Part shown: positions 1 through 64,000 of the stretch, in pieces
Position numbering within the stretch: position 1 is the stretch's first letter
Layout: each line of letters starts with the position of its first letter
From: Selaginella moellendorffii
Taxonomy: Eukaryota > Plantae > Lycopodiophyta
Assembly: GCF_000143415.4 (NCBI RefSeq)
Contig: NW_003314310.1
Coordinates: 1-64,000, forward strand
DNA: 64,000 nt
Direction of reading: 5' to 3'
Notes under the pieces: generated by a model
Told to the model about the DNA's origin: nothing
Database searches by the model: none
The model's input: only the letters and a program-made list of their open reading frames with translations
Made by a program: the position numbers and the translations under genes

Positions 1-1425
1 CTATACCGCCCCTTGTATAGCTGGAAGACCCTGTGAAAATCCACCTGGTGATGTATCTTTAAGGATCCGACTAGCATAATCCTTCAGGTCGGCCTCCTCA
101 TAAAATCCTCCAAAGTGACAGAACATTGCAACTGAAAGTCTCTGTTTGAGTGTAGCAGAAATATTGTGTGCAACAGAAACCATATTTCCTCCTGTACCAG
201 AATAGTAGAACGTGCTTGTGCGAAACCCAGCATCGACCAACACCGGCACAAACACATCCAATAGAGATCTTGTTCTTGACCCAGCTGTAGGTGAATCAAA
301 CCTATTCACCAAGGTGTCCTGCACCACCTGGCATTCGTCGAGTATAATCGGCCCACTCCAGTCCCTCTTGTGTGTCTCGATCAAACGATCAAATACCCCT
401 TCGATCCCACAGTCACTGGATACTAACTCGAGTAGTCTATCACTTAGGACGTAGAACGGGTCATTCTTGAAGGGTAGTAACGCAAATCCAACCTGCTTAA
501 ACAACCAGTACTTGGCCCAAACCTGAGGTGGCATGCTTCCTGCTACCTCCTTCAACTTGTCTAAGATGAAGAATCTGCTGAGAAGAACAGCTTTGAAGCA
601 GCACCGCGTCACGCGCATCGGAATTGACTGGTTTCCTGGATACAGAACCATTAGCCGACTAACCAGCGCATCCAAGTCTGCAGAGCCCTCCGATCCAATC
701 CGTCCCATAGGAACACCAACAAAATACAGAGCCAAACGGTCGACTGCAATCTCATATAGTGTTCGAGTCTTTCCAGAGCCAGAAACATCGAAAAGGACCA
801 CCAGGCCAGGACGGGCTATATCCACTTGATCCAGAATGTATTTGGAGGCCGGAAAAGCCTCCTCGAGGCAATGCCAGAGAAGGCAAGGTTTACGACTGCC
901 AGGAGCTTGAGGAACCGTCCCTTTGCAAACGTCTGGATAGCTGGCCTTCAAATCGCTTGGCTCAAGAAGTTCTCGATCTGCTCTATGTATCTGGTTCCAT
1001 ACATGGTCCAAGATACCTTGCACATCTGCTTGATCACATAGAAGGAGACCAATGAACACACAAGTAACGCTTCGTCAGTTCACCAGAGAACATCGTAAAT
1101 CTTACCAGAATCAGTGGTAGGAGCTGAAGGCGCTGCAAAAACAAAATTTGTCAGCGATGGAAGAACAAGTCAAGACCAAAATCCAATGCCTACCCTTGAG
1201 TAAGATAAGTTTTTCTTCCCTCAGCTGGTTCTCCTTTCGCCTCAGCTGGTTCTCCTTTTGCCTCAGGTGGTTCTCCCTTTTCCGCCAGTACCGCTCCTCC
1301 TCAGCATCATTTGTTGCCTTCAGCTGCTCCTCAGCCTCACATATTTGCTTCTCGACTCCCTCTATTTGCCTTTCAAGGCTGAAAATCGGCCCATCCACAG
1401 GCATGGGCTCAGATCCAGACGCCAT
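1..1425 (-). CDS. Crinkler (CRN)-like protein: N-terminal coiled-coil repeat header plus P-loop NTPase; 3 exons visible, runs off the window start
   Basis: Walker A-like FDVSGSGKTR, following GSEGSAD motif and Walker B-like IILDECQ in ORF 1..1059. Header LRQKENQLRRKENQLREEK in ORF 1111..1431. GT-AG introns at 1193-1133 and 1105-1029 join exons 1425-1194, 1132-1106 and 1028-1 in frame (LLK-APSAPTTDS-ADVQG). An upstream exon is possible. Confidence 0.6.
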
Positions 1426-3665
1426 CCCCACTGCTAACCCTAGCTATGATGCAACTCAACGGTTCAGATCTCATGTGAATATTCCAGAATCAGACTTCTT
1501 AAGTGTAAATTTTTAACTCTTTATATTCTGAAGTTTTAGCATTAAAATAATCTATCTCACCAGAAATTTAAATCTCTGTCAAATCACAAATTTTATTGTT
1601 TTATTAGTGTATTATTGATTGAATGGATTGAATACCTGTTTACAATGAAGTTAGAATGGAAGATGAAATATACCTTGTGGTGGTTATTCTATAATATCTT
1701 GATCCTTTTCAGATTTCTCCTCTATTTTTCAACTGTAATACTCAAAAACATAGTCATGAAACTTTTGAAGTAAAATACATTGCAAAATTTAAGACCACTT
1801 TTGATGATTCAACAAAATTTTATTAATTAAAAGTTTTCCTACCAATTAATTTCACTGCCACGAAAGAACCTTTGGGTTACAATGGAACAGGGATTATTAA
1901 AGCTCAATTCATTTGATTGGCCAAAGTCAAATAACTTCCTCTAATGGAATATGGGCCTGAATAAACTTTGATGTTATAATTATATATAAGTTTTTACATA
2001 AAATATATACAACAACTTAATTTATTAATATTTTTTGTTTGCTTAAGCAAACTTGTGAGGTGGTAATGAATACACCTAAAATATGCTTGAATATTCTTTT
2101 CTCAGTCATGAGAAAAAAAAAACCCCATTCTAAAATAACTAGAGATACCTGTACAAAACCTACCATTTAGGTTCCTAGTGCAGGGACTTTGGTGCCAACA
2201 GATAGCAAATTGTCTGGCCACAAATGTTGTCATTCTAATGTTTAGTGGTTGTAAAACCTGAAAAGCCGCTTTTGTGGCTTCAAGTACCAGTTCAGAAGCA
2301 AGTGAGCCTCAAGACCAAACAAGAGAAAGTAGCAATCTTGGTGGTGACATTGATCTCCACTGATCACACCTGAAATCCAAATTATTCACCTCTGAGTCCT
2401 ACCACCATTGCAGGGTTCAGCTTGGTCATGTGCTCCAACTTGAGCGAGCACAAACTGCTTTGCTCTAGACTTTAATAATGTTTCACTTTTCTTCCCAGTG
2501 GTGCAAGTCTCGATCGTTGTATGTAGCTGAACATGGTGCTCATGCTCAAAGACAGCATATCAATCCACCTTGGCCAACTTACTTCACAAGAAGCTTCAGT
2601 GCTCATCTTCTATCATCTGTGGTGCAGATGTTTTGCAACTGACACTGCACTGGGGCTTCCCTTAGCCACAAGCTTCTCCAGCAGAGCCTTTTTTTCTTCT
2701 CCTCCTGCTTCCACTAATTGTCCTCTTCTGACATGGTGTCTGGCTCACTGCATCCCTTGTTCTCACCCATCTTCAACCCTCACAAGGTGATTTGCCTCAG
2801 TTGTTGCCCCTCAGCATCAAAGCACTCACAAAGCTCAAACTCCACTACTTGGATAACTACTTTGACATAATAATTCGGCAATTGACTTGACATTCTCTGC
2901 TGTAGTAGCTTCTTCAACCCTAGAAGTACTTCTTGAGTTGTCAGTCCATCACCATAGATGGATCAAGCTACACTGCCAAGATTTGTTCTGGGTTCTTGTT
3001 TGCAGTTCCAGCAGCAGTCTCCAGCTGTTCAAGCATCACTCACCAAACTTCTCTTAAACCAGTTGAGTTTCATTTTCAACTCATCAGAACTCTTCCTGAT
3101 TTGAGTTCCACAAAACTCTAGCCAAACTGGGTGATATTGCACTCCCTGCCCAAGCAAACCAGCCATTAGAATTGCTTAGCAGTAAACAATGTTGCAAGCT
3201 CTCCTGTCCATCACCTTTAAAGGTCAGTTGAGATAGTCAAGTCTAGACAAATGAGCAAACATTTGCAGTACAAATTATTATTTCTTCTTGATAACACTCT
3301 TTCCAAAAAAGTATATAATGTAACTTCTTTAAAAACAAATGTAGCTTTATCAACAAAAGCCAAGATGTTACCTTTACCAAGCTGTAAGCTTCCTCCCTCA
3401 AATAAAGGTTATTTAGCTGTTTCTCCAGATTGATTAAGTTTGTAGAAACTAAGAGTTTAATACACCCATTACAAGCTAACTCTCAAAGAGAGTTGGCACC
3501 ATTGGGGTCGGTGGACTCTTGTGTTCAAAAAGCTTGATCAGATCCAAAGGTATAAAAAGCATTAATGACAGTACCTTACAATTAAATAAAAAAGTAAAAT
3601 TACATCAAAAGATGAGATTAAAGCATCTTACTTGTCTTAACTTGCACAAGAACAGGAATAAGGAT

Positions 3666-4010
3666 CTTAACGGGCTGTGGCTCGCCCGTTAAATTGATTT
3701 AACCGTTGGCAGCTGTCGGATTGAGCCAGGTTCTCTGCGAGAACGTAGCTGACAACTGCCAGGTTCTCCAGAACCTAGCTGCTAGCTGCCAGGTTCTGGA
3801 GAACCAGGCTACCAGCTGTCAATTCTGGAGAACCCTCTCATCCTCCAATAACGTTATTCCACGTGTCTGTTAACGGTCTCACCACAGCCCGTTAAGGCTG
3901 TTCTCGGGCACGGCCTCGCTCGTTCCCTCCAGAACGCGCTCGCCGGGCTAATGCCCGGCTCGCCCGTTCTGGGCGGGAACGTGCTCGCCCTACCCGGGAA
4001 CTGCCTCATC
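3666..4010. repeat. GC-rich structured segment: 15-bp inverted repeat enclosing short direct subrepeats; probably the terminal/LTR region of a mobile element
   Basis: CTTAACGGGCTGTGG (3666-3680) versus CCACAGCCCGTTAAG (3882-3896); repeated GCCAGGTTCT-N-AGAAC units at about 3725-3835; repeated CTCGCC units to about 3990. Confidence 0.45.
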
Positions 4011-4144
4011 AGGTGTTGCGAGGTGACCATGTACACACAGTATTTTATAGCCTGCTGGTCCCCCAACCGTTAAATAGTGCCAAAAAGAATGGAGAACAAG
4101 AGGCTTCTCAATATGCAGTAGAACGCTGTGTCTGATCCTTCTGA

Positions 4145-5190
4145 TCAGACACATGAGCAAAGAGCTTCATAGCAAATCATGTGTACAAACACATGACGAA
4201 CTGCCACGGGGAGTGATCTAGGATGCCACGTGGCGATGACGTGGAGCGACTCTGGGTCAATGAGTATACCAAGACTATCTCGGTGCTGAAGAAAACGATC
4301 ACGAGCCAATGGCTTGGTGAAGATATCAGCCACCATGTCTCCTGTAGCACAGTATGCTAGCTCAAGAATCTCTTCTTCAATCTTCTCACGAACAAAGTGA
4401 TGATGAATATCGAAATGCTTGGTGTGGCAATGGTAGCGAGGGTTAGCAGCCAGGGCGATGCAGCTCTGGTTGTCACACCACAGCCTCGTTGGACCTTGCT
4501 GTCAAATACCAATCTCCGCAAGTAGAGCCCTGAGCCAAACGAGTTCTTTAGCTGCGTGTGAGGCAGCCAAGTACTCAGCCTCTGTGCTCGAAGTTCGATT
4601 GCTTCTTGGGACTCCAAGAAACCGCTGCACTGCCCAAATTGAAAATGTAACCTGATCGTATTGCTCTCTGCTGCCCAATCAGCGTCACAAAAGCCTTGAA
4701 GCTTGAGCTCCCCGTGGTAACACAAGCCAAGCTGAGTGGTGCCTCGAAGATACCTGAAGATACGTTTAACCGCAGCCCAGTGAGACGGGCCAGGGTTCTC
4801 CAAGAATTGGCTAACTCTGCTCACGGCAAACGCCAAATCAGGTCTCGTACACCCTGCCGGATATAGCAAGCTGCCAACGGCACTGCGATAGGGAATCTTC
4901 GCCATAGCAGCTTTCCCTTCTTCCGTTGCCGGAGACATCTCTTTCGTCAATTTACAACCAGGCTCCATTGGTGTGGATGAGAGTTCTCCATGCAAAAGCG
5001 AGAGAGTATGTCTCCAATGTACTTGGCCTGATGAACATAGATAATTCCCTGTGCACGGTCACGGAGGAGCTCCATGCCAAGAAAATATCTTGCTGGCCCT
5101 AGTGCCTCATCTCGAACTGAGTCGACAGGATCTTCTTCACCTGGGCAAACATGGCAGCGTTGTTATGAGTAACCAGATTGTCATCACCGT
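4145..5190 (-). pseudogene. Ty1/copia pol fragment (RT C-terminus and RNase H), frameshifted and 5'-truncated
   Basis: Motifs STPM, YRSAVGSLLY..CTRPDLAFAVS.VSQF, HWAAVKRIFRYLRGT, GFCDADWA and MVADIFTKPL. Confidence 0.92.
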
Positions 5191-5529
5191 TGTAGCGGGA
5201 TAAATGGAGTGTCCACGCGTTTCTCCTTGCAGTCTTAGTGGTCTCCTACCTTGTGTGATAGTTTGAGTGTCAGGGTCAAGATTGAGCGTTGCATGCCTCA
5301 TTTCTGATGCCAGTACTTCCCTAACCTGTTGTGGTTCACTCCCTCCAGCTGCTACACAGAATTTGGATCTATGAACTTGTTGGGTGATTGTGTATGGTCT
5401 TCGAACTTTGCTCTGCCTTTCCCACCCAGCACTCCACGTTGTATGACTTTTAAGAACACCTGGTCTCCTACTGCAAATGGATGTTTGGTTATCCTCTTGT
5501 TGAAATTTCTGGAGTAGCGTTCCTGGGAT

Positions 5530-6330
5530 CACAAAATATTGGTCTTGGCCCGCTCAGCTCTGCTCTTATGGGATCTGACCATTTCCTCCACATACTTTAT
5601 GAGATCAGGGCTCTCCTCCAGTACTGGTAAGTCTGGCATGGGATGATGAGATTTCCTTGGTGCTCTTCCATAAAGTAGCTCAAATGGTGAGAATCCTGTG
5701 GACTAGTGCCTGGATGTTCGGTATGCAAATAGCAGCTGTGGGAGTAGTGCATCCCAGTCCCTGGGGGATAGCAAAGCATTTACTGCGATCATTTTTTTCA
5801 AGGTCTTGTTGAATCTCTTAATCATCCCGTTTGTAGAGGGTCAAAATCTTGCAGTGTGTTGATGTTTTTCGCCCATACTGTACAAAGCAAAGAGAAAGCT
5901 TTGCTACAAAATTCTGGTCCATGATCTGTGAGTATCTCCATGGGGATGCCATGTCTGAGGATTATCTCTTCGAATAACAGCTGCCTCCACTGACTTTGTA
6001 TGTAAAGCTCTCCCTTCAACCCACTTGGGTGAAATAGTCCATTGCCAGCACGGCCACCCTGTTGCCAGATGCGGTTTCAAAACTGAATGGTCCAGCAAAG
6101 TCCAATCCTATCCTTGCAAAAGGCTTTGATATGGGCAATGGCCATAATTCTGCATGTTCGACTCTATGGGTGCAAGCTTGCACTGTATGCAAGAGTTTAT
6201 GAACTTATTTACGCTTAATTTCATGCCTCTCCACCAATAGTGCTGTTTGATGTTGTCAAATACACAATTCTCAGACAAGTGGCCAGCATTCTCGAGAAAG
6301 CCAAGATGGATGGAAAGTTTCAATCTGAAT
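5530..6330 (-). pseudogene. Ty3/gypsy integrase relic (HHCC zinc finger and core)
   Basis: H..GH..IKQHYWWRGMK..V..FINSCIQC, KWVE and IILRHGIPMEILTDHGPEF spread over several frames. Confidence 0.85.
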
Positions 6331-8659
6331 TGGATGTGATTTTAGAGTTAAAAAGAAAATGTTATTATAAATTTATTCATGGGAGCTTGTTAGTTGGCCA
6401 AGTGATTTCAAATAGTCAACGCTTTTTCATCTTTGGTCTTGCTTCTAGTGTGGACCTTGTATAGCAAATGAATATGGATGGAGATGAGGACTTAGTTAAT
6501 TTTTAAATCTATTTTGACCATATGGAATGAGTTTTAGGCTGGTCAATAATGGGAGCCTATGTTTATGATCACAAGTAAGTGGTTTTTCATTTTTTAAGAA
6601 TTCCATACTAATTTACATTATAACCATTTCTTCTATAGGTTGTAGTGCAACTTGATTATAACTATAGCTAAATTCAAAGTTTAAGATTTCCAAGATCAAA
6701 CAGTTTTTTGGACATATATGTCCAAAGTTGTTAAACAACGAACCAAGAAGAAATCCAACTTCTATGATTTCATGATAGATGTTGTTAGTGCTAACTAATT
6801 GGCTGTACGACAAGTATTTGGAGGTGATAAAAGTCAACCATTACAAAGTAGAGAGAAGAGTTGTGAGTTTCATTGGGCAAAGAGTGTCAAAGAACATTAC
6901 TGATGCATTAAGTCTAACTTTTATCACGAGTTCAAGCAGCTGGGAAGCACATGGTGGGAAGTTCGAATGTTTCAATAGGGCCATTATATTCTTAATGTAA
7001 GTTTTCTCTCACTTTCTTTTCTTGTCATATTCAAATGTTGCATTTTTCCTAGGATTAACAACTTGATGACATTGCATTTACATTAACAATTAATCTCTCT
7101 GAGAGAAAATATTGGAGTTGAAGAGCTTCCGAAGCAGGGAAAGGAAAAGTGTCCCTCTATGAAGCTATATTCTCTAACTTCACTAGATCTCTTGAATAGT
7201 CATCAAAAGCTTTGGCTGCACAGGAAACAAGGTTTGCTAGTACAAGTCCAAATTTAGACAAGCTTCGAGAGCGGGTTGGTAGAAAGACAACACCGATAGC
7301 AAGGTCAATGTCTAAAATGGTGGAAGAAGTTGTTACTGGAACTCCTATAGAATTAAAGTATGAACCACTTAGAGACATGAGGATAGCCTATATGAAATAG
7401 ATATTTGATGGGCCTAACATCACTTTTTTTAGCTCTCACCGTCCACAGTTTAACTACCATTTTGTTCCACAACACCAGAGAAGAACTAAGAAATATGGAG
7501 TAGAGGATGTGCCAATTGTTACACAAGTAAATCTAGCATCAGAGGTTGAGAAGTTCCCAACCTTAGTCTTCTATTCATCCGACAACTCCACTAGATCATT
7601 GCTGCATGCCTCCCAAAAGAACAATGGCTATGACATCCCTAAAGGTTCTACGTGGTTTATCAATGCTTTCTATAGGACACAATCCAAGAACACCAGAATG
7701 ATTGGGAGTCAAGGTCAGTGTCTTGCATTTATGCGCTTGGGTTCAAATTCTTCAATAGTACCATATTTCTGGGGCTATCAAGATCTAGGGGTAAAGGGCC
7801 GTCAGTCAAGTTGGATTTACTGTTGTGCGATTGATGTTACTCATACAAACCAGATCCACAACTCAATTATCTTGAAGCTAGATTCTATATTAGAGGAGTG
7901 GCCAGTTGAGTGAAGCTATAATCTTTTGAAAGAAGAGATTAAAAGTTGAGAATAGGGGAAAGGTATATTTAACCTATAAGCACATCTATTACATTATTAT
8001 GCAAGAACTAAACCAAGATCCTAAGATCAACTATCACATCCACTAGGCAAGCCTTACAATTGCAGAGCTTAAGAACTGTTTCTAGATTATTTTTAGTGTT
8101 TGGATCTATATTTATATTTGTATTTTATTGGTCGAATTTACTTGGAAATATAGATTAAATCAAAATTTGAAAAATAAAAAGATGTTTGGGACAAACTAAT
8201 GTTTTTCTTGTGTTTGAGAAGTCATGAGCTCAGCTCATGAGCTTATCTCATGAGTTTATGAGCTCAAAACCTACCCAGGCTCATGAACACGATGATGGAG
8301 TTTTAGTCTTTGTGATGTAACATGATCAATTTTCTACATATAAATTGGACAACCTTGTGCCTCAACTTCTCCTCCATCCACTTTGCATCACTACATTCAC
8401 TTGGGCTCCAGGAAGAAAATATGCTTGACTTAGAGAACACTATTTTCATAGTGCATTTAGAGAGTCACTTTCTTGAGATAGATTGACACTTTACAATACA
8501 TTTTTATACAGCTAAAGGTGCTAGATCCAGTTCTTTTTGGCTAAAAAATTCCATACAACTCTATTGACAAGAGCAAAATTCATATGTGTTTTCAAGGAGT
8601 AATGGTTCCTAATCTTGTGGAGCGCAAGGCCCATCTAGATGAGGTAGTGTTATGACATG

Positions 8660-11600
8660 CCCATTTAGAGAGTGTGAGAGTGAGAGAGAGAATATTCTAA
8701 TTCCTAGAATATTCCTCATCCTCCTTATATAAAACCCTTAGGCACATTGAATAGGTCTTCAGCTTTTCTTTTTGGCAAGATATGACACTCATTAAGTTGT
8801 GCAATATTTGAGAAGATACAACATTTCTTAGCTTTGTTTAGTAAACATTTTGGGGTTTCTCCTTTCTTGCCTAGATTCTTGGCCTAATTTCTCAAAATAG
8901 TGCATTTGAGTTTGTAGATTTGACCTATATTTATAATTAAAGGTGATTCTTGATGCTAGATTTAGGCAAATTCATGGCATGTATAAGGATTTTCATCTCT
9001 AGCTGGATAGGGGCATCTATGCAATAGGAATTTATGCTTTTTTAGGCTTTGTTTTGGATGCCATTTGTTTTTGGAGGTGCTTCTAATTCTAGGCTTTCTA
9101 AAAATATCAACAAAACCTTGATATCAATATATAATGATGACATGCAGATGTTTTTCCAAAAAACTGGTGTTCTAAGCTATATTTTCTTGGATCTTGTGGT
9201 ATATTGAAACATTTTCATCACAAATCCTTGAAATAGTGTGGTAGAGAGTGCTAAGCTCATTTCAATAAGCTTACTTATAGTCAAAATGGTGAAGGATGGA
9301 GACTAGGGTATTTATTTTTCTCTTTTAGGCTAAACTTGGGTGAGAGTTTCTTAGGAAAGAAGCAATCTTCATAGGAGTAGGAGTAGGCATAGAAGTTGGC
9401 ACAAGAGTACGAATTGGTGCTAGAGTCGGTAGTAGTAAGTGCAGAAGTTGGCGCAAGAGTAGGAGTTGGCACTGGAGTAGGTGTAGGAGTAGAAGTAGGC
9501 ACAAGTGTAGGAGCAAGAGCAAGGGGGTTACTAGTTACTGGTTACTAATTACTGTTTACATGTTATTGGTTACCAGTTACCGGTTACTGGTTACTATTTG
9601 CCTATTATTGGTTACCGATTATCACAAGATGTCAGCAATTACTCTAACCCTAAGAGTCAGCAGTTATATATGCTTTAGGATGTGTTTTGGGATGTTGAAG
9701 GAGCTGAAGCATGTTTACTAGCTGGTCTACATCTCCTTCCATTTCCAAGTTTGTCATAGTCAGTTTGGGCAACTTTGGGCAACTTGTGGACAAGACAAAG
9801 GGTTCTAAGCTATCTATTTTGGCCAAGGGCCCTTCTTTTTGTGCTTTGGAGAAGTCTACAGCTTTATTTATTCTGTCTATCTAGTTGCTTTGATTGGGCA
9901 TTTGTAGTATTTAGGGTAGTTGATGCCGGTCCAGACTATATGTGTGGCAAATTGGCACCCTTTTACCATACCTCAAGGCTCTAAGATATAGAGTAAATTT
10001 TCTAGCATCCAAAGGCAGCTTAGGTGTGACATTGCACCTTCTCTTCATCCTTGGTAGATTCTAGTGACTTAGATCTATGAGCTATGGTGCAGCTACCTTT
10101 AGCTCGACCCCAGCTCCATGTTTTACAGAAGGGGAGTGATTTGCCAACCTTCTCAAGTGTTGGGACAAGCTCTCTAGCATTGCATATCAGTCACTTTAAT
10201 TACTACAACACTACAAACATGATTGTCAATGATGATCGTATGTGCCATGATTTCTTATAGTCTCTCAAAGGAAAAGCAACAACTTGGGCAGATTTTCTTC
10301 TTCTAGAGTATCGGATGGATTCCTAGACATTACTTGCTTCTTTAAGGGAACATTTCATCAAAGAAAAACCCACAAATTGGCTACTTGTCAAATTTTTTTT
10401 GTTCCGATAGGGTGCTTATGAGTCTGTCCCCGACTACATCACCAGGTTTTGAGCATATTGGAGTGTTGGGATCACAAAGTGGTCTAAGACGAGCAGTAGG
10501 GGATCATAGCATTCACAGCAGTTTGTGTGGGAACTTGCAGCGGAAACTTACATTTAGGTCTTCCTACAAGGCATTTTTGTTTGCCAAAAAGCTGGAAAGA
10601 GAGCTGCTTATCAACCTGGGGTTTGCTAGAGTCGATTTGACCAAGCCATCACCCCATCAGAGTTGCCTTGTGCAACTACTCACCTGCCGACATCAAAGCC
10701 CATCGCCATTGAAGATACACCTCTGGCTATCAAGAACTTCACTATAAGATATGGCAGTTGAAGGAAATAATTCTTCAAAAATAGTCATACCATGAGCTGG
10801 TGGAGTCCAAGAAAGAGGCTACTACAGCTTGGGAATGTTGATTCAAGTCCCATTGTTGCACTCACTGCGAAATGAACACACACAACACATAACACTATTT
10901 CAAGATTCACCTAGAGCTTCAGCCTCCACCTTTTCAACATGCTTAACAATGTTCCTTTATTGACAACTCCATACCATCTTGTGGTCTAGAGATATACTAG
11001 GAGTAGTTGGAGCAACAAACGATGGAGGTAGCCCCTTTATCAAGCAAAAGCAAAGCACTAGACTCATCGGTCAACACAATTTTGGTAGCTGTCAGGAAAA
11101 TTGCACGACAATAAAAAAAGACCTGAAAGACTCCCCTAGGGCTTGTATTTCAGCAGTAACTACAAATCACTCATACTGAGTGTATTGAGCCTGCAGTAAC
11201 TCCTCTATGATCACGGTGATAGAATCTCAATGGCCTATAGGAGGTCCCACCATCTTTGAGCAAAAAAAACTCAAGAACTCGAGAGAGAAAACAAGAACTG
11301 TAAAAATAACTGAATGGCCGTACCTAATTTTCAAACTATCGAAAACTTAAACACCAACCAACGGCTGAGACTTTTCCAGCTAATAACTCTTCATCCACAA
11401 CTTCGATTGACTTGATTTCATCACCAAAGAACTTTGCTTGATAAGATCTTCAACTTCATAGAAAACAACTTCTTCAAATTCTCACTTCTGAAATCCGTCA
11501 CTTTTTCTCTCTCTAGACAAAATATTCCCAAGAACCTTCTTTAGCAAGCTTCTTCATTTTTCACTTTTTTCTAGCTCAGAAATATGTCAGTACTCACAAA

Positions 11601-13140
11601 AGCAACCTCAAGTGTGAAAATACAACTATATATACGGTTGACAGTAGCCAAGGAACTCTACAAATAGCAGCATCAAAGCATAGCCACTTGAGCCCAAGAG
11701 AAGAAGAAGGCGGCCACTCAACCTATTGTGGATCCCCTAGCATCGGTTGAGAGTGAATCTTTGTCTACACCAAATCCATTGGTGTAGACAAGCTCCCCTT
11801 GGAGCTTGTCTATAGTGGCTTGTAAGCTCCCCTTCAAATCACTGCTCTCCTCTCCTCCTAGGATCTCACTAACAACTATTCATGTTCCAGAGCCAGTTCT
11901 TTAGTAGTTGGTTGACAATCTTGTCACCTTTTCACTTCAAGACATATTGTGCCTTATCCCTGGATTCGGCTAGTGTTTGGAGGAGTTTGCAAGGTCAGGA
12001 ACACCAACTCTTAATAGGACTCCTCAAAAGGTGCATATCATTGACATGACAAGATATGGTGGAGATCCTGGTCCATTTTTTGTCCCGGAGCAAATTGCTA
12101 CTTACTCTTGCAAGATGGATGCTTTGGTTGACTTCAGTTCTGGGAATAACATTATATCTCTTGAAGCTGCCCTTTCTGCACAATTACAAATCACTGGGAG
12201 CTTCTCCATCATACTCAAGACCTTTGCTAATCACATTATTCCTCCAATGGGCATTTGCTGTAGTGTCAAAGTCTCAGTGCAGAGTGTTATTTTTGAGGTG
12301 GATTTCCTCATGATTAACTACTAACATCTTGGAATGTCCTTCTTGAAAGACTCTATCATCCTTGGTCACTTGTGGCAAGTCATAGCCCATTGCACCATCA
12401 ATAGCATAGAAGGCAAGAGAGTGAGGCTGAGAGATGTTGAGAGTTGTCTAACTCACCTCCAACAATGTTGATTGCATTGCATGAGAAAGCATCCATTACA
12501 TAAATGGTTGACTCCTCCGCCAACTTAGGGAAAATCTCTTTGAGCTTAGGAGGAAAGTGTGGTGTGGAGACCATTTTAGTCTAAGCCTTCTAGGCGTGCT
12601 AAGAAAGAGTTCTGCCATGGTTCTTAAGAAAGGTGGCACTATGGATTCTATCACTCTTTTCATCTTATTTGAGAGTAAGGCTGAGCCTCTAGATATTCCC
12701 TCTTTATTTGATGGTAGGGCTTATATGGTGCCGGCTTCCACATCCAGTTTTTTGGAGTGTTTCCTGATTGAGGATGGGCTTCTTGACTTGCTTGTTGCAT
12801 GGGACCAACTCTCTCTCATAGATCTTGATGATATACTCACTCCAGACCAAATCAATCTTTCATAAGATGCAACCAAATTCAATTCTTTTCAGCCATTGTC
12901 AGAGGTGTCACACAACCAACATCTTCCCACTAAAATTGTTGTAGCCAATGACTCCAAGTGTATTTTGTCATACATAATTTTGGAGACAAAGGGTAACATC
13001 TATGCACATAGCTGGCATAAAAAATCAAGCCAATTGGATGTGCTATATGTGAGTTATAACTCTTTGAATTTAGAGTTTTCTACTGTGGAGCCCCTGGTAC
13101 AGATCCATGTATATTCCATTGAAGATTTAGCCTAAGACTT
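8660..13140 (+). mobile_element. Heavily decayed Ty3/gypsy element (LTR remnant, gag, protease), related to the copy at 55000-59990
   Basis: Protease-like ALVDFSSGNNIIS..IILKTFANH (about 12100-12420) parallels 56430-56720; gag-like remnants near 10250-10600; the LTR-start-like block at 8660-8760 resembles 53470 and 61560. Boundaries approximate. Confidence 0.55.
9370..9620. repeat. Low-complexity tandem repeats (degenerate GTAGGA/GGAGTA hexamers, then GGTTACT/GTTACC heptamers)
   Basis: Directly visible periodicity; produces the spurious PTPTP and LLLL ORFs. Confidence 0.8.
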
Positions 13141-13510
13141 AAACTCAACTTCAGTGGAGGATTTTTTCTCACTAGGAGAACACTTGGCTTCAGTCTTTGC
13201 ATTGGAAATCATATGCTCAAACAGGGTTTTATTCAAAGCTACTTTTTGGCTTTTTGAATAATTATGACTGTTTAATTAAGCATAACCCTTGAACCTTTGA
13301 CCCCACCGGAGAAAAGATTTGACAACAATTTGATGCATATTCAAGTTATTAGGGCTATTATTGACGTACATGGATTAAGGGTTTTCATTCAAGCAACTTG
13401 CAGGTTCTTTGAATTCCTTCAGTTTGGGTGAGAAGCAACACAAAAGGTTTAGCCTTAGGGCCAGTAGCACCATTTCTCTCTTGTCCTCTCACTCTCTCCT
13501 TTTTGTTTCG

Positions 13511-14492
13511 ATGTCAGGGCGGCAAGGGCAAAATACTGCAGTAGCATAGCGTGGCCGCGGCCGCAGCCGTGGGAGTGCGAACAAGGTAGGAGCCTCCATC
13601 AATCCATCTACAAGAGCAGACTTGGGAGAAGCCGTGATCGGAGAGGGGCCTGGTTTGGGTGCAGCCTCGGGAGACGCCATGATTGGAGAGGGGCCTGCTT
13701 TAGCTATAGGAGATCAAGTTGCCATGTTCGATGGGGTAAACCCTCGGCCAGGTGTTGAGGATAGTGCTGTTGTGAGAATAGGGCAAGGCTGCAGGGGAGA
13801 CCAAAGAGGGATCCAGGGGCAAGAGACCAACCGTCATCATCCTTCGAGTCCCAGAGGCAGACCTGGTAGGCCTCCAAATACAGTCTGGAAATACATCTTC
13901 TACAATCCTTTAGTACTCAGGGAGAGGAACTTGGAAAACACTGAGGTGGATCCTTGACGTTTCAGCACCGACAAAGCTAGTTGGGAGGCAGTGGTTAGGT
14001 GTGTCTTATGCAAAGGTCCCATGAAGGGAATTGGACCTATGGGGATCAAGAGGCATCTTTGCAGCTTCTACAAGGAGAAGGAGGACACAGGTTGCAAGCA
14101 TCTTCATCCAATTGCTGTGACCCTAAAGCCCCTTGATTTCTGAACCATGTCATTTGAACTCCGCAAGGTTGATGTTGTACGTCTCAATATTGTTCCTTGT
14201 TACAGACACAAACTCCTTACTGAACTCTTGTATTGGATCGACATCAACTCCTCAAGCTAGTGGGAGTATTGAATGTAGGCCAAGATTGAACATGTTTGCC
14301 TTTTCGAGCAGTAATGATAACAAAGTATGGGAATGGATAGAATGTTTGGAGGGTGAAGACCGGGTTGATGTAGAGCAGTTGCGGCAGCAGGTTCAAGAGA
14401 CTGAGTTAGCTACAATTTGCTGCATCTCTATGGGTGGTTTATGCACAGCTGGGAATCAGATCGATATAATAGTGTCTACTACATGGCCTCAG
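13511..14492 (+). pseudogene. 5' part of hAT-superfamily transposase gene with BED zinc finger, interrupted by an LTR insertion
   Basis: ATG at 13511 in frame with RPPNTVWKY..VRCVLCKG..GIKRHLC (BED pattern W..CxxC..RHL); in-frame stops; ends at LTR terminus TGTAGCGC at 14493. Confidence 0.7.
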
Positions 14493-15626
14493 TGTAGCGC
14501 ACATGGTTTTGACCCTTTATCCTATGGTGATTTACCATAGGATAACACCACGAAGCGGAACCTAAACCCTCTTTGTGCCACGTGACAGATGCCACGTGTC
14601 ACATGCCACGTGTCCATGCCACGTGTCCACAGGAACCCGAGGTTCAAGGCCTTGGGCCACTGAACGAAGGAACGGTGCCAAACTCCCAAGCATGGAGCCA
14701 AGGAGTGACGGAACCGAACCACGGAGCAACTCCCGAGCATAAAGCCCAAGGAGTGAAGGGACAGGAGCCCGAAGCGACTTGGAACAGTCCTGGAGCAACC
14801 AGCATCCCAATGCCAGGACCAGCACGCAAAACGGAGCCAAACAGAGTCTGGCGCTATTTCGGCATACCGGTGGCCTAACGTGAGGACATGGGTACTCCAC
14901 CAACTAGCATGGAATGGAACTTGGGCTTAGACCCAAGCCGGATGCAGAATAAGGACAAGCACGCAAGCGGGAGCTAGACTATGCCTCAGGTTGGTCGGCC
15001 ATGCCCGACCTACCCACTATCCCTACTATACATTTGGAACCCCCCATAGCCCCCCCCCCCTTGAGGAACACACGCTTTGGGCTTTCACCCTTAATATCAG
15101 GAGTTAGTCTCTGGGACAAGCTCAAAACTTACTAAATATGGAATGTCCCTAGATTGCGAATTGGACACGGGACGAACACCATTGTGTTCAGGACGATCTC
15201 TACATTTCGTAGATATGCCAAATGAGCAAATCTGGACACTTTCCATAAATAGCATTTGGGACCGAAATAATACTAACATAAAGGGCATGATAGCGAGGGT
15301 GTTTGGCAGACACGGTAAGCTATCATCTAGCGATATTGAGGGACCAATCTCAATATCACGGGGGTTCTTGATATTAGCAAGTGCAAGTCAATGACAGGAG
15401 TTTCTCAAACCAGGCCGAGTATGCTCAGCAAGAAACACATAGGGTTCCTACCTTATGTTTATCTGATTTAAGTACACGGTCATTGACCAGTTTCTCAACT
15501 AACTCAAGTGGGAACAATAAAGGGAACCAACTATACCGACCTTCTGCCATCGTGGCAGTAAGGTAAGAGTGTCCGTAAGGACTAGCCGACAGGTAACTTT
15601 TGATACCCGAAGTCACATTCGCGACA
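14493..15626 (-). repeat. 3' LTR of copy A
   Basis: Repeated at 20618-21762 and, inverted, at 22933-24185, 41058-42194 and 51788-52925. Confidence 0.93.
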
Positions 15627-18600
15627 CTCTCCCCCCCTAGGGAAGATCGACGTCCTCGTCGATGCACACTCGAGTCTAGAATACCGCCAAGGAAACAACT
15701 CCAGAAAAAGTTCACGGTACTCACACTATGTGAGAAATGCACCAACTTAAATGAGTTAGGGGGCAACCTCTTTGTCTAACGTGGATGCGCTACCAGCTCA
15801 GACACCTTCCGGCCGTCGCCGACAAGGAAATGACCAACGGAGTCAGCCACCCTTGCTGCTCTGGTTGTCATCCAGCTTACAAAAGTGTGATATGCCCTGC
15901 CTGCAGAGACATAGAGAGAGGAGCTAGGGGCCCCAACCCTCATGAGCAAAGAAACCAAACCCGTCGGTAAGGTTTAGATAGACTACTGTAAATAGGCAGT
16001 TAGAGTTGTTTACACGGTCACGCCCTTTCATGGAATAAGGAACATTGACAGAGAGGCGAGTTATGTGACCAGTCTACAGTAGCTACCCCATGACTAAAGA
16101 TTTCAACATGCATACGAAGTGCCGAAGCCAGTCTGCCTATACTGGCCCAAATGCAAAGATCAATAGATGGACAATATCAAAGTCATAGACAATGATATCT
16201 TAGAGTCTTAATTATCAGTGAATATATCTTAGATTAGAACACAAAAGTATTCCAAGTAAGTTATCATCCGATAAACTAGTATTATAGGATAGGAACCACC
16301 AAGATCATCATTTTTGGAAACATAGGATTTACCATCCAATAAAATTCAATAGCAAGTATATCATCAAGTAAACTTAATGATGAAACTTAACTACCGAAGA
16401 TAGCAAACAGTAAGCCAACAACTTACTAGAGATAACTCAAAGAACACAATGTATCATTGATTGACAAGCACAATGCTCGCGAATGTATCACCCAAAGGAA
16501 ATAACATCCAAATCTATCAAAACTAACTCGAGTAACAATCAATAGAAGAGAATGAATGCGATGAGACCAACAAACACTCATTCATGCCAATTATCACAAA
16601 AGCCAATCCTAATAGATCTCGGTCAACAATACCAAAGAACCAGAGTTGCTCAAGCAAGTGTCAACAACATCCTATTGATATCTCAAACCCAAGAGACCAA
16701 TCCAGAGCAAACCACAAGGAACATGTGGTATTGCGAAAAGCCATAAGCCATCAAGGAGAACAACTAACCATCACGAAAGATCATCAATCATCTCATCAAA
16801 AAAAAAAATGCATAATCATTGTCAAAGAAGGAATCCACCATCCCAAAAAATAGCAAATCATTCGATATCAACAACAATCAAGCAAAATCTTTTGACTAGG
16901 ATAATCAACTATCCTAAATGATAGTCAATCATCACCAATGATTGCTAGATGCAAAAGCCAACTTCAACATCGAAGCTAACAAGCTAAAATGCCTTCCCCA
17001 ACAACTCCTAACAAATGGAACAATGAGCATAAATCTCAAAGAACCAAAAGCTCGAAGAAGCTTATAGCTAAGTCTTGCTTAATAATGATCACAAGCCTTG
17101 CATGAATTAACTTCAATGCCAAAGAAGAAATCATGGTGCAACCCACAATATCTTCCTCAACACATCTATAAGCTAGACTTCATAATGCCAAAGCTAATGA
17201 AGAGCATATCTGCATCAATCCAAAAGCTAAGCATAACGAAGCTATGCTCAATAAGTGATCACCAAACGATCCTCCATGAATCCATCTATAGCAAGACGTA
17301 ACTCACTTCATAACAAGCACAAGAAGAATCATCAATGATCAATATATTCCAACTCAAATCCAAGAAGGATTCAAACACTTCAATATCGATCACTAACTCT
17401 TCATCTCGTAAAGTTAGCATAGTCCATGACTGAATCACTTTTCAAGGAAAAGTCGAAGCTCAACCCTCTACTAAATAATCTCGTCTAGAACACAACTAAC
17501 TCAAACTTGCCACTCAGTTCATTTGAACGTCAACACAGTTGCTAACTAGCAAATGCACGAATGCTAATAACACAAAGCTATAGCCAAATCATCAACACTA
17601 TCTTCATCGAGAGCAATGAAACTTAATATCAATCCTAAGGATAGATATATCATCTCACCTGAATCTCAACATCAATAATATCAATGACAAGGCATCACTT
17701 TAATGCCATCAACATTAGAACAAAGCTAGAAGAAAGCACAAGTGTATCACCACTCAAAGCTCTCTAGCAACGAAGCTAACCAAGGTCAAAGATACTTTAG
17801 CTAGTATCCAAGACCAATCCTTCAACATTACTCAGGTACAGATAACACTTCCTCAAGGAGTGCATCACCACGTCCAAGACTCCATGAAATCCAACACCAC
17901 AACTAAATGCAACCAAATGATATCGACAGAGGTAAAGTCAACATGTCAACATGGAAAACCCATGTAAGTCTAATGACACGATCCTCCGCAACACCATCCG
18001 GTAAAGCAAACCCATCACTGCTAAATCTTCATCGAGTGAAGCAAGTGTCAAAAGTCCTCGATGAAGTCTACAAGTAATCACCAGTCGCAAAGCAACTAAC
18101 AATCACCTTTCAACTTGCCTTCACAAGATCTAAACACTAAACTTGCGCCATTGAGTTATATACTTGTCCAACATGAACGTAATACCCCAGATACAAGATA
18201 AAGGTTCATTGACAAGCACAAACTAAATGACCACTCGAATCCAACTCAACTGTAATAAGCTTACCAATGCATTTAGCCACTAGCTCTGAGCATGCTTTAA
18301 AGAGGCTAGCTATGCATGATCATCACTCAGTCGAAACTAAAGTGAAAACCATGAGATGGACTCATATCGGTACACAACCTCCACTTGAACAAAGCTATAG
18401 TATAGGTATCAACATCTTAACTACAAACAACTAAGTTGGACATCACCATCCTCAGCCAAGGCGCAGAACCACCAAGACCAAGTCAAGTCAAGATCAGTGA
18501 GAGCTCACTACTCTCATAGAGTCTTAACAAAATGCAAGGTGTAATCTGCCACTAAGCATAATGCTACAAAAGAAAGGCACAAGGGTCACCCTTCTTAGAA

Positions 18601-20617
18601 AAGTGCAACAGCCACTTTTCTACACCAACTCCAGACTCTATTCAACTCAATTACCTTAGCCCCAAAAGTCAGCATCCCTTTCGGGTCGCATCATACAAAC
18701 TATTTACTAAGGTCTAAGCCAACCAAAGTCAACTCCAACCCTTTCACTAGTTTGTACTGGCTTACGAAAACGGAATGGTTTTCGGACAAAGTGATAACAG
18801 ATCAGCTATTGGAAAAGTCTAAGAAAATTTGTGGAAAATTTTCCATCCTAGAGAAAGAATGACTCTTAGTCTAGAAATATAAACTTCCAAGACTTAACCA
18901 ACTTCCTTCTACTTAACAACTTCACATAGGCTCACCTCAACACAAATTCTCATGACCCATAGTATGCTTAAGCCTCGAACATCTTTTTGCCCATTCTTTC
19001 GACATCCAACACTGACATCCGTAAAATGCAAATGGAACATCCAAGGCTTGATCACAAAGACCACATCTTCGGATATCTACATTGCACTAACACTCTTCTT
19101 CAACCACTTTCAGGATCCAACGTGAAGCCAAAACACTAACAAGAAAAATGACATGGAAAATCAAGCTTTAAGGAAAATTCCTCATCACTCGAACAACAAT
19201 GCCACTTCCACTAACACAAGTGCTAGCGATGTCAATGCCTTAACTACACACCTTTCCCATCTGGCAATCTACTCCAAGTGCTAACGGTTCTACTGACAAG
19301 CTATAGCAAATGAATGCTACAACCATTTTCCAACACCTTATGGGCAAACCCTCAAGGAACAAGGAACCAACTTAAGCTTAGCATAATGGACCACCATTGA
19401 GAATCCAGTCAAAGCTACTACAATGCTACTACGTGCAAGTAGATTAGCTTCTCCATCAACCACTTTGGGGTTGATCATCGTTAACCAAGAAACTTCGTAA
19501 ACACATTGCCCACTATCACATGGATATGATATAAGTATCACAATGACTTAATCATCAATCAAGCAACACTATGAGCAATGCCCATGTCACTACTACAAAG
19601 GTTTATGTGAGTATCAAGTGTTAACTAGATTTGACAAAATGCAACATAAATGCCACACCCCACCGATAGAGATTTACAACACTCAACACCACTAACTTTT
19701 GTTCACAACATGGACAGCTCATGCCACTCTCTTTCCGACCAAACTCAAAACCAATCCAACACCAAACTACTCAAAGAGCAATAGCAAGGTTCCCCGGAAA
19801 AGAGTTGAGCATTGTAACCCAAGTCTTCCAATAGCAAGTCTAGACAAAATGGTATAACGCTTCACCGTTATCCATCCCATGACTCACCACTTGTAAGACG
19901 ATCATTTCCAACATGCATCAAGGTAGAGACTCTTGATTGCATAATGTGAACACGAGCAATGAGTTAACACTTCGTTGCAAATCATCTCTCCAAGAAGAGA
20001 AGATGATTTACGTGTTTGATCCTTCGTCCCCGATGACTCTCTTTTCGGTCTCATCTTTGACTAAACCTCAAGCTTGCGTTTGCACTGCTTTCAGTCCAAT
20101 CCAAGAAAAGTTTATGAGAGAGCACGACAATGACTACTTGAACCAATAGACTAATCCCTACAGTCTTGATTGATCCACTTGTAATCATGCCTAAGAAGGA
20201 TCCACTAGTGCCGTGCTAAACAGCTACGGACCAGCCTATTTGCTACTCATAGCAAACCCAGGAAAGGTTTGCTTTTACCCATGGTACAAGGAACAACTCA
20301 TGGAACCACCGATAGGCTAACATTAATCCTGCCAACTCAAAGTTTAATCTCGAGTTGCTAATGTGCCTCACTCACGAGCCCAAGCATAAACTCGTGCTAA
20401 CAGAGCATCTCAAATCCATCTTATGAACCCAAGAGCAAGCTCACATTCTTACGGTACAACAAGGTAACAAAAACCATACCCAAGGTACCAACGCGAAGTC
20501 TTTTGCACCCAAACGTATACCCACTCGGATCATCATTTTCATCTCTGCGTATGCAACGAGACCAGTTGCCCAATCTCATTGGATAGTACTCGCCGAGACT
20601 CATCCTCTGATACCAAA

Positions 20618-21762
20618 TGTAGCGCACGTGGTTTTGACCCTTTATCCTATGGTGATTTACCATAGGATAACACCACGAAGCGGAACCTAAACACTCTTTG
20701 TGCCATGTGACAGATGCCACGTGTCACATGCCACGTGTCCATGCCACGTGTCTACAGGAACCCGAGGTTCAAGGCCTTGGGCCACTGAACGAAGGAACGG
20801 TGCCAAACTCCCAAGCATGGAGCCAAGGAGTGACGGAACCGAACCACGGAGCAACTCCCGAGCATAAAGCCCAAGGAGCGAAGGGACAGGAGCCCGAAGC
20901 GACTTGGAACAGTCCTGGAGCAACCAGCATCCCAATGCCAGGACCAGCACGCAAAACGGAGCCAAACGGAGTCTGGCGCTATTTCGGCATACCGGTGGCC
21001 TAACGCGAGGACATGGGTACTCCACCAACTAGCATGGAATGGAACTTGGGCTTAGACCCAAGCCGGACGCAGAACAAGGACAAGCACGCAAGCGGGAGCT
21101 AGACTATGCCTCAGGTTGGTCGGCCATGCCCGACCTACCCACTATCCCTACTATACATTTGGAACCCCCCATAACCCCCCCGCCCTTGAGGAACACACGC
21201 TTTGGGCTTTCACCCCAAGCCTCCCTTAATATCAGGAGTTAGTCTCTGGGACAAGCTCAAAACTTACTAAATATGGAATGTCCCTAGATTGCGAATTTGG
21301 ACACGAGACGAACACCATTGTGTTCAGGACGATCTCTACATTTCGTAGATATGCCAAATGAGCAAATCTGGACACTTTCCATAAATAGCATTTGGGACCG
21401 AAATGATACTAATATAAAGGGCATGATAGCGAGGGTGTTTGGCAGACACGGTAAGCTATCATCTAGCGATATTGAGGGACCAATCTCAATATCACGGGGG
21501 TTCTTGATACTAGCAAGTGCAAGTCAATGACAGGAGTTTCTCAAACTAGGCCGAGTATGCTCAGCAAGAAACACATAGGGTTCCTACCTTATGTTTATCC
21601 GATTTAAGTACACGGTCATTGACCAGTTTCTCAACTAGCTCAAGTGGGAACAATAAAGGGAACCAGCTATACCGACCTTCTGCCATCGTGGCAGTAAGGT
21701 AAGAGTGTCCGTAAGGACTAGCCGACAGGTAACTTTCGATACCCGAAGTCACATTCACGACA
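20618..21762 (-). repeat. 5' LTR of copy A
   Basis: PBS abuts its inner end; TG..CA termini. Confidence 0.93.
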
Positions 21763-24049
21763 CTTTTCGGGATGGTGGATTCCTTCTTTGACAATGATTA
21801 TGCATCTCTTTATTGATGGGATGATTGATGATCTTTCATGATGGTTAATTGTTCTCTTTGATAGCTTTTGGCTTTTCGCAATACCGCATGTTCTTTGTGG
21901 TTTGCTCTGGATTGGTCTCTTGGGTTTGAGACATCAGTAGGATGTTGCTGACACTTGCTTAAGCAACTTGAGTTCCTTGGTACTGTTGGCTGGGATCTAT
22001 TCAGATGGGCTTTTGTGATAGTTGGCAGGAGTGAGTGTTTGTTGGTCTTACCGCATTCATTCTGTTCTGTTGATTATTGCTCGAGTTAGTTTTCATAGAT
22101 TGGGATGTTATTCCTTTGGGTGATACATTCGCGAGCATTTTGCTTGTCAGTCAATGATACTTTGTGTTCTTTGAGTTATCTTTTGTAAGTTGTTTGGCAT
22201 TCTGTCTGCAATTTTTAATAGTTAAACTTTATCATTGAGTTTACTTGGTGAATCCTATGTTTACCAATTATGATGATCTTGGTGGTTCCTGCACTATAAT
22301 ACTAGTTTATTGGATGATAACTTGCTTAGATATATTCACTGATAATTAAGACTCTAAGATATCATTGTCTATGACTTTGATATTGTCCATCTATTGATCT
22401 TTGAGTTTGGGCCAGTAATAGGCAGACTGGCTTCGGCACTTCGTGTGCATGTTGAAATCTCTAGTCATGGGGTAGCTACTGTTGACTGGTCACATAACCC
22501 GCCTCTCTGTCGATGTTCCTTATTCCGTTAAAAGGGCGTGACCGTGTAAACAACTCTAACTGCCTATTTACAGTAGTCTATCTAAACCTTACCGACGGGT
22601 TTGGTTTCTTTGCTCAGGAGGGTTAGGGCCTCCGGCTTCTCTCTCTATGTCTTTGCGGGCAGGGCATATCACACTTTTGTAAGCTGGGTGACACCTAGAG
22701 TAGCAAGGGTGGCTAACTCCGTTGGTCATTTCCTTGTCGGCGACGGCCGGAAGGTGTCTGAGCTGGTAGCGCATCCGCGTTAGACAAAGAGGTTGCCTCC
22801 TAACTCATTTAAGTTGGTGCATTTCTCATATAGTGTGAATACCGTGAACTTTTTCTGGAGTTGTTTCCTTGGCGGTATTCTAGACTCGAGTATGCATCGA
22901 CGAGGACATCGATCTTCCCTAGGGGGGGAGAGTGTCGCGAATGTGACTTCGGGTATCGAAAGTTACCTGTCGGCTAGTCCTTACGGACACTCTTACCTTA
23001 CTGCCACGATGGCAGGAGGTCGGTATTGCTGGACCCGTTATCAGTTTCCCACTTGAGCTAGTTGAGAAACTGGTCAATGACCATGAACTTAGATTGGATA
23101 AACATAAGGTAGGAACCCTATGTGTTTCTTGCTAAGCATACTTGGCCTGGTTTGAGAAACTTGAGTCATTGGCTTGCACTTGCTAATATCTAGAACCCCC
23201 GCGATATTGAGCTTGGTCCCTCAATATCGCTAGATGATAGCTTACCGTGTCTGCCAAACACCCTCGCTATCATGCCCTTTGTGTTAGTTTCATTTTGGTC
23301 CCAAATGCTATTTATGGAAAGTGTCCAGATTTGCTCATTTGGCATATCTATGGAATGTAGAGATCGTCTTGAACACAATGGTGTTCGTCTCGTGTCCAAA
23401 TTCGCAATTTAGGGACATTCCATATTTAGTAAGTTTCGAGCTTGTCCCAGAGACTAACTCCTGATATTAAGGGAGGCTTGGGGTGAAAGCCCAAAGCGTG
23501 TGTTCCTCAAGGGGGGGGGGGGGGGGGGGCCAAGGGGGGTTCCCAATGTTTAGTAGGGATATGGGGTAGGTCGGGCATGGCCGACCAACCTGGGGGATAA
23601 TCTTACTCCCGCTTGCGTGCCTGTCCTTGTTCTGCGTCCGGCTTGGGTCTAAGCCCAAGTTCCATTCCATGNNNNNNNNNNNNNNNNNNNNNNNNNNNNN
23701 NNNNNNNNNNNNNNNNNNNNNNNNNNNNNNNNNNNNNNNNNNNNNNNNNNNNNNNNNNNNNNNNNNNNNNNGATCGGCTTCACCCCGGACGTAAATGCGT
23801 TAGGCCACCGGTATGCCGAAATAGCACCAGACTCCGTTTGGCTCCGTTTTGCGTGCTGGTCCTAGCATTTAGATGCTGGTTACTCTAGGACTGTTCCAAG
23901 TCGCTCCGGGCTCCTGTTCCTTCGCTCCTTGGGCCTTATGCTCGGGAGTTGCTCTGTGGTTCAGTTCCATCACTCCTTGGCTCCATGCTTGGGGGTTTGG
24001 CACCGTTCCTTCATTCAGTGGCCCAAGGCCCTGAACCTTGGGTTCCTAA

Positions 24050-24102
24050 GGACACGTGGCATGGACACGTGGCATGTGACACGTGGCATCTGTCACGTGG
24101 CA
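24050..24102 (+). promoter_or_regulatory. Tandem G-box/ABRE-like array (CACGTGGCA x4) inside the LTR
   Basis: GACACGTGGCATGGACACGTGGCATGTGACACGTGGCATCTGTCACGTGGCA; equivalents near 14576-14628, 20700-20752 and 42060-42112; decayed in the solo LTR. Confidence 0.6.
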
Positions 24103-26883
24103 CAAAGAGGGTTTAGGTTCCGCTTCGTGGTGTTATCCTATGGTAAACCACCATAGGATAAAGGGTCAAAACCACGTGCACTACATTTGGTATCAGAGGA
24201 TGATCTCAGCGAGTACTATACAATGAGATTGGGCAACTAGTCTCGTTGCATACGCAGAGATGAAAACGATGATCCGAGTGGGTACACATTTGGTGCAAAA
24301 GGCTTTGCAATCGTTCCTTGGGTATGGATCTTGGTTACCTTATTGTACTTTATGATGTGAGCTTGAGCTTGGGCTCACAAGAGGGATTGAGTTGTTCCAT
24401 TCGCACGAGTTTGAGCTTGGGCTCATGAGTGAGGCACATTAGCAACTCGAGGATACACTTTGAGTTGGCAGGATTAATGTTAGCCTATCGGTCGTTCCAT
24501 GGGTTGTTCCAATGGTTCCATGAGTTGTTCCATGTACCATGGGTAAAAGCAAACCTTCCATGAGTTTGCTATGAGTGGCAAATAGGCTGGTCTGTAGCTA
24601 TTTAGCATAGCACTAGTGGATCCTTCCTAGGCATGATTATAAGTGGATCAATCAAGACTATAGGGATTAGTCTATTGATTCAAGTAGTCATTGCCGTGCT
24701 CTCTCATAAACTTTTCTTGGATTGGACTGAAGGCAGTGCGAACGCAAGCTCGAAGTGTAGTCAAAGATGAGACCGAAAAGAGAGTCGTCGGGGATGAAGG
24801 ATCAAACACGTAAATCATCTTCTCTTCTTGGAGAGATGATTTGCAACGAGGTGTGACTCATTGCTCGTGTTCACATCATGCAATCAAGAGTCCCTACCTT
24901 GATGCATGTTGGAGATGATGGTCTTACAAATGGTGAGTTGTGGGATGGATAGCGGTGAAACGATATACCATTTTGTCTAGGCTTGCTATGGAAGACTGGG
25001 GTTGCAATGCTCAATTCTTTTCAGAGGAACCTTGTTATTGGTCCTTGAGTAGCTTGGTGTTGGATTAGTGTTGAGTTTGGTCGAAAAGAGAGGCATGAGT
25101 TTGTCCATGTTGTGAACAAAAATTAGTGGTGCTGAGTGTTGTAAATCTTTATCGGTGGAGTGTGGCATTTATGTTGCATTTTGTCGAATCGAGTTTGCAC
25201 TTGATACTCACATAAACCTTTGAAGTAATGACATAGACATCGCTCGTGGTATTGCTCAATTGATGATCAAATCATTGCGATTTCCATATCATATCCATGT
25301 GATAATGAGCAATGTGTTTACGAAGTTGCTTGGTTAAACGATGATCAACCCCAAAGTGGTTGATAGTGAAGCTAGTCTACTTACACGTAGTAGCATTATA
25401 GTAGCTTTGACTAGATTCTTAATGGTGGTCCATTGTGCTAAGCTTAAGTTGGTACCTTGTTTCCTTGAGGGTTTGCCCATTAGGTGTTGGAAAGGGTTAT
25501 AGCAATCATTTGCTTTAACTTGTTGATTGTTCCGTTAGCACTTGGAGTAGATTATTGGATGGAGAAGGTGTGCAGTTGAGGCATTGACAATCATTAGCAC
25601 TTGTGTTAGTGGAGATGACATTGTTATGTTGAGTGATAAGGAATTTTCCTTAGAGCTTGATTTTCCATGTCATTTTTCTTGTTAGTGTTTTAGCTTCACA
25701 TTGGATCTTGAAGGTGGTTGAAGAAGAGTGTTAGTGCAATGTGAATATCCAAAGATGTGGTCTTCGTGATCAAGCTTTAGATGTTCATTTTGCATTTTGC
25801 AAATGTCGGAGTTGGATGTCGAAAGTATGGGCAAAAAGATGTTCGAGGCTTAAGCATACTATGGGTCGTGAGAATTTGTGTTGAGGTGAACCTATGTGAA
25901 GTTGTTAGTAAGAAGAAGTTGGTTGAGTCTTGAAAGTTTGTATTCCTGGACTGAGAGTCATTCTTTCTCTAGGATGGAAAATTTTTCCACAAATTTTCTT
26001 AGACTTTTCTAAAGGCTAATCTGTTGATCACTTTGTCCGAAAACCATTCCGTTTTCGAAAGTGAATACAAACTAGTGAAGGGGTTGGAGTTGACTTCGGT
26101 TAGCTTAGACCTTAGTAAGTAGTCTGTATGATGCAACCCGGAAGGGATGCTGACTTTTGGGGCTAAGACAATTGAGTTGGATAGAGTCTGAAGTTAGTGT
26201 AGAAAAGTGGCCATTGCACTTTTAAGCTCTATTTCGTTAAAGTGGGATTTATTCAGTAAAATGGGACTAGGTACAAATTTTCAAGTATTTGAAAATGACG
26301 TGAAATTATATGTTTTTTGTCCAGGGGCTAGACATATCTGGGGCATGGTGACTAGCGCGGTGACCTTATGTCCAGACTGAGTCCATCTAGTTGTATAATA
26401 AATCTCATTGTCAAGGTGAACAAGCCGAATCTGAAGCTAAAGAAGAGCGATGGCATGCGCGCACACACTATTTGTTTGTTCATTGAGCGTGTGGTGAGCT
26501 TTCCAAGATGAACATCATTCCTATTAGCCAGACATATCACTTAATGGTGAGAACATTTAGATATTATTCAATGTTATCTTTTTCTAACGAATCTAATTGT
26601 GAAGGTGTAGCAAGAGGCATTGCTAGTCTGGAGAAGTCATTTAACTCATTTGACCCTTAGTGTATTTTCATGAAACTAAATAACATTCATATTATTAAGG
26701 AATTTCTCTAGTACCTTTTTTTTACGACATAGAGGCTTGCATTTCTTTCAAAGGTGATTTAGTAAAAGGCCTGAGGGCACATGCCATTCTATTTCTCAGA
26801 CCGGTATTAAGATATACTAGTGCAAAGGGAAAAAGGTATTTGGTGATCAAGTAAATGGCATGAGGGCACACGCCATTATAAGC

Positions 26884-27141
26884 CTAAGCGCTAGTGGACA
26901 CCTCCTTTTTGGTACTCTCAGCGGTACTATCATCCTTCTCCGGGTCAGTTATTTTGCTTTGGATTGTTGTCTCTGACGTTACTGGGGCGTTCTCGATAGT
27001 TGTTAATGTTGCCGTTTGTTCATAAAAATGATCACCTAGAGTATAGTACGGGGAGTTTGGAAGACTTATATATTCTACATCTTCACCTATCTCCTTCTCC
27101 GTCTCCTTTTCTGCCTCACTTACAGATTTTGTGCTTGCCAT
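26884..27141 (-). CDS. Possible small acidic, S/T-rich protein or exon inside the transposon (MASTKSVSEAEKETEK..., 85 aa)
   Basis: ATG-initiated open frame with protein-like composition downstream of the transposase; no recognisable domain. Confidence 0.3.
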   Translation of the reverse strand: MASTKSVSEAEKETEKEIGEDVEYISLPNSPYYTLGDHFYEQTATLTTIENAPVTSETTIQSKITDPEKDDSTAESTKKEVSTSA

Positions 27142-27429
27142 GAGAACGCTCTTCACCCTAAAATATGGAGTTTGTTGTGTTATAAAAGGAAACCAACACA
27201 CACGCTGCAAGGGAATGATGGTACATAAAGCACGTAAGCCCACAATATGGGTTTATGTGCCATTAATATGGGCCACACGCCATATTATTAGATTTATGCA
27301 CGTGTGATTGGTAAATGCATATGTCACATCATCTTTGTTTTACCTCACACACTATATCAAGCCTCCTCTGATTCAGATTCGGATTGTTCACCTTGAAATA
27401 AAATACATTAGAAACTTTGTAAAGGAATA

Positions 27430-30400
27430 TTAATGAATCTCACCTTGAACCCGAGTTATGAATGCTCTTGCTGCATCTCTTGCATGGTCTGGCAAGGTGA
27501 TGGTGGCACTCTGCTTCCGCATCCAACCATGCACAACATTATCCACCGATATGCTCATGCTGGGATCCCTTGGATTCAGCACCCATCTCTTTTCTAGGCA
27601 ATCCTTCGTATATCCGGAACTTGGCTTGAACCACTCCACAGTTACATTGAAGGAGTTAGTTTCCGCGTCCTCCTCTGCATCAGTGATGCAGCGCCCCACC
27701 CATATCATTTGTTTTTTATTACTGGGTCTGACAAGCACGACCATTCCTTTGCAGACCTGTACTGGATTGAATGCTGAATCCGGCTTCTTGTTCCTCGGCC
27801 CACAATAGTGATCCTCAACATTGTTATCTGTCACTGCATTTCCAGAGGACATTGTTCCGCTACTATCTGGTGCTCTGGGTTCTGGCCAAAAGGACTCTTC
27901 CAATTCTTCATATACAACCGGCCCATTTTGGATAGCAGATATAATCTTCTCCCAGTATTCGAGCAAAGGCTTGCACCTCTGAAAATAGGATTCTCCACCA
28001 AACACCAACCCCCTCTTCCAGAAGGCAATATGCTGTCTAATCCCGGCCACTATACTTTCCTGGTCTTTGAGTCCATCCGGGTGCATCGGCCGTGGGGAAC
28101 CCTGAGGAATCATAGGTTCCCCAGTTATGGGATCTCTCTTGAAGAGTTCAATGCCGTCCACTGGCAGCCACACTGTGTCCCATTCTCTCATCTTGTACCT
28201 CATCACTGGAGCACCGTCACACATGCTGAAATGAAACTGAAGAGGCTTGGAGTGGCCAATCAGCGTTTCGGATCCATCCCTGATGTAGCCTCTTACAAAC
28301 CCCTTAAAGTCTGGAACCTCTGTCAGAAGTGCAGCTTCAACAGTGCCTTTGATGCAATTTTGGAATTCATCGTAGAGTTGTGGGAGGGTGAGGACATTGG
28401 ATCGCCGGAGGGACTCTGCCAGGTGACTGAACATGGCATCGACGTCTTCATGAGTGTGCCCAACCATGAGAAAGCCAAGTGTAACCGTTTCAAATATGCC
28501 TTTGGCAACAAGCATCGCCAAGTACGCGAAGACGTACATGTTTTTGTTCTCACTGCCAGCATTGTCTGTTTGGAGCAGAAGATGGGGTGGAAGGCCACAT
28601 CGGCCGCAAGAACTTCCTTGAGATTCTGCTTCGTTTGGATGAGGCTGTGCATTCACCGGGCGACCAGCCTCGTCGGAATGGCATGAGGCCTCACGTGATA
28701 ACCCTACAATCTGACGGCCAACATATTCACTGGGATGGCATGGGGCCCCACGCGATACTGCAAGCCTTTGCTCCTCCTCCAGCTGAACCCTGTATGGGGT
28801 TCGATCGACAAGGGCCTTATGCAAGGGTTGGCTGTTCAGCTCAGTCTGCGCACTTTGCAGAGACCTTAAGTGTTTTGCTAGGGACGCAATCATCATGTTT
28901 GCACCCCCGCCACCCCATAGAGGTACAAAGAAGTTCCCATAGTTCTGGGCACCATGCCCATGAGCGATTATGCCAAACAGAGACACAGGCAGCTGCATGG
29001 ATGAAGAGATTGCCTTGGGGGCAGGATTGAGTCGAGGTAAGCACGTCTTTTTCTGGTCCATTTTGTCGTGGATGATGCAGAGGTAAGAGTCAGGTCTCTC
29101 CATGGAGAGAATCCTGTTATGATAATATGCAGTCCTGCAGCTTCTCTGCTCGATGTTGTGGTCGAGCCGCCTTCTAACCAACGTCTCTCGCTCTTGAGCG
29201 CTGCAAGAATTCTTCGACAAAGCCATTTTGATAGCAGTGCACTCGTCACACTTTGAAAAGCTGGAGTACTTTCCTATACTCACATCCCTGAACCTATTGC
29301 TCCACAATCTACTAAATCTAGATTGGCTCAGCTTCCTGTAGCCATTACTCTGGAGTTCCCGATTCACATCTTCCAATATGGCCCCCTTGGTATACATGGA
29401 AGGGAGAACTCGTTGGGTGTCTCGTGTTCCATCTTCCAAGAGGCGGGTTTTATGTGGTTGCTGCTTGCTACATGTCTCGACAAACCTCTTGAAGATTGCC
29501 TCTCCATATACAACATGACCCCTGGTTTTGTGCGTACCGTCGTTCCCATGGACTGCCTGTTGAACCCTTTGTTCCTCGAACTCAGTTTTGATTCTGTAGA
29601 ATGTGGTTCGAGGGACTCCATAAATGATTCTCCATGCCTTCATGCAGACCAAACCCCTCTGGAAGACCATGCCCCCCACCTGATGTTCTGAAGCATCAAC
29701 AGATGACCGTAATGCCTCATACACAAAATTGCGAGCTGCCTTCCAGGACAATGTCTTGTATCTTGCTCTCTCCTCTTCAATAGCATCCCAATCAGCATGT
29801 TGACAGCACCTCCTCTTGCAACAAGCAACTGTCGAGACCATTCGAACCTCCATCGCCATTTTCTGCCTTTTCGGTTCGTTGCTCAGATCCCTTTGGCTGC
29901 GCTTTAGGAAGGTGTACTTTCTTTTCCCATGAAGAGATGTTCTGTCATCAGTTGTAGTGGTGTTTGATTGTGAATCCTTCACATTCTCAAACACTAAGTG
30001 CCTCAATTTCCACCACACAATGCTTCCAATAGTCAGACTGTTTTCTTCTGTGTCAACAACCTCTAAAATCGCAACTCCAATATCATCCCAGCCCAATTCT
30101 TGATTAGCAACCGCATCTCTTGGATCGACAACTGTGGCTAAGCCCTCAGCTACCACCTCCCCCTCGGGGTTGTTTAGAAACACTTTTGCCTGAATCCATG
30201 TAGCACGGTTCTTAAGATCCACGGAGGGAACATGCGTCGCACTTGCGCTGTCCCCAACATTTGCTTTCTTCTGAAGATTTTTCAAGGCAACAACAACATT
30301 TACCCCGACGACCATCTCTCCTCGTTCAATAGCGACCACATTCCCATCGAAGACAGTCTCTACTGATACAGCAGCATTGCCTTCCCCAAGCCTTTCACAG

Positions 30401-30498
30401 TGTATAACAAAGTTCCGATCCATAGACACAAGGGTCCCTTTTGCAACTCTCTTCCCACCATTCAAAATGTAAACCTTTTCCCCAACCCTGAAGGCCAT
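27430..30498 (-). CDS. Sola-like DDD transposase, 1022 aa, intact ORF
   Basis: Catalytic-type motifs IIHDKMDQ, LQTDNAGSENKN and FLMVGHTHEDVDAMF; cysteine motifs CCKRRC and KCDEC; two N-terminal TNP1/En-Spm-like beta repeats (VAKG/VAEG..LG..V); a splice acceptor TTTCAG just before the ATG implies a 5'-UTR intron. Confidence 0.88.
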   Translation of the reverse strand: MAFRVGEKVYILNGGKRVAKGTLVSMDRNFVIHCERLGEGNAAVSVETVFDGNVVAIERGEMVVGVNVVVALKNLQKKANVGDSASATHVPSVDLKNRATWIQAKVFLNNPEGEVVAEGLATVVDPRDAVANQELGWDDIGVAILEVVDTEENSLTIGSIVWWKLRHLVFENVKDSQSNTTTTDDRTSLHGKRKYTFLKRSQRDLSNEPKRQKMAMEVRMVSTVACCKRRCCQHADWDAIEEERARYKTLSWKAARNFVYEALRSSVDASEHQVGGMVFQRGLVCMKAWRIIYGVPRTTFYRIKTEFEEQRVQQAVHGNDGTHKTRGHVVYGEAIFKRFVETCSKQQPHKTRLLEDGTRDTQRVLPSMYTKGAILEDVNRELQSNGYRKLSQSRFSRLWSNRFRDVSIGKYSSFSKCDECTAIKMALSKNSCSAQERETLVRRRLDHNIEQRSCRTAYYHNRILSMERPDSYLCIIHDKMDQKKTCLPRLNPAPKAISSSMQLPVSLFGIIAHGHGAQNYGNFFVPLWGGGGANMMIASLAKHLRSLQSAQTELNSQPLHKALVDRTPYRVQLEEEQRLAVSRGAPCHPSEYVGRQIVGLSREASCHSDEAGRPVNAQPHPNEAESQGSSCGRCGLPPHLLLQTDNAGSENKNMYVFAYLAMLVAKGIFETVTLGFLMVGHTHEDVDAMFSHLAESLRRSNVLTLPQLYDEFQNCIKGTVEAALLTEVPDFKGFVRGYIRDGSETLIGHSKPLQFHFSMCDGAPVMRYKMREWDTVWLPVDGIELFKRDPITGEPMIPQGSPRPMHPDGLKDQESIVAGIRQHIAFWKRGLVFGGESYFQRCKPLLEYWEKIISAIQNGPVVYEELEESFWPEPRAPDSSGTMSSGNAVTDNNVEDHYCGPRNKKPDSAFNPVQVCKGMVVLVRPSNKKQMIWVGRCITDAEEDAETNSFNVTVEWFKPSSGYTKDCLEKRWVLNPRDPSMSISVDNVVHGWMRKQSATITLPDHARDAARAFITRVQGEIH

Positions 30499-31768
30499 TC
30501 TGAAAGTGCAGAAAAGAAGTTAAGACCATACAAAAAATGATTGGAGAATGGCCTAAATCATAACATACCAAACAACCTCAATAGCATGAGGCCACATGCC
30601 ATTATTCAAACATGCTATTGACACCCACGTGAAATTTCGCATTCACAAAATTGGCATGAGGCCTCATGCCATCTTGATATACACACAGCTGCAGGCAAGT
30701 AAAAACATACATGACAATACGCTAGCCATGAAATTGCAAGGGCCCAAGATGGCATGTGGCCTCATGCCATTTCTAAATGTGGTCCTAAGCCATTCCATGG
30801 TGAACATACCAGGAAGCACAAGTGCCGAATATCAAGAGGAAGCGGTAGCCACACCAAAGACAGTGCCGCTCGCAACACCGCAACTCGCATAAACTGCTGC
30901 TCGCAATGGCGCTCGCAATGCCGCAACCGCTCGTAGACGCATAAACCACAGCCCACAACGCCGCTTACACAAGCAGCGCTCACTGCGCTCAGCGGAACCA
31001 AGAACACGGCGCACAAAAATGATAGACCTAGGAATGAGTTCGATAATTCAAAAATAACACACGCTTGAACGTCACATCAAATCCTCTGACAAACCAGATC
31101 TTATGATTCCTCTGACAAATTTCAAACTGAGTAGCTTCTAGACTTTGCTGTCGGAGGTTGAACTTTGTCACATCATGTCCTTGCCTCGATCCAGCTGTGC
31201 CATGTCAGTGATTCGAACTTTGCCATGCCATGTCAGCGATCCGCGCCAAGATTATTCGCCGTGTAAAGGAATAATTACGCTGTGTGTGTACGTCCATTTA
31301 TGGCAATATAAGGCCACACGCCATTCAAAGAATAATGCTTGACATAAGGCCACACGCCATTCAAAGAATAATGTTAGTTGAGCATGTTTTGGTGCATTTT
31401 TGGGTTCAAAATTGCATGAGCCCACACGCTATAAAGTTTACCTGTACCAAAAATAGAAACAGCTTTATTTACTTGGGAATTTAAGTGGTTGAGGCATTTT
31501 TAAACTTACAAACACATGCCCTACTTACATTCCTTTGGTTGCCTAAAATTCAAAAATATTATAAACCTTTCTTTTTGCATTTTCAATGTTTTCAATTATG
31601 GTTTTTGATTTTCGTAGGACCAGCCTAGTAATCTATTTGCATCCCATCATGTTTATAGCTAGCTTTCGTTCGTCCCCTTCGCTAGCCTGAGATACATCTG
31701 CTCGGCATCTGCCTCTTACAGCATTTGCCCAGAAAGGGCATCTTTCTTCACGCAGCATTTGCCACATG

Positions 31769-31801
31769 TTTAGGGTTTAGGGTTTAGCGTTTAGGGTTTA
31801 G
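31769..31801 (+). repeat. Short interstitial plant telomere-type repeat (TTTAGGG)n / telo-box
   Basis: TTTAGGGTTTAGGGTTTAGCGTTTAGGGTTTAG. Confidence 0.8.
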
Positions 31802-33384
31802 CAATTCAGTAGCTTGATAAACATGCAAATACAGAACTTGATGCAAAATCCTTTGATATGTCACAATGCCCCTAGGACCATAAACACATTTCAATAGAGA
31901 GGGTCCTTTCATTTCATAACTCCTTACGTAGATCTTGGTGAAACCAGAGTTAGTGAAGTTAGTTTCTTGTGATCCCGCATCTGATTGTGATGTCCCTTTG
32001 CAGTTTCGATGGAAAGGTCAATGCACACCAAACTGTAAAATCTTGGAGCAAAATAACGGTCGGATCTATGGCAAATGCCCCTGAAACATTGTAAGGCTCA
32101 TGTGGTCTCATGTGGTGTCCGATCGAGATGCTTCTTTGCAGGGTCATCAAGAAAGACATTGTATACCATTCTGTAAAATATAGTTGCGATCTAACGGTTG
32201 GATCTCCAGAAAACTCAAAAAAATCTCGCGCGTGTCAGAATATCCTAGGAATATACTCCTATGTGCCCCTGAAAATGGCATGCGGCCCCACGCCATTCAA
32301 GAGATAATGCCAGATGACGCCGAGAATTTTTTGGTGCATTTTTTGGGTTCAAAATTGCATGAGCCCACACGCTATAAAGTTTATCTTTGCCAAATAGAGA
32401 AAAGTTTATCTGTGTCATGTGAGGTAGTTACAGTCCTTTGTGCTCGGCATCTGCCTCTTGCAGCATTTGCACTGAAAGGGAATTTTTCTCCATTCAGCAT
32501 TTGGCCCTGAAAATGGCATGCGCCCACACGCCATTCAAGGAATAACGCCACAGGACCCCTGGATTTTTGGGTTTAAAATGTTTAGGGTTTTTTGGGTTTT
32601 TTCAAAATATTTTGGGTCCAACGTTTTTTGGGTTTCTTTGGTTCAAAATTGCATGAGCCCACACGCTATAATATTGATTTGAGAGAAAAATAGAAACAGA
32701 TAGAATTTCTTTATTTAGCTGAACATCTGCCATTTTTGGAAATACAAGATGCTTTGGAATATCCAATCATGCATGGTATAAATATAGCGAGGGTATTAAA
32801 TGATATCCCAATCATGATCTTTCTTTTGGATTTCGCGTGCATGCAGTCCGAGGAATGATGACGTTGCGGATTTCTTTTGGATTTTGCGTGCTTGCATGCG
32901 CGCGGCAATCCAGAAATTAATGGTGGCGCCCAAGTCCGAGGAATGATGACGTGGCGGGATTACCAACCGTTGTGAAATTTCGCGCGTGTGAGGTTAGGTT
33001 TTGCATTTTGCTTTGTACTCGCGCTCGCGCTCGCATCACACTCGCGCTCCCGCTCGCATCGCGCTCCCACTCGCGATCACGCTCACTTCTCTACAGGTTT
33101 CTCGTGTGCATCGGCGTCCACTCGCGCTTGCATCACACTCGCGCTCGCATCGCGCTCGTGTGCATCGGCGTCCACTTCAAGACACACCCAGTTTGTAACT
33201 TCGCCGCCAACTCCGCCGCCCACTCCACCACCCACACGCAGCCCACTTGGCGTCCCGGGAGATTTCAGCACCACTCTCCAACTGTAAGTGGCAGAGTAGC
33301 CTTGCTGCTACGATCCGCTGCACACACAGTGCACATTCGCCAGCGAGTCCGGCCTCGATTGTCACGGCCTCCATTCGGCTTCAA

Positions 33385-36300
33385 ATGGTAAGTCTTTTAG
33401 ACCAAGTAGAAAATGGCATGAGGCCACATGCCATTCAGTAGCAACATTGGCATGCACCGATTGGGCTCTCGAGTGCAGTCCGGTTACAGATGGCGTGTAG
33501 CCTCACGCCATCTTAGGATGCAGCCTCAAGACATCTGATGCAGTGGTGAATGGCGTGTGGCCTCACGTTATTTCCAGCTGCTAGCTTTTCATCTGTCAGC
33601 TCTAATTGTTGTGCATTTTTGAACAGGCGAGGAATTGCGTTCTTCTTCCAGCCACTGTCAATGTGGATGCAGAGAAGGGGGAGGAGCTCACCAGTTGGAC
33701 TTTCGGGATGGAAGGCGAGGATCTGATGCTGTACAACACAGATGGTGGGAGAAAAGAATGCATGGGGATCCTCATCCAAGTGACAGACACTCCATGCAGT
33801 TCCATGCAAGAATATGGACTGGCACTTGTGGTATAGACAGCGTCCGCCTTCAAGATCCACCTTGCACATCCTAGCGGCTTCCCGGAGGGGGGCAGCGGCT
33901 ATGAGGAATTCCTAGAGGGAGCTAGGGAGAGGTTGTCCAGGAGGCCCACAATTTCAAAGATGCTGCGGGTCTATGAAGATCACATGGAATCCACGGACCT
34001 CACCTACGGCGATGTTCAAAAACTATATTCCAACATTGAGCCATTGAGAGTGCCTCCAGTTTGCGAAGCGAAGGGGAAGGGGGTCGATCTGGAAACTACC
34101 CCGAAGCAGAAAAGGGTGGTCAAGCTCAAGCCGACGTCCGACTCTGCTGCTCCAAAAAAGAAGCTACTCGGTGATGCCATTGCCTCGGGTTCGAACACTA
34201 CACCCACCAAAAAGAAGAGCCGCAAAGAGCAGAAAGAGCAAGAAGAGGCAGCAAAAATTGTCGCAGATAATAGTACTTGTTACTATTCCAACAAAGTATA
34301 TACAATCGACGTGAGCCGTATCGAGATCCAAAGCAAATACAACCACAGGCTAGTATCTGATGAGTGGGTGGAGAAACTGAAGCAGAAGATGCTGGCAAGT
34401 CCAGTAACACCCGACATCGCAGACGTGATCCCCTACTACCGAACAATGAAGGGCGAGACGAGGTTTCCAGACTTGATCAATAGGAAGGTGTTGGACGATC
34501 AGAACATCCGGTTCTATGCCGTCTCCGGGCAGCATTCTAGCTTGGCGATGCAACAGATAGTTGTGGATATTATGGTGGGCGAGGAGGTGAAGAAAGTCTT
34601 CAAGACAAGAGTTGTCCGCCTGATAAAAGGCAACTCGCCCCTCCGATCTATCATATACATCTCCCACGCGCAGAATGTCAAGCAAGAAACGTGCTACAAA
34701 TCGGGTCTGCACGAGACATTGGCACGAACACGGAAGCTCTGGGTTCAACTGAAGAAGCCACAAAAACCAGGACAAGGACGTGCACTAGCAACTAGCGCCT
34801 GGTAGGTAAGCCTCGTTGCATGTGGCATAGCATGTGGCCTCACGCCATTTCCATTGCAGGAATTCTCGAGTCTTCTCTCGAAAACACTGGGGGTCAATGA
34901 CACACTCAGCATCCATAACATTCTACTCGCGATAAAAGTTGTTTTTGACAAATGGGTAGATGTGCTGAGGAGGTACCATGACGGGGAGTTGCTAAACTCA
35001 ATGGGTGTGGAGGACGGCCGGAAGCCCAATGATTTGAAGCTCAACGGCTTGCGTTTCTCGCGGTCTCTAGACGACGACGACCTTCTGACAGTGGCTAATG
35101 CTCTTCTACGTGGTGAGGTAGTCTTCAACAAGACCAAAATGACTCCCGACCATATTGTGACATACGAGGACTTGTGCACGACTCTGAGAGCTCGTGCGCT
35201 ATTGAAGGATTGGATCTTCGAGCAAGTGGCCGTGGCGAGGGTGAGCATCGACACCACGCAAGAGATGATGGAAGAGCTGGACTTGTCAAATGAAGACATC
35301 GACGAGTACGTGAAGGGGGCCCCCAAGTTCATCGATCTGCTGCGGGATGCCACGAAAAGTAAAGCTGAGAAGTTGGATCAGTATCCAAATTTCATTAAGA
35401 GGGATGTCGACCGCCGGCTTCAGAAACAGCTCGACCCCGCAGCAGAGGCCTATCGAGAACCTTACCGGGTATACGTGAATTCGGATGAGGATCAAAGGTG
35501 GAGGAGCATCGTTTCCCGCGGAGATGAGCAGGTCAAGAACATCTTTTGTGTGATGGACTTCACAAACGAGGAGATCACTCATGCAGACGAAGTCAGCTCC
35601 ATCATTGACTTAATGGTGGGACTTGCGGAGGTGGAATCTTCAGTCCACTATATGATCTACGACTCCGAATCCTATCACAAGTTCTGGAAGGCCTTGAACG
35701 AGGTGAAGGCTCGGTTGAAAGGCAAGGAGATGCGGGAGATCCATGGGATAATGGCTAAGAAGAAGATACCGACGAATGTCCGCATCTTCACAGTTGCCCT
35801 TGTTATTGGTCCTGCAGCAGAGTGGGACTGGAGTGACTTCCCAGCTTCGTTCAACAAAGCCGATCGAATTGATCTGAGGGAGGTCAATTTACCCGTGCCT
35901 GAGGAACTGAAGACGGCTATGGAGCTTTCGAATCCAAAGAAAGCTCCAGGTGCAGCATGGGAAATGCTCAGCTGGGTCTTCAACGCAATAGCGGGTGACT
36001 CCAAGGGCAAATGCGTTGTCGAGTACAACTGCGGCGGACTATTCTTTCGAGCCGCACTACTCAAGGGTGTCCCGTGTGTTGCGGTGACAAACTCCATTGA
36101 AGAGGTGACTTCAATGGAGCATATAATTACAGTTGCCAAAGAAAAACAGTATCTTCTCTACGAACCTGGTGAGTACGCACTTTAAGTTTAAATGTTATCT
36201 CACAAGCTCTGTATGCAGGAGCGTGGCCACCCCCAGATGCTGAAACGGCGTTAACAGCTACTGATGTTAGGCCGAGGTCACAACCTGCACAAGGTAAGGT

Positions 36301-38732
36301 CACGTGAGGCCTCACGCCATTTTGATTATAGATCGTTGTGAATATTCAGACACGAGGACTGAAAAGCGCACTGGTGGCGCGTCGAAGAAGGACAAACAGA
36401 CAAGCAATAGGAAAAAAGGAGGTACAAATTATATTTGCAATGGCGTGTGGTCTCATGCCATTCCTTGCAGGAGACACTTCTTCAAAGGCAAAACAGGCAA
36501 GCACCAGCCAAGCTCAAACTGACAGTGGTCATAAAAAGCGAAAGCACGTTGGACAGTCGTCGGGATCAGAGGCGTTTGATTCAAAAAGGAAGAAGGGCAA
36601 CGAAAAGATGATAGGTAATGCCTCGCGGTTATGGCGTGTGTGCTCATGCCATTCATTGCAGATCAAGGGCTGAGTGAAAGGAGCCAGTCACCACCTTCTG
36701 ACTCAGATTCCTATGGCGGACTCCCCTTCCCCAATCTCAATGGAGAGGTACAATGGATGAGGGATGCTTTTCAAGTCAGGGCCACGTTTTTCTCATCTCG
36801 TCGTCTTCGAAGGGTGCAAGAACGTGCAGAAACCATGTTAAGACAGTCGGGTGAGGATACGGTCCTAGGTCACGCACTAAAACAGGCTATGGATGTCTTG
36901 TATTTTGAGATGGAGACTCGGCCAGATGATTTTTCCAAGATGGTCCTGGAAAAACAAGCAATCCAGCCTGAGCAGCCTATGGAAGAAATGCAAGAGGGGG
37001 ATGAGGAGCCAGAGAAAGATAATGAGCAGGAAGAGCAGAAGGACGAAGAGGAGGACAAAGAAGAGGAGGACGAAGAAGAGGAGGACGAAGAGGACTTGGA
37101 TGGTCCTCACAATGGTGACGATCACAATAACGACGATGACGATGATGACGATGATGGCCAGCCTGAGGTGGCCAAAGAGCAGCGGAGGAAGGTCATACAA
37201 GACAAACCATCAGGTAAATAATAGTACATCCATTCCTAACCTTTTACCATTTCTAACATTGTCCATGTAGGTCGCAGAAGAAATGGTAAGTAGAGATTAT
37301 TCAGTTGAATTAAGATACAAACTCTAGCCTTTAGTGTCGAGGAAGGATAGTGCCAAGCAAGGGTCGAAACGTATGTCCAATCCTTCAGAATCAGCAGTGC
37401 GCCCAAGTGATATCGGTCCTAGTTCCTCAATAGCAGTTGATGGTAAATACAGTATAGTCGATTCAATGTGCTAATGAGTTTGTTTTTAGTAGCACGGGAG
37501 GATACCATCTTAATCGAAGGGAGATATTTGGACATGCATATGGATCCGCCAGTGGACTCTACTTGCCTGCAAGAGTCATCAGAGCTGGTGGAGGCTACTA
37601 TCCATATCAACGCCAAGCAAGCTGACCACGCTCCACTTGATGCTGCTCATACCACTAAGTCAATCTTGTCCACGTATCCAACTGACGGTGACCAGGCGCC
37701 ATTGGACCCGCATGAGGCCGCCCCAGCCGCCGAGCCGGTCGTATCCTCATTTCCAACGTGTGCCCAATCGTCTGACTATGCGCCGTTGGAACCTCCCTAC
37801 ACCGCCCCTGCTGCCTGTTCGGTCATGTCCACTTTGCCAACGGAGGCACCAGCTGAAATGGCGTGTGATCACACGCCATCGGAACCACCCCATGCCACTG
37901 TTGAGCCAGTTGTACCAGAGTCTACAGCTGAAATGGCATGTGCCCACACGCCATCGGATGCGATTGACCCCACATTGCAGAGGAGAGTATTTCCGCCCTT
38001 CACGTTTCCTCGACCAAAACCCTCTGAACGACCATCGGGAGCACCATTCGCTAATATTGTAGATGGTAAAATTGACTTGTACCATTTTTTATGCTGACAC
38101 ATTTCATTTCAGAGTCACGGCGAAAGTACTGTATCGTTTTTGATCTGAACGGTGTCCTTTTCTCCCATGAGCGTGGCTCGTCCTCGAATGTCACTGCACC
38201 CTCCAAAGCCTGCGGTCGCAAGTTGGTCAAAAGAGACAGATTCACATTAATCACACGGGAGAAACTGCGGGATCTAATAATGACCATGCGACACTTAAAA
38301 CAGAGGGCCGGGTTCAATTTGCAATTGGGAGTTTGGACATCCATGATGCGCCACAATGCATTAACGTTGCTACAGATGATGCACGATCAGACGCGAGTAA
38401 TATTACCATTTGACTTTCTCCTAACGCAGGAGGATTGCTTGACTATGGTCCATGTGAGGGGTAGCAAGCCCATCTTCGTCAAGGCAGAGGCTGTAGTGAT
38501 GAACCGGACTGCTAGGTCAAGTGAAATCCTCATCATCGATGACTCGCCGATTAAAACTGCAGCGAACACGCACACATATGCAGTGCACCCCATCTCNNNN
38601 NNNNNNNNNNNNNNNNNNNNNNNNNNNNNNNNNNNNNNNNNNNNNNNNNNNNNNNNNNNNNNNNNNNNNNNNNNNNNNNNNNNNNNNNNNNNNNNNCGTA
38701 TTAGAGAAGAGATGGCATTACTATTGGGTTAA
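33385..38732 (+). CDS. Transposon cargo gene, about 11 exons and roughly 1500 aa: ParB/Srx-like domain, degenerate DNA-methyltransferase-like fold, basic/acidic disordered linker, FCP1/NIF-type HAD phosphatase; 1-2 in-frame TAG codons (possibly pseudogenised); 3' end crosses an N gap
   Basis: Exons joined in frame by GT-AG introns: 33385-33387, 33627-34805, 34860-36168, 36219-36293, 36350-36421, 36471-36614, 36662-37213, 37271-37285, 37335-37442, 37490-38065 and 38113-end (last eight introns all phase 1, 47-57 nt). Motifs: NHRLVSDEWVEKLKQKM..FYAVSGQHSSLA; KCVVEYNCGG..RAALLKGVPCVAV; IVFDLNGVL..GVWTSMMRHN..ILIIDDSPIK. Confidence 0.75.
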
Positions 38733-41700
38733 ATCCTGATAGTGTGGAGAGTGATGAAATTCCAAGATTATTGTATAGGCGTTGGAGGCAAAAAATAACA
38801 GTCTGAGATGGCATGTATTTATTTAAAAATGTAACTTATTATGGCATGGGGTTCCATGCCATTGTATTAATATTAAAAGACAATTCTTTGAGAGGATTTG
38901 CATTATACTAGAAGTGTTACAGCATGTTATTGGAAGTCTACGAAGTTGTTTTATTAATAAGGGGAAAGTAAAGATTGAATGGGGACTTGGGCTCCACCTA
39001 GACTCGGAGCAACTGAGCCAATATTAAAAGGATGGAAAGAAATTGGACGACGATGACAAGGAGAAGAGAGAGGTGAAGCAGTGAGAAGTGATTGAGTAGA
39101 CATTTCCTTGTTTAAAATAAAATGGCATGTGCCTCAATGCAGTTGAATTTTGTTATATTTATATACTATATAAAGGTTTGGAAACCTTATTTTACAAGTG
39201 GGATAATGACAATTCCCACTTTAACGAAATAGAGCTTTTTTCTAGAAAGGTGACCCTTGTGCCTTTCTTTTATAGTGTTCTACTTGGTGGCAGGTTGCAC
39301 CTTGCATTTCACTAAGACTCTATGAGAGTAGTGAGCTCTCACTGATCTTGACTTGGTCTTGGTGGCTCTGCGCCTTGGCTAAGGATGGTGATGTCCAACT
39401 TAGTTGTTTGAAGTTGAGATGTTAGTACCCGTACTATAGCTTTGTCTATGAGGAAGTTGTGTACTGATATGAGTTCATCTCATGGTCTTCACTTTAGTTT
39501 CGACTGAGTGTTGATCATGTATAACTAGCCTCTTCTAAGGCATGCTCAGAGCTGTTGGCTAAATGCATTGGTGAGCTTATTGCGGTTGAGTTGGAGTCGA
39601 GTAGTCATTTAGTTTGTGTTTGTCCATGAACCTTTATCTCGACCTGGGGTATCACATTCATGTTGGACAAGTATATAACTCGATAGCATGAGTTTAGTGT
39701 TTGGGTCTTGTGGAGACAAGTTGAAGAGTGGTTGTTAGTTGCTTTGCGACTAGTGATTGCTTGTAGATTTCGTCGAGGACTATTGACACTTACTTCGTTA
39801 TGCTTAGCTTTTGGATTGATGCAGACATGCTCTTCATTAGCTTTGGCATTATGAAGTTTAACTTATGGATGTGTTGAAGCGGATGTTGTGGGTTACACCA
39901 TGATTTCTTCTTTAGCATTGAAATTAGTTCATGCGAGACTTGTGATCATTATTAGGCAAGACTTAGCTATAGACTTCTTTGAGCTTTTGGTTCTTTGAGT
40001 TTTATACTCATTGTTCCATTTGGTAGAAGTTGTTGGGGAAGGCATTTTTGCTCATTAGCTTCAATGTTGAAGTTAGTATTTGCATCTGGCAATCATTGGT
40101 AATGATTGACTGTCATCTAGGATAGTTGATTATCCTTGTCAAAGATGTTGCTTGGTTATTGTTGATATAGAATGGTTTGTCATTCTGCGGGATGGTGGAT
40201 TCCTTCTTTGACAATGATTATGCATCTCTTTATTGATGGGATGGTTGATGATCTTTCATGATAGTTAGTTGTTCTCCTTGATGGCTTATGGCTTTTCGCA
40301 ATACCGCATGTTCTTTGTGGTTTGCTCTGGATTGGTCTGTTGGGTTTGAGACATCAAAAGGATGTTGCTGACACTTGCTTAAGCAACTCTGGTTCCTTGG
40401 TATTGTTGACCGGGATCTATTCGGATTGGCTCGTGTGATAGTTGGCATGAATGAGTATTTGTTGGCCATGCAACATTCATTCTATTGTGTTGATTATTGC
40501 TTGAGTTCGCTTTGATAGATTCGGATGTATTTCCTTCGGGTGATACATTCGTGAGCATTTTGCTTGTCAGTCAATGATACTTTGTGTTTTTTTTTTGAGT
40601 TATCTTTCGTAAGTTGTTTGGCATTCTGTCTGCAATCTTTAATAGTTAAACTTTATCATTGAGTTTACTTGATGATATACTTGCTATTGAATTTTGTCTA
40701 TTCTATCTAAACCTTACCGACGGGTTTGGTTTCTTTGCTCAGGAGGGTTGGGGCCTCCGGCTTCTCTCTCTATGTCTCTGCGGGCAGGGCATATCACACT
40801 TTTGTAAGCTGGGTGACACCTAGAGCAGCAAGGGTGGCTAACTCCGTTGGTCATTTCCTTGTCGGCGACGGCCGGAAGGTGTCTGAGCTGGTAGCGCATC
40901 CGCGTTAGACAAAGAGGTTGCCTCCTAACTCATTTAAGTTGGTGCATTTCTCATATAGTGTGAATACCGTGAACTTTTTCTGGAGTTGTTTCCTTGGCGG
41001 TATTCTAGACTCGAGTATGCATCGACGAGGACGTCGATCTTCCCTAGGGGGGGAGAGTGTCGTGAATGTGACTTCGGGTATCGAAAGTTACCTGTCGGCT
41101 AGTCCTTACGGACACTCTTACCTTACTGCCACGATGGCAGGAGGTCGGTATTGCTGGACCCGTTATCAGTTTCCCACTTGAGCTAGTTGAGAAACTGGTC
41201 AATGACCATGAACTTAGATTGGATAAACATAAGGTAGGAACCCTATGTGTTTCTTGCTGAGCATACTTGGCCTGGTTTGAGAAACTTGAGTCATTGGCTT
41301 GCACTTGCTAATATCAAGAACCCCCGCGATATTGAGCTTGGTCCCTCAATATCGCTAGATGATAGCTTACCGTGTCTGCCAAACACCCTCGCTATCATGC
41401 CCTTTGTGTTAGTCTCATTTTGGTCCCAAATGCTATTTATGGAAAGTGTCCAGATTTGCTCATTTGGCATATCTATGGAATGTAGAGATCGTCTTGAACA
41501 CAATGGTGTTCGTCTCATGTCCAAATTCGCAATTTAGGGACATTCCATATTTAGTAAGTTTCGAGCTTGTCCCAGAGACTAACTCCTGATATTAAGGGTG
41601 AAAGCCCAAAGCGTGTGTTCCTCAAGGGGGGGGGGGGCTATGGGGGGTTCCAAATGTATAGTAGGGATAGTGGGTAGGTTGGGCATGGCCGACCAACCTG

Positions 41701-42210
41701 AGGCATAGTCTAGCTCCCGCTTGCGTGCCTGTCCTTGTTCTGTGTCCGGCTTGGGTCTAAGCCCAAGTTCCATTCCATGCTAGTTGGTGGAGTACCCATG
41801 TCCTCGCGTTAGGCCACCGGTATGCCGAAATAGCGCCAGACTCCATTTGGCTCCGTTTTGCATGCTGGTCCTGGCATTGGGATGCTAGTTGCTCCAGGAC
41901 TGTTCCAAGTCGCTCCGGGCTCCTGTCCTTTCGTTCCTTGGGCTGTATGCTTGGGAGTTGCTCCGTGGCTCGATTCCGTCACTCCTTGGCTTCGTGCTTG
42001 GGAGTTTGCAACCGTTCCTTTGTTCAGTGGCCCAAGGCCCTGAACCTCGGGTTCCTATGGACACATGGCATGGACACGTGGCATGTGACACGTGGCATCT
42101 GTCACGTGGCACAAAGAGGGTTTAGGTTCCGCTTCGTGGTGTTATCCTATGGTAAATCACTATAGGATAAAGGGTCAAAACCACGTGCGCTACATTTGGT
42201 ATCAGAGGAG

Positions 42211-42860
42211 TGTAGCGCATGTGATCATGGGATGAGATTTGGATATACTGTCACCGTGGATCCTTGGAACCTTGGGGGATAAATGGGGATAAAATAGCCA
42301 TTAAGGGCTCTCTCATCAAGCAATTGCCCCTTTTCCAGTTGGCTTAAGGGGAAAGAGATAAGGTGCACTACAGTTGGTATCGGAGCAAATGGCACGGGTT
42401 CGATTCCCATTGATTAGTGGCTACTTAAAAAGTATAATATACCCTTGAGCAAGGTATATTCCTACCCCTAAATTTGAAATCGTATGTATTGGACATCCAT
42501 GCGTACGTCCTTCCTCTTGTGTGGAGTATCCACGGACGAAGGTATCCACCGTGGTACGGGTGGATGACTAGTTGCCTCACATGGAATAGCTGGTCTACAC
42601 AATGGAAGGATTGGTAGATTGAGTGCGGAAATGGAGATGCTGGTTCCCCTTGGCTCAGTAGGGGTTGTTAGTCTACACAATGGAAGGATTGGTAGATTGA
42701 GGCTGGTTCCCCTTGGCTCAGTAGGGGTTGTTAGTTAATAGTCAATGAGGACATTGACATCTCTGAAGGGGGGGTGAGTGTAGTGGGGGATAAATGGGGA
42801 TAAAATAGCCACTAAGGGCTCTCTCATCAAGCAATTGCCCCTTTTCCAGGACCACTTTGG
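42211..42860 (+). mobile_element. TRIM (terminal-repeat retrotransposon in miniature) with deleted 3' LTR
   Basis: 162-bp 5' LTR at 42211-42372 (TGTAGCGCA..TGCACTACA), PBS TGGTATCGGAGC just after it, PPT GAAGGGGGGGTGAG ending at 42778, second LTR from 42779 sharing a ~64-bp block with the first. Confidence 0.8.
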
Positions 42861-45130
42861 CTCAGACAGGTTCAACAAGTCGTATCTTGCAGGAAACAGC
42901 AGCTCTCAAAGGAATCATTGACATTGGACGGGCATTGACCCCTGAAGAACTCAGGGCATGGCAAAAGGAGTATGCATTGGGAGTTTATATCGAGGCCAGA
43001 ATGTTCAACCTAGCAGTTGGTAGACATGCCCAATGCAGTTCCATGTTTCCTTTGCCTTCACTGAAGGCTTTGCATGAAGACTTCTTGGATGAGATATACC
43101 ATGAAATGGTTGAGCGCATTGATCAACAACTTGAGAAAGCTACAGGTGCGTACAGCCCACGACTGCTTTGCTTGGTAACGGATGGTTGGAAGACAGTTAG
43201 TGGGTTGCATATTCAGAATATTATGATCGTTGATGCAGCACACTATGAAGAGTATTTTTATGGCTCATTTGAGTTCTGTGAATCTTCAGATATGTGTTGC
43301 TTTTTCATGTAATGTCCAATTAACTTGTTTGATTTGCAATGCAGCTGATATCTTGTATAGCAAATTGAAGAGTGTGGTTTCGGCTATAAACACTCGGGTA
43401 CTTGCTGATGATGCAAATGTAGCCATAAGCAACATCCTTGGCAATGGAAACATATTACATGATCAAATGCAACATATAGAAAGGAAGCGTGGATTATTAG
43501 CTATATTAGCGGACAATGCGGCCAACATGCTGAGTTTGAAGATATGTGGAGTGTTCCATGCTCGTGTCATGCTCTGAACCTTGTACTAACATCTTGGGCA
43601 AGTTTGGACAACATCAAACAATATCTGGACATAGGGAAGTGTATAGTTCAATTTGTGAAGAACTCCACTCGTATGCATGCTTTTTATCAAGCTCAGCATC
43701 CTAAGCAGCAACTCATCAGACCTGTCACTACTCGGTGAGTATTAGAGTTGTGTAACTGTCTGTTACTGACTTTAACACTTTTTTTGTTGCTTTCACAGGT
43801 TTGAAACCTATTATTACATGCTCAGGCGATTATGGGAAGAGCATGGAGCATTGCAGAGGTTGTTTAGGAGTACTGGATTTAAAGATTGGCTATGAAGCCA
43901 ACCCGCAACAACAACAGAGACTGCTAACCAAGCCATGACGGCAGTGGAGGATTTTAATTTCTGGGTGGGTGTTGAGAAGGTGATGTAGTTGATGGAGCTA
44001 GTGGTGATGGCAATCAAGTTCTTTGATCACTCAGCTTCAACCATTGGCTTTGTGTGGCAAGCATGGCATTTTTTGAAGTTCAAGACAGTAGCAGTTACAG
44101 GTTTCAGTGCGGAGGACAAACAGCAGCTTGAAGACTTTTTGCAAAAACAGGAGGATCAGTACATGAGATCTTGTGACTTGTTTGGGGCAGCCTGATGTGT
44201 AAATCCGCATTACAAGGAGGATAGAAACAGACAGGAAGTGACAGCAGCATTCAGTCATGTTCAACATCGTTTCTATCCAAATGCTGAAGATGCCCACAAG
44301 CTAAATTAGGAGTACTTTGCATATGTCAATGGAACTAGCCCCTTTTCCATTGCAGACAGCCGTGATGCACAAGAATTGCTTAAGGAAGGCAAGGATGGAG
44401 ATTCACCTTGGCATGTTTGGGCCTTTACGGTCAGTTTCAGCTGTGACTAGGGGGTAGTGCTTTGGAGGTTTGCGTGCTATATTCTTGGTTTGACAACTTC
44501 GAATTCTGCAGCTAAGCAGAATTTTAGTACATACAGCAATGTCTTGACACTAAAGTGGAATAATTAAGCCCTTTGTTCATTTATAAACATGAAGAACTTG
44601 TCTGACATTGGTCTCACTTGTGTGTAGACTGCATCTAGAGCGGGCTGAGAAGGTCATTCATATTTACCAAAACCATCAAATTTGGGATAGGAAGGAATCT
44701 GAAACTTCTTGCAGCTCTGCAACATGGACTAGAGGAGAATTTGATATTCCAAAAGAGAACGACTCTCCAGTTGTAGGAGGCAATGGCACAGGCCACACAA
44801 CCATAGGTTTCAGGTCCTATGCGAAAGTTGACGCTGATGATTCCATGTTTGAAGACGAAGATGATGACTTCGACCGGGATTCTAATCTTAGGTTAGCTAA
44901 TGGGAGGTAAGCTTCTTCATTTACTTCTATCCAAGCTGATAGTATGCAATACTATGCATGACAGTGAGATTAGTGGCCTTGGGGACGACATGGGCTAGGT
45001 AACTGGTGTGGAGAGCTTACTTGCATCTCTCATGCCTCCTCCTTTCAAGTGCAAACGTCTAAATGAGGGAGATTCGAGTGCCGCTGCAGTCAGAAAAAGG
45101 AAAATCCATTTGTTAGCTGATTTGGACTAA
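42861..45130 (+). pseudogene. 3' part of the hAT transposase gene (catalytic and dimerisation regions), with short introns and multiple stops
   Basis: LVTDGW, LADNAANM, PCSCHALNL and RPVTTR(F) motifs, and TTSNSAAKQNFS where the catalytic E of the ER.FS motif is replaced. Confidence 0.85.
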
Positions 45131-48024
45131 ACCGGTATCAGCAATTCAGAGCAACAACTGGCGTCACTTGAAATTTCTCATGAATTGCCTGACATTGACA
45201 TTGTTGATTCATAATCAAGCTAGCACGCATGTGCCGTTCTTTAATTTTTAGGCTGCTTAAGGAAATTATCAGCCCAGCTATTGCCAGCGACAAACTTTTC
45301 AGATGACACTAATTTGTATTAAAGCTTAACATTTTCTCTACTAAAAAGTCATTTCAAATGGCTTTTTGGCGTGCTCAAAGCATCAAAAGTAGAGAGAGCA
45401 AGGGACAAAGGCCCTAAGTTTAACAGTAGTGTTCTTCCCTTCACCACTTTTGAAGTTCTCTCTTTGCTGGACTAGCCTCTACTTTGTCTATTGACACATT
45501 GGAGGTGGAGTATATGTGCTAGTACATGCTAATAGACATGAGCTTCCACATGCTCACAACCACTCTCACCTCAAATGCTTCATCCGGTGAGGCATTCCTC
45601 TTCTCTTCTTTTCCATTTGTTTCTTTTCTTTCACTTTACTTTCACGGTTTCTTTTCTTATTTTCAGAGGGTACTTCTCCACTAGACTATGGTTCTTGCCT
45701 TGGATTTCATGCTCAAGCTCTATTACCATTTGTATAGAGGTTCCTCATTGGGCTCAAGTGTTCTTTGGCCCTTCCCCTACCATTACTCACACATTCCCCA
45801 CACCCATTCCATATCATTTACATTCACAAATCCATCATCAATTAGTCCCAGCAGCATTGCCCACACTTACCTCTAGATGTCTGTCTTGCATCTTTCATTC
45901 TTTCACCATCATTTATATCTTTATTTGAGGTTATATTTACACCATACCATAGATATATGTACATGCACCAGCAGCAAAAGACATCAACTCATTTGGACAT
46001 ACTGTTTTTGAGATATCATTATGACTATTTGCCAATGATATGCTAGCTTTTCTGGAGTGATTTATTTCCAACCATGTGAACCTGTTCACTCAAGGCACCT
46101 AGATGGATCTTTAAGCAAGGCCACAAAAGCCATTTTGCTCCCACACTCAGTGGACATGTGCCACCTCTCTTTACTGGCAATCTAGCAACTATGTTGTCTT
46201 TTTCAGCTGTGGTTTTCTTCAATCTAACACATCAAACCATAGGCCTAACACATTTAGAGATGGCCACTTTCTCAGAGTGCTACCACTAATCTGGCACTTC
46301 ACCAGATCACTCCATCTTTCATTATTTCTACACTTACCACCCTCAGGCAATGCATCCCCTCTTCTACCTCTCTTTCTTTCTCAATTTTGGCCCATCCTTG
46401 GAGCATAGATGAAGTCATCACGAGGTTGCATTTGCATATTACACTTTCCTGAACCAAAATCTAGATAATGGTTAAGTTCTTTGGATATTCACTCTTTTTC
46501 TTCTATTTTTCTTCTTTATTCACACTTTTTTGCACTTTTTCTTACATTAGGGTCTAGTTTGCCTATAAGGTATCCCACCAGATTTTCCTCCCTATCTTTA
46601 AACTTCACCCCTACCCCTTTTCTATCTTTTATCCGCTTCATTTTCTAGAGTTTCTACTATTTCACGTGGTTACCAGCACTTGGCATTAGTAGTAGAGGTA
46701 CACTCTCCACGTTTGGACTCAGGGGGATCCACTATGGTCACGTGTTAGGGCATGGCCACTTGGGGGGGGGGGCGGGATGGGAAGGCATTTATGAAGAGCA
46801 TTGGAGCATTTCTCATGTTTGAGTGAGTGTTGGGGGAGTGCCCCTCATCCCCCCAACAGTAGAGATGCAGCCTTATCCACCAAATAAGGCCACTTCACTC
46901 AACATTGACTTAGCATCACCCAAATTCATGTTATCAAGGGGCTTTGCAGCCATGGAGCATGATTCCTCTTCCTCCCTTGGAGTTGATATCCACTAGGCAG
47001 TCTGTGATGTTGTACTAACTGTGCCTTTATAGGAAAATCTCCAGGTCACATGTACTTTACTGTATGATCTTGTGAGCAATGATGAGAACACATTTGCAGC
47101 GACTCAAAGACTGTTTCTAGCCACAACTTTTTCTTTAGACCATTTCCAGCCCTCCACCATGGCTTACAACAGTCTAACACAGCAGATGGATGTGGTGTAT
47201 ACATGCCAAAAGCTTATGTATTATCTAATTGCTAAAGGTGGCAAATGTAGCACCTTTTCTCCACTATCAGTCTGGCTCTTTTCAGAAGCTTGTCTAGCCT
47301 TGGGATGTCACATTGGACCTCTCCAGCCATAGAATACTAGTCGTGGCATCACCCACATTGATCGTGACATCTTTCGTGGTCACCGATACTTCACTCGACC
47401 ACTGGATTCTTGTGAACACTTTTGACTGAGTTCACTACTTTGGAGACTGTTCCTTCCATGCTCTAGGGGCTCTAGATGTCACCACACATAGCTGAGCTCC
47501 AAATTTCCTCATATTGGCAATACTACTCACTTTAGGCCTATATGACATCAAATGTTAGAGTGCAACATAGCTAGCTTTTGCAGCATCTCCAGCCTCCTTC
47601 AAAATTCTATAAGACCTCCTGGCACAGGCTCAGTCACCAGGAGAGAATTCTCCAAACTTCCTATGTTGTGAGATCTTTCCTTATCCTCCTTTTTTCTTTA
47701 TTTTTACTTTACTTTTCCATTTTTCTTTTACTTTTTCTGCTTTATTTTAGATGGTGTTCTTAAGATAGAGCAAGCACTATCCTAGTTTTTCACCTTGAGG
47801 GTACATCAACTCCTCTCATTTGGGAGCTTATTCAATTCACAGTTTGCTATTCATGATTCCTAGGTTTTCTTTACATGGTTTCACCCCATTTATCATCACC
47901 ATTACTCTTTATCACTCATAGTCACAATCTATTCCCTCTACTACTTACTACAACACTGTTTACCACTCACTATAGTTGTTTATTTCACATTTCTTCACTT
48001 TCCTTATCATTCACATATGTTCTC

Positions 48025-48417
48025 TGTTAGGATCCTATCCCTTACACCCTAAGCCAATTAGCTAAAGGGGTGATCACTTGATTGCAAGGCCCTTTCTTTA
48101 TCCTATTATTTTGACCTGGTGCCTAACAATCCTCCCCCTCGTCAGGGAATGATCGTCCACGATCATACTTAGGCCACCATCCGGTCACCATGGTCCTTCT
48201 CTTAGGGTCTACCAAACCTTGGTTCTCCCTCTAGATCCATCATGTTGAATATTCCTTTAGAATATTCTGCCCCACTCGTCAGCCACGAGAATCGAACTGG
48301 GCTCCGATACCAATGTTAGGATCCTATCCCTTACACCCTAAGCCAACTGGCTAAAGGGGTGATCACTTGATTGCAGGGCCCTTTCTTTATCCTATTATCT
48401 TGACCTGGTGCCTAACA
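48025..48417 (-). mobile_element. Complete 393-bp TRIM
   Basis: 104-bp LTRs at 48025-48128 and 48314-48417 (TGTTAGG..CCTAACA, 4 mismatches); TSD TTCTC on both sides; minus-strand PBS TGGTATCGGAGC at 48301-48312; PPT AGGGGGAGGAT at 48129-48139. Confidence 0.96.
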
Positions 48418-49599
48418 TTCTCAGAGATTCTATTATATTACTCTATTCATCATTACATATGCAGTAGACATACCAAAAAGTAGCAAAATCTGATATGCCA
48501 AACTCAAGATATGATGCAGACTATCTCAATGCAGCAAGTATGGGCAAATCTAGGAAACTTAGCAACTGATTTTTGAGAGCCAATTGGATATGATGCACAT
48601 AAGAGACTAGGCATTACTATGGGTGGACATTTTACCCAATCCCACATTCCTACAGCAGCAGAATGAAATGATCCCACTAGATGCTTGCAAAGACTGCAAG
48701 CCTTTTCTTCTTCCGCAATGAGCACATATACTGCTGACAACTTTGACTATATTCACAGGTTGCCAAATCCCCTCCACTATCATTACATTATAATTGGCCA
48801 TCACTATCTTTCACTATTCATCTGTTAGGCCACCATCTTCCATTCTTGCAATTACCATTTCTGGGAAACACATTCACTTGCATCACTTCATTCCTTTTGA
48901 ACTTTGAGAGCAACTGGGCTATGTTTGAGGCACTTTCCAGAGGTGAGGAGGCCTTAAGTTGGAATCCAAGTAAGTGGTTCTCCTACTTGATTTCATGTTT
49001 CCATTTTTTCATTTCTATTTTTCCTTTGTTTTTATTTTTTTCTTTTCTTTTCTTTGTTTCCTTTCCACTTTTTTTTCTCCTCTTGTTATCCTCTTGTTCT
49101 AGTGTCTAGTTCTTTTGTCAAATTTTCCCATGTGGTTTCCCCTTGACTCCAAAACTCCACTCTTTTTCTTCTTTTTATCTTTTCTTGGTTTTTCTCTGAT
49201 CTCTTCTCTTCCAATAGTTGCCGACACAAGGCATCACCTTAGAGTCTTCACCAGCACTTTGGCCATGGGTTCTCGCATAGGACAGAGCTAGCACATTCCC
49301 TTGTGGTCACCTGTTAGGAGATGACTTAGAGTTGAGTGAGATTCCCTAGAATGTTCTACTATCAGAATATTCTAAGGGCGTGAGGAGATGCTGAGGTGTA
49401 GGGGTATATTCCCTTTCTTCCCCATTTTTTAGGGCAGGGAGTTCAAACAAGAGAGATATTTGAGCAGGATTTTAGAGTATGAGAGAGTGTTCTCCCCACT
49501 GTCAAGAGGCTTCCCTCTTAGCACATTCATGGCCTCTAATAGCTCTGCTATAACACAACATTCTATTTGTATTGGGTGAGAGCTAGCAACAAGCCATTG

Positions 49600-51400
49600 A
49601 TTTGCTGAACTAGTCACTATGCATGGCCCTGGTTATCCAGCCACCAAAGCAAACACTTCCTTTCAAGATTTACATCACAACTAAAGTAGAGGCTTTTGGA
49701 GTATGCCTTTGCCATTGTTTGGAGATTGGCAAGCCACCACATGCAACATATTATGCCTCACATTCATTCAAGGAGACTGTGAAGAAGTACGTGAATACAA
49801 AAGAAGAAGCAATAGCTATTGTTTACACCTTCGAGGGATTTCATCACTTTTTTGTTGAAGTCTATATCCATTATTATGTGTGTTTTAATGTGCTAATTGT
49901 TCATAGTCTTTATACTTTATCTTGGACTATGACCATCCAAGAGTTCCAACCAACTTTCCACATGTGGTGGAAGCGTGTGATAAATCCAAGCAAGTTCCTA
50001 GTTGTTGAGGCTACCTCCTTTATGGTTCAACAGCTTTACAAGACATTACAGTGTACCTAAATTTAGGTGAGTTCCCAACAGATTCCTCATCTGCCCAACA
50101 GAAGGTGTTGGAGATCTGAGTGTGGGAAATTTGCCTTTTGGATGGACACCTTTATAGAAGGATATCACAGGTCGTCTTGTTGCAATGTGTGGGTGAACAC
50201 AAGATCCCTAAGCTATTTCGTGCTTTCCACTCTTATGCAGGGCATTTCTTGGGATGGGTCACAACACAAGTCCTTTTGTGCCATAGCTACTTCTGGCCTT
50301 GAATTCACCAAGACAGCTTAGAGTATGCAAAGGCACATGAGCAGTGCCAATGGTTCAACCCTTGAAGTCATGTTCCATGCCTTTTTTTCCAGCTAGTCAC
50401 TTCTCCTGGTCCCTTTTTCTAGTAGGGACTTGACTTTATCAGCCCGATCAGTCCAGCAAGCTCAAAAGGATAGTGATATATCATCATGGCAACAAACCAA
50501 TTTGAAGTTTGTTATGATCTGGCACACAAGATAAGAGATCTAGTCACCTAGACTATGCTACACCACTTCTTGAGGTTCCTCACCACCTAACCACCCCCGA
50601 GCTACCTCAAAAGCTCCACTATGTTGCACCTCCATTGTGAGCCCTAGGGTAGGTTAAGTCCCTTACCCTAACATGCCTTAAAATACCCTTGAGCCTCCCT
50701 TTGACCAATGTTAACTACATGGTCAAAGCTGGCACCTAACAAAGTTCCTGCAATTTTGATTTCTGATCATGGCAGCAGCTTCCTTGGACAAGTGATGTAG
50801 TAGTTACTATCCTGAGTGCAATGGCTAGGCAAAGTCCAACAACAATATATTGAAGACCATAATCTCAAAGCTTGTGAAGGATCACCCAAAGAATTGGCAT
50901 GAGCACTTGGTTATAACATTATGGGCATTTTGGACATCCTTCATGACATCCTTCATGACATCCATCTCTGCAACTCCATTCCCTCTAGTTTATAGGATAG
51001 AGGTTGTGCTTCCAATGGAGATTCAGGTGCCATCCCTTTCACTTTCACTTCAATATGCAGCAGAGATGCAATTTAGTGATGAGGATAAACTTCATGCACA
51101 TGACTTGGAGGTTATTGCCTTGGAAGAATAGCAAAGAGACACAGCTAAACATCTCCTTCAAGGTAAGCAGATGATCAAGTCCATCATTGATCACTAGTGA
51201 TCACCTGAACCATTCGAGAATGGTGATCTTGTTCTACTTAAGGAATTTACACCAACTTTGAAGTTCTCTCCTTGTTGGACCAACCCTTACTTTGTCCAAC
51301 GGCACATTGGAGGTGGAGCATATATGCTAGCAGATGCTGACAGACATGAGCTCCCACACACTCACAACCACTCTCACCTTAAACATTTCATCTATTGAAG
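49600..51400 (+). pseudogene. Decayed Ty3/gypsy RNase H and integrase fragment
   Basis: YYASH..KY..KEEAIAIVY, GLDFISPI and ISKLV..NWHEHL..LWAFWT..TPFPLVY..EVVLPME; parallels 58850-59960. Confidence 0.85.
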
Positions 51401-51787
51401 CATTCTTCTTTTCTTCTTTATCATTTGCTTCTTTTCTTTCACTTTACTTTCATAGTTTCTATAAAGGGTGTTTCTCTACTAGACCATAGCTCTTGCCTTG
51501 GATTTCAAAGCTTAGGCTACATTGCTGTTTGTATGGCAATTCCTCACTTGGCTTAGGCTATGTTCCAAATTCTTTGGCCCTTCCCTTACCATTACATTAC
51601 TCCACACATTCCCTATATACATTCCAAATCATATATACTCATAAATCCATTACCAATCACTTCCAGCAGCATTGCCCACACTCACTTCCAAATGCCCGTC
51701 TTTCATCTTTCATTTTTTCACCATCATCCACATTTCCATTTGAGTTCATCTTTACACCATATCATAGACACATATACACACACTAGC

Positions 51788-52925
51788 TGTCGCGAATGTG
51801 ACTTTGGGTATCAAAAGTTACCTGTCGGCCACTCCTTACGGACACTCTTTCCTTACTGCCACGATGGTAGGAGGTTGGTATTATTAGACCCTTTATTAGT
51901 CCCTTTTGTTCAAGTGTTAGTAAATTGGACTTTGCATCTGTACTTGGCCGGATAAGCATAAGGACAGAATTCCTAAGTGTCTATTTAGTCAAGCATACTT
52001 AGCCTGGCTTTTTAGTTCTCTTTTGTTATGTCTTGCACTGGCTTAACAAAAACCCTCGTGTATTGAGATTGGTCCCTCAATATTGCTGGATGATAACTTA
52101 CCGTGTCTGCCAAACACCCTCGCTATCATGCCCTTTGTGTCAGTCTCATTTCGGTCCCAAATGCTATTTATGGAAAGCATCTAGATTGGCTCATTTGGCA
52201 TATCTACGAAATGTAGAGATTGGCTTGAACACAATGGCGTTCGTCCTATGTCCAAATTCACAATCTAGCACTATTCCATATTTAGTAAGTCTCGAGCTTG
52301 TCCTAGAGACTAACTCTTGATACTAAGGGAGGCTTGGGGTGAAAGCCCAAAGCATGTGTTCCTCAAAGGGGGGGGGGGGGGGGGGCTATGCGGGGTTCCA
52401 AATGTATAGTAGGGATAGTGGGTAGGTTGGGCATGACCGACCAACCTGAGGTATAATTTCGCTCCCGCTTGCGTGTCTGTCTTTGTTCTGCGTCCGGCTT
52501 GGGTCTAAGCCCAAGTTCCATTCCATGTTAGCTGGTGGAGTACCCATGTCCTCGCATTAGGCCACCGGTATGCCGAAATAGCGCCAGACTCTGTTTGGCT
52601 CCATTTTGGTCCTAGCATTGGGATGCTGGTTGCTCTAGGACTATTCCAAGTCACTCCAGGCTCCTGTCCCTTCGCTCCTTGGGCTATATGCTTGGGAGTT
52701 GCTCTGTGGTCCGGTTTCGTCACTCCTTGGCTCCATGCTTGGGAGTTTGGCACCGTTCCTTCGTTTAGTGGCCCAAGGCTCTGAACCTCGGGTTCCGCAC
52801 CACTGTCCTTTGGACACATGGCATATGACATGTGGCATGTGTCATGTGGCATAAAGAGGGTTTAGGTTCTGCTTCGTGGTGTTATCCTATGGTGATTTAC
52901 CATAGGATAAAGGGTCAAAACCACA
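51788..52925 (+). mobile_element. Solo LTR of the 1.1-kb LTR family, more diverged, last ~10 bp missing
   Basis: Begins TGTCGCGAATGTGAC, collinear with 41058-42184; no PBS, PPT or TSD visible. Confidence 0.9.
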
Positions 52926-54999
52926 ACAGCAAAATTCAACACCTTATTGGGATGTGGTATTTTTGAGATATCAATGTGACTATTTGCTAACAATGTGTTA
53001 GCTTTTCTGGAGTGACTTTCTTCCAACCAGATGACTCAGGGCACCTTGATGGATCTTTAGGTGATGCCATAAAAGCTGAAGCCACTTCCTTCAGCTCTAG
53101 CACTCAGTGGACACATGTCACCTTTCTTTACCATCAATCCAATGACTATGCCATCCTTTCTAGTTTTCTTCAATTTGACACATTAGACCACTCTATTATA
53201 TCATTCCATCTTTCATCATTTCTGCACTTATCACTCTTTGGCAAAGCATCCCTTTTTCTCCTCTCGTTCTTTCTTGAATTTAGCCAATCTTTGGAGTATA
53301 ACTAAAAGTCATTATGAGGCTTCATTTGCATATTACACTTTCTTGAGTTAAAATCGAGGTAAACATTATGTTCTTTGGGTACTCATTCTTTTTTTCCTAT
53401 TAATCTTCTCTTGTTGTGGCATTAGCTCATTGTTGCATTCTCCTCATGTCACAATTTAAATTCTGGCACGAGAGAGTTGTATATTCTTAGAATATTCCCT
53501 CATCCTTGTATAAAGGCCCAAGAGAGGCTCAAGTATATGGTTCCACCCCATTTTCTCTTGCGCTTAAGTTTGGAATTACAATTTTATGAGCATGTGTGTG
53601 AGGGATGGATCCACAATTGGGGCTGAAAAATGCCCCAATAGTTAGTGAACTCAGTGTGACAAGCTAGCTTTTTTTTCTTGAGAGAATGGAGAGTTTTCTT
53701 GAGAAATTAAGAGAGATTTCAAGTTTTAGCAGCTAGATTCATGTTTTTAGAGACCCTAGGACTGCTAAGGGTCTTTGCTTCCATGAATCCAGAACGTAGA
53801 CTCAAAGATTTTCTCATTCTTGCTATAGTTTTCTACATTACCCCTTTTCGTTTGGTTTTCTAGCAATTTCTCATGATTGGGGTATGGATTTTAGTTTTTA
53901 TTTCTTTGAATCAGTGCACCTTGGCATCCTCTTTCCAACAAGCTAAAGAGTGCCTTGTTTTGTGAAGAATTTGGCCACATACATGAAGTTTTGTTCATCA
54001 CACTCCTTTATTTTTATAAAAACTTTCCAGCACTCTAAGCTTGTGATTCAGAGATTGATTCAGGAATTTCTTTTTTTAGGCTTGTAAATATAGAGATAAG
54101 CTTTCTAGAGAGTTCTTTCTTGGCAGCCAATTCACTCTAGGCTGCAATATGCAACAATTTCTCTCTCGTGGCATTGCACAACTCAAGCTTGCAAGTTTTT
54201 AGTTTGATTTTGGGAAAATTTGAGGAGCCATTCTTATGGAGATTATCATGGCTATGCTATTACTTTCTATAATGCCAAAGGTGAGTGTTTCTTGTGCTAT
54301 GGAGTTCATTTTCTTTTCTTATCCTTCTTTTTGTCTAGAATTTGATGTTTGAGTCAATTGTTCTTGATCTTTTGGGCATTTTAATTCGTGATTTTGGTCT
54401 CATTCTCTTGGTCTAAGTCTAAAATTTTCATCAAGTCCATTTACACCCAATTTCATGTGCAAATTTGAGAAATTTCTATAAAAATGTTTTCCCCTTAAAG
54501 CATTTTGAGTGTTAGAGTTTGACTTTGTTTCTTTTCTCCATTATTTTTTGGTGAAAACATATATCCACATCCTACCAAGTAATTTCCATAACATCCTTTG
54601 TGTCTTTTCCCCTTTTCTTTGCTAGATTTTTCTTTTCCTTCTGAGAAATTAGCATTTACGAGAGTGGCAGTGATTTTGGTTGGGAAACCTACATAAGGAT
54701 ACTCTTTTATTTGGGGCTATCCCATTTGAATACTCTGTTCTCCCACAAGTCAAAGTTCTTAGTGCATTACATTTTCCACAACCTCGCATTTGCTGCACAG
54801 TGGATACTTTATGTTAGTTTGCACTTTTTCTAGTCAGAGATGACAACTAGCAAACTTCTATATAGTGCTTAGGGTATAGGGATGTTTTTCACACCTTCTA
54901 TGCAAGCTAGATTATTAAACTACTCTTTCCAGCAAGGAGGATTCATCATTCACAGATACCAAGTTAGGGAGTCCACCACCCATGGCTCTTCCTGAACAA

Positions 55000-57900
55000 A
55001 TCCATATTCTATAATGAGGCACCAACTTCCCATACTTCTCTAGCAATCTCTGCTAAGACACATGTCAAGGATGATCACAAACTCCACGACTTCTTGCGAT
55101 TGCTAACTAGTTGAGCAACAGTGTGGGTAGAGACACTCTTGGAGGCAGACATGGCTGACTACTCCATATTCAAAGTATCTTTTCAGGGTCATTTTGATTA
55201 GCAGCAAGCAGAAAATCACTTACTCATGGATTTGTTCACTTTTTGGCAAGGAGCACGTAAATCTGTGCTAGAGTATGTGATGCAGTTCAGGTCTTACTGG
55301 AAGGAGTGTATCCAATGCAAGGTTATCACAAATGAACCTCATGGCATCAATACATTCATCTCTGGTCTCAAGGGAAATCTCCAACACAAGATAAGCGAGA
55401 GTTTCAAACATGTTGTGAGCCATTCGCTGCAGCAGAGATTCTAGTGTGGGATCTTCTCCAAAAGCTCAGGATTTCATGGGTAGAGGAGGCTTTCCTCCCA
55501 CCCTCAAATGAGAGCTCATGTGCTGCTACAGTCCATTCTTCTCCAGCCCCGCACAGCAATGATAGAGTTCCCTTGGTGATCGAGAAGGCATATTCGGGGC
55601 TTGTAAGATACATGGAGATCATCTAGCAGCAACAAAAAATGCAAGAGAAGTTACTTGAGGAGCTTAGAGCATGCCGCTTACAGTAGGCAGAGAGACTGAG
55701 ACCCCTCCTCATTCTTGGTACTGCTCGCATTGCAACGTTATGACGCACAGTATGGACAGATGTTGGAAGCTTCACCCAAAACTTTGGCCACCTTCTGTCT
55801 AATGTGTTTAACAGCAGCCTCTAGTGGAAAACATATCTCATCCATGGTCATTAGATAGATACCAGCAACAACTCGAGTAGAAAGCAATCGAAGACACCCC
55901 TTCATCGAGCTGTAGGAAGTCATCAATGAACATTAGCACGGTTTATGTTGTAGAGGACGATTATAAGGTGGCTGCTATGACTAGAGGGTGCAAGAAGGTT
56001 TCTCTTCCAGCCCAGATATTGATGGTGAGCAAGATCCAACACCAGTTTCCAGAACTTCGCCATCTCTCACGGTGTGGAAGTTACACCATGCTTCGGTATT
56101 TATAGCACCACCCACATCCTTGCCCACAACTTTGGATCCAACAAGAAAACATCCAACTTTCAGGGTGGGGTCTCTCAACTGCCCTCCACTCTTTCTTGCA
56201 TCCCATAGGAGTTTCTTGCTCAAATTTCTGACACTCCAGTCTAAATCACACTTGGTGAGCTTTTGTGATGCATACCCGATTTTACTTCTCAGCTGGAGGC
56301 TTTTGCCATATCCTCAGGCATCCCTGTGGAACCTCAGCATGATGTGTATATCATCAACACTCATACCACTCATGATCCCAAAGCATTCTTTGCAGAGGTC
56401 TAGATTGGCAATAAATCCTTGATAGCACAAGCATTACTTGATTCTGGATCCCAGAGCAATATCATCTCCCTTGACTTGGCACACTCCAATGGCTTGGAGG
56501 TGGCTAGAAACAGAGTCATCATCCTCAAAACATTTGTCAATCACTCAGTGGTTCCTACAAGCATTTGCCGGAATGTCAAGATCTTGGTACAATGAGTGGT
56601 TTCCATGCTAGATTTTCTTGTGGTGGACTACCAGCAGCTTGGATATGGAAAGCTAAAGGACTCTATCATGCTAGGACGGCCATGGCATCTCGCGGCCACT
56701 TGCATGACAATATGGTCTAAAGGCAAGTCAACGATCACTGACGGTATTCACAACGTGACTTTGCTCAATGCTCATGGCAGGTCACTACTTACTTCTTTGT
56801 CCCAAGTGGCTGTCACCTACAACTTTGATCTTGATCACACCTTGAAGGTTCTCTTCCCCGATCTTATTGAAGATGAGTTGCTACTAGAAATCAGAGTGGT
56901 TAAGTGCAATATGGTGGATTTATTTCATGCAGACTGGACCACGACTACACTGGACTTCTCTACCATCTTGTCACAAGTTCAGAGCCTCCTAGGTTTCAGG
57001 AAACCAGGTGCATCTGACTCATCACCTTCACTGGAATAGTGTAATGATGAAGCTAACACAGTAGCAACTTCTTCTACCATTTTGTCGACTACTTCATTGT
57101 TTGAGGATACTCAAGGGACCCCCACTTTACTTACCAAGACCATAATCCAGTCTGTGTCTGCACTGAATGCGGGTCAGGACGTGGATAATCACAAGAGTCA
57201 CCCTGCATACCGAGACAACAGAACAGACTCCAATCTTTATCAATCCCATAGTTACTGAGGATGGGGTGTACACTGAGGATCTACCATCAGTTGGCCACCA
57301 ATTGGACATCCTGCATGCAATGAGGGAGGAAGCAAAGAGAGACATCACCTCATCTACACCCGACTCTTCCCCTGCTGTTACTAAATGCGAACTTGAGGAG
57401 ATTATTTCCCTAACCATTATATTTGAGATCCAGGATACGCTTGACTTCACAGCTTACTTTGATGGTTCTTTCTGCCCCAAGAACCACGTTGTGGGGTTGG
57501 TGTTTGGATACTTGATGCAAAAGAGAAGAATGTTTCTCACATTTCCACCACATTACCAATGTCTGCTAATGAGGCAGAATACTTGGCCGTGATCACAGAA
57601 ATGGAACTCACCATCTCTCACCAGATCCAGTGAGTTTCCTTTGTGGAATTAGTGGTCTGAGAACTTAACAGCATCTACCAAGTGTGCAGGGATAACCTCT
57701 ATGACTTATGGCAGCGTGTGATGGATCTTCGAGACCATTTTCATCAGGTCTACTTCTCAAACATCCCTCAAGAGGAGAAATTTTGTGCTGATCGTCTCTC
57801 TCACCAAGCTATCTCCACTATGCAGGCTCAAGCAGGTTCACCCTCATGGCAATGCTCCATTACAGAGCCCAACTTTGCTGTGGTCTTTGCAACTTTCAAT

Positions 57901-59990
57901 GAACCTCCGAGCTGCAGGGTGTACCTATGGACACTATCATGCACCAAATCACACTGCTGGACCCTGCCAGACTTGTGAAGTAAAACATGTGACGATTCAA
58001 CAACTCTCTTTTGCCAGACATCAAGATCGAAATCAATAAGTTGCTTGCTACAAGTTTTATTTACCCAGTAGAACACTCTCAATGGATCTCCAATGTCATC
58101 CTAGCATGCAAAGCAAATGGCAAGCTCAACCTTTGCATAGACTTCAGAGCACTCATCCAAGTCATGGCCCACAACCATTTTCCTACACTGTTCTTGGACC
58201 AAATGGCCGGCCAACAGTTTTATTTTTTTATGGATGAATTCTTGGGCTATAATCAGCTCCATATTCATCCTTCTGATCGTGCACTAACTGCTTTTCACAC
58301 ACCCTAGGGAGTTTTCTTCTACAATATGCTCCCTTTCAGTATATGCAATGCAGAGGCAATGTTTCAATGATTCATGACACATGCTTTCCATGATCTCTTG
58401 GGAGGAGCTCTATGTGTGTACATGGATGACTTATGCACAGCTTCCCAGATGTTCCAAGATCACCTCCAACATCTGGAATAGGACTTTATTCGGTGCCGAC
58501 AACACCGTTTCTCACTCAATCCGGCAAAGTGCAAGTTCCGGGTCACAAAAGGCTATCTGCTGGGATTTGATGTCTCTGCTCAAGGCATTTCTCCACAAGC
58601 AGCCAAGTGCAGGGACATTTTACAACAACCTCCTCCTTCCACAGTGAAGCAGTTGCAAAGCTTTCTCAGCAGGACTGGATTCTTCAGGAGGTTCATCCAA
58701 GACTATGCCGCTCTAACATGTCCTCTGGTGGCCCTACTCAAGCATGACACCTCTTTCTCTTGGGGACACACTCAGAAACATGCTTTTGATCTCTTGCAAG
58801 AAGCACTGACGTCACCACCCATTCTCTCACCACCGGTATTGGGCCAACCATTTGAGATATTTGTCACGGTTGGAGATGAGCTGTTTGGGATTTGTCTGTG
58901 CTAATCTTCTGGGCCGGAAGAGCCCCCACATACAACATACTTTGCCTCTCACTCAGTCAAGGAGTCCAAGAGCAAGTTTCTTGAGGTGGAAAAAGACGTA
59001 GTGGCAGTGGTTTATACTCTCCAATGTTTCCGACACATTCCCCTAGGGAGTGATATCCTTGTCCATGTTTCTAACAATGTTCTAATGTTTCTTTTACAGT
59101 GAACCACTCATGCTCCACATACTTTATCATGGAAATTTGTGATTCAAGAGTTCAAGCCTCGTTTTGTGCTGAAGAAGAAGCACATTCTCGACCCCAACCA
59201 GTTGACGGTGGCTGTGGCTCAGGAGTTTGCAGTCCCAGCATCCCTGATTGAGGTGGCAAAGTACTTGGACACTGGTTCTATTCCAGACCACGTGTCCAAG
59301 ACACAGAAGCAAGCTCTTGGGATCCAAGTACAGCAATATTGCCTTTTGGGAGGCTCCCTCTATCGCTGCACTGCACATGGGGTCCTGCTTTGCTGTGTCA
59401 CTGAGGCTGAGATCCCCGAGCTCATGCAAGCTTTTCACTCATGCTCTAGACACTATGCAAGCAAAACAACAGCTCAGCTTCTTCTGCGACATGGTTTCTA
59501 CTGGCCTTCCATTCATCATGACACAGCCAAGTATGCCAGCAAGTGTTTCTAGTGCCAGCAATTCAACCCCCACAACAGCATTCCCCATCTTTCATTTCTA
59601 TGGGGCCTTTCTTCAAATGGGGTTTAGACTTCATCAGCCTTATTTCTCCCCCAAGCTCACATGGACATCGATATATTTTGATGGCAACGGACTATTTCAC
59701 GAAGTGGATTGAGGCAGTTCCTCTCAAGTGAGCAGACTAGACATCTACAGCAAAGTTCCTATATGAGTTTATTGTGTGCCAGTTTGGAGTTCCAGCTGTT
59801 CTAGTATCTGACTGCAGTGGTGCTTTACTTGGACGAGTTGTGGAGTATCTCTTGCAGCAGCTTCATGTCCAACATGTCAAGAGCAGTAGCTACTATCCAT
59901 AATCCAATGGGCAAGCTGAGTCCAGCAACAAGATCCTCAAGGCCATCCTCTCCAAGCTGGTGGACGAGCTCCACAGTGGCTGGGTCCTTT
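55000..59990 (+). pseudogene. Decayed Ty3/gypsy (Tat-like) gag-pol: gag, protease, additional RNase H, RT, RNase H, integrase
   Basis: gag QGARKSVLEY; protease ALLDSGSQSN (about 56430); aRH YFDGS..NEAEYLA..ADRL (57450-57800); RT LCIDFRAL, GYNQ, VYMDD; FL.RTGFFRRFIQDYA; integrase GFYWP and KWGLDFI..ATDYFTKWIEA. Confidence 0.92.
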
Positions 59991-61799
59991 CTTTATCAAG
60001 TCTACCACTCTTGGAGGAGCATACACACTCACAGATGAGACTGGACAGGAGCTCCCTCACTCTCACAATAACTCCCATCTCAAGTTGTTTCAGTGGTGAG
60101 ATCTTTCTATTTTCTCTTTTCTTTTTATTTCTTCTCTCTTTCTTGCTTTTATTTCTGCTCTCACTCTTCTTACATCTTTCTTCAGGCCAGGGAATCATGT
60201 GGATCAAGTCTCTTTCCATGGTGAACACACTTTGGCTGCATTATCAATTATATGAAGACTCCTCAACTCTTGCTAATTTGTGCTTTATTTCTTTGGCTTC
60301 TTTCCTTACATCAATTCCATCCTCACATTCTCATCACCACTCTATATCATCCATGCTCTAAAATTCCCTTCCACACACTCACACTATTGTTGCCCAGCTC
60401 TCACTACACATACCTAATGTACTCTTTCACATTTTCCGCCATTCATCATCTATTCATACTAGACACTTGGGGACAACACTTTATCATAAAGGCTCTTCCA
60501 GACAAGTAGCAACAAAAATTAAGACATTCTCATGCACAACATACAAGATATCTGATGGATCAGTCACATGCTGCAACTTTCTTTTCTTTGGAGTTGATTT
60601 CTTCTTCACTAAGAGATCCTGACCACAGCAAGCATCCATTCTCTATGCTTTCTTTTTCATTCTCGGTCAAAGTTTTGAGCACAGACTACATGAGCTTGAG
60701 GCGTCATTAGCATATTCATTTTGTAGAGTGTGGGAGCCAAGTTTAAACTTGTTTCCATTTGGTTTTCTTGCTCTTTTTTCCTTATTTTTCCCTCTTCTCC
60801 TACTTTTTTGAGTCTCTAATTCAACTACATAGTTTCCTATTGGGTTTTCTCTATATCTTTGAATTTTAAACTCCTCTCCCATCTTTTACTTTCATCTCCA
60901 TTTTTTTTTACTTTTACTTTCAATTTTTCTTTTGTTGTTTTCTTTTCCATTTTCTTTGTTTCAGTAGTCACCCTCTCTGGACACTTCATTCTAGCATATG
61001 GGACCATCTCAGCTGTGGGTTCTTACATGCTGAAGTCTTATACATCCCACCAGTGGTTGCTTGTTGTAGTGCTAGCTCATCATTGCCTTCTCCTTGCATT
61101 ATGGTTTATATTCTGGCTTGAGAGAACATAGGGAATATTCTATGCCCTTGTAATATTCCCTCATCCTTGTATAAGAGAGGCTTAAGTATAAGGTTCCACC
61201 CCATTTTCTCTTGCACTTGAGTTTGGAGCTACAACTTTGTGAGCATGTGAAGGATGGATCCACAGTTGGGGATGAAAAATGCCCCAACACTCTTTCCATA
61301 TTTTTCTTGACTTTTTCTTTCACATTAGGTTTTAGTTTGACTACAAGGTTTCCCATCGAGTTTTCTTCCTTATCTTCAAACTTCACACTACCCTTTTCTT
61401 TTTCTTTTTCCATTTTGTTTTCCAGAGTTTCTATTAGTTTACCTAATTACCAGTAGTTGGGATCAGTAGTAGAGGTACACTCTACACTCTTCGGAGGGTT
61501 CTCATGTGTCTGAAGCCAATGCAATCCACCATGGCCACATGTTAAGGCATGGCCACTTAGAGAGTGTGAGAGTGACAAAGAAAATATTTTGATTCCTAAA
61601 ATATTCCTAAAACATTCCTAATCTTCCTTGTATAAAACCCTTGCCTCACAAGGACAGGGGGGGGATTTGTAGAAAGATTGGAGCATTTTCTCATGTTTGA
61701 GCAAGCATTGCAGAAGCATCCCTCATTTCCCCAACAAAGCTTCTCTCCCTCACTTCTAAAGAATTGAAAGATTCTCTTATAAGGCTTTAAATACCCATT

Positions 61800-62800
61800 T
61801 AAGAGTCCAATCCAAATAGCATGAAGTAGCAATCTTGGTGGTTGATAACCATATTGACCAAAATCTCTTCCGTCCAATTTGAATTGACAAAATCCCAAAT
61901 GAACCCCAAAGTATACATAGGTTCACCACTCACCCCAATAATTGTTGCTGATTTGAGCTCCACCAGATGCTCCAGCTTGAGGTGCTTCACAACCTCAAGG
62001 ACTAACTGATTAGCACTAGAATCTAGCAACACCTCAAGCTTTTGGCCACAAATCATTGTTTTCATAATTGCATGAGGTTGTTCTGGATAATCCTTCTCAA
62101 ACATGGCAAAAGCACCACTAAGGCCCTCCAGCCATCAATAGTAATGAGGATCTGCTGGAGCTGAAATTGTACAAGAGATTCCTTTATATACTTTGTCATC
62201 TCTTGAGTTCAGTATTTGGCTCCCTTGGAGGTGGTTTTATCCTTTCTTCCATAGCCTTGGCCTTCTCAGCTGCAGTCCTCTTGTTACATTCTTCAATTCT
62301 TCTGTTTTCATTCTCAAGTATGAATCATATACAATCACAGATCCTCTTCTTCATTATTGTGTTTAGAATCTAGCTCATCTGTCTCTTCCAACTCCACATT
62401 GCCAGCCTCATTGAGCTCCTTGGTCATACCATAATAGCAGCTTAAGTCCTCTAGTTAAGGGGGCAATCCCTAGCCCAATAATCCCCTTCATACTTGAAAT
62501 ATTTACCCTGTCTATTGCTTTAGACTTGATCTACCACCTTTTTACCAAAGGCCACCATCTGGGGTCCATTTTGAGTTGGGCTTTTGTTTCTTATGTGAGG
62601 TTTGTGGTCAAGCTCTTGACCTCCTTATGCAACTTTTCTGCAGTAGCATCTTCCACATTCTTCACTTGGTCTGTAAATTTCACCATCTTGTTCACCTTAG
62701 GAATCTCTGTCTTATAGATATCTTCTCCAAGTTTGAACTCAAGTGCTTGTGTTACTGCCTATGCATATGACTCCTATAAAGTGTTCTTCATACAATCTTT
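61800..62800 (-). pseudogene. Decayed Ty3/gypsy gag-protease fragment
   Basis: LEVLLDSSAN aspartic-protease-like motif in ORF 61799..62104. Confidence 0.55.
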
Positions 62801-64000
62801 CAATAGAGTCCTCAATCCTTCAAGAGAAATAACCAAGCAACCAAAGACAACAACTCAAAATATGAATTATAAGGGGTTTAAATAAAGAGGGAAAAGGCAA
62901 AGTGTACCCTCTTTTCCAATTAGTTAAGGGCATTGGGCTACTTAGGGTTAAGTGTCCTTGGGTTTGAATAGTATTGAGCTAAATAACCTCTTGGGAAGTT
63001 TAAATTTAGGAGCTTACATTTGGTATCATATAAAGTCTCAAGTCTAACTCTGTTAGTTCGCTAGGGAAATCATATTATATGTTGAAATTAATATTTAGTA
63101 GGTTTAATTTGCCTATGGCTCGAAGGGGTAGGGTGTCAAGAGAGTGAGGCTCTCAGGAGACCTATGCTCTCTTGACACCTATGGCAAAGAGAAGGCCAAA
63201 TTCAGGAGCATATAGGCCTCAATTGCATTGTAAGGCAACTCAAGGCATTTGTAAAAGTCTGGACAGTTTCACTGCTGAATGACCTTCTGAGGAGAAGTCT
63301 AAATTCAGGAGCTTACAAAGCCCAATTACATTGCAAGCCAACTTAGGGCATTTGCAAAATTCCAGACAGTCTTACTGTTTTTCTGAGTGCTTGTGGCAAG
63401 TTCATATAGGAGTCTTCAATTATCAAAGTTGAGAAACCAATCTCTAAACTTCCACTCAAGCCAATGGTGCCTAATCTCACATCCCTCTGGATCCCCTAGG
63501 AAATCTTCCTTTCAAGAATTCCACTAAACCTTGGCCAGTCCAATGGACATTGCACTTTCAGCCCATAGCAAAGTGTTGTAGTCTAACTAACCATTCAATT
63601 TTGCTATGAAAAAGGTTGCCAACCAGTTTTGATTCTCAATTGGTTTACCATCTCCCTTGAAACTAGGCAATTTAAACTTGCTAAAGATAGTGGCATCTCA
63701 TTCACATGGTGTAGTAAGACCTCATAATCCTCTAAACATCCTAGGAGGATTTATCAATTGTCCTTAGCATACACTTCAAACATAGAGCTGTAAGCAACTA
63801 AGAGATGAGGATCTTACTTCTAGTGAACACTTAAGTATCTGCATAGCTTAGTTCTTTTATTCCCCAACTAGAATAATGATTTCCCCCAAATCCTTGTTAT
63901 CCTCTAGCACAAATTCTCCTTGCACAACTCCTAGGGAATATCCACACATCTTCACATCACACCCTTCAATCAAACATGACTTTGACTATTTCAAGGGTTT

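What the first reader, a model, noticed from the sequence alone, without database searches (positions are those of the whole stretch)
26224..39237. Candidate new system: 13-kb Sola-like transposon pairing a ParB/MTase-like/phosphatase cargo gene with its own array of palindromic sites
Seen: perfect TIRs, a TSD, an intact transposase, a divergent spliced cargo gene, and ~26 copies of one 20-bp palindrome that start and stop with the element. Established: Arabidopsis VANDAL (Mutator) elements encode VANC anti-silencing proteins that bind short motifs accumulated in the element's own non-coding DNA, and bacterial ParB dimers load on palindromic parS sites. Inference: this could be an independent protein-plus-cognate-site module that marks the element's own copies, for example for anti-silencing, chromatin or Pol II control, or synapsis of distant ends. 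I know of no description of this in Sola-type elements but could not search.
Basis: partly seen in the sequence, partly recalled or inferred. Interest (0 to 1): 0.92.

Follow-up and report, generated by a model that had tools for sequence, protein, structure and literature searches.

The report
Transposon studded with its own palindromes
A young 13-kb cut-and-paste transposon carries 25 copies of one 22-bp palindrome found nowhere else in the window, but related transposons without the extra "cargo" gene have their own palindrome arrays, so the sites most likely belong to the transposase and not to the cargo.

Summary
The structural observation holds. Window 26224-39237 is one discrete insertion with 27-nt TIRs (26/27). 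A paralogous empty site at 18599-18602 proves the 4-bp TTTT duplication. The element has an open 1022-aa DDE transposase (Pfam DUF7869) and a divergent multi-exon cargo gene. It holds 25 copies of ATGGCRTG-N6-CAYGCCAT, against 0 in the other 50.9 kb (0.8 expected).

Of the cargo labels, only the NIF/HAD phosphatase-like domain is supported, and its catalytic motif reads DLNGV. No library search supported ParB or methyltransferase. Part of the cargo is collinear with a Selaginella host gene, including one intron position. At that position exon 1 ends in TAG where Selaginella has CAG. The assembly gap hides the end of the phosphatase domain.

No cargo homologue occurs in 80 loci encoding relatives of the transposase. 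At least 12 of these loci carry their own arrays of different 16-24-bp palindromes next to the transposase gene. These palindromes follow the transposase tree.

The palindromes are therefore most likely the cognate sites of the transposase, in the manner of Spm TnpA, VANC or AtMu1. The new features are that they are palindromic, spread over the whole element and sit inside mini-introns. I rate this a new variant of a known kind, of moderate to high interest.

The parts
26220..26223 (.). Left copy of the 4-bp target-site duplication, TTTT
   Evidence: The paralogous empty site has a single TTTT.
26224..26250 (+). Left terminal inverted repeat (AAGCTCTATTTCGTTAAAGTGGGATTT)
   Evidence: pair I2: 27 nt, 96% complementary, first 24 nt perfect. 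The same end occurs in a second copy, L003, with a different flank.
26450..26876 (.). Left subterminal group of 3 palindrome copies (starts 26450, 26766, 26855)
27430..30498 (-). Transposase gene: open 1022-aa ORF, DDE (D478, D645, E684), Pfam DUF7869. CCx3CC and further conserved Cys/His lie in the N-terminal half.
   Evidence: AlphaFold model with 23 sequences, mean pLDDT 67.9.
28678..28756 (.). Two palindrome copies (28678, 28735), in frame inside the variable linker between catalytic D478 and D645. The linker (aa 577-633) is predicted disordered.
30499..33932 (.). Divergent intergenic region between the transposase and the cargo. It holds 12 palindrome copies (30581, 30651, 30749, 31339, 31411, 32275, 32354, 32513, 32648, 33413, 33490, 33550), often in pairs or triplets 57-98 bp apart.
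33960..34805 (+). Cargo exon 1, taken from the first ATG: a basic N-terminus plus a domain of unknown fold. It ends in an in-frame TAG (34803-34805).
   Evidence: The last 26 residues are collinear with the N-terminus of the Selaginella LOC9650508 protein.
34806..34859 (+). Cargo intron 1 (GTAAGC...TTGCAG), containing a palindrome at 34827-34848. Its position, directly before GAATTC, is the same as in the Selaginella homologue, whose intron has no palindrome.
34860..36168 (+). Cargo exon 2. It is collinear at both ends with the 451-aa uncharacterised Selaginella moellendorffii protein LOC9650508.
36169..36661 (+). Three small exons (36219-36293, 36332-36421, 36471-36614) and four phase-1 mini-introns of 50, 38, 49 and 47 nt. 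Three of the introns consist largely of a palindrome (36299, 36440, 36631) followed by a YAG acceptor: TTGCAG in two of them, TTATAG in the 36294-36331 intron.
36662..38065 (+). Cargo exons 36662-37213, 37271-37285 and 37490-38065: acidic and Pro/Ala/Thr-rich low-complexity sequence. Two palindrome copies (37858, 37933) are read in frame as a repeated peptide.
38113..38596 (+). Last cargo exon up to the gap: NIF/FCP1-like HAD phosphatase domain. The catalytic DxDx(T/V) position reads DLNGV.
   Evidence: PF03031, E 1.9e-6, profile positions 1-125 of 160. (HAD-IIIC, E 0.006, below cut-off). Motif read.
38597..38696 (.). Assembly gap (100 N, length only estimated) inside the NIF-like exon. It hides roughly the last 35 profile positions.
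38697..38739 (+). Sequence after the gap. All three frames stop within 13 codons, so the cargo coding sequence ends here.
38841..39143 (.). Right subterminal palindrome copies (38841, 39122)
39211..39237 (-). Right terminal inverted repeat
   Evidence: pair I2
39238..39241 (.). Right copy of the TSD, TTTT
18599..18602 (-). Paralogous empty site. The two flanks of the element are contiguous here around a single TTTT.

Best explanation
The element is a young, probably autonomous cut-and-paste DNA transposon of the DUF7869 DDE-transposase group. It may be Sola-type, but that could not be tested.

The 22-bp palindromes are most likely the cognate binding sites of the element's own transposase. The transposase would bind as a dimer through its fast-evolving N-terminal part.

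Sites near both ends would serve end recognition and synapsis. The larger number upstream of the transposase gene, in the divergent promoter region and in introns, would let the transposase, or an N-terminal isoform of it, act on its own copies. That action could be transcriptional activation or anti-silencing, or autoregulation.

The cargo is a later acquisition. It is a chimeric gene, partly captured from a host gene with its intron, fused to a NIF-type phosphatase-like domain. The palindromes then colonised its introns. The cargo is not the partner of the sites.

Shown: the anatomy, the insertion, the element-specific enrichment, the superfamily-wide arrays, the co-variation with the transposase and the absence of the cargo from relatives.

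Inferred: that the transposase is the binder, and what binding does.
For: 1. Arrays of family-specific palindromes next to the transposase gene are a recurrent trait of relatives at 26-43% identity.
   - L001/L002: TATCGTCG-N3-CGACGATA, 18 and 10 copies.
   - L005: TTGGCCATATGGCCAA, 6 copies against 0.01 expected.
   - L018: CGTCGGC-N5-GCCGACG, on both sides of the gene and in one of its introns.
   - L023/L024: CCTCTCGGCCGAGAGG.
   - L025: 12 copies. L026: 5 copies.
   - L030: 10 copies, on both sides of the gene.
   - L031: 8 copies.
   - L048: 12 copies against 0.00 expected.
   - L006/L007 and L013 also carry arrays.
2. Motifs follow the transposase tree. Sister loci share a motif (L001/L002/L016, L006/L007, L023/L024, L030/L043). 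No motif recurs in any non-sister locus.
3. L023/L024, L025 and L026 have nearly identical catalytic cores. Their palindromes differ by symmetric changes in both arms. The N-terminal residues 90-210 are 78-91% identical within the same-motif pair, but only 41-85% identical between motif classes.
4. None of the 80 loci (910 kb) has a cargo homologue. L023 looks like a complete 7.1-kb element whose only long ORF is the transposase.
5. In the window, 5 copies are subterminal and 12 lie upstream of the transposase. This matches the position of the arrays in relatives.
6. The homologous Selaginella intron lacks the palindrome, so the sites entered the cargo after capture.
7. Precedents exist for transposon proteins acting through own-site arrays:
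   - VANC21 binds motifs in non-coding VANDAL21 DNA that form variable tandem repeats (PMC5735166).
   - AtMu1c transposase alone binds its own elements, hypomethylates them and activates them (bioRxiv 10.64898/2026.08.24.746577, section 7).
   - The titles and abstracts listed concern piggyBac, piggyBat and Hermes transposases and their transposon ends (PMC7351741, PMC11707139, PMC10368747). Only the Hermes abstract describes binding of the left end through several BED domains; none of the three was opened.
Against: - No binding data exist.
- The TIR sequence is unrelated to the palindrome.
- In the one relative with recognisable ends (L023) the array is internal and upstream of the gene, not subterminal. 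A purely transpositional role is therefore unlikely.
- Most relatives are short metagenome contigs, so 'cargo-less' is firm only for a few.
- The co-variation rests on few independent contrasts, and sister loci share ancestry.
- The DNA-binding domain of this transposase is not identified. Foldseek gave only weak hits (E at least 0.01), to BAH and KOW/Tudor-like barrels.
- A host factor, or a DNA or RNA hairpin function, is not excluded.
Confidence: 0.5

Rival explanations
1. The cargo protein binds the palindromes through a ParB-like N-terminal half and marks the element's own copies. The MTase-like and phosphatase parts then act on chromatin or on Pol II.
For: The cargo is nuclear-looking, with basic NLS-like stretches in exon 1 and in the small exons. 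It ends in a NIF/FCP1-type domain, and that family includes Pol II CTD phosphatases. The palindromes are dense in and around the cargo gene. Exon 1 residues 1-258 remain of unknown fold, so a DNA-binding domain there cannot be excluded.
Against: - No ParB or MTase signal in Pfam, NCBIfam, PADLOC or PDB.
- The Gly-rich 'motif I' lies about 45 residues before the C-terminus of the homologous Selaginella protein and is followed here by low-complexity sequence.
- The catalytic motif of the NIF domain reads DLNGV.
- Exon 1 ends in TAG.
- The cargo is absent from all 80 relatives, while palindrome arrays are present in many.
- The cargo has no close relative in the protein collections.
Confidence: 0.08
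2. No element-encoded binder is involved. The palindromes are cis-elements read by host factors (promoter or enhancer sites, insulators), or they act as DNA cruciforms or RNA hairpins. As hairpins they could be a source or sink of small RNAs, or fold transcripts.
For: - Arrays sit mainly upstream of the transposase gene, that is in promoter or 5' UTR territory.
- Between closely related families, changes are symmetric in both arms, as expected if pairing potential is what is kept.
- Copies lie in introns and are therefore transcribed.
Against: Each lineage uses an unrelated palindrome that tracks the transposase tree. Under this model every lineage would have to recruit a different host factor. 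Symmetric changes are equally expected for a homodimeric protein. Rfam finds no known RNA family in the window. Stems of 8-11 bp are short for stable structures.
Confidence: 0.2
3. The palindromes have no function. They are a short repeat unit that spread inside the element by local duplication, slippage or gene conversion, and are tolerated wherever the sequence is non-coding.
For: Several copies lie in larger duplicated blocks: D2-D6, and the 113-229-bp tandem periods in L001. The CpG positions of the motif are decaying: CATG 17 against CGTG 6 in the left half.
Against: - The same architecture arose with different sequences in at least 12 related lineages.
- The motif is kept while the flanks diverge beyond blastn detection, as between L001 and L002.
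- Copies occur singly in four separate cargo introns that are not duplicates of each other beyond the motif and acceptor.
Confidence: 0.1
4. The palindrome is an intron-forming module. The unit plus its 3' acceptor creates or maintains spliceable mini-introns, in the manner of introners, and the intergenic copies are its reservoir.
For: Four cargo introns of 38-58 nt are essentially donor + palindrome + YAG acceptor (TTGCAG in three, TTATAG in one). The right arm contains a CTCAY branch-point-like sequence. Two of the units are 90% identical over 31 nt including the acceptor. L018 has its own palindrome in a transposase intron.
Against: Intron 1 is ancestral, with the same position in Selaginella and no palindrome there. 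Four other cargo introns lack the motif. Most copies (19 of 25) are not in recognisable introns. In relatives the arrays are tandem and upstream of the gene.
Confidence: 0.05

Closest known systems
VANDAL21/VANC anti-silencing system of Arabidopsis (Mutator-like elements)
   Same: Short family-specific motifs accumulate in the element's own non-coding DNA, often as tandem or clustered repeats. They differ between related families (PMC5735166, PMC10398659). The window element and its relatives show the same pattern.
   Different: This is a different transposase superfamily (DUF7869 DDE, 4-bp TSD). No VANC-like accessory protein was detected. The motifs here are 16-24-bp palindromes, not short asymmetric motifs. 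Copies sit inside mini-introns. Binding and hypomethylation are untested.
Transposase or TnpA acting as a sequence-specific regulator of its own copies (En/Spm TnpA, AtMu1c transposase)
   Same: An element-encoded DNA-binding protein recognises repeated sites within its own family and activates or hypomethylates them (bioRxiv 10.64898/2026.08.24.746577). In most relatives here the transposase is the only recognisable gene.
   Different: In AtMu1 the sites are at the TIRs. From my own knowledge, in Spm they are subterminal 12-bp motifs. Here the sites are palindromic and lie mostly internal or upstream of the gene, and in the window they spread over all 13 kb. No experiment exists for this group.
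Multiple subterminal transposase-binding repeats (Hermes BED sites, piggyBac 19-bp palindromic repeat bound by dimerised CRDs, piggyBat)
   Same: Several binding sites per end, sometimes palindromic and bound by a dimeric domain. Extra sites can restrict activity. Those details are from my own knowledge; I saw only the titles and abstracts of PMC10368747, PMC7351741 and PMC11707139. The window has 3 + 2 subterminal copies.
   Different: Those sites are few and confined to the ends. Here 20 of 25 copies are internal, and in L023 the whole array is about 2 kb from the nearest end.
Sola superfamily of DNA transposons (Sola1-3)
   Same: A large DDE transposase, TIRs and a 4-bp TSD. That Sola makes 4-bp TSDs is my recollection of Bao et al. 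2009, which was not readable here. Sola elements are reported in ferns (PMC6786969, PMC6890710).
   Different: Homology to Sola1, Sola2 or Sola3 transposases could not be tested. The only library hit is Pfam DUF7869.
Gene capture by DNA transposons (Pack-MULE or CACTA-type transduplication, cargo-carrying transposons)
   Same: The end of exon 1 plus exon 2 is collinear with a host-context Selaginella gene, including an identical intron position. It is fused to an unrelated phosphatase-like domain.
   Different: The captured gene keeps a 1081-codon open frame over eight exons and has acquired the element's palindromes in its introns. The direction of transfer, capture against domestication in Selaginella, is not proven.
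Bacterial ParB-parS
   Same: Only the formal resemblance of clustered palindromic sites.
   Different: No ParB N-terminal or HTH domain was detected in any protein of the element.

Membership tests
Sola superfamily | Transposase detectably homologous to Sola1, Sola2 or Sola3 transposases (PSI-BLAST or HMM convergence) | not testable with these tools
   No Sola reference sequences or profiles are available. Pfam gives only DUF7869. The defining papers are not held.
Sola superfamily | 4-bp target-site duplication and terminal inverted repeats | tested here: met
   The TTTT TSD is proven by the empty-site paralogue. The TIRs are 27 nt. That 4 bp is the Sola rule is from memory.
DDE cut-and-paste transposase (RNase H-like) | Conserved D, D, E triad in a conserved core | tested here: met
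   D478, D645 and E684 are invariant in 23 sequences. The model of the core has pLDDT 70-90.
VANC-type anti-silencing module | Element-encoded accessory protein of the VANC family | tested here: not met
   No Pfam family other than NIF was found on any cargo piece. The cargo is absent from relatives. No direct comparison with a VANC sequence was made.
VANC-type anti-silencing module | Family-specific motifs accumulated in the element's non-coding DNA, varying between related families | tested here: met
VANC-type anti-silencing module | Protein binds the motifs and causes loss of DNA methylation | not testable with these tools
   Needs ChIP, EMSA and methylomes.
ParB/parS | ParB N-terminal (ParB/Srx) domain and HTH in the protein | tested here: not met
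   Pfam, NCBIfam and PADLOC searches up to E 10, and PDB phmmer, gave nothing. The structure model failed with pLDDT 31.6, so a very remote fold match is not excluded.
SAM-dependent methyltransferase | Rossmann fold with motifs I-IV and beyond | tested here: not met
   No Pfam or NCBIfam hit. The Gly-rich stretch lies about 45 residues before the C-terminus of the homologous 451-aa Selaginella protein and is followed here by low-complexity exons.
FCP1/SCP (NIF) HAD phosphatases | NIF domain above the Pfam gathering score | tested here: met
   PF03031: 28.1 bits against 21.8, E 1.9e-6, profile positions 1-125 of 160.
FCP1/SCP (NIF) HAD phosphatases | Catalytic DxDx(T/V) motif | tested here: not met
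   The sequence reads FDLNGV, so the second Asp is Asn. Its placement against the profile start is inferred and from knowledge of the family.
FCP1/SCP (NIF) HAD phosphatases | Complete domain | tested here: inconclusive
   The last roughly 35 profile positions fall in the N gap 38597-38696.
Transposase-binding repeat sites | Repeated motif near both ends of the element | tested here: met
   Three copies lie within 653 bp of the left end and two within 397 bp of the right end. L030, L018 and L013 have copies on both sides of the gene.
Transposase-binding repeat sites | Motif co-varies with the transposase lineage | tested here: met
   Tree and cross-search. The N-terminal residues 90-210 track the motif class in L023-L026. 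The number of independent contrasts is small.
Transposase-binding repeat sites | Direct binding by the transposase | not testable with these tools
   Needs EMSA or DAP-seq.

The most novel reading that the evidence does not exclude
A whole, barely studied superfamily of eukaryotic DNA transposons (DUF7869 transposases) uses lineage-specific palindromes as an element-wide self-recognition code. The code would be read by a dimeric N-terminal domain of the transposase. It would be dense enough to be maintained even inside purpose-sized mini-introns of the element's genes, and it would serve to keep the element's own copies transcriptionally open. This would be a transposase-only counterpart of VANC. 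In this copy the code might additionally bring a captured Pol II CTD-phosphatase-like protein to the element.
Probability: 0.25. Interest if true: 0.8.

Novelty: new variant of a known kind. Interest (0 to 1): 0.6.

Why it matters
Sequence-specific self-recognition by transposon proteins (VANC, Spm TnpA, AtMu1 transposase) is so far documented in Mutator and CACTA elements of Arabidopsis and maize. The data here suggest that an unrelated and almost unstudied transposase group has the same logic in a recognisably different form. That form has three parts: long palindromes, arrays that turn over between sister families by symmetric changes, and colonisation of introns.

This gives a clean comparative system for asking how transposon proteins and their sites co-evolve. 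There are many lineages, each with its own site. It also gives candidate orthogonal pairs of DNA-binding domain and site.

For genome annotation, the result shows that DUF7869 proteins are transposases with a 4-bp TSD. It also shows that the cargo here is a captured and now interrupted chimeric gene, not a dedicated partner of the sites.

Tried and rejected
- Searches for cargo homologues: none. The word-index search of exon 1 and exon 2 found nothing. The full HMMER scan of exon 2 gave only 5 weak hits. One of these was a spurious RTX-repeat protein. The real ones were an uncharacterised family including Selaginella LOC9650508.
- ParB and MTase tests: Pfam, NCBIfam, PADLOC and PDB searches up to E 10 were all negative.
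- Single-sequence AlphaFold of exon 1: unusable, pLDDT 31.6. No fold search was run on it.
- Foldseek of the transposase model against the PDB: only weak BAH and KOW/Tudor-like hits. There was no transposase match, and it was no help for superfamily assignment.
- Viral-contig scan for relatives: none.
- Look-up of the 98%-identical UniParc protein P0013: not on record. One NCBI relative had no retrievable DNA.
- Contexts of exon-2 homologues (L085, L086): no transposase, no palindromes, no exon-1 homologue.
- Sola membership: the defining papers are not held and the held papers carry no usable signature.
- Rfam: nothing in the window.
- TIR and TSD search in relatives: convincing ends only in L023, without a clean TSD.
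- L003 as a spliced transcript: rejected. Its 242-bp and 2-kb gaps relative to the window are not bounded by GT-AG. It carries the left TIR and a new flank, so it is a deleted genomic copy.
- Palindrome as a pair of fused TIRs: rejected, because it has no similarity to the TIR.
- Host organism: not identified. The only hints are the Selaginella homologue with a shared intron position and a plant-type telomere-like repeat.

Full report
**The insertion**

Window 26224-39237 is bounded by 27-nt inverted repeats with one mismatch, the first 24 nt being perfect. Both flanks carry TTTT.

The decisive test was an internal one. The 524 bp left of the element and the 521 bp right of it both match, in reverse orientation, one continuous paralogous segment at 19120-18076. 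The identities are 90% and 87.5%. The two matches overlap by exactly four bases, 18599-18602, where the paralogue has a single TTTT.

This has three consequences:
- The element is a true insertion.
- It made a 4-bp target-site duplication.
- The DNA on both sides of the assembly gap (38597-38696) belongs to one and the same insertion.

The last point answers the continuity question at the level of the element. At the level of the reading frame the gap cannot be resolved (see the cargo section).

A second copy exists elsewhere. Logan contig L003 is 98% identical and has two internal deletions. It carries the same left TIR joined to a different flank, CTTT.

**The palindrome**

The unit is 22 bp, ATGGCRTG-N6-CAYGCCAT. 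The consensus is AATGGCATGnGGCCnCACGCCATT, and some copies are perfect 22-mers.

With up to three mismatches there are 25 hits, all between 26450 and 39143. There are none in the remaining 50.9 kb. Dinucleotide shuffles give 0.81 on average and at most 4.

The copies are distributed as follows:

| Location | Copies |
|---|---|
| Left subterminal | 3 |
| In frame in the variable linker of the transposase | 2 |
| The 3.4-kb divergent intergenic region | 12 |
| Cargo introns | 4 |
| In frame in a low-complexity cargo exon | 2 |
| Right subterminal | 2 |

Introns are the densest compartment, with 4 copies in about 550 nt. The two CpG positions of the motif are often TpG or CpA: 17 against 6 in the left half and 8 against 15 in the right half. 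This is compatible with methylation-driven decay.

**The transposase**

The 1022-aa ORF on the minus strand (27430-30498) matches Pfam DUF7869 at E 5e-42. It has full-length relatives at 27-37% identity. D478, D645 and E684 are invariant in 23 sequences, as are several Cys/His clusters in the N-terminal half.

An AlphaFold model built on that alignment has a mean pLDDT of 67.9. The stretch that carries the two in-ORF palindromes (residues 577-633) is disordered. Foldseek against the PDB gave only weak matches (E at least 0.01), to BAH domains and to tandem KOW/Tudor-like barrels.

Whether DUF7869 is Sola could not be tested. The 4-bp TSD agrees with my recollection of Sola. Sola elements are reported from ferns.

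**The cargo**

From 34860 to the gap, eight exons joined by seven GT-AG introns give 1081 codons without a stop. All seven introns are phase 1. The other two frames have 56 and 68 stops.

Only one domain label survives. The last exon matches the NIF/FCP1-type HAD phosphatase family: PF03031, E 1.9e-6, above the gathering score, profile positions 1-125 of 160. Where the catalytic DxDx(T/V) motif should be, the sequence reads DLNGV. The remaining profile positions fall into the gap. After the gap every frame stops within 13 codons.

Library searches gave no support for ParB or for a methyltransferase. The model of exon 1 was unusable.

The end of exon 1 and the whole of exon 2 are collinear with a 451-aa uncharacterised Selaginella moellendorffii protein, LOC9650508. 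That gene sits among ordinary host genes. The supposed methyltransferase 'motif I' lies about 45 residues before that protein's C-terminus.

The intron before the codons GAATTC is at the identical position in both genes. Selaginella reads TGG CAG followed by the donor. The window reads TGG TAG followed by GTAAGC. Exon 1 of the cargo therefore ends in an in-frame stop codon at a conserved position. No alternative canonical donor keeps both the frame and the conserved residues. Everything downstream is still open, so the interruption must be recent, or the downstream part is expressed separately.

The Selaginella intron has no palindrome and the window's intron does. The sites therefore entered the cargo after it was acquired.

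**Relatives**

A scan of metagenome contigs with the transposase alignment returned 80 loci. Two more loci came from an ENA assembly. None of them contains a homologue of any cargo piece.

Many of them carry, next to the transposase gene, clustered copies of a palindrome of their own:

| Locus | Palindrome or copy number |
|---|---|
| L001/L002 | TATCGTCG-N3-CGACGATA |
| L005 | TTGGCCATATGGCCAA |
| L006/L007 | GGCTCAAAC-N4-GTTTGAGCC |
| L013 | CCTATGGC-N6-GCCATAGG |
| L018 | CGTCGGC-N5-GCCGACG |
| L023/L024 | CCTCTCGGCCGAGAGG |
| L025 | TTCCAGTCGACCCACTGGAA (12 copies) |
| L026 | TCCACTCGACCGAGTGGA |
| L030/L043 | CACGGGTG-N2-CACCCGTG (10 copies, both sides of the gene) |
| L031 | 8 copies |
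| L048 | TACGAACG-N2-CGTTCGTA (12 copies) |

Chance expectation is zero: 12 against 0.00 in L048 and 6 against 0.01 in L005.

Each motif recurs only in sister loci and follows the transposase tree.

L023/L024, L025 and L026 have almost identical catalytic cores. Their palindromes differ by three positions changed symmetrically in both arms. N-terminal residues 90-210 are much more conserved within the same-motif pair than between motif classes.

In L018 one copy sits in a 78-nt intron of the transposase gene.

L023 has recognisable long TIRs, about 1782-8904. Its only long ORF is the transposase. Its array lies internally, 0.5-1.5 kb upstream of that gene.

**Interpretation**

The palindrome arrays are a trait of the transposase lineage, not of the cargo. 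The most economical reading is that they are the binding sites of the transposase, bound as a dimer. They would have a role at the ends and, judging from position and number, a larger role in the control of the element's own transcription or chromatin state.

The precedents are VANC21 on VANDAL21 (PMC5735166, PMC10398659) and, more closely, the AtMu1c transposase. AtMu1c alone binds, hypomethylates and activates its own family (bioRxiv 10.64898/2026.08.24.746577). Multiple or palindromic transposase sites are known for Hermes and piggyBac (PMC10368747, PMC7351741).

What differs here is the palindromic form, the spread over the whole 13 kb, and the occupation of introns of 38-58 nt that consist of little more than donor, palindrome and acceptor.

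I put 0.5 on the transposase as binder and 0.08 on the cargo. The rest goes to host-factor or structural roles, neutral spread, and an intron-forming role. None of this is shown experimentally.

**Verdict**

- The finding is best filed as a new variant of the known 'transposon protein with own-site arrays' theme, in an unstudied superfamily.
- Interest is moderate to high (0.6).

Noticed in passing
window 15878-22550 versus 39343-43751: The element sits between two large inverted copies of other repeated DNA. There are many exact inverted matches of 10-60 nt (capped at 60 by the script), and 88-90% identity over the 0.5 kb next to the insertion. One arm provides the empty-site paralogue at 18599-18602.
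   Followed up: partly
window 14603, 20728, 24056, 42065 (also 14519, 20644, 24135, 42144, 52884): A different multi-copy repeat carries ATGCCACGTGTCCATGCCAC and a second short palindrome. At least 4-5 copies lie in both orientations. It is unrelated to the element's motif.
   Followed up: no
window 31768-31801 and 32575-32600: A plant-type telomere-like repeat, (TTTAGGG)n with 4.9 copies, lies inside the element's intergenic region. A degenerate relative lies about 800 bp further on.
   Followed up: no
window 23672-23771: A second 100-N assembly gap lies outside the element.
   Followed up: no
window 36169-38112: All seven cargo introns downstream of exon 2 are phase 1. Every internal exon is therefore symmetric and could be skipped or shuffled without a frameshift. 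One intron is only 38 nt long.
   Followed up: partly
window 27430-30498 (-), residues about 1-170 and 915-1000: The transposase model has N-terminal tandem beta-barrels and a C-terminal barrel. Their best, though weak, PDB matches are histone-mark readers: the BAH domains of SHL, EBS and DNMT1, and tandem Tudor/KOW domains (E 0.01-0.1, rmsd 3.4-4 Å over 80-94 columns). This hints at chromatin reading by the transposase.
   Followed up: partly
window 28669-28788 (-): The two in-ORF palindromes in the transposase linker are each embedded in a GT...AG stretch, of 59 and 34 nt. Together these come to 93 nt, a multiple of three, so splicing both would keep the frame. Whether they are introns is unknown.
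   Followed up: no
window 26411-26435 and 27372-27396: A 25-nt inverted repeat (96%) brackets the left subterminal palindromes and the region just past the transposase stop codon at 27430. It could be a nested small element or a structural feature.
   Followed up: no
L023 3797-4710, L025 1111-1621, L026 3-141: Sister families with about 85% identical transposase genes carry the palindromes TTCC-TCT-CGGCCG-AGA-GGAA, TTCC-AGT-CGACCC-ACT-GGAA and TTCC-ACT-CGACCG-AGT-GGA. The outer and central bases are kept and the inner triplet is changed on both arms.
   Followed up: partly
L085 3318-3941: A SET-domain ORF (PF00856, E 4e-5) lies 2 kb downstream of an exon-2 homologue on a Logan contig. Any connection is unknown.
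   Followed up: no
L001 5994-6495: Long arrays of CTAATGT heptamers lie 2 kb upstream of the palindrome array in the relative L001.
   Followed up: no
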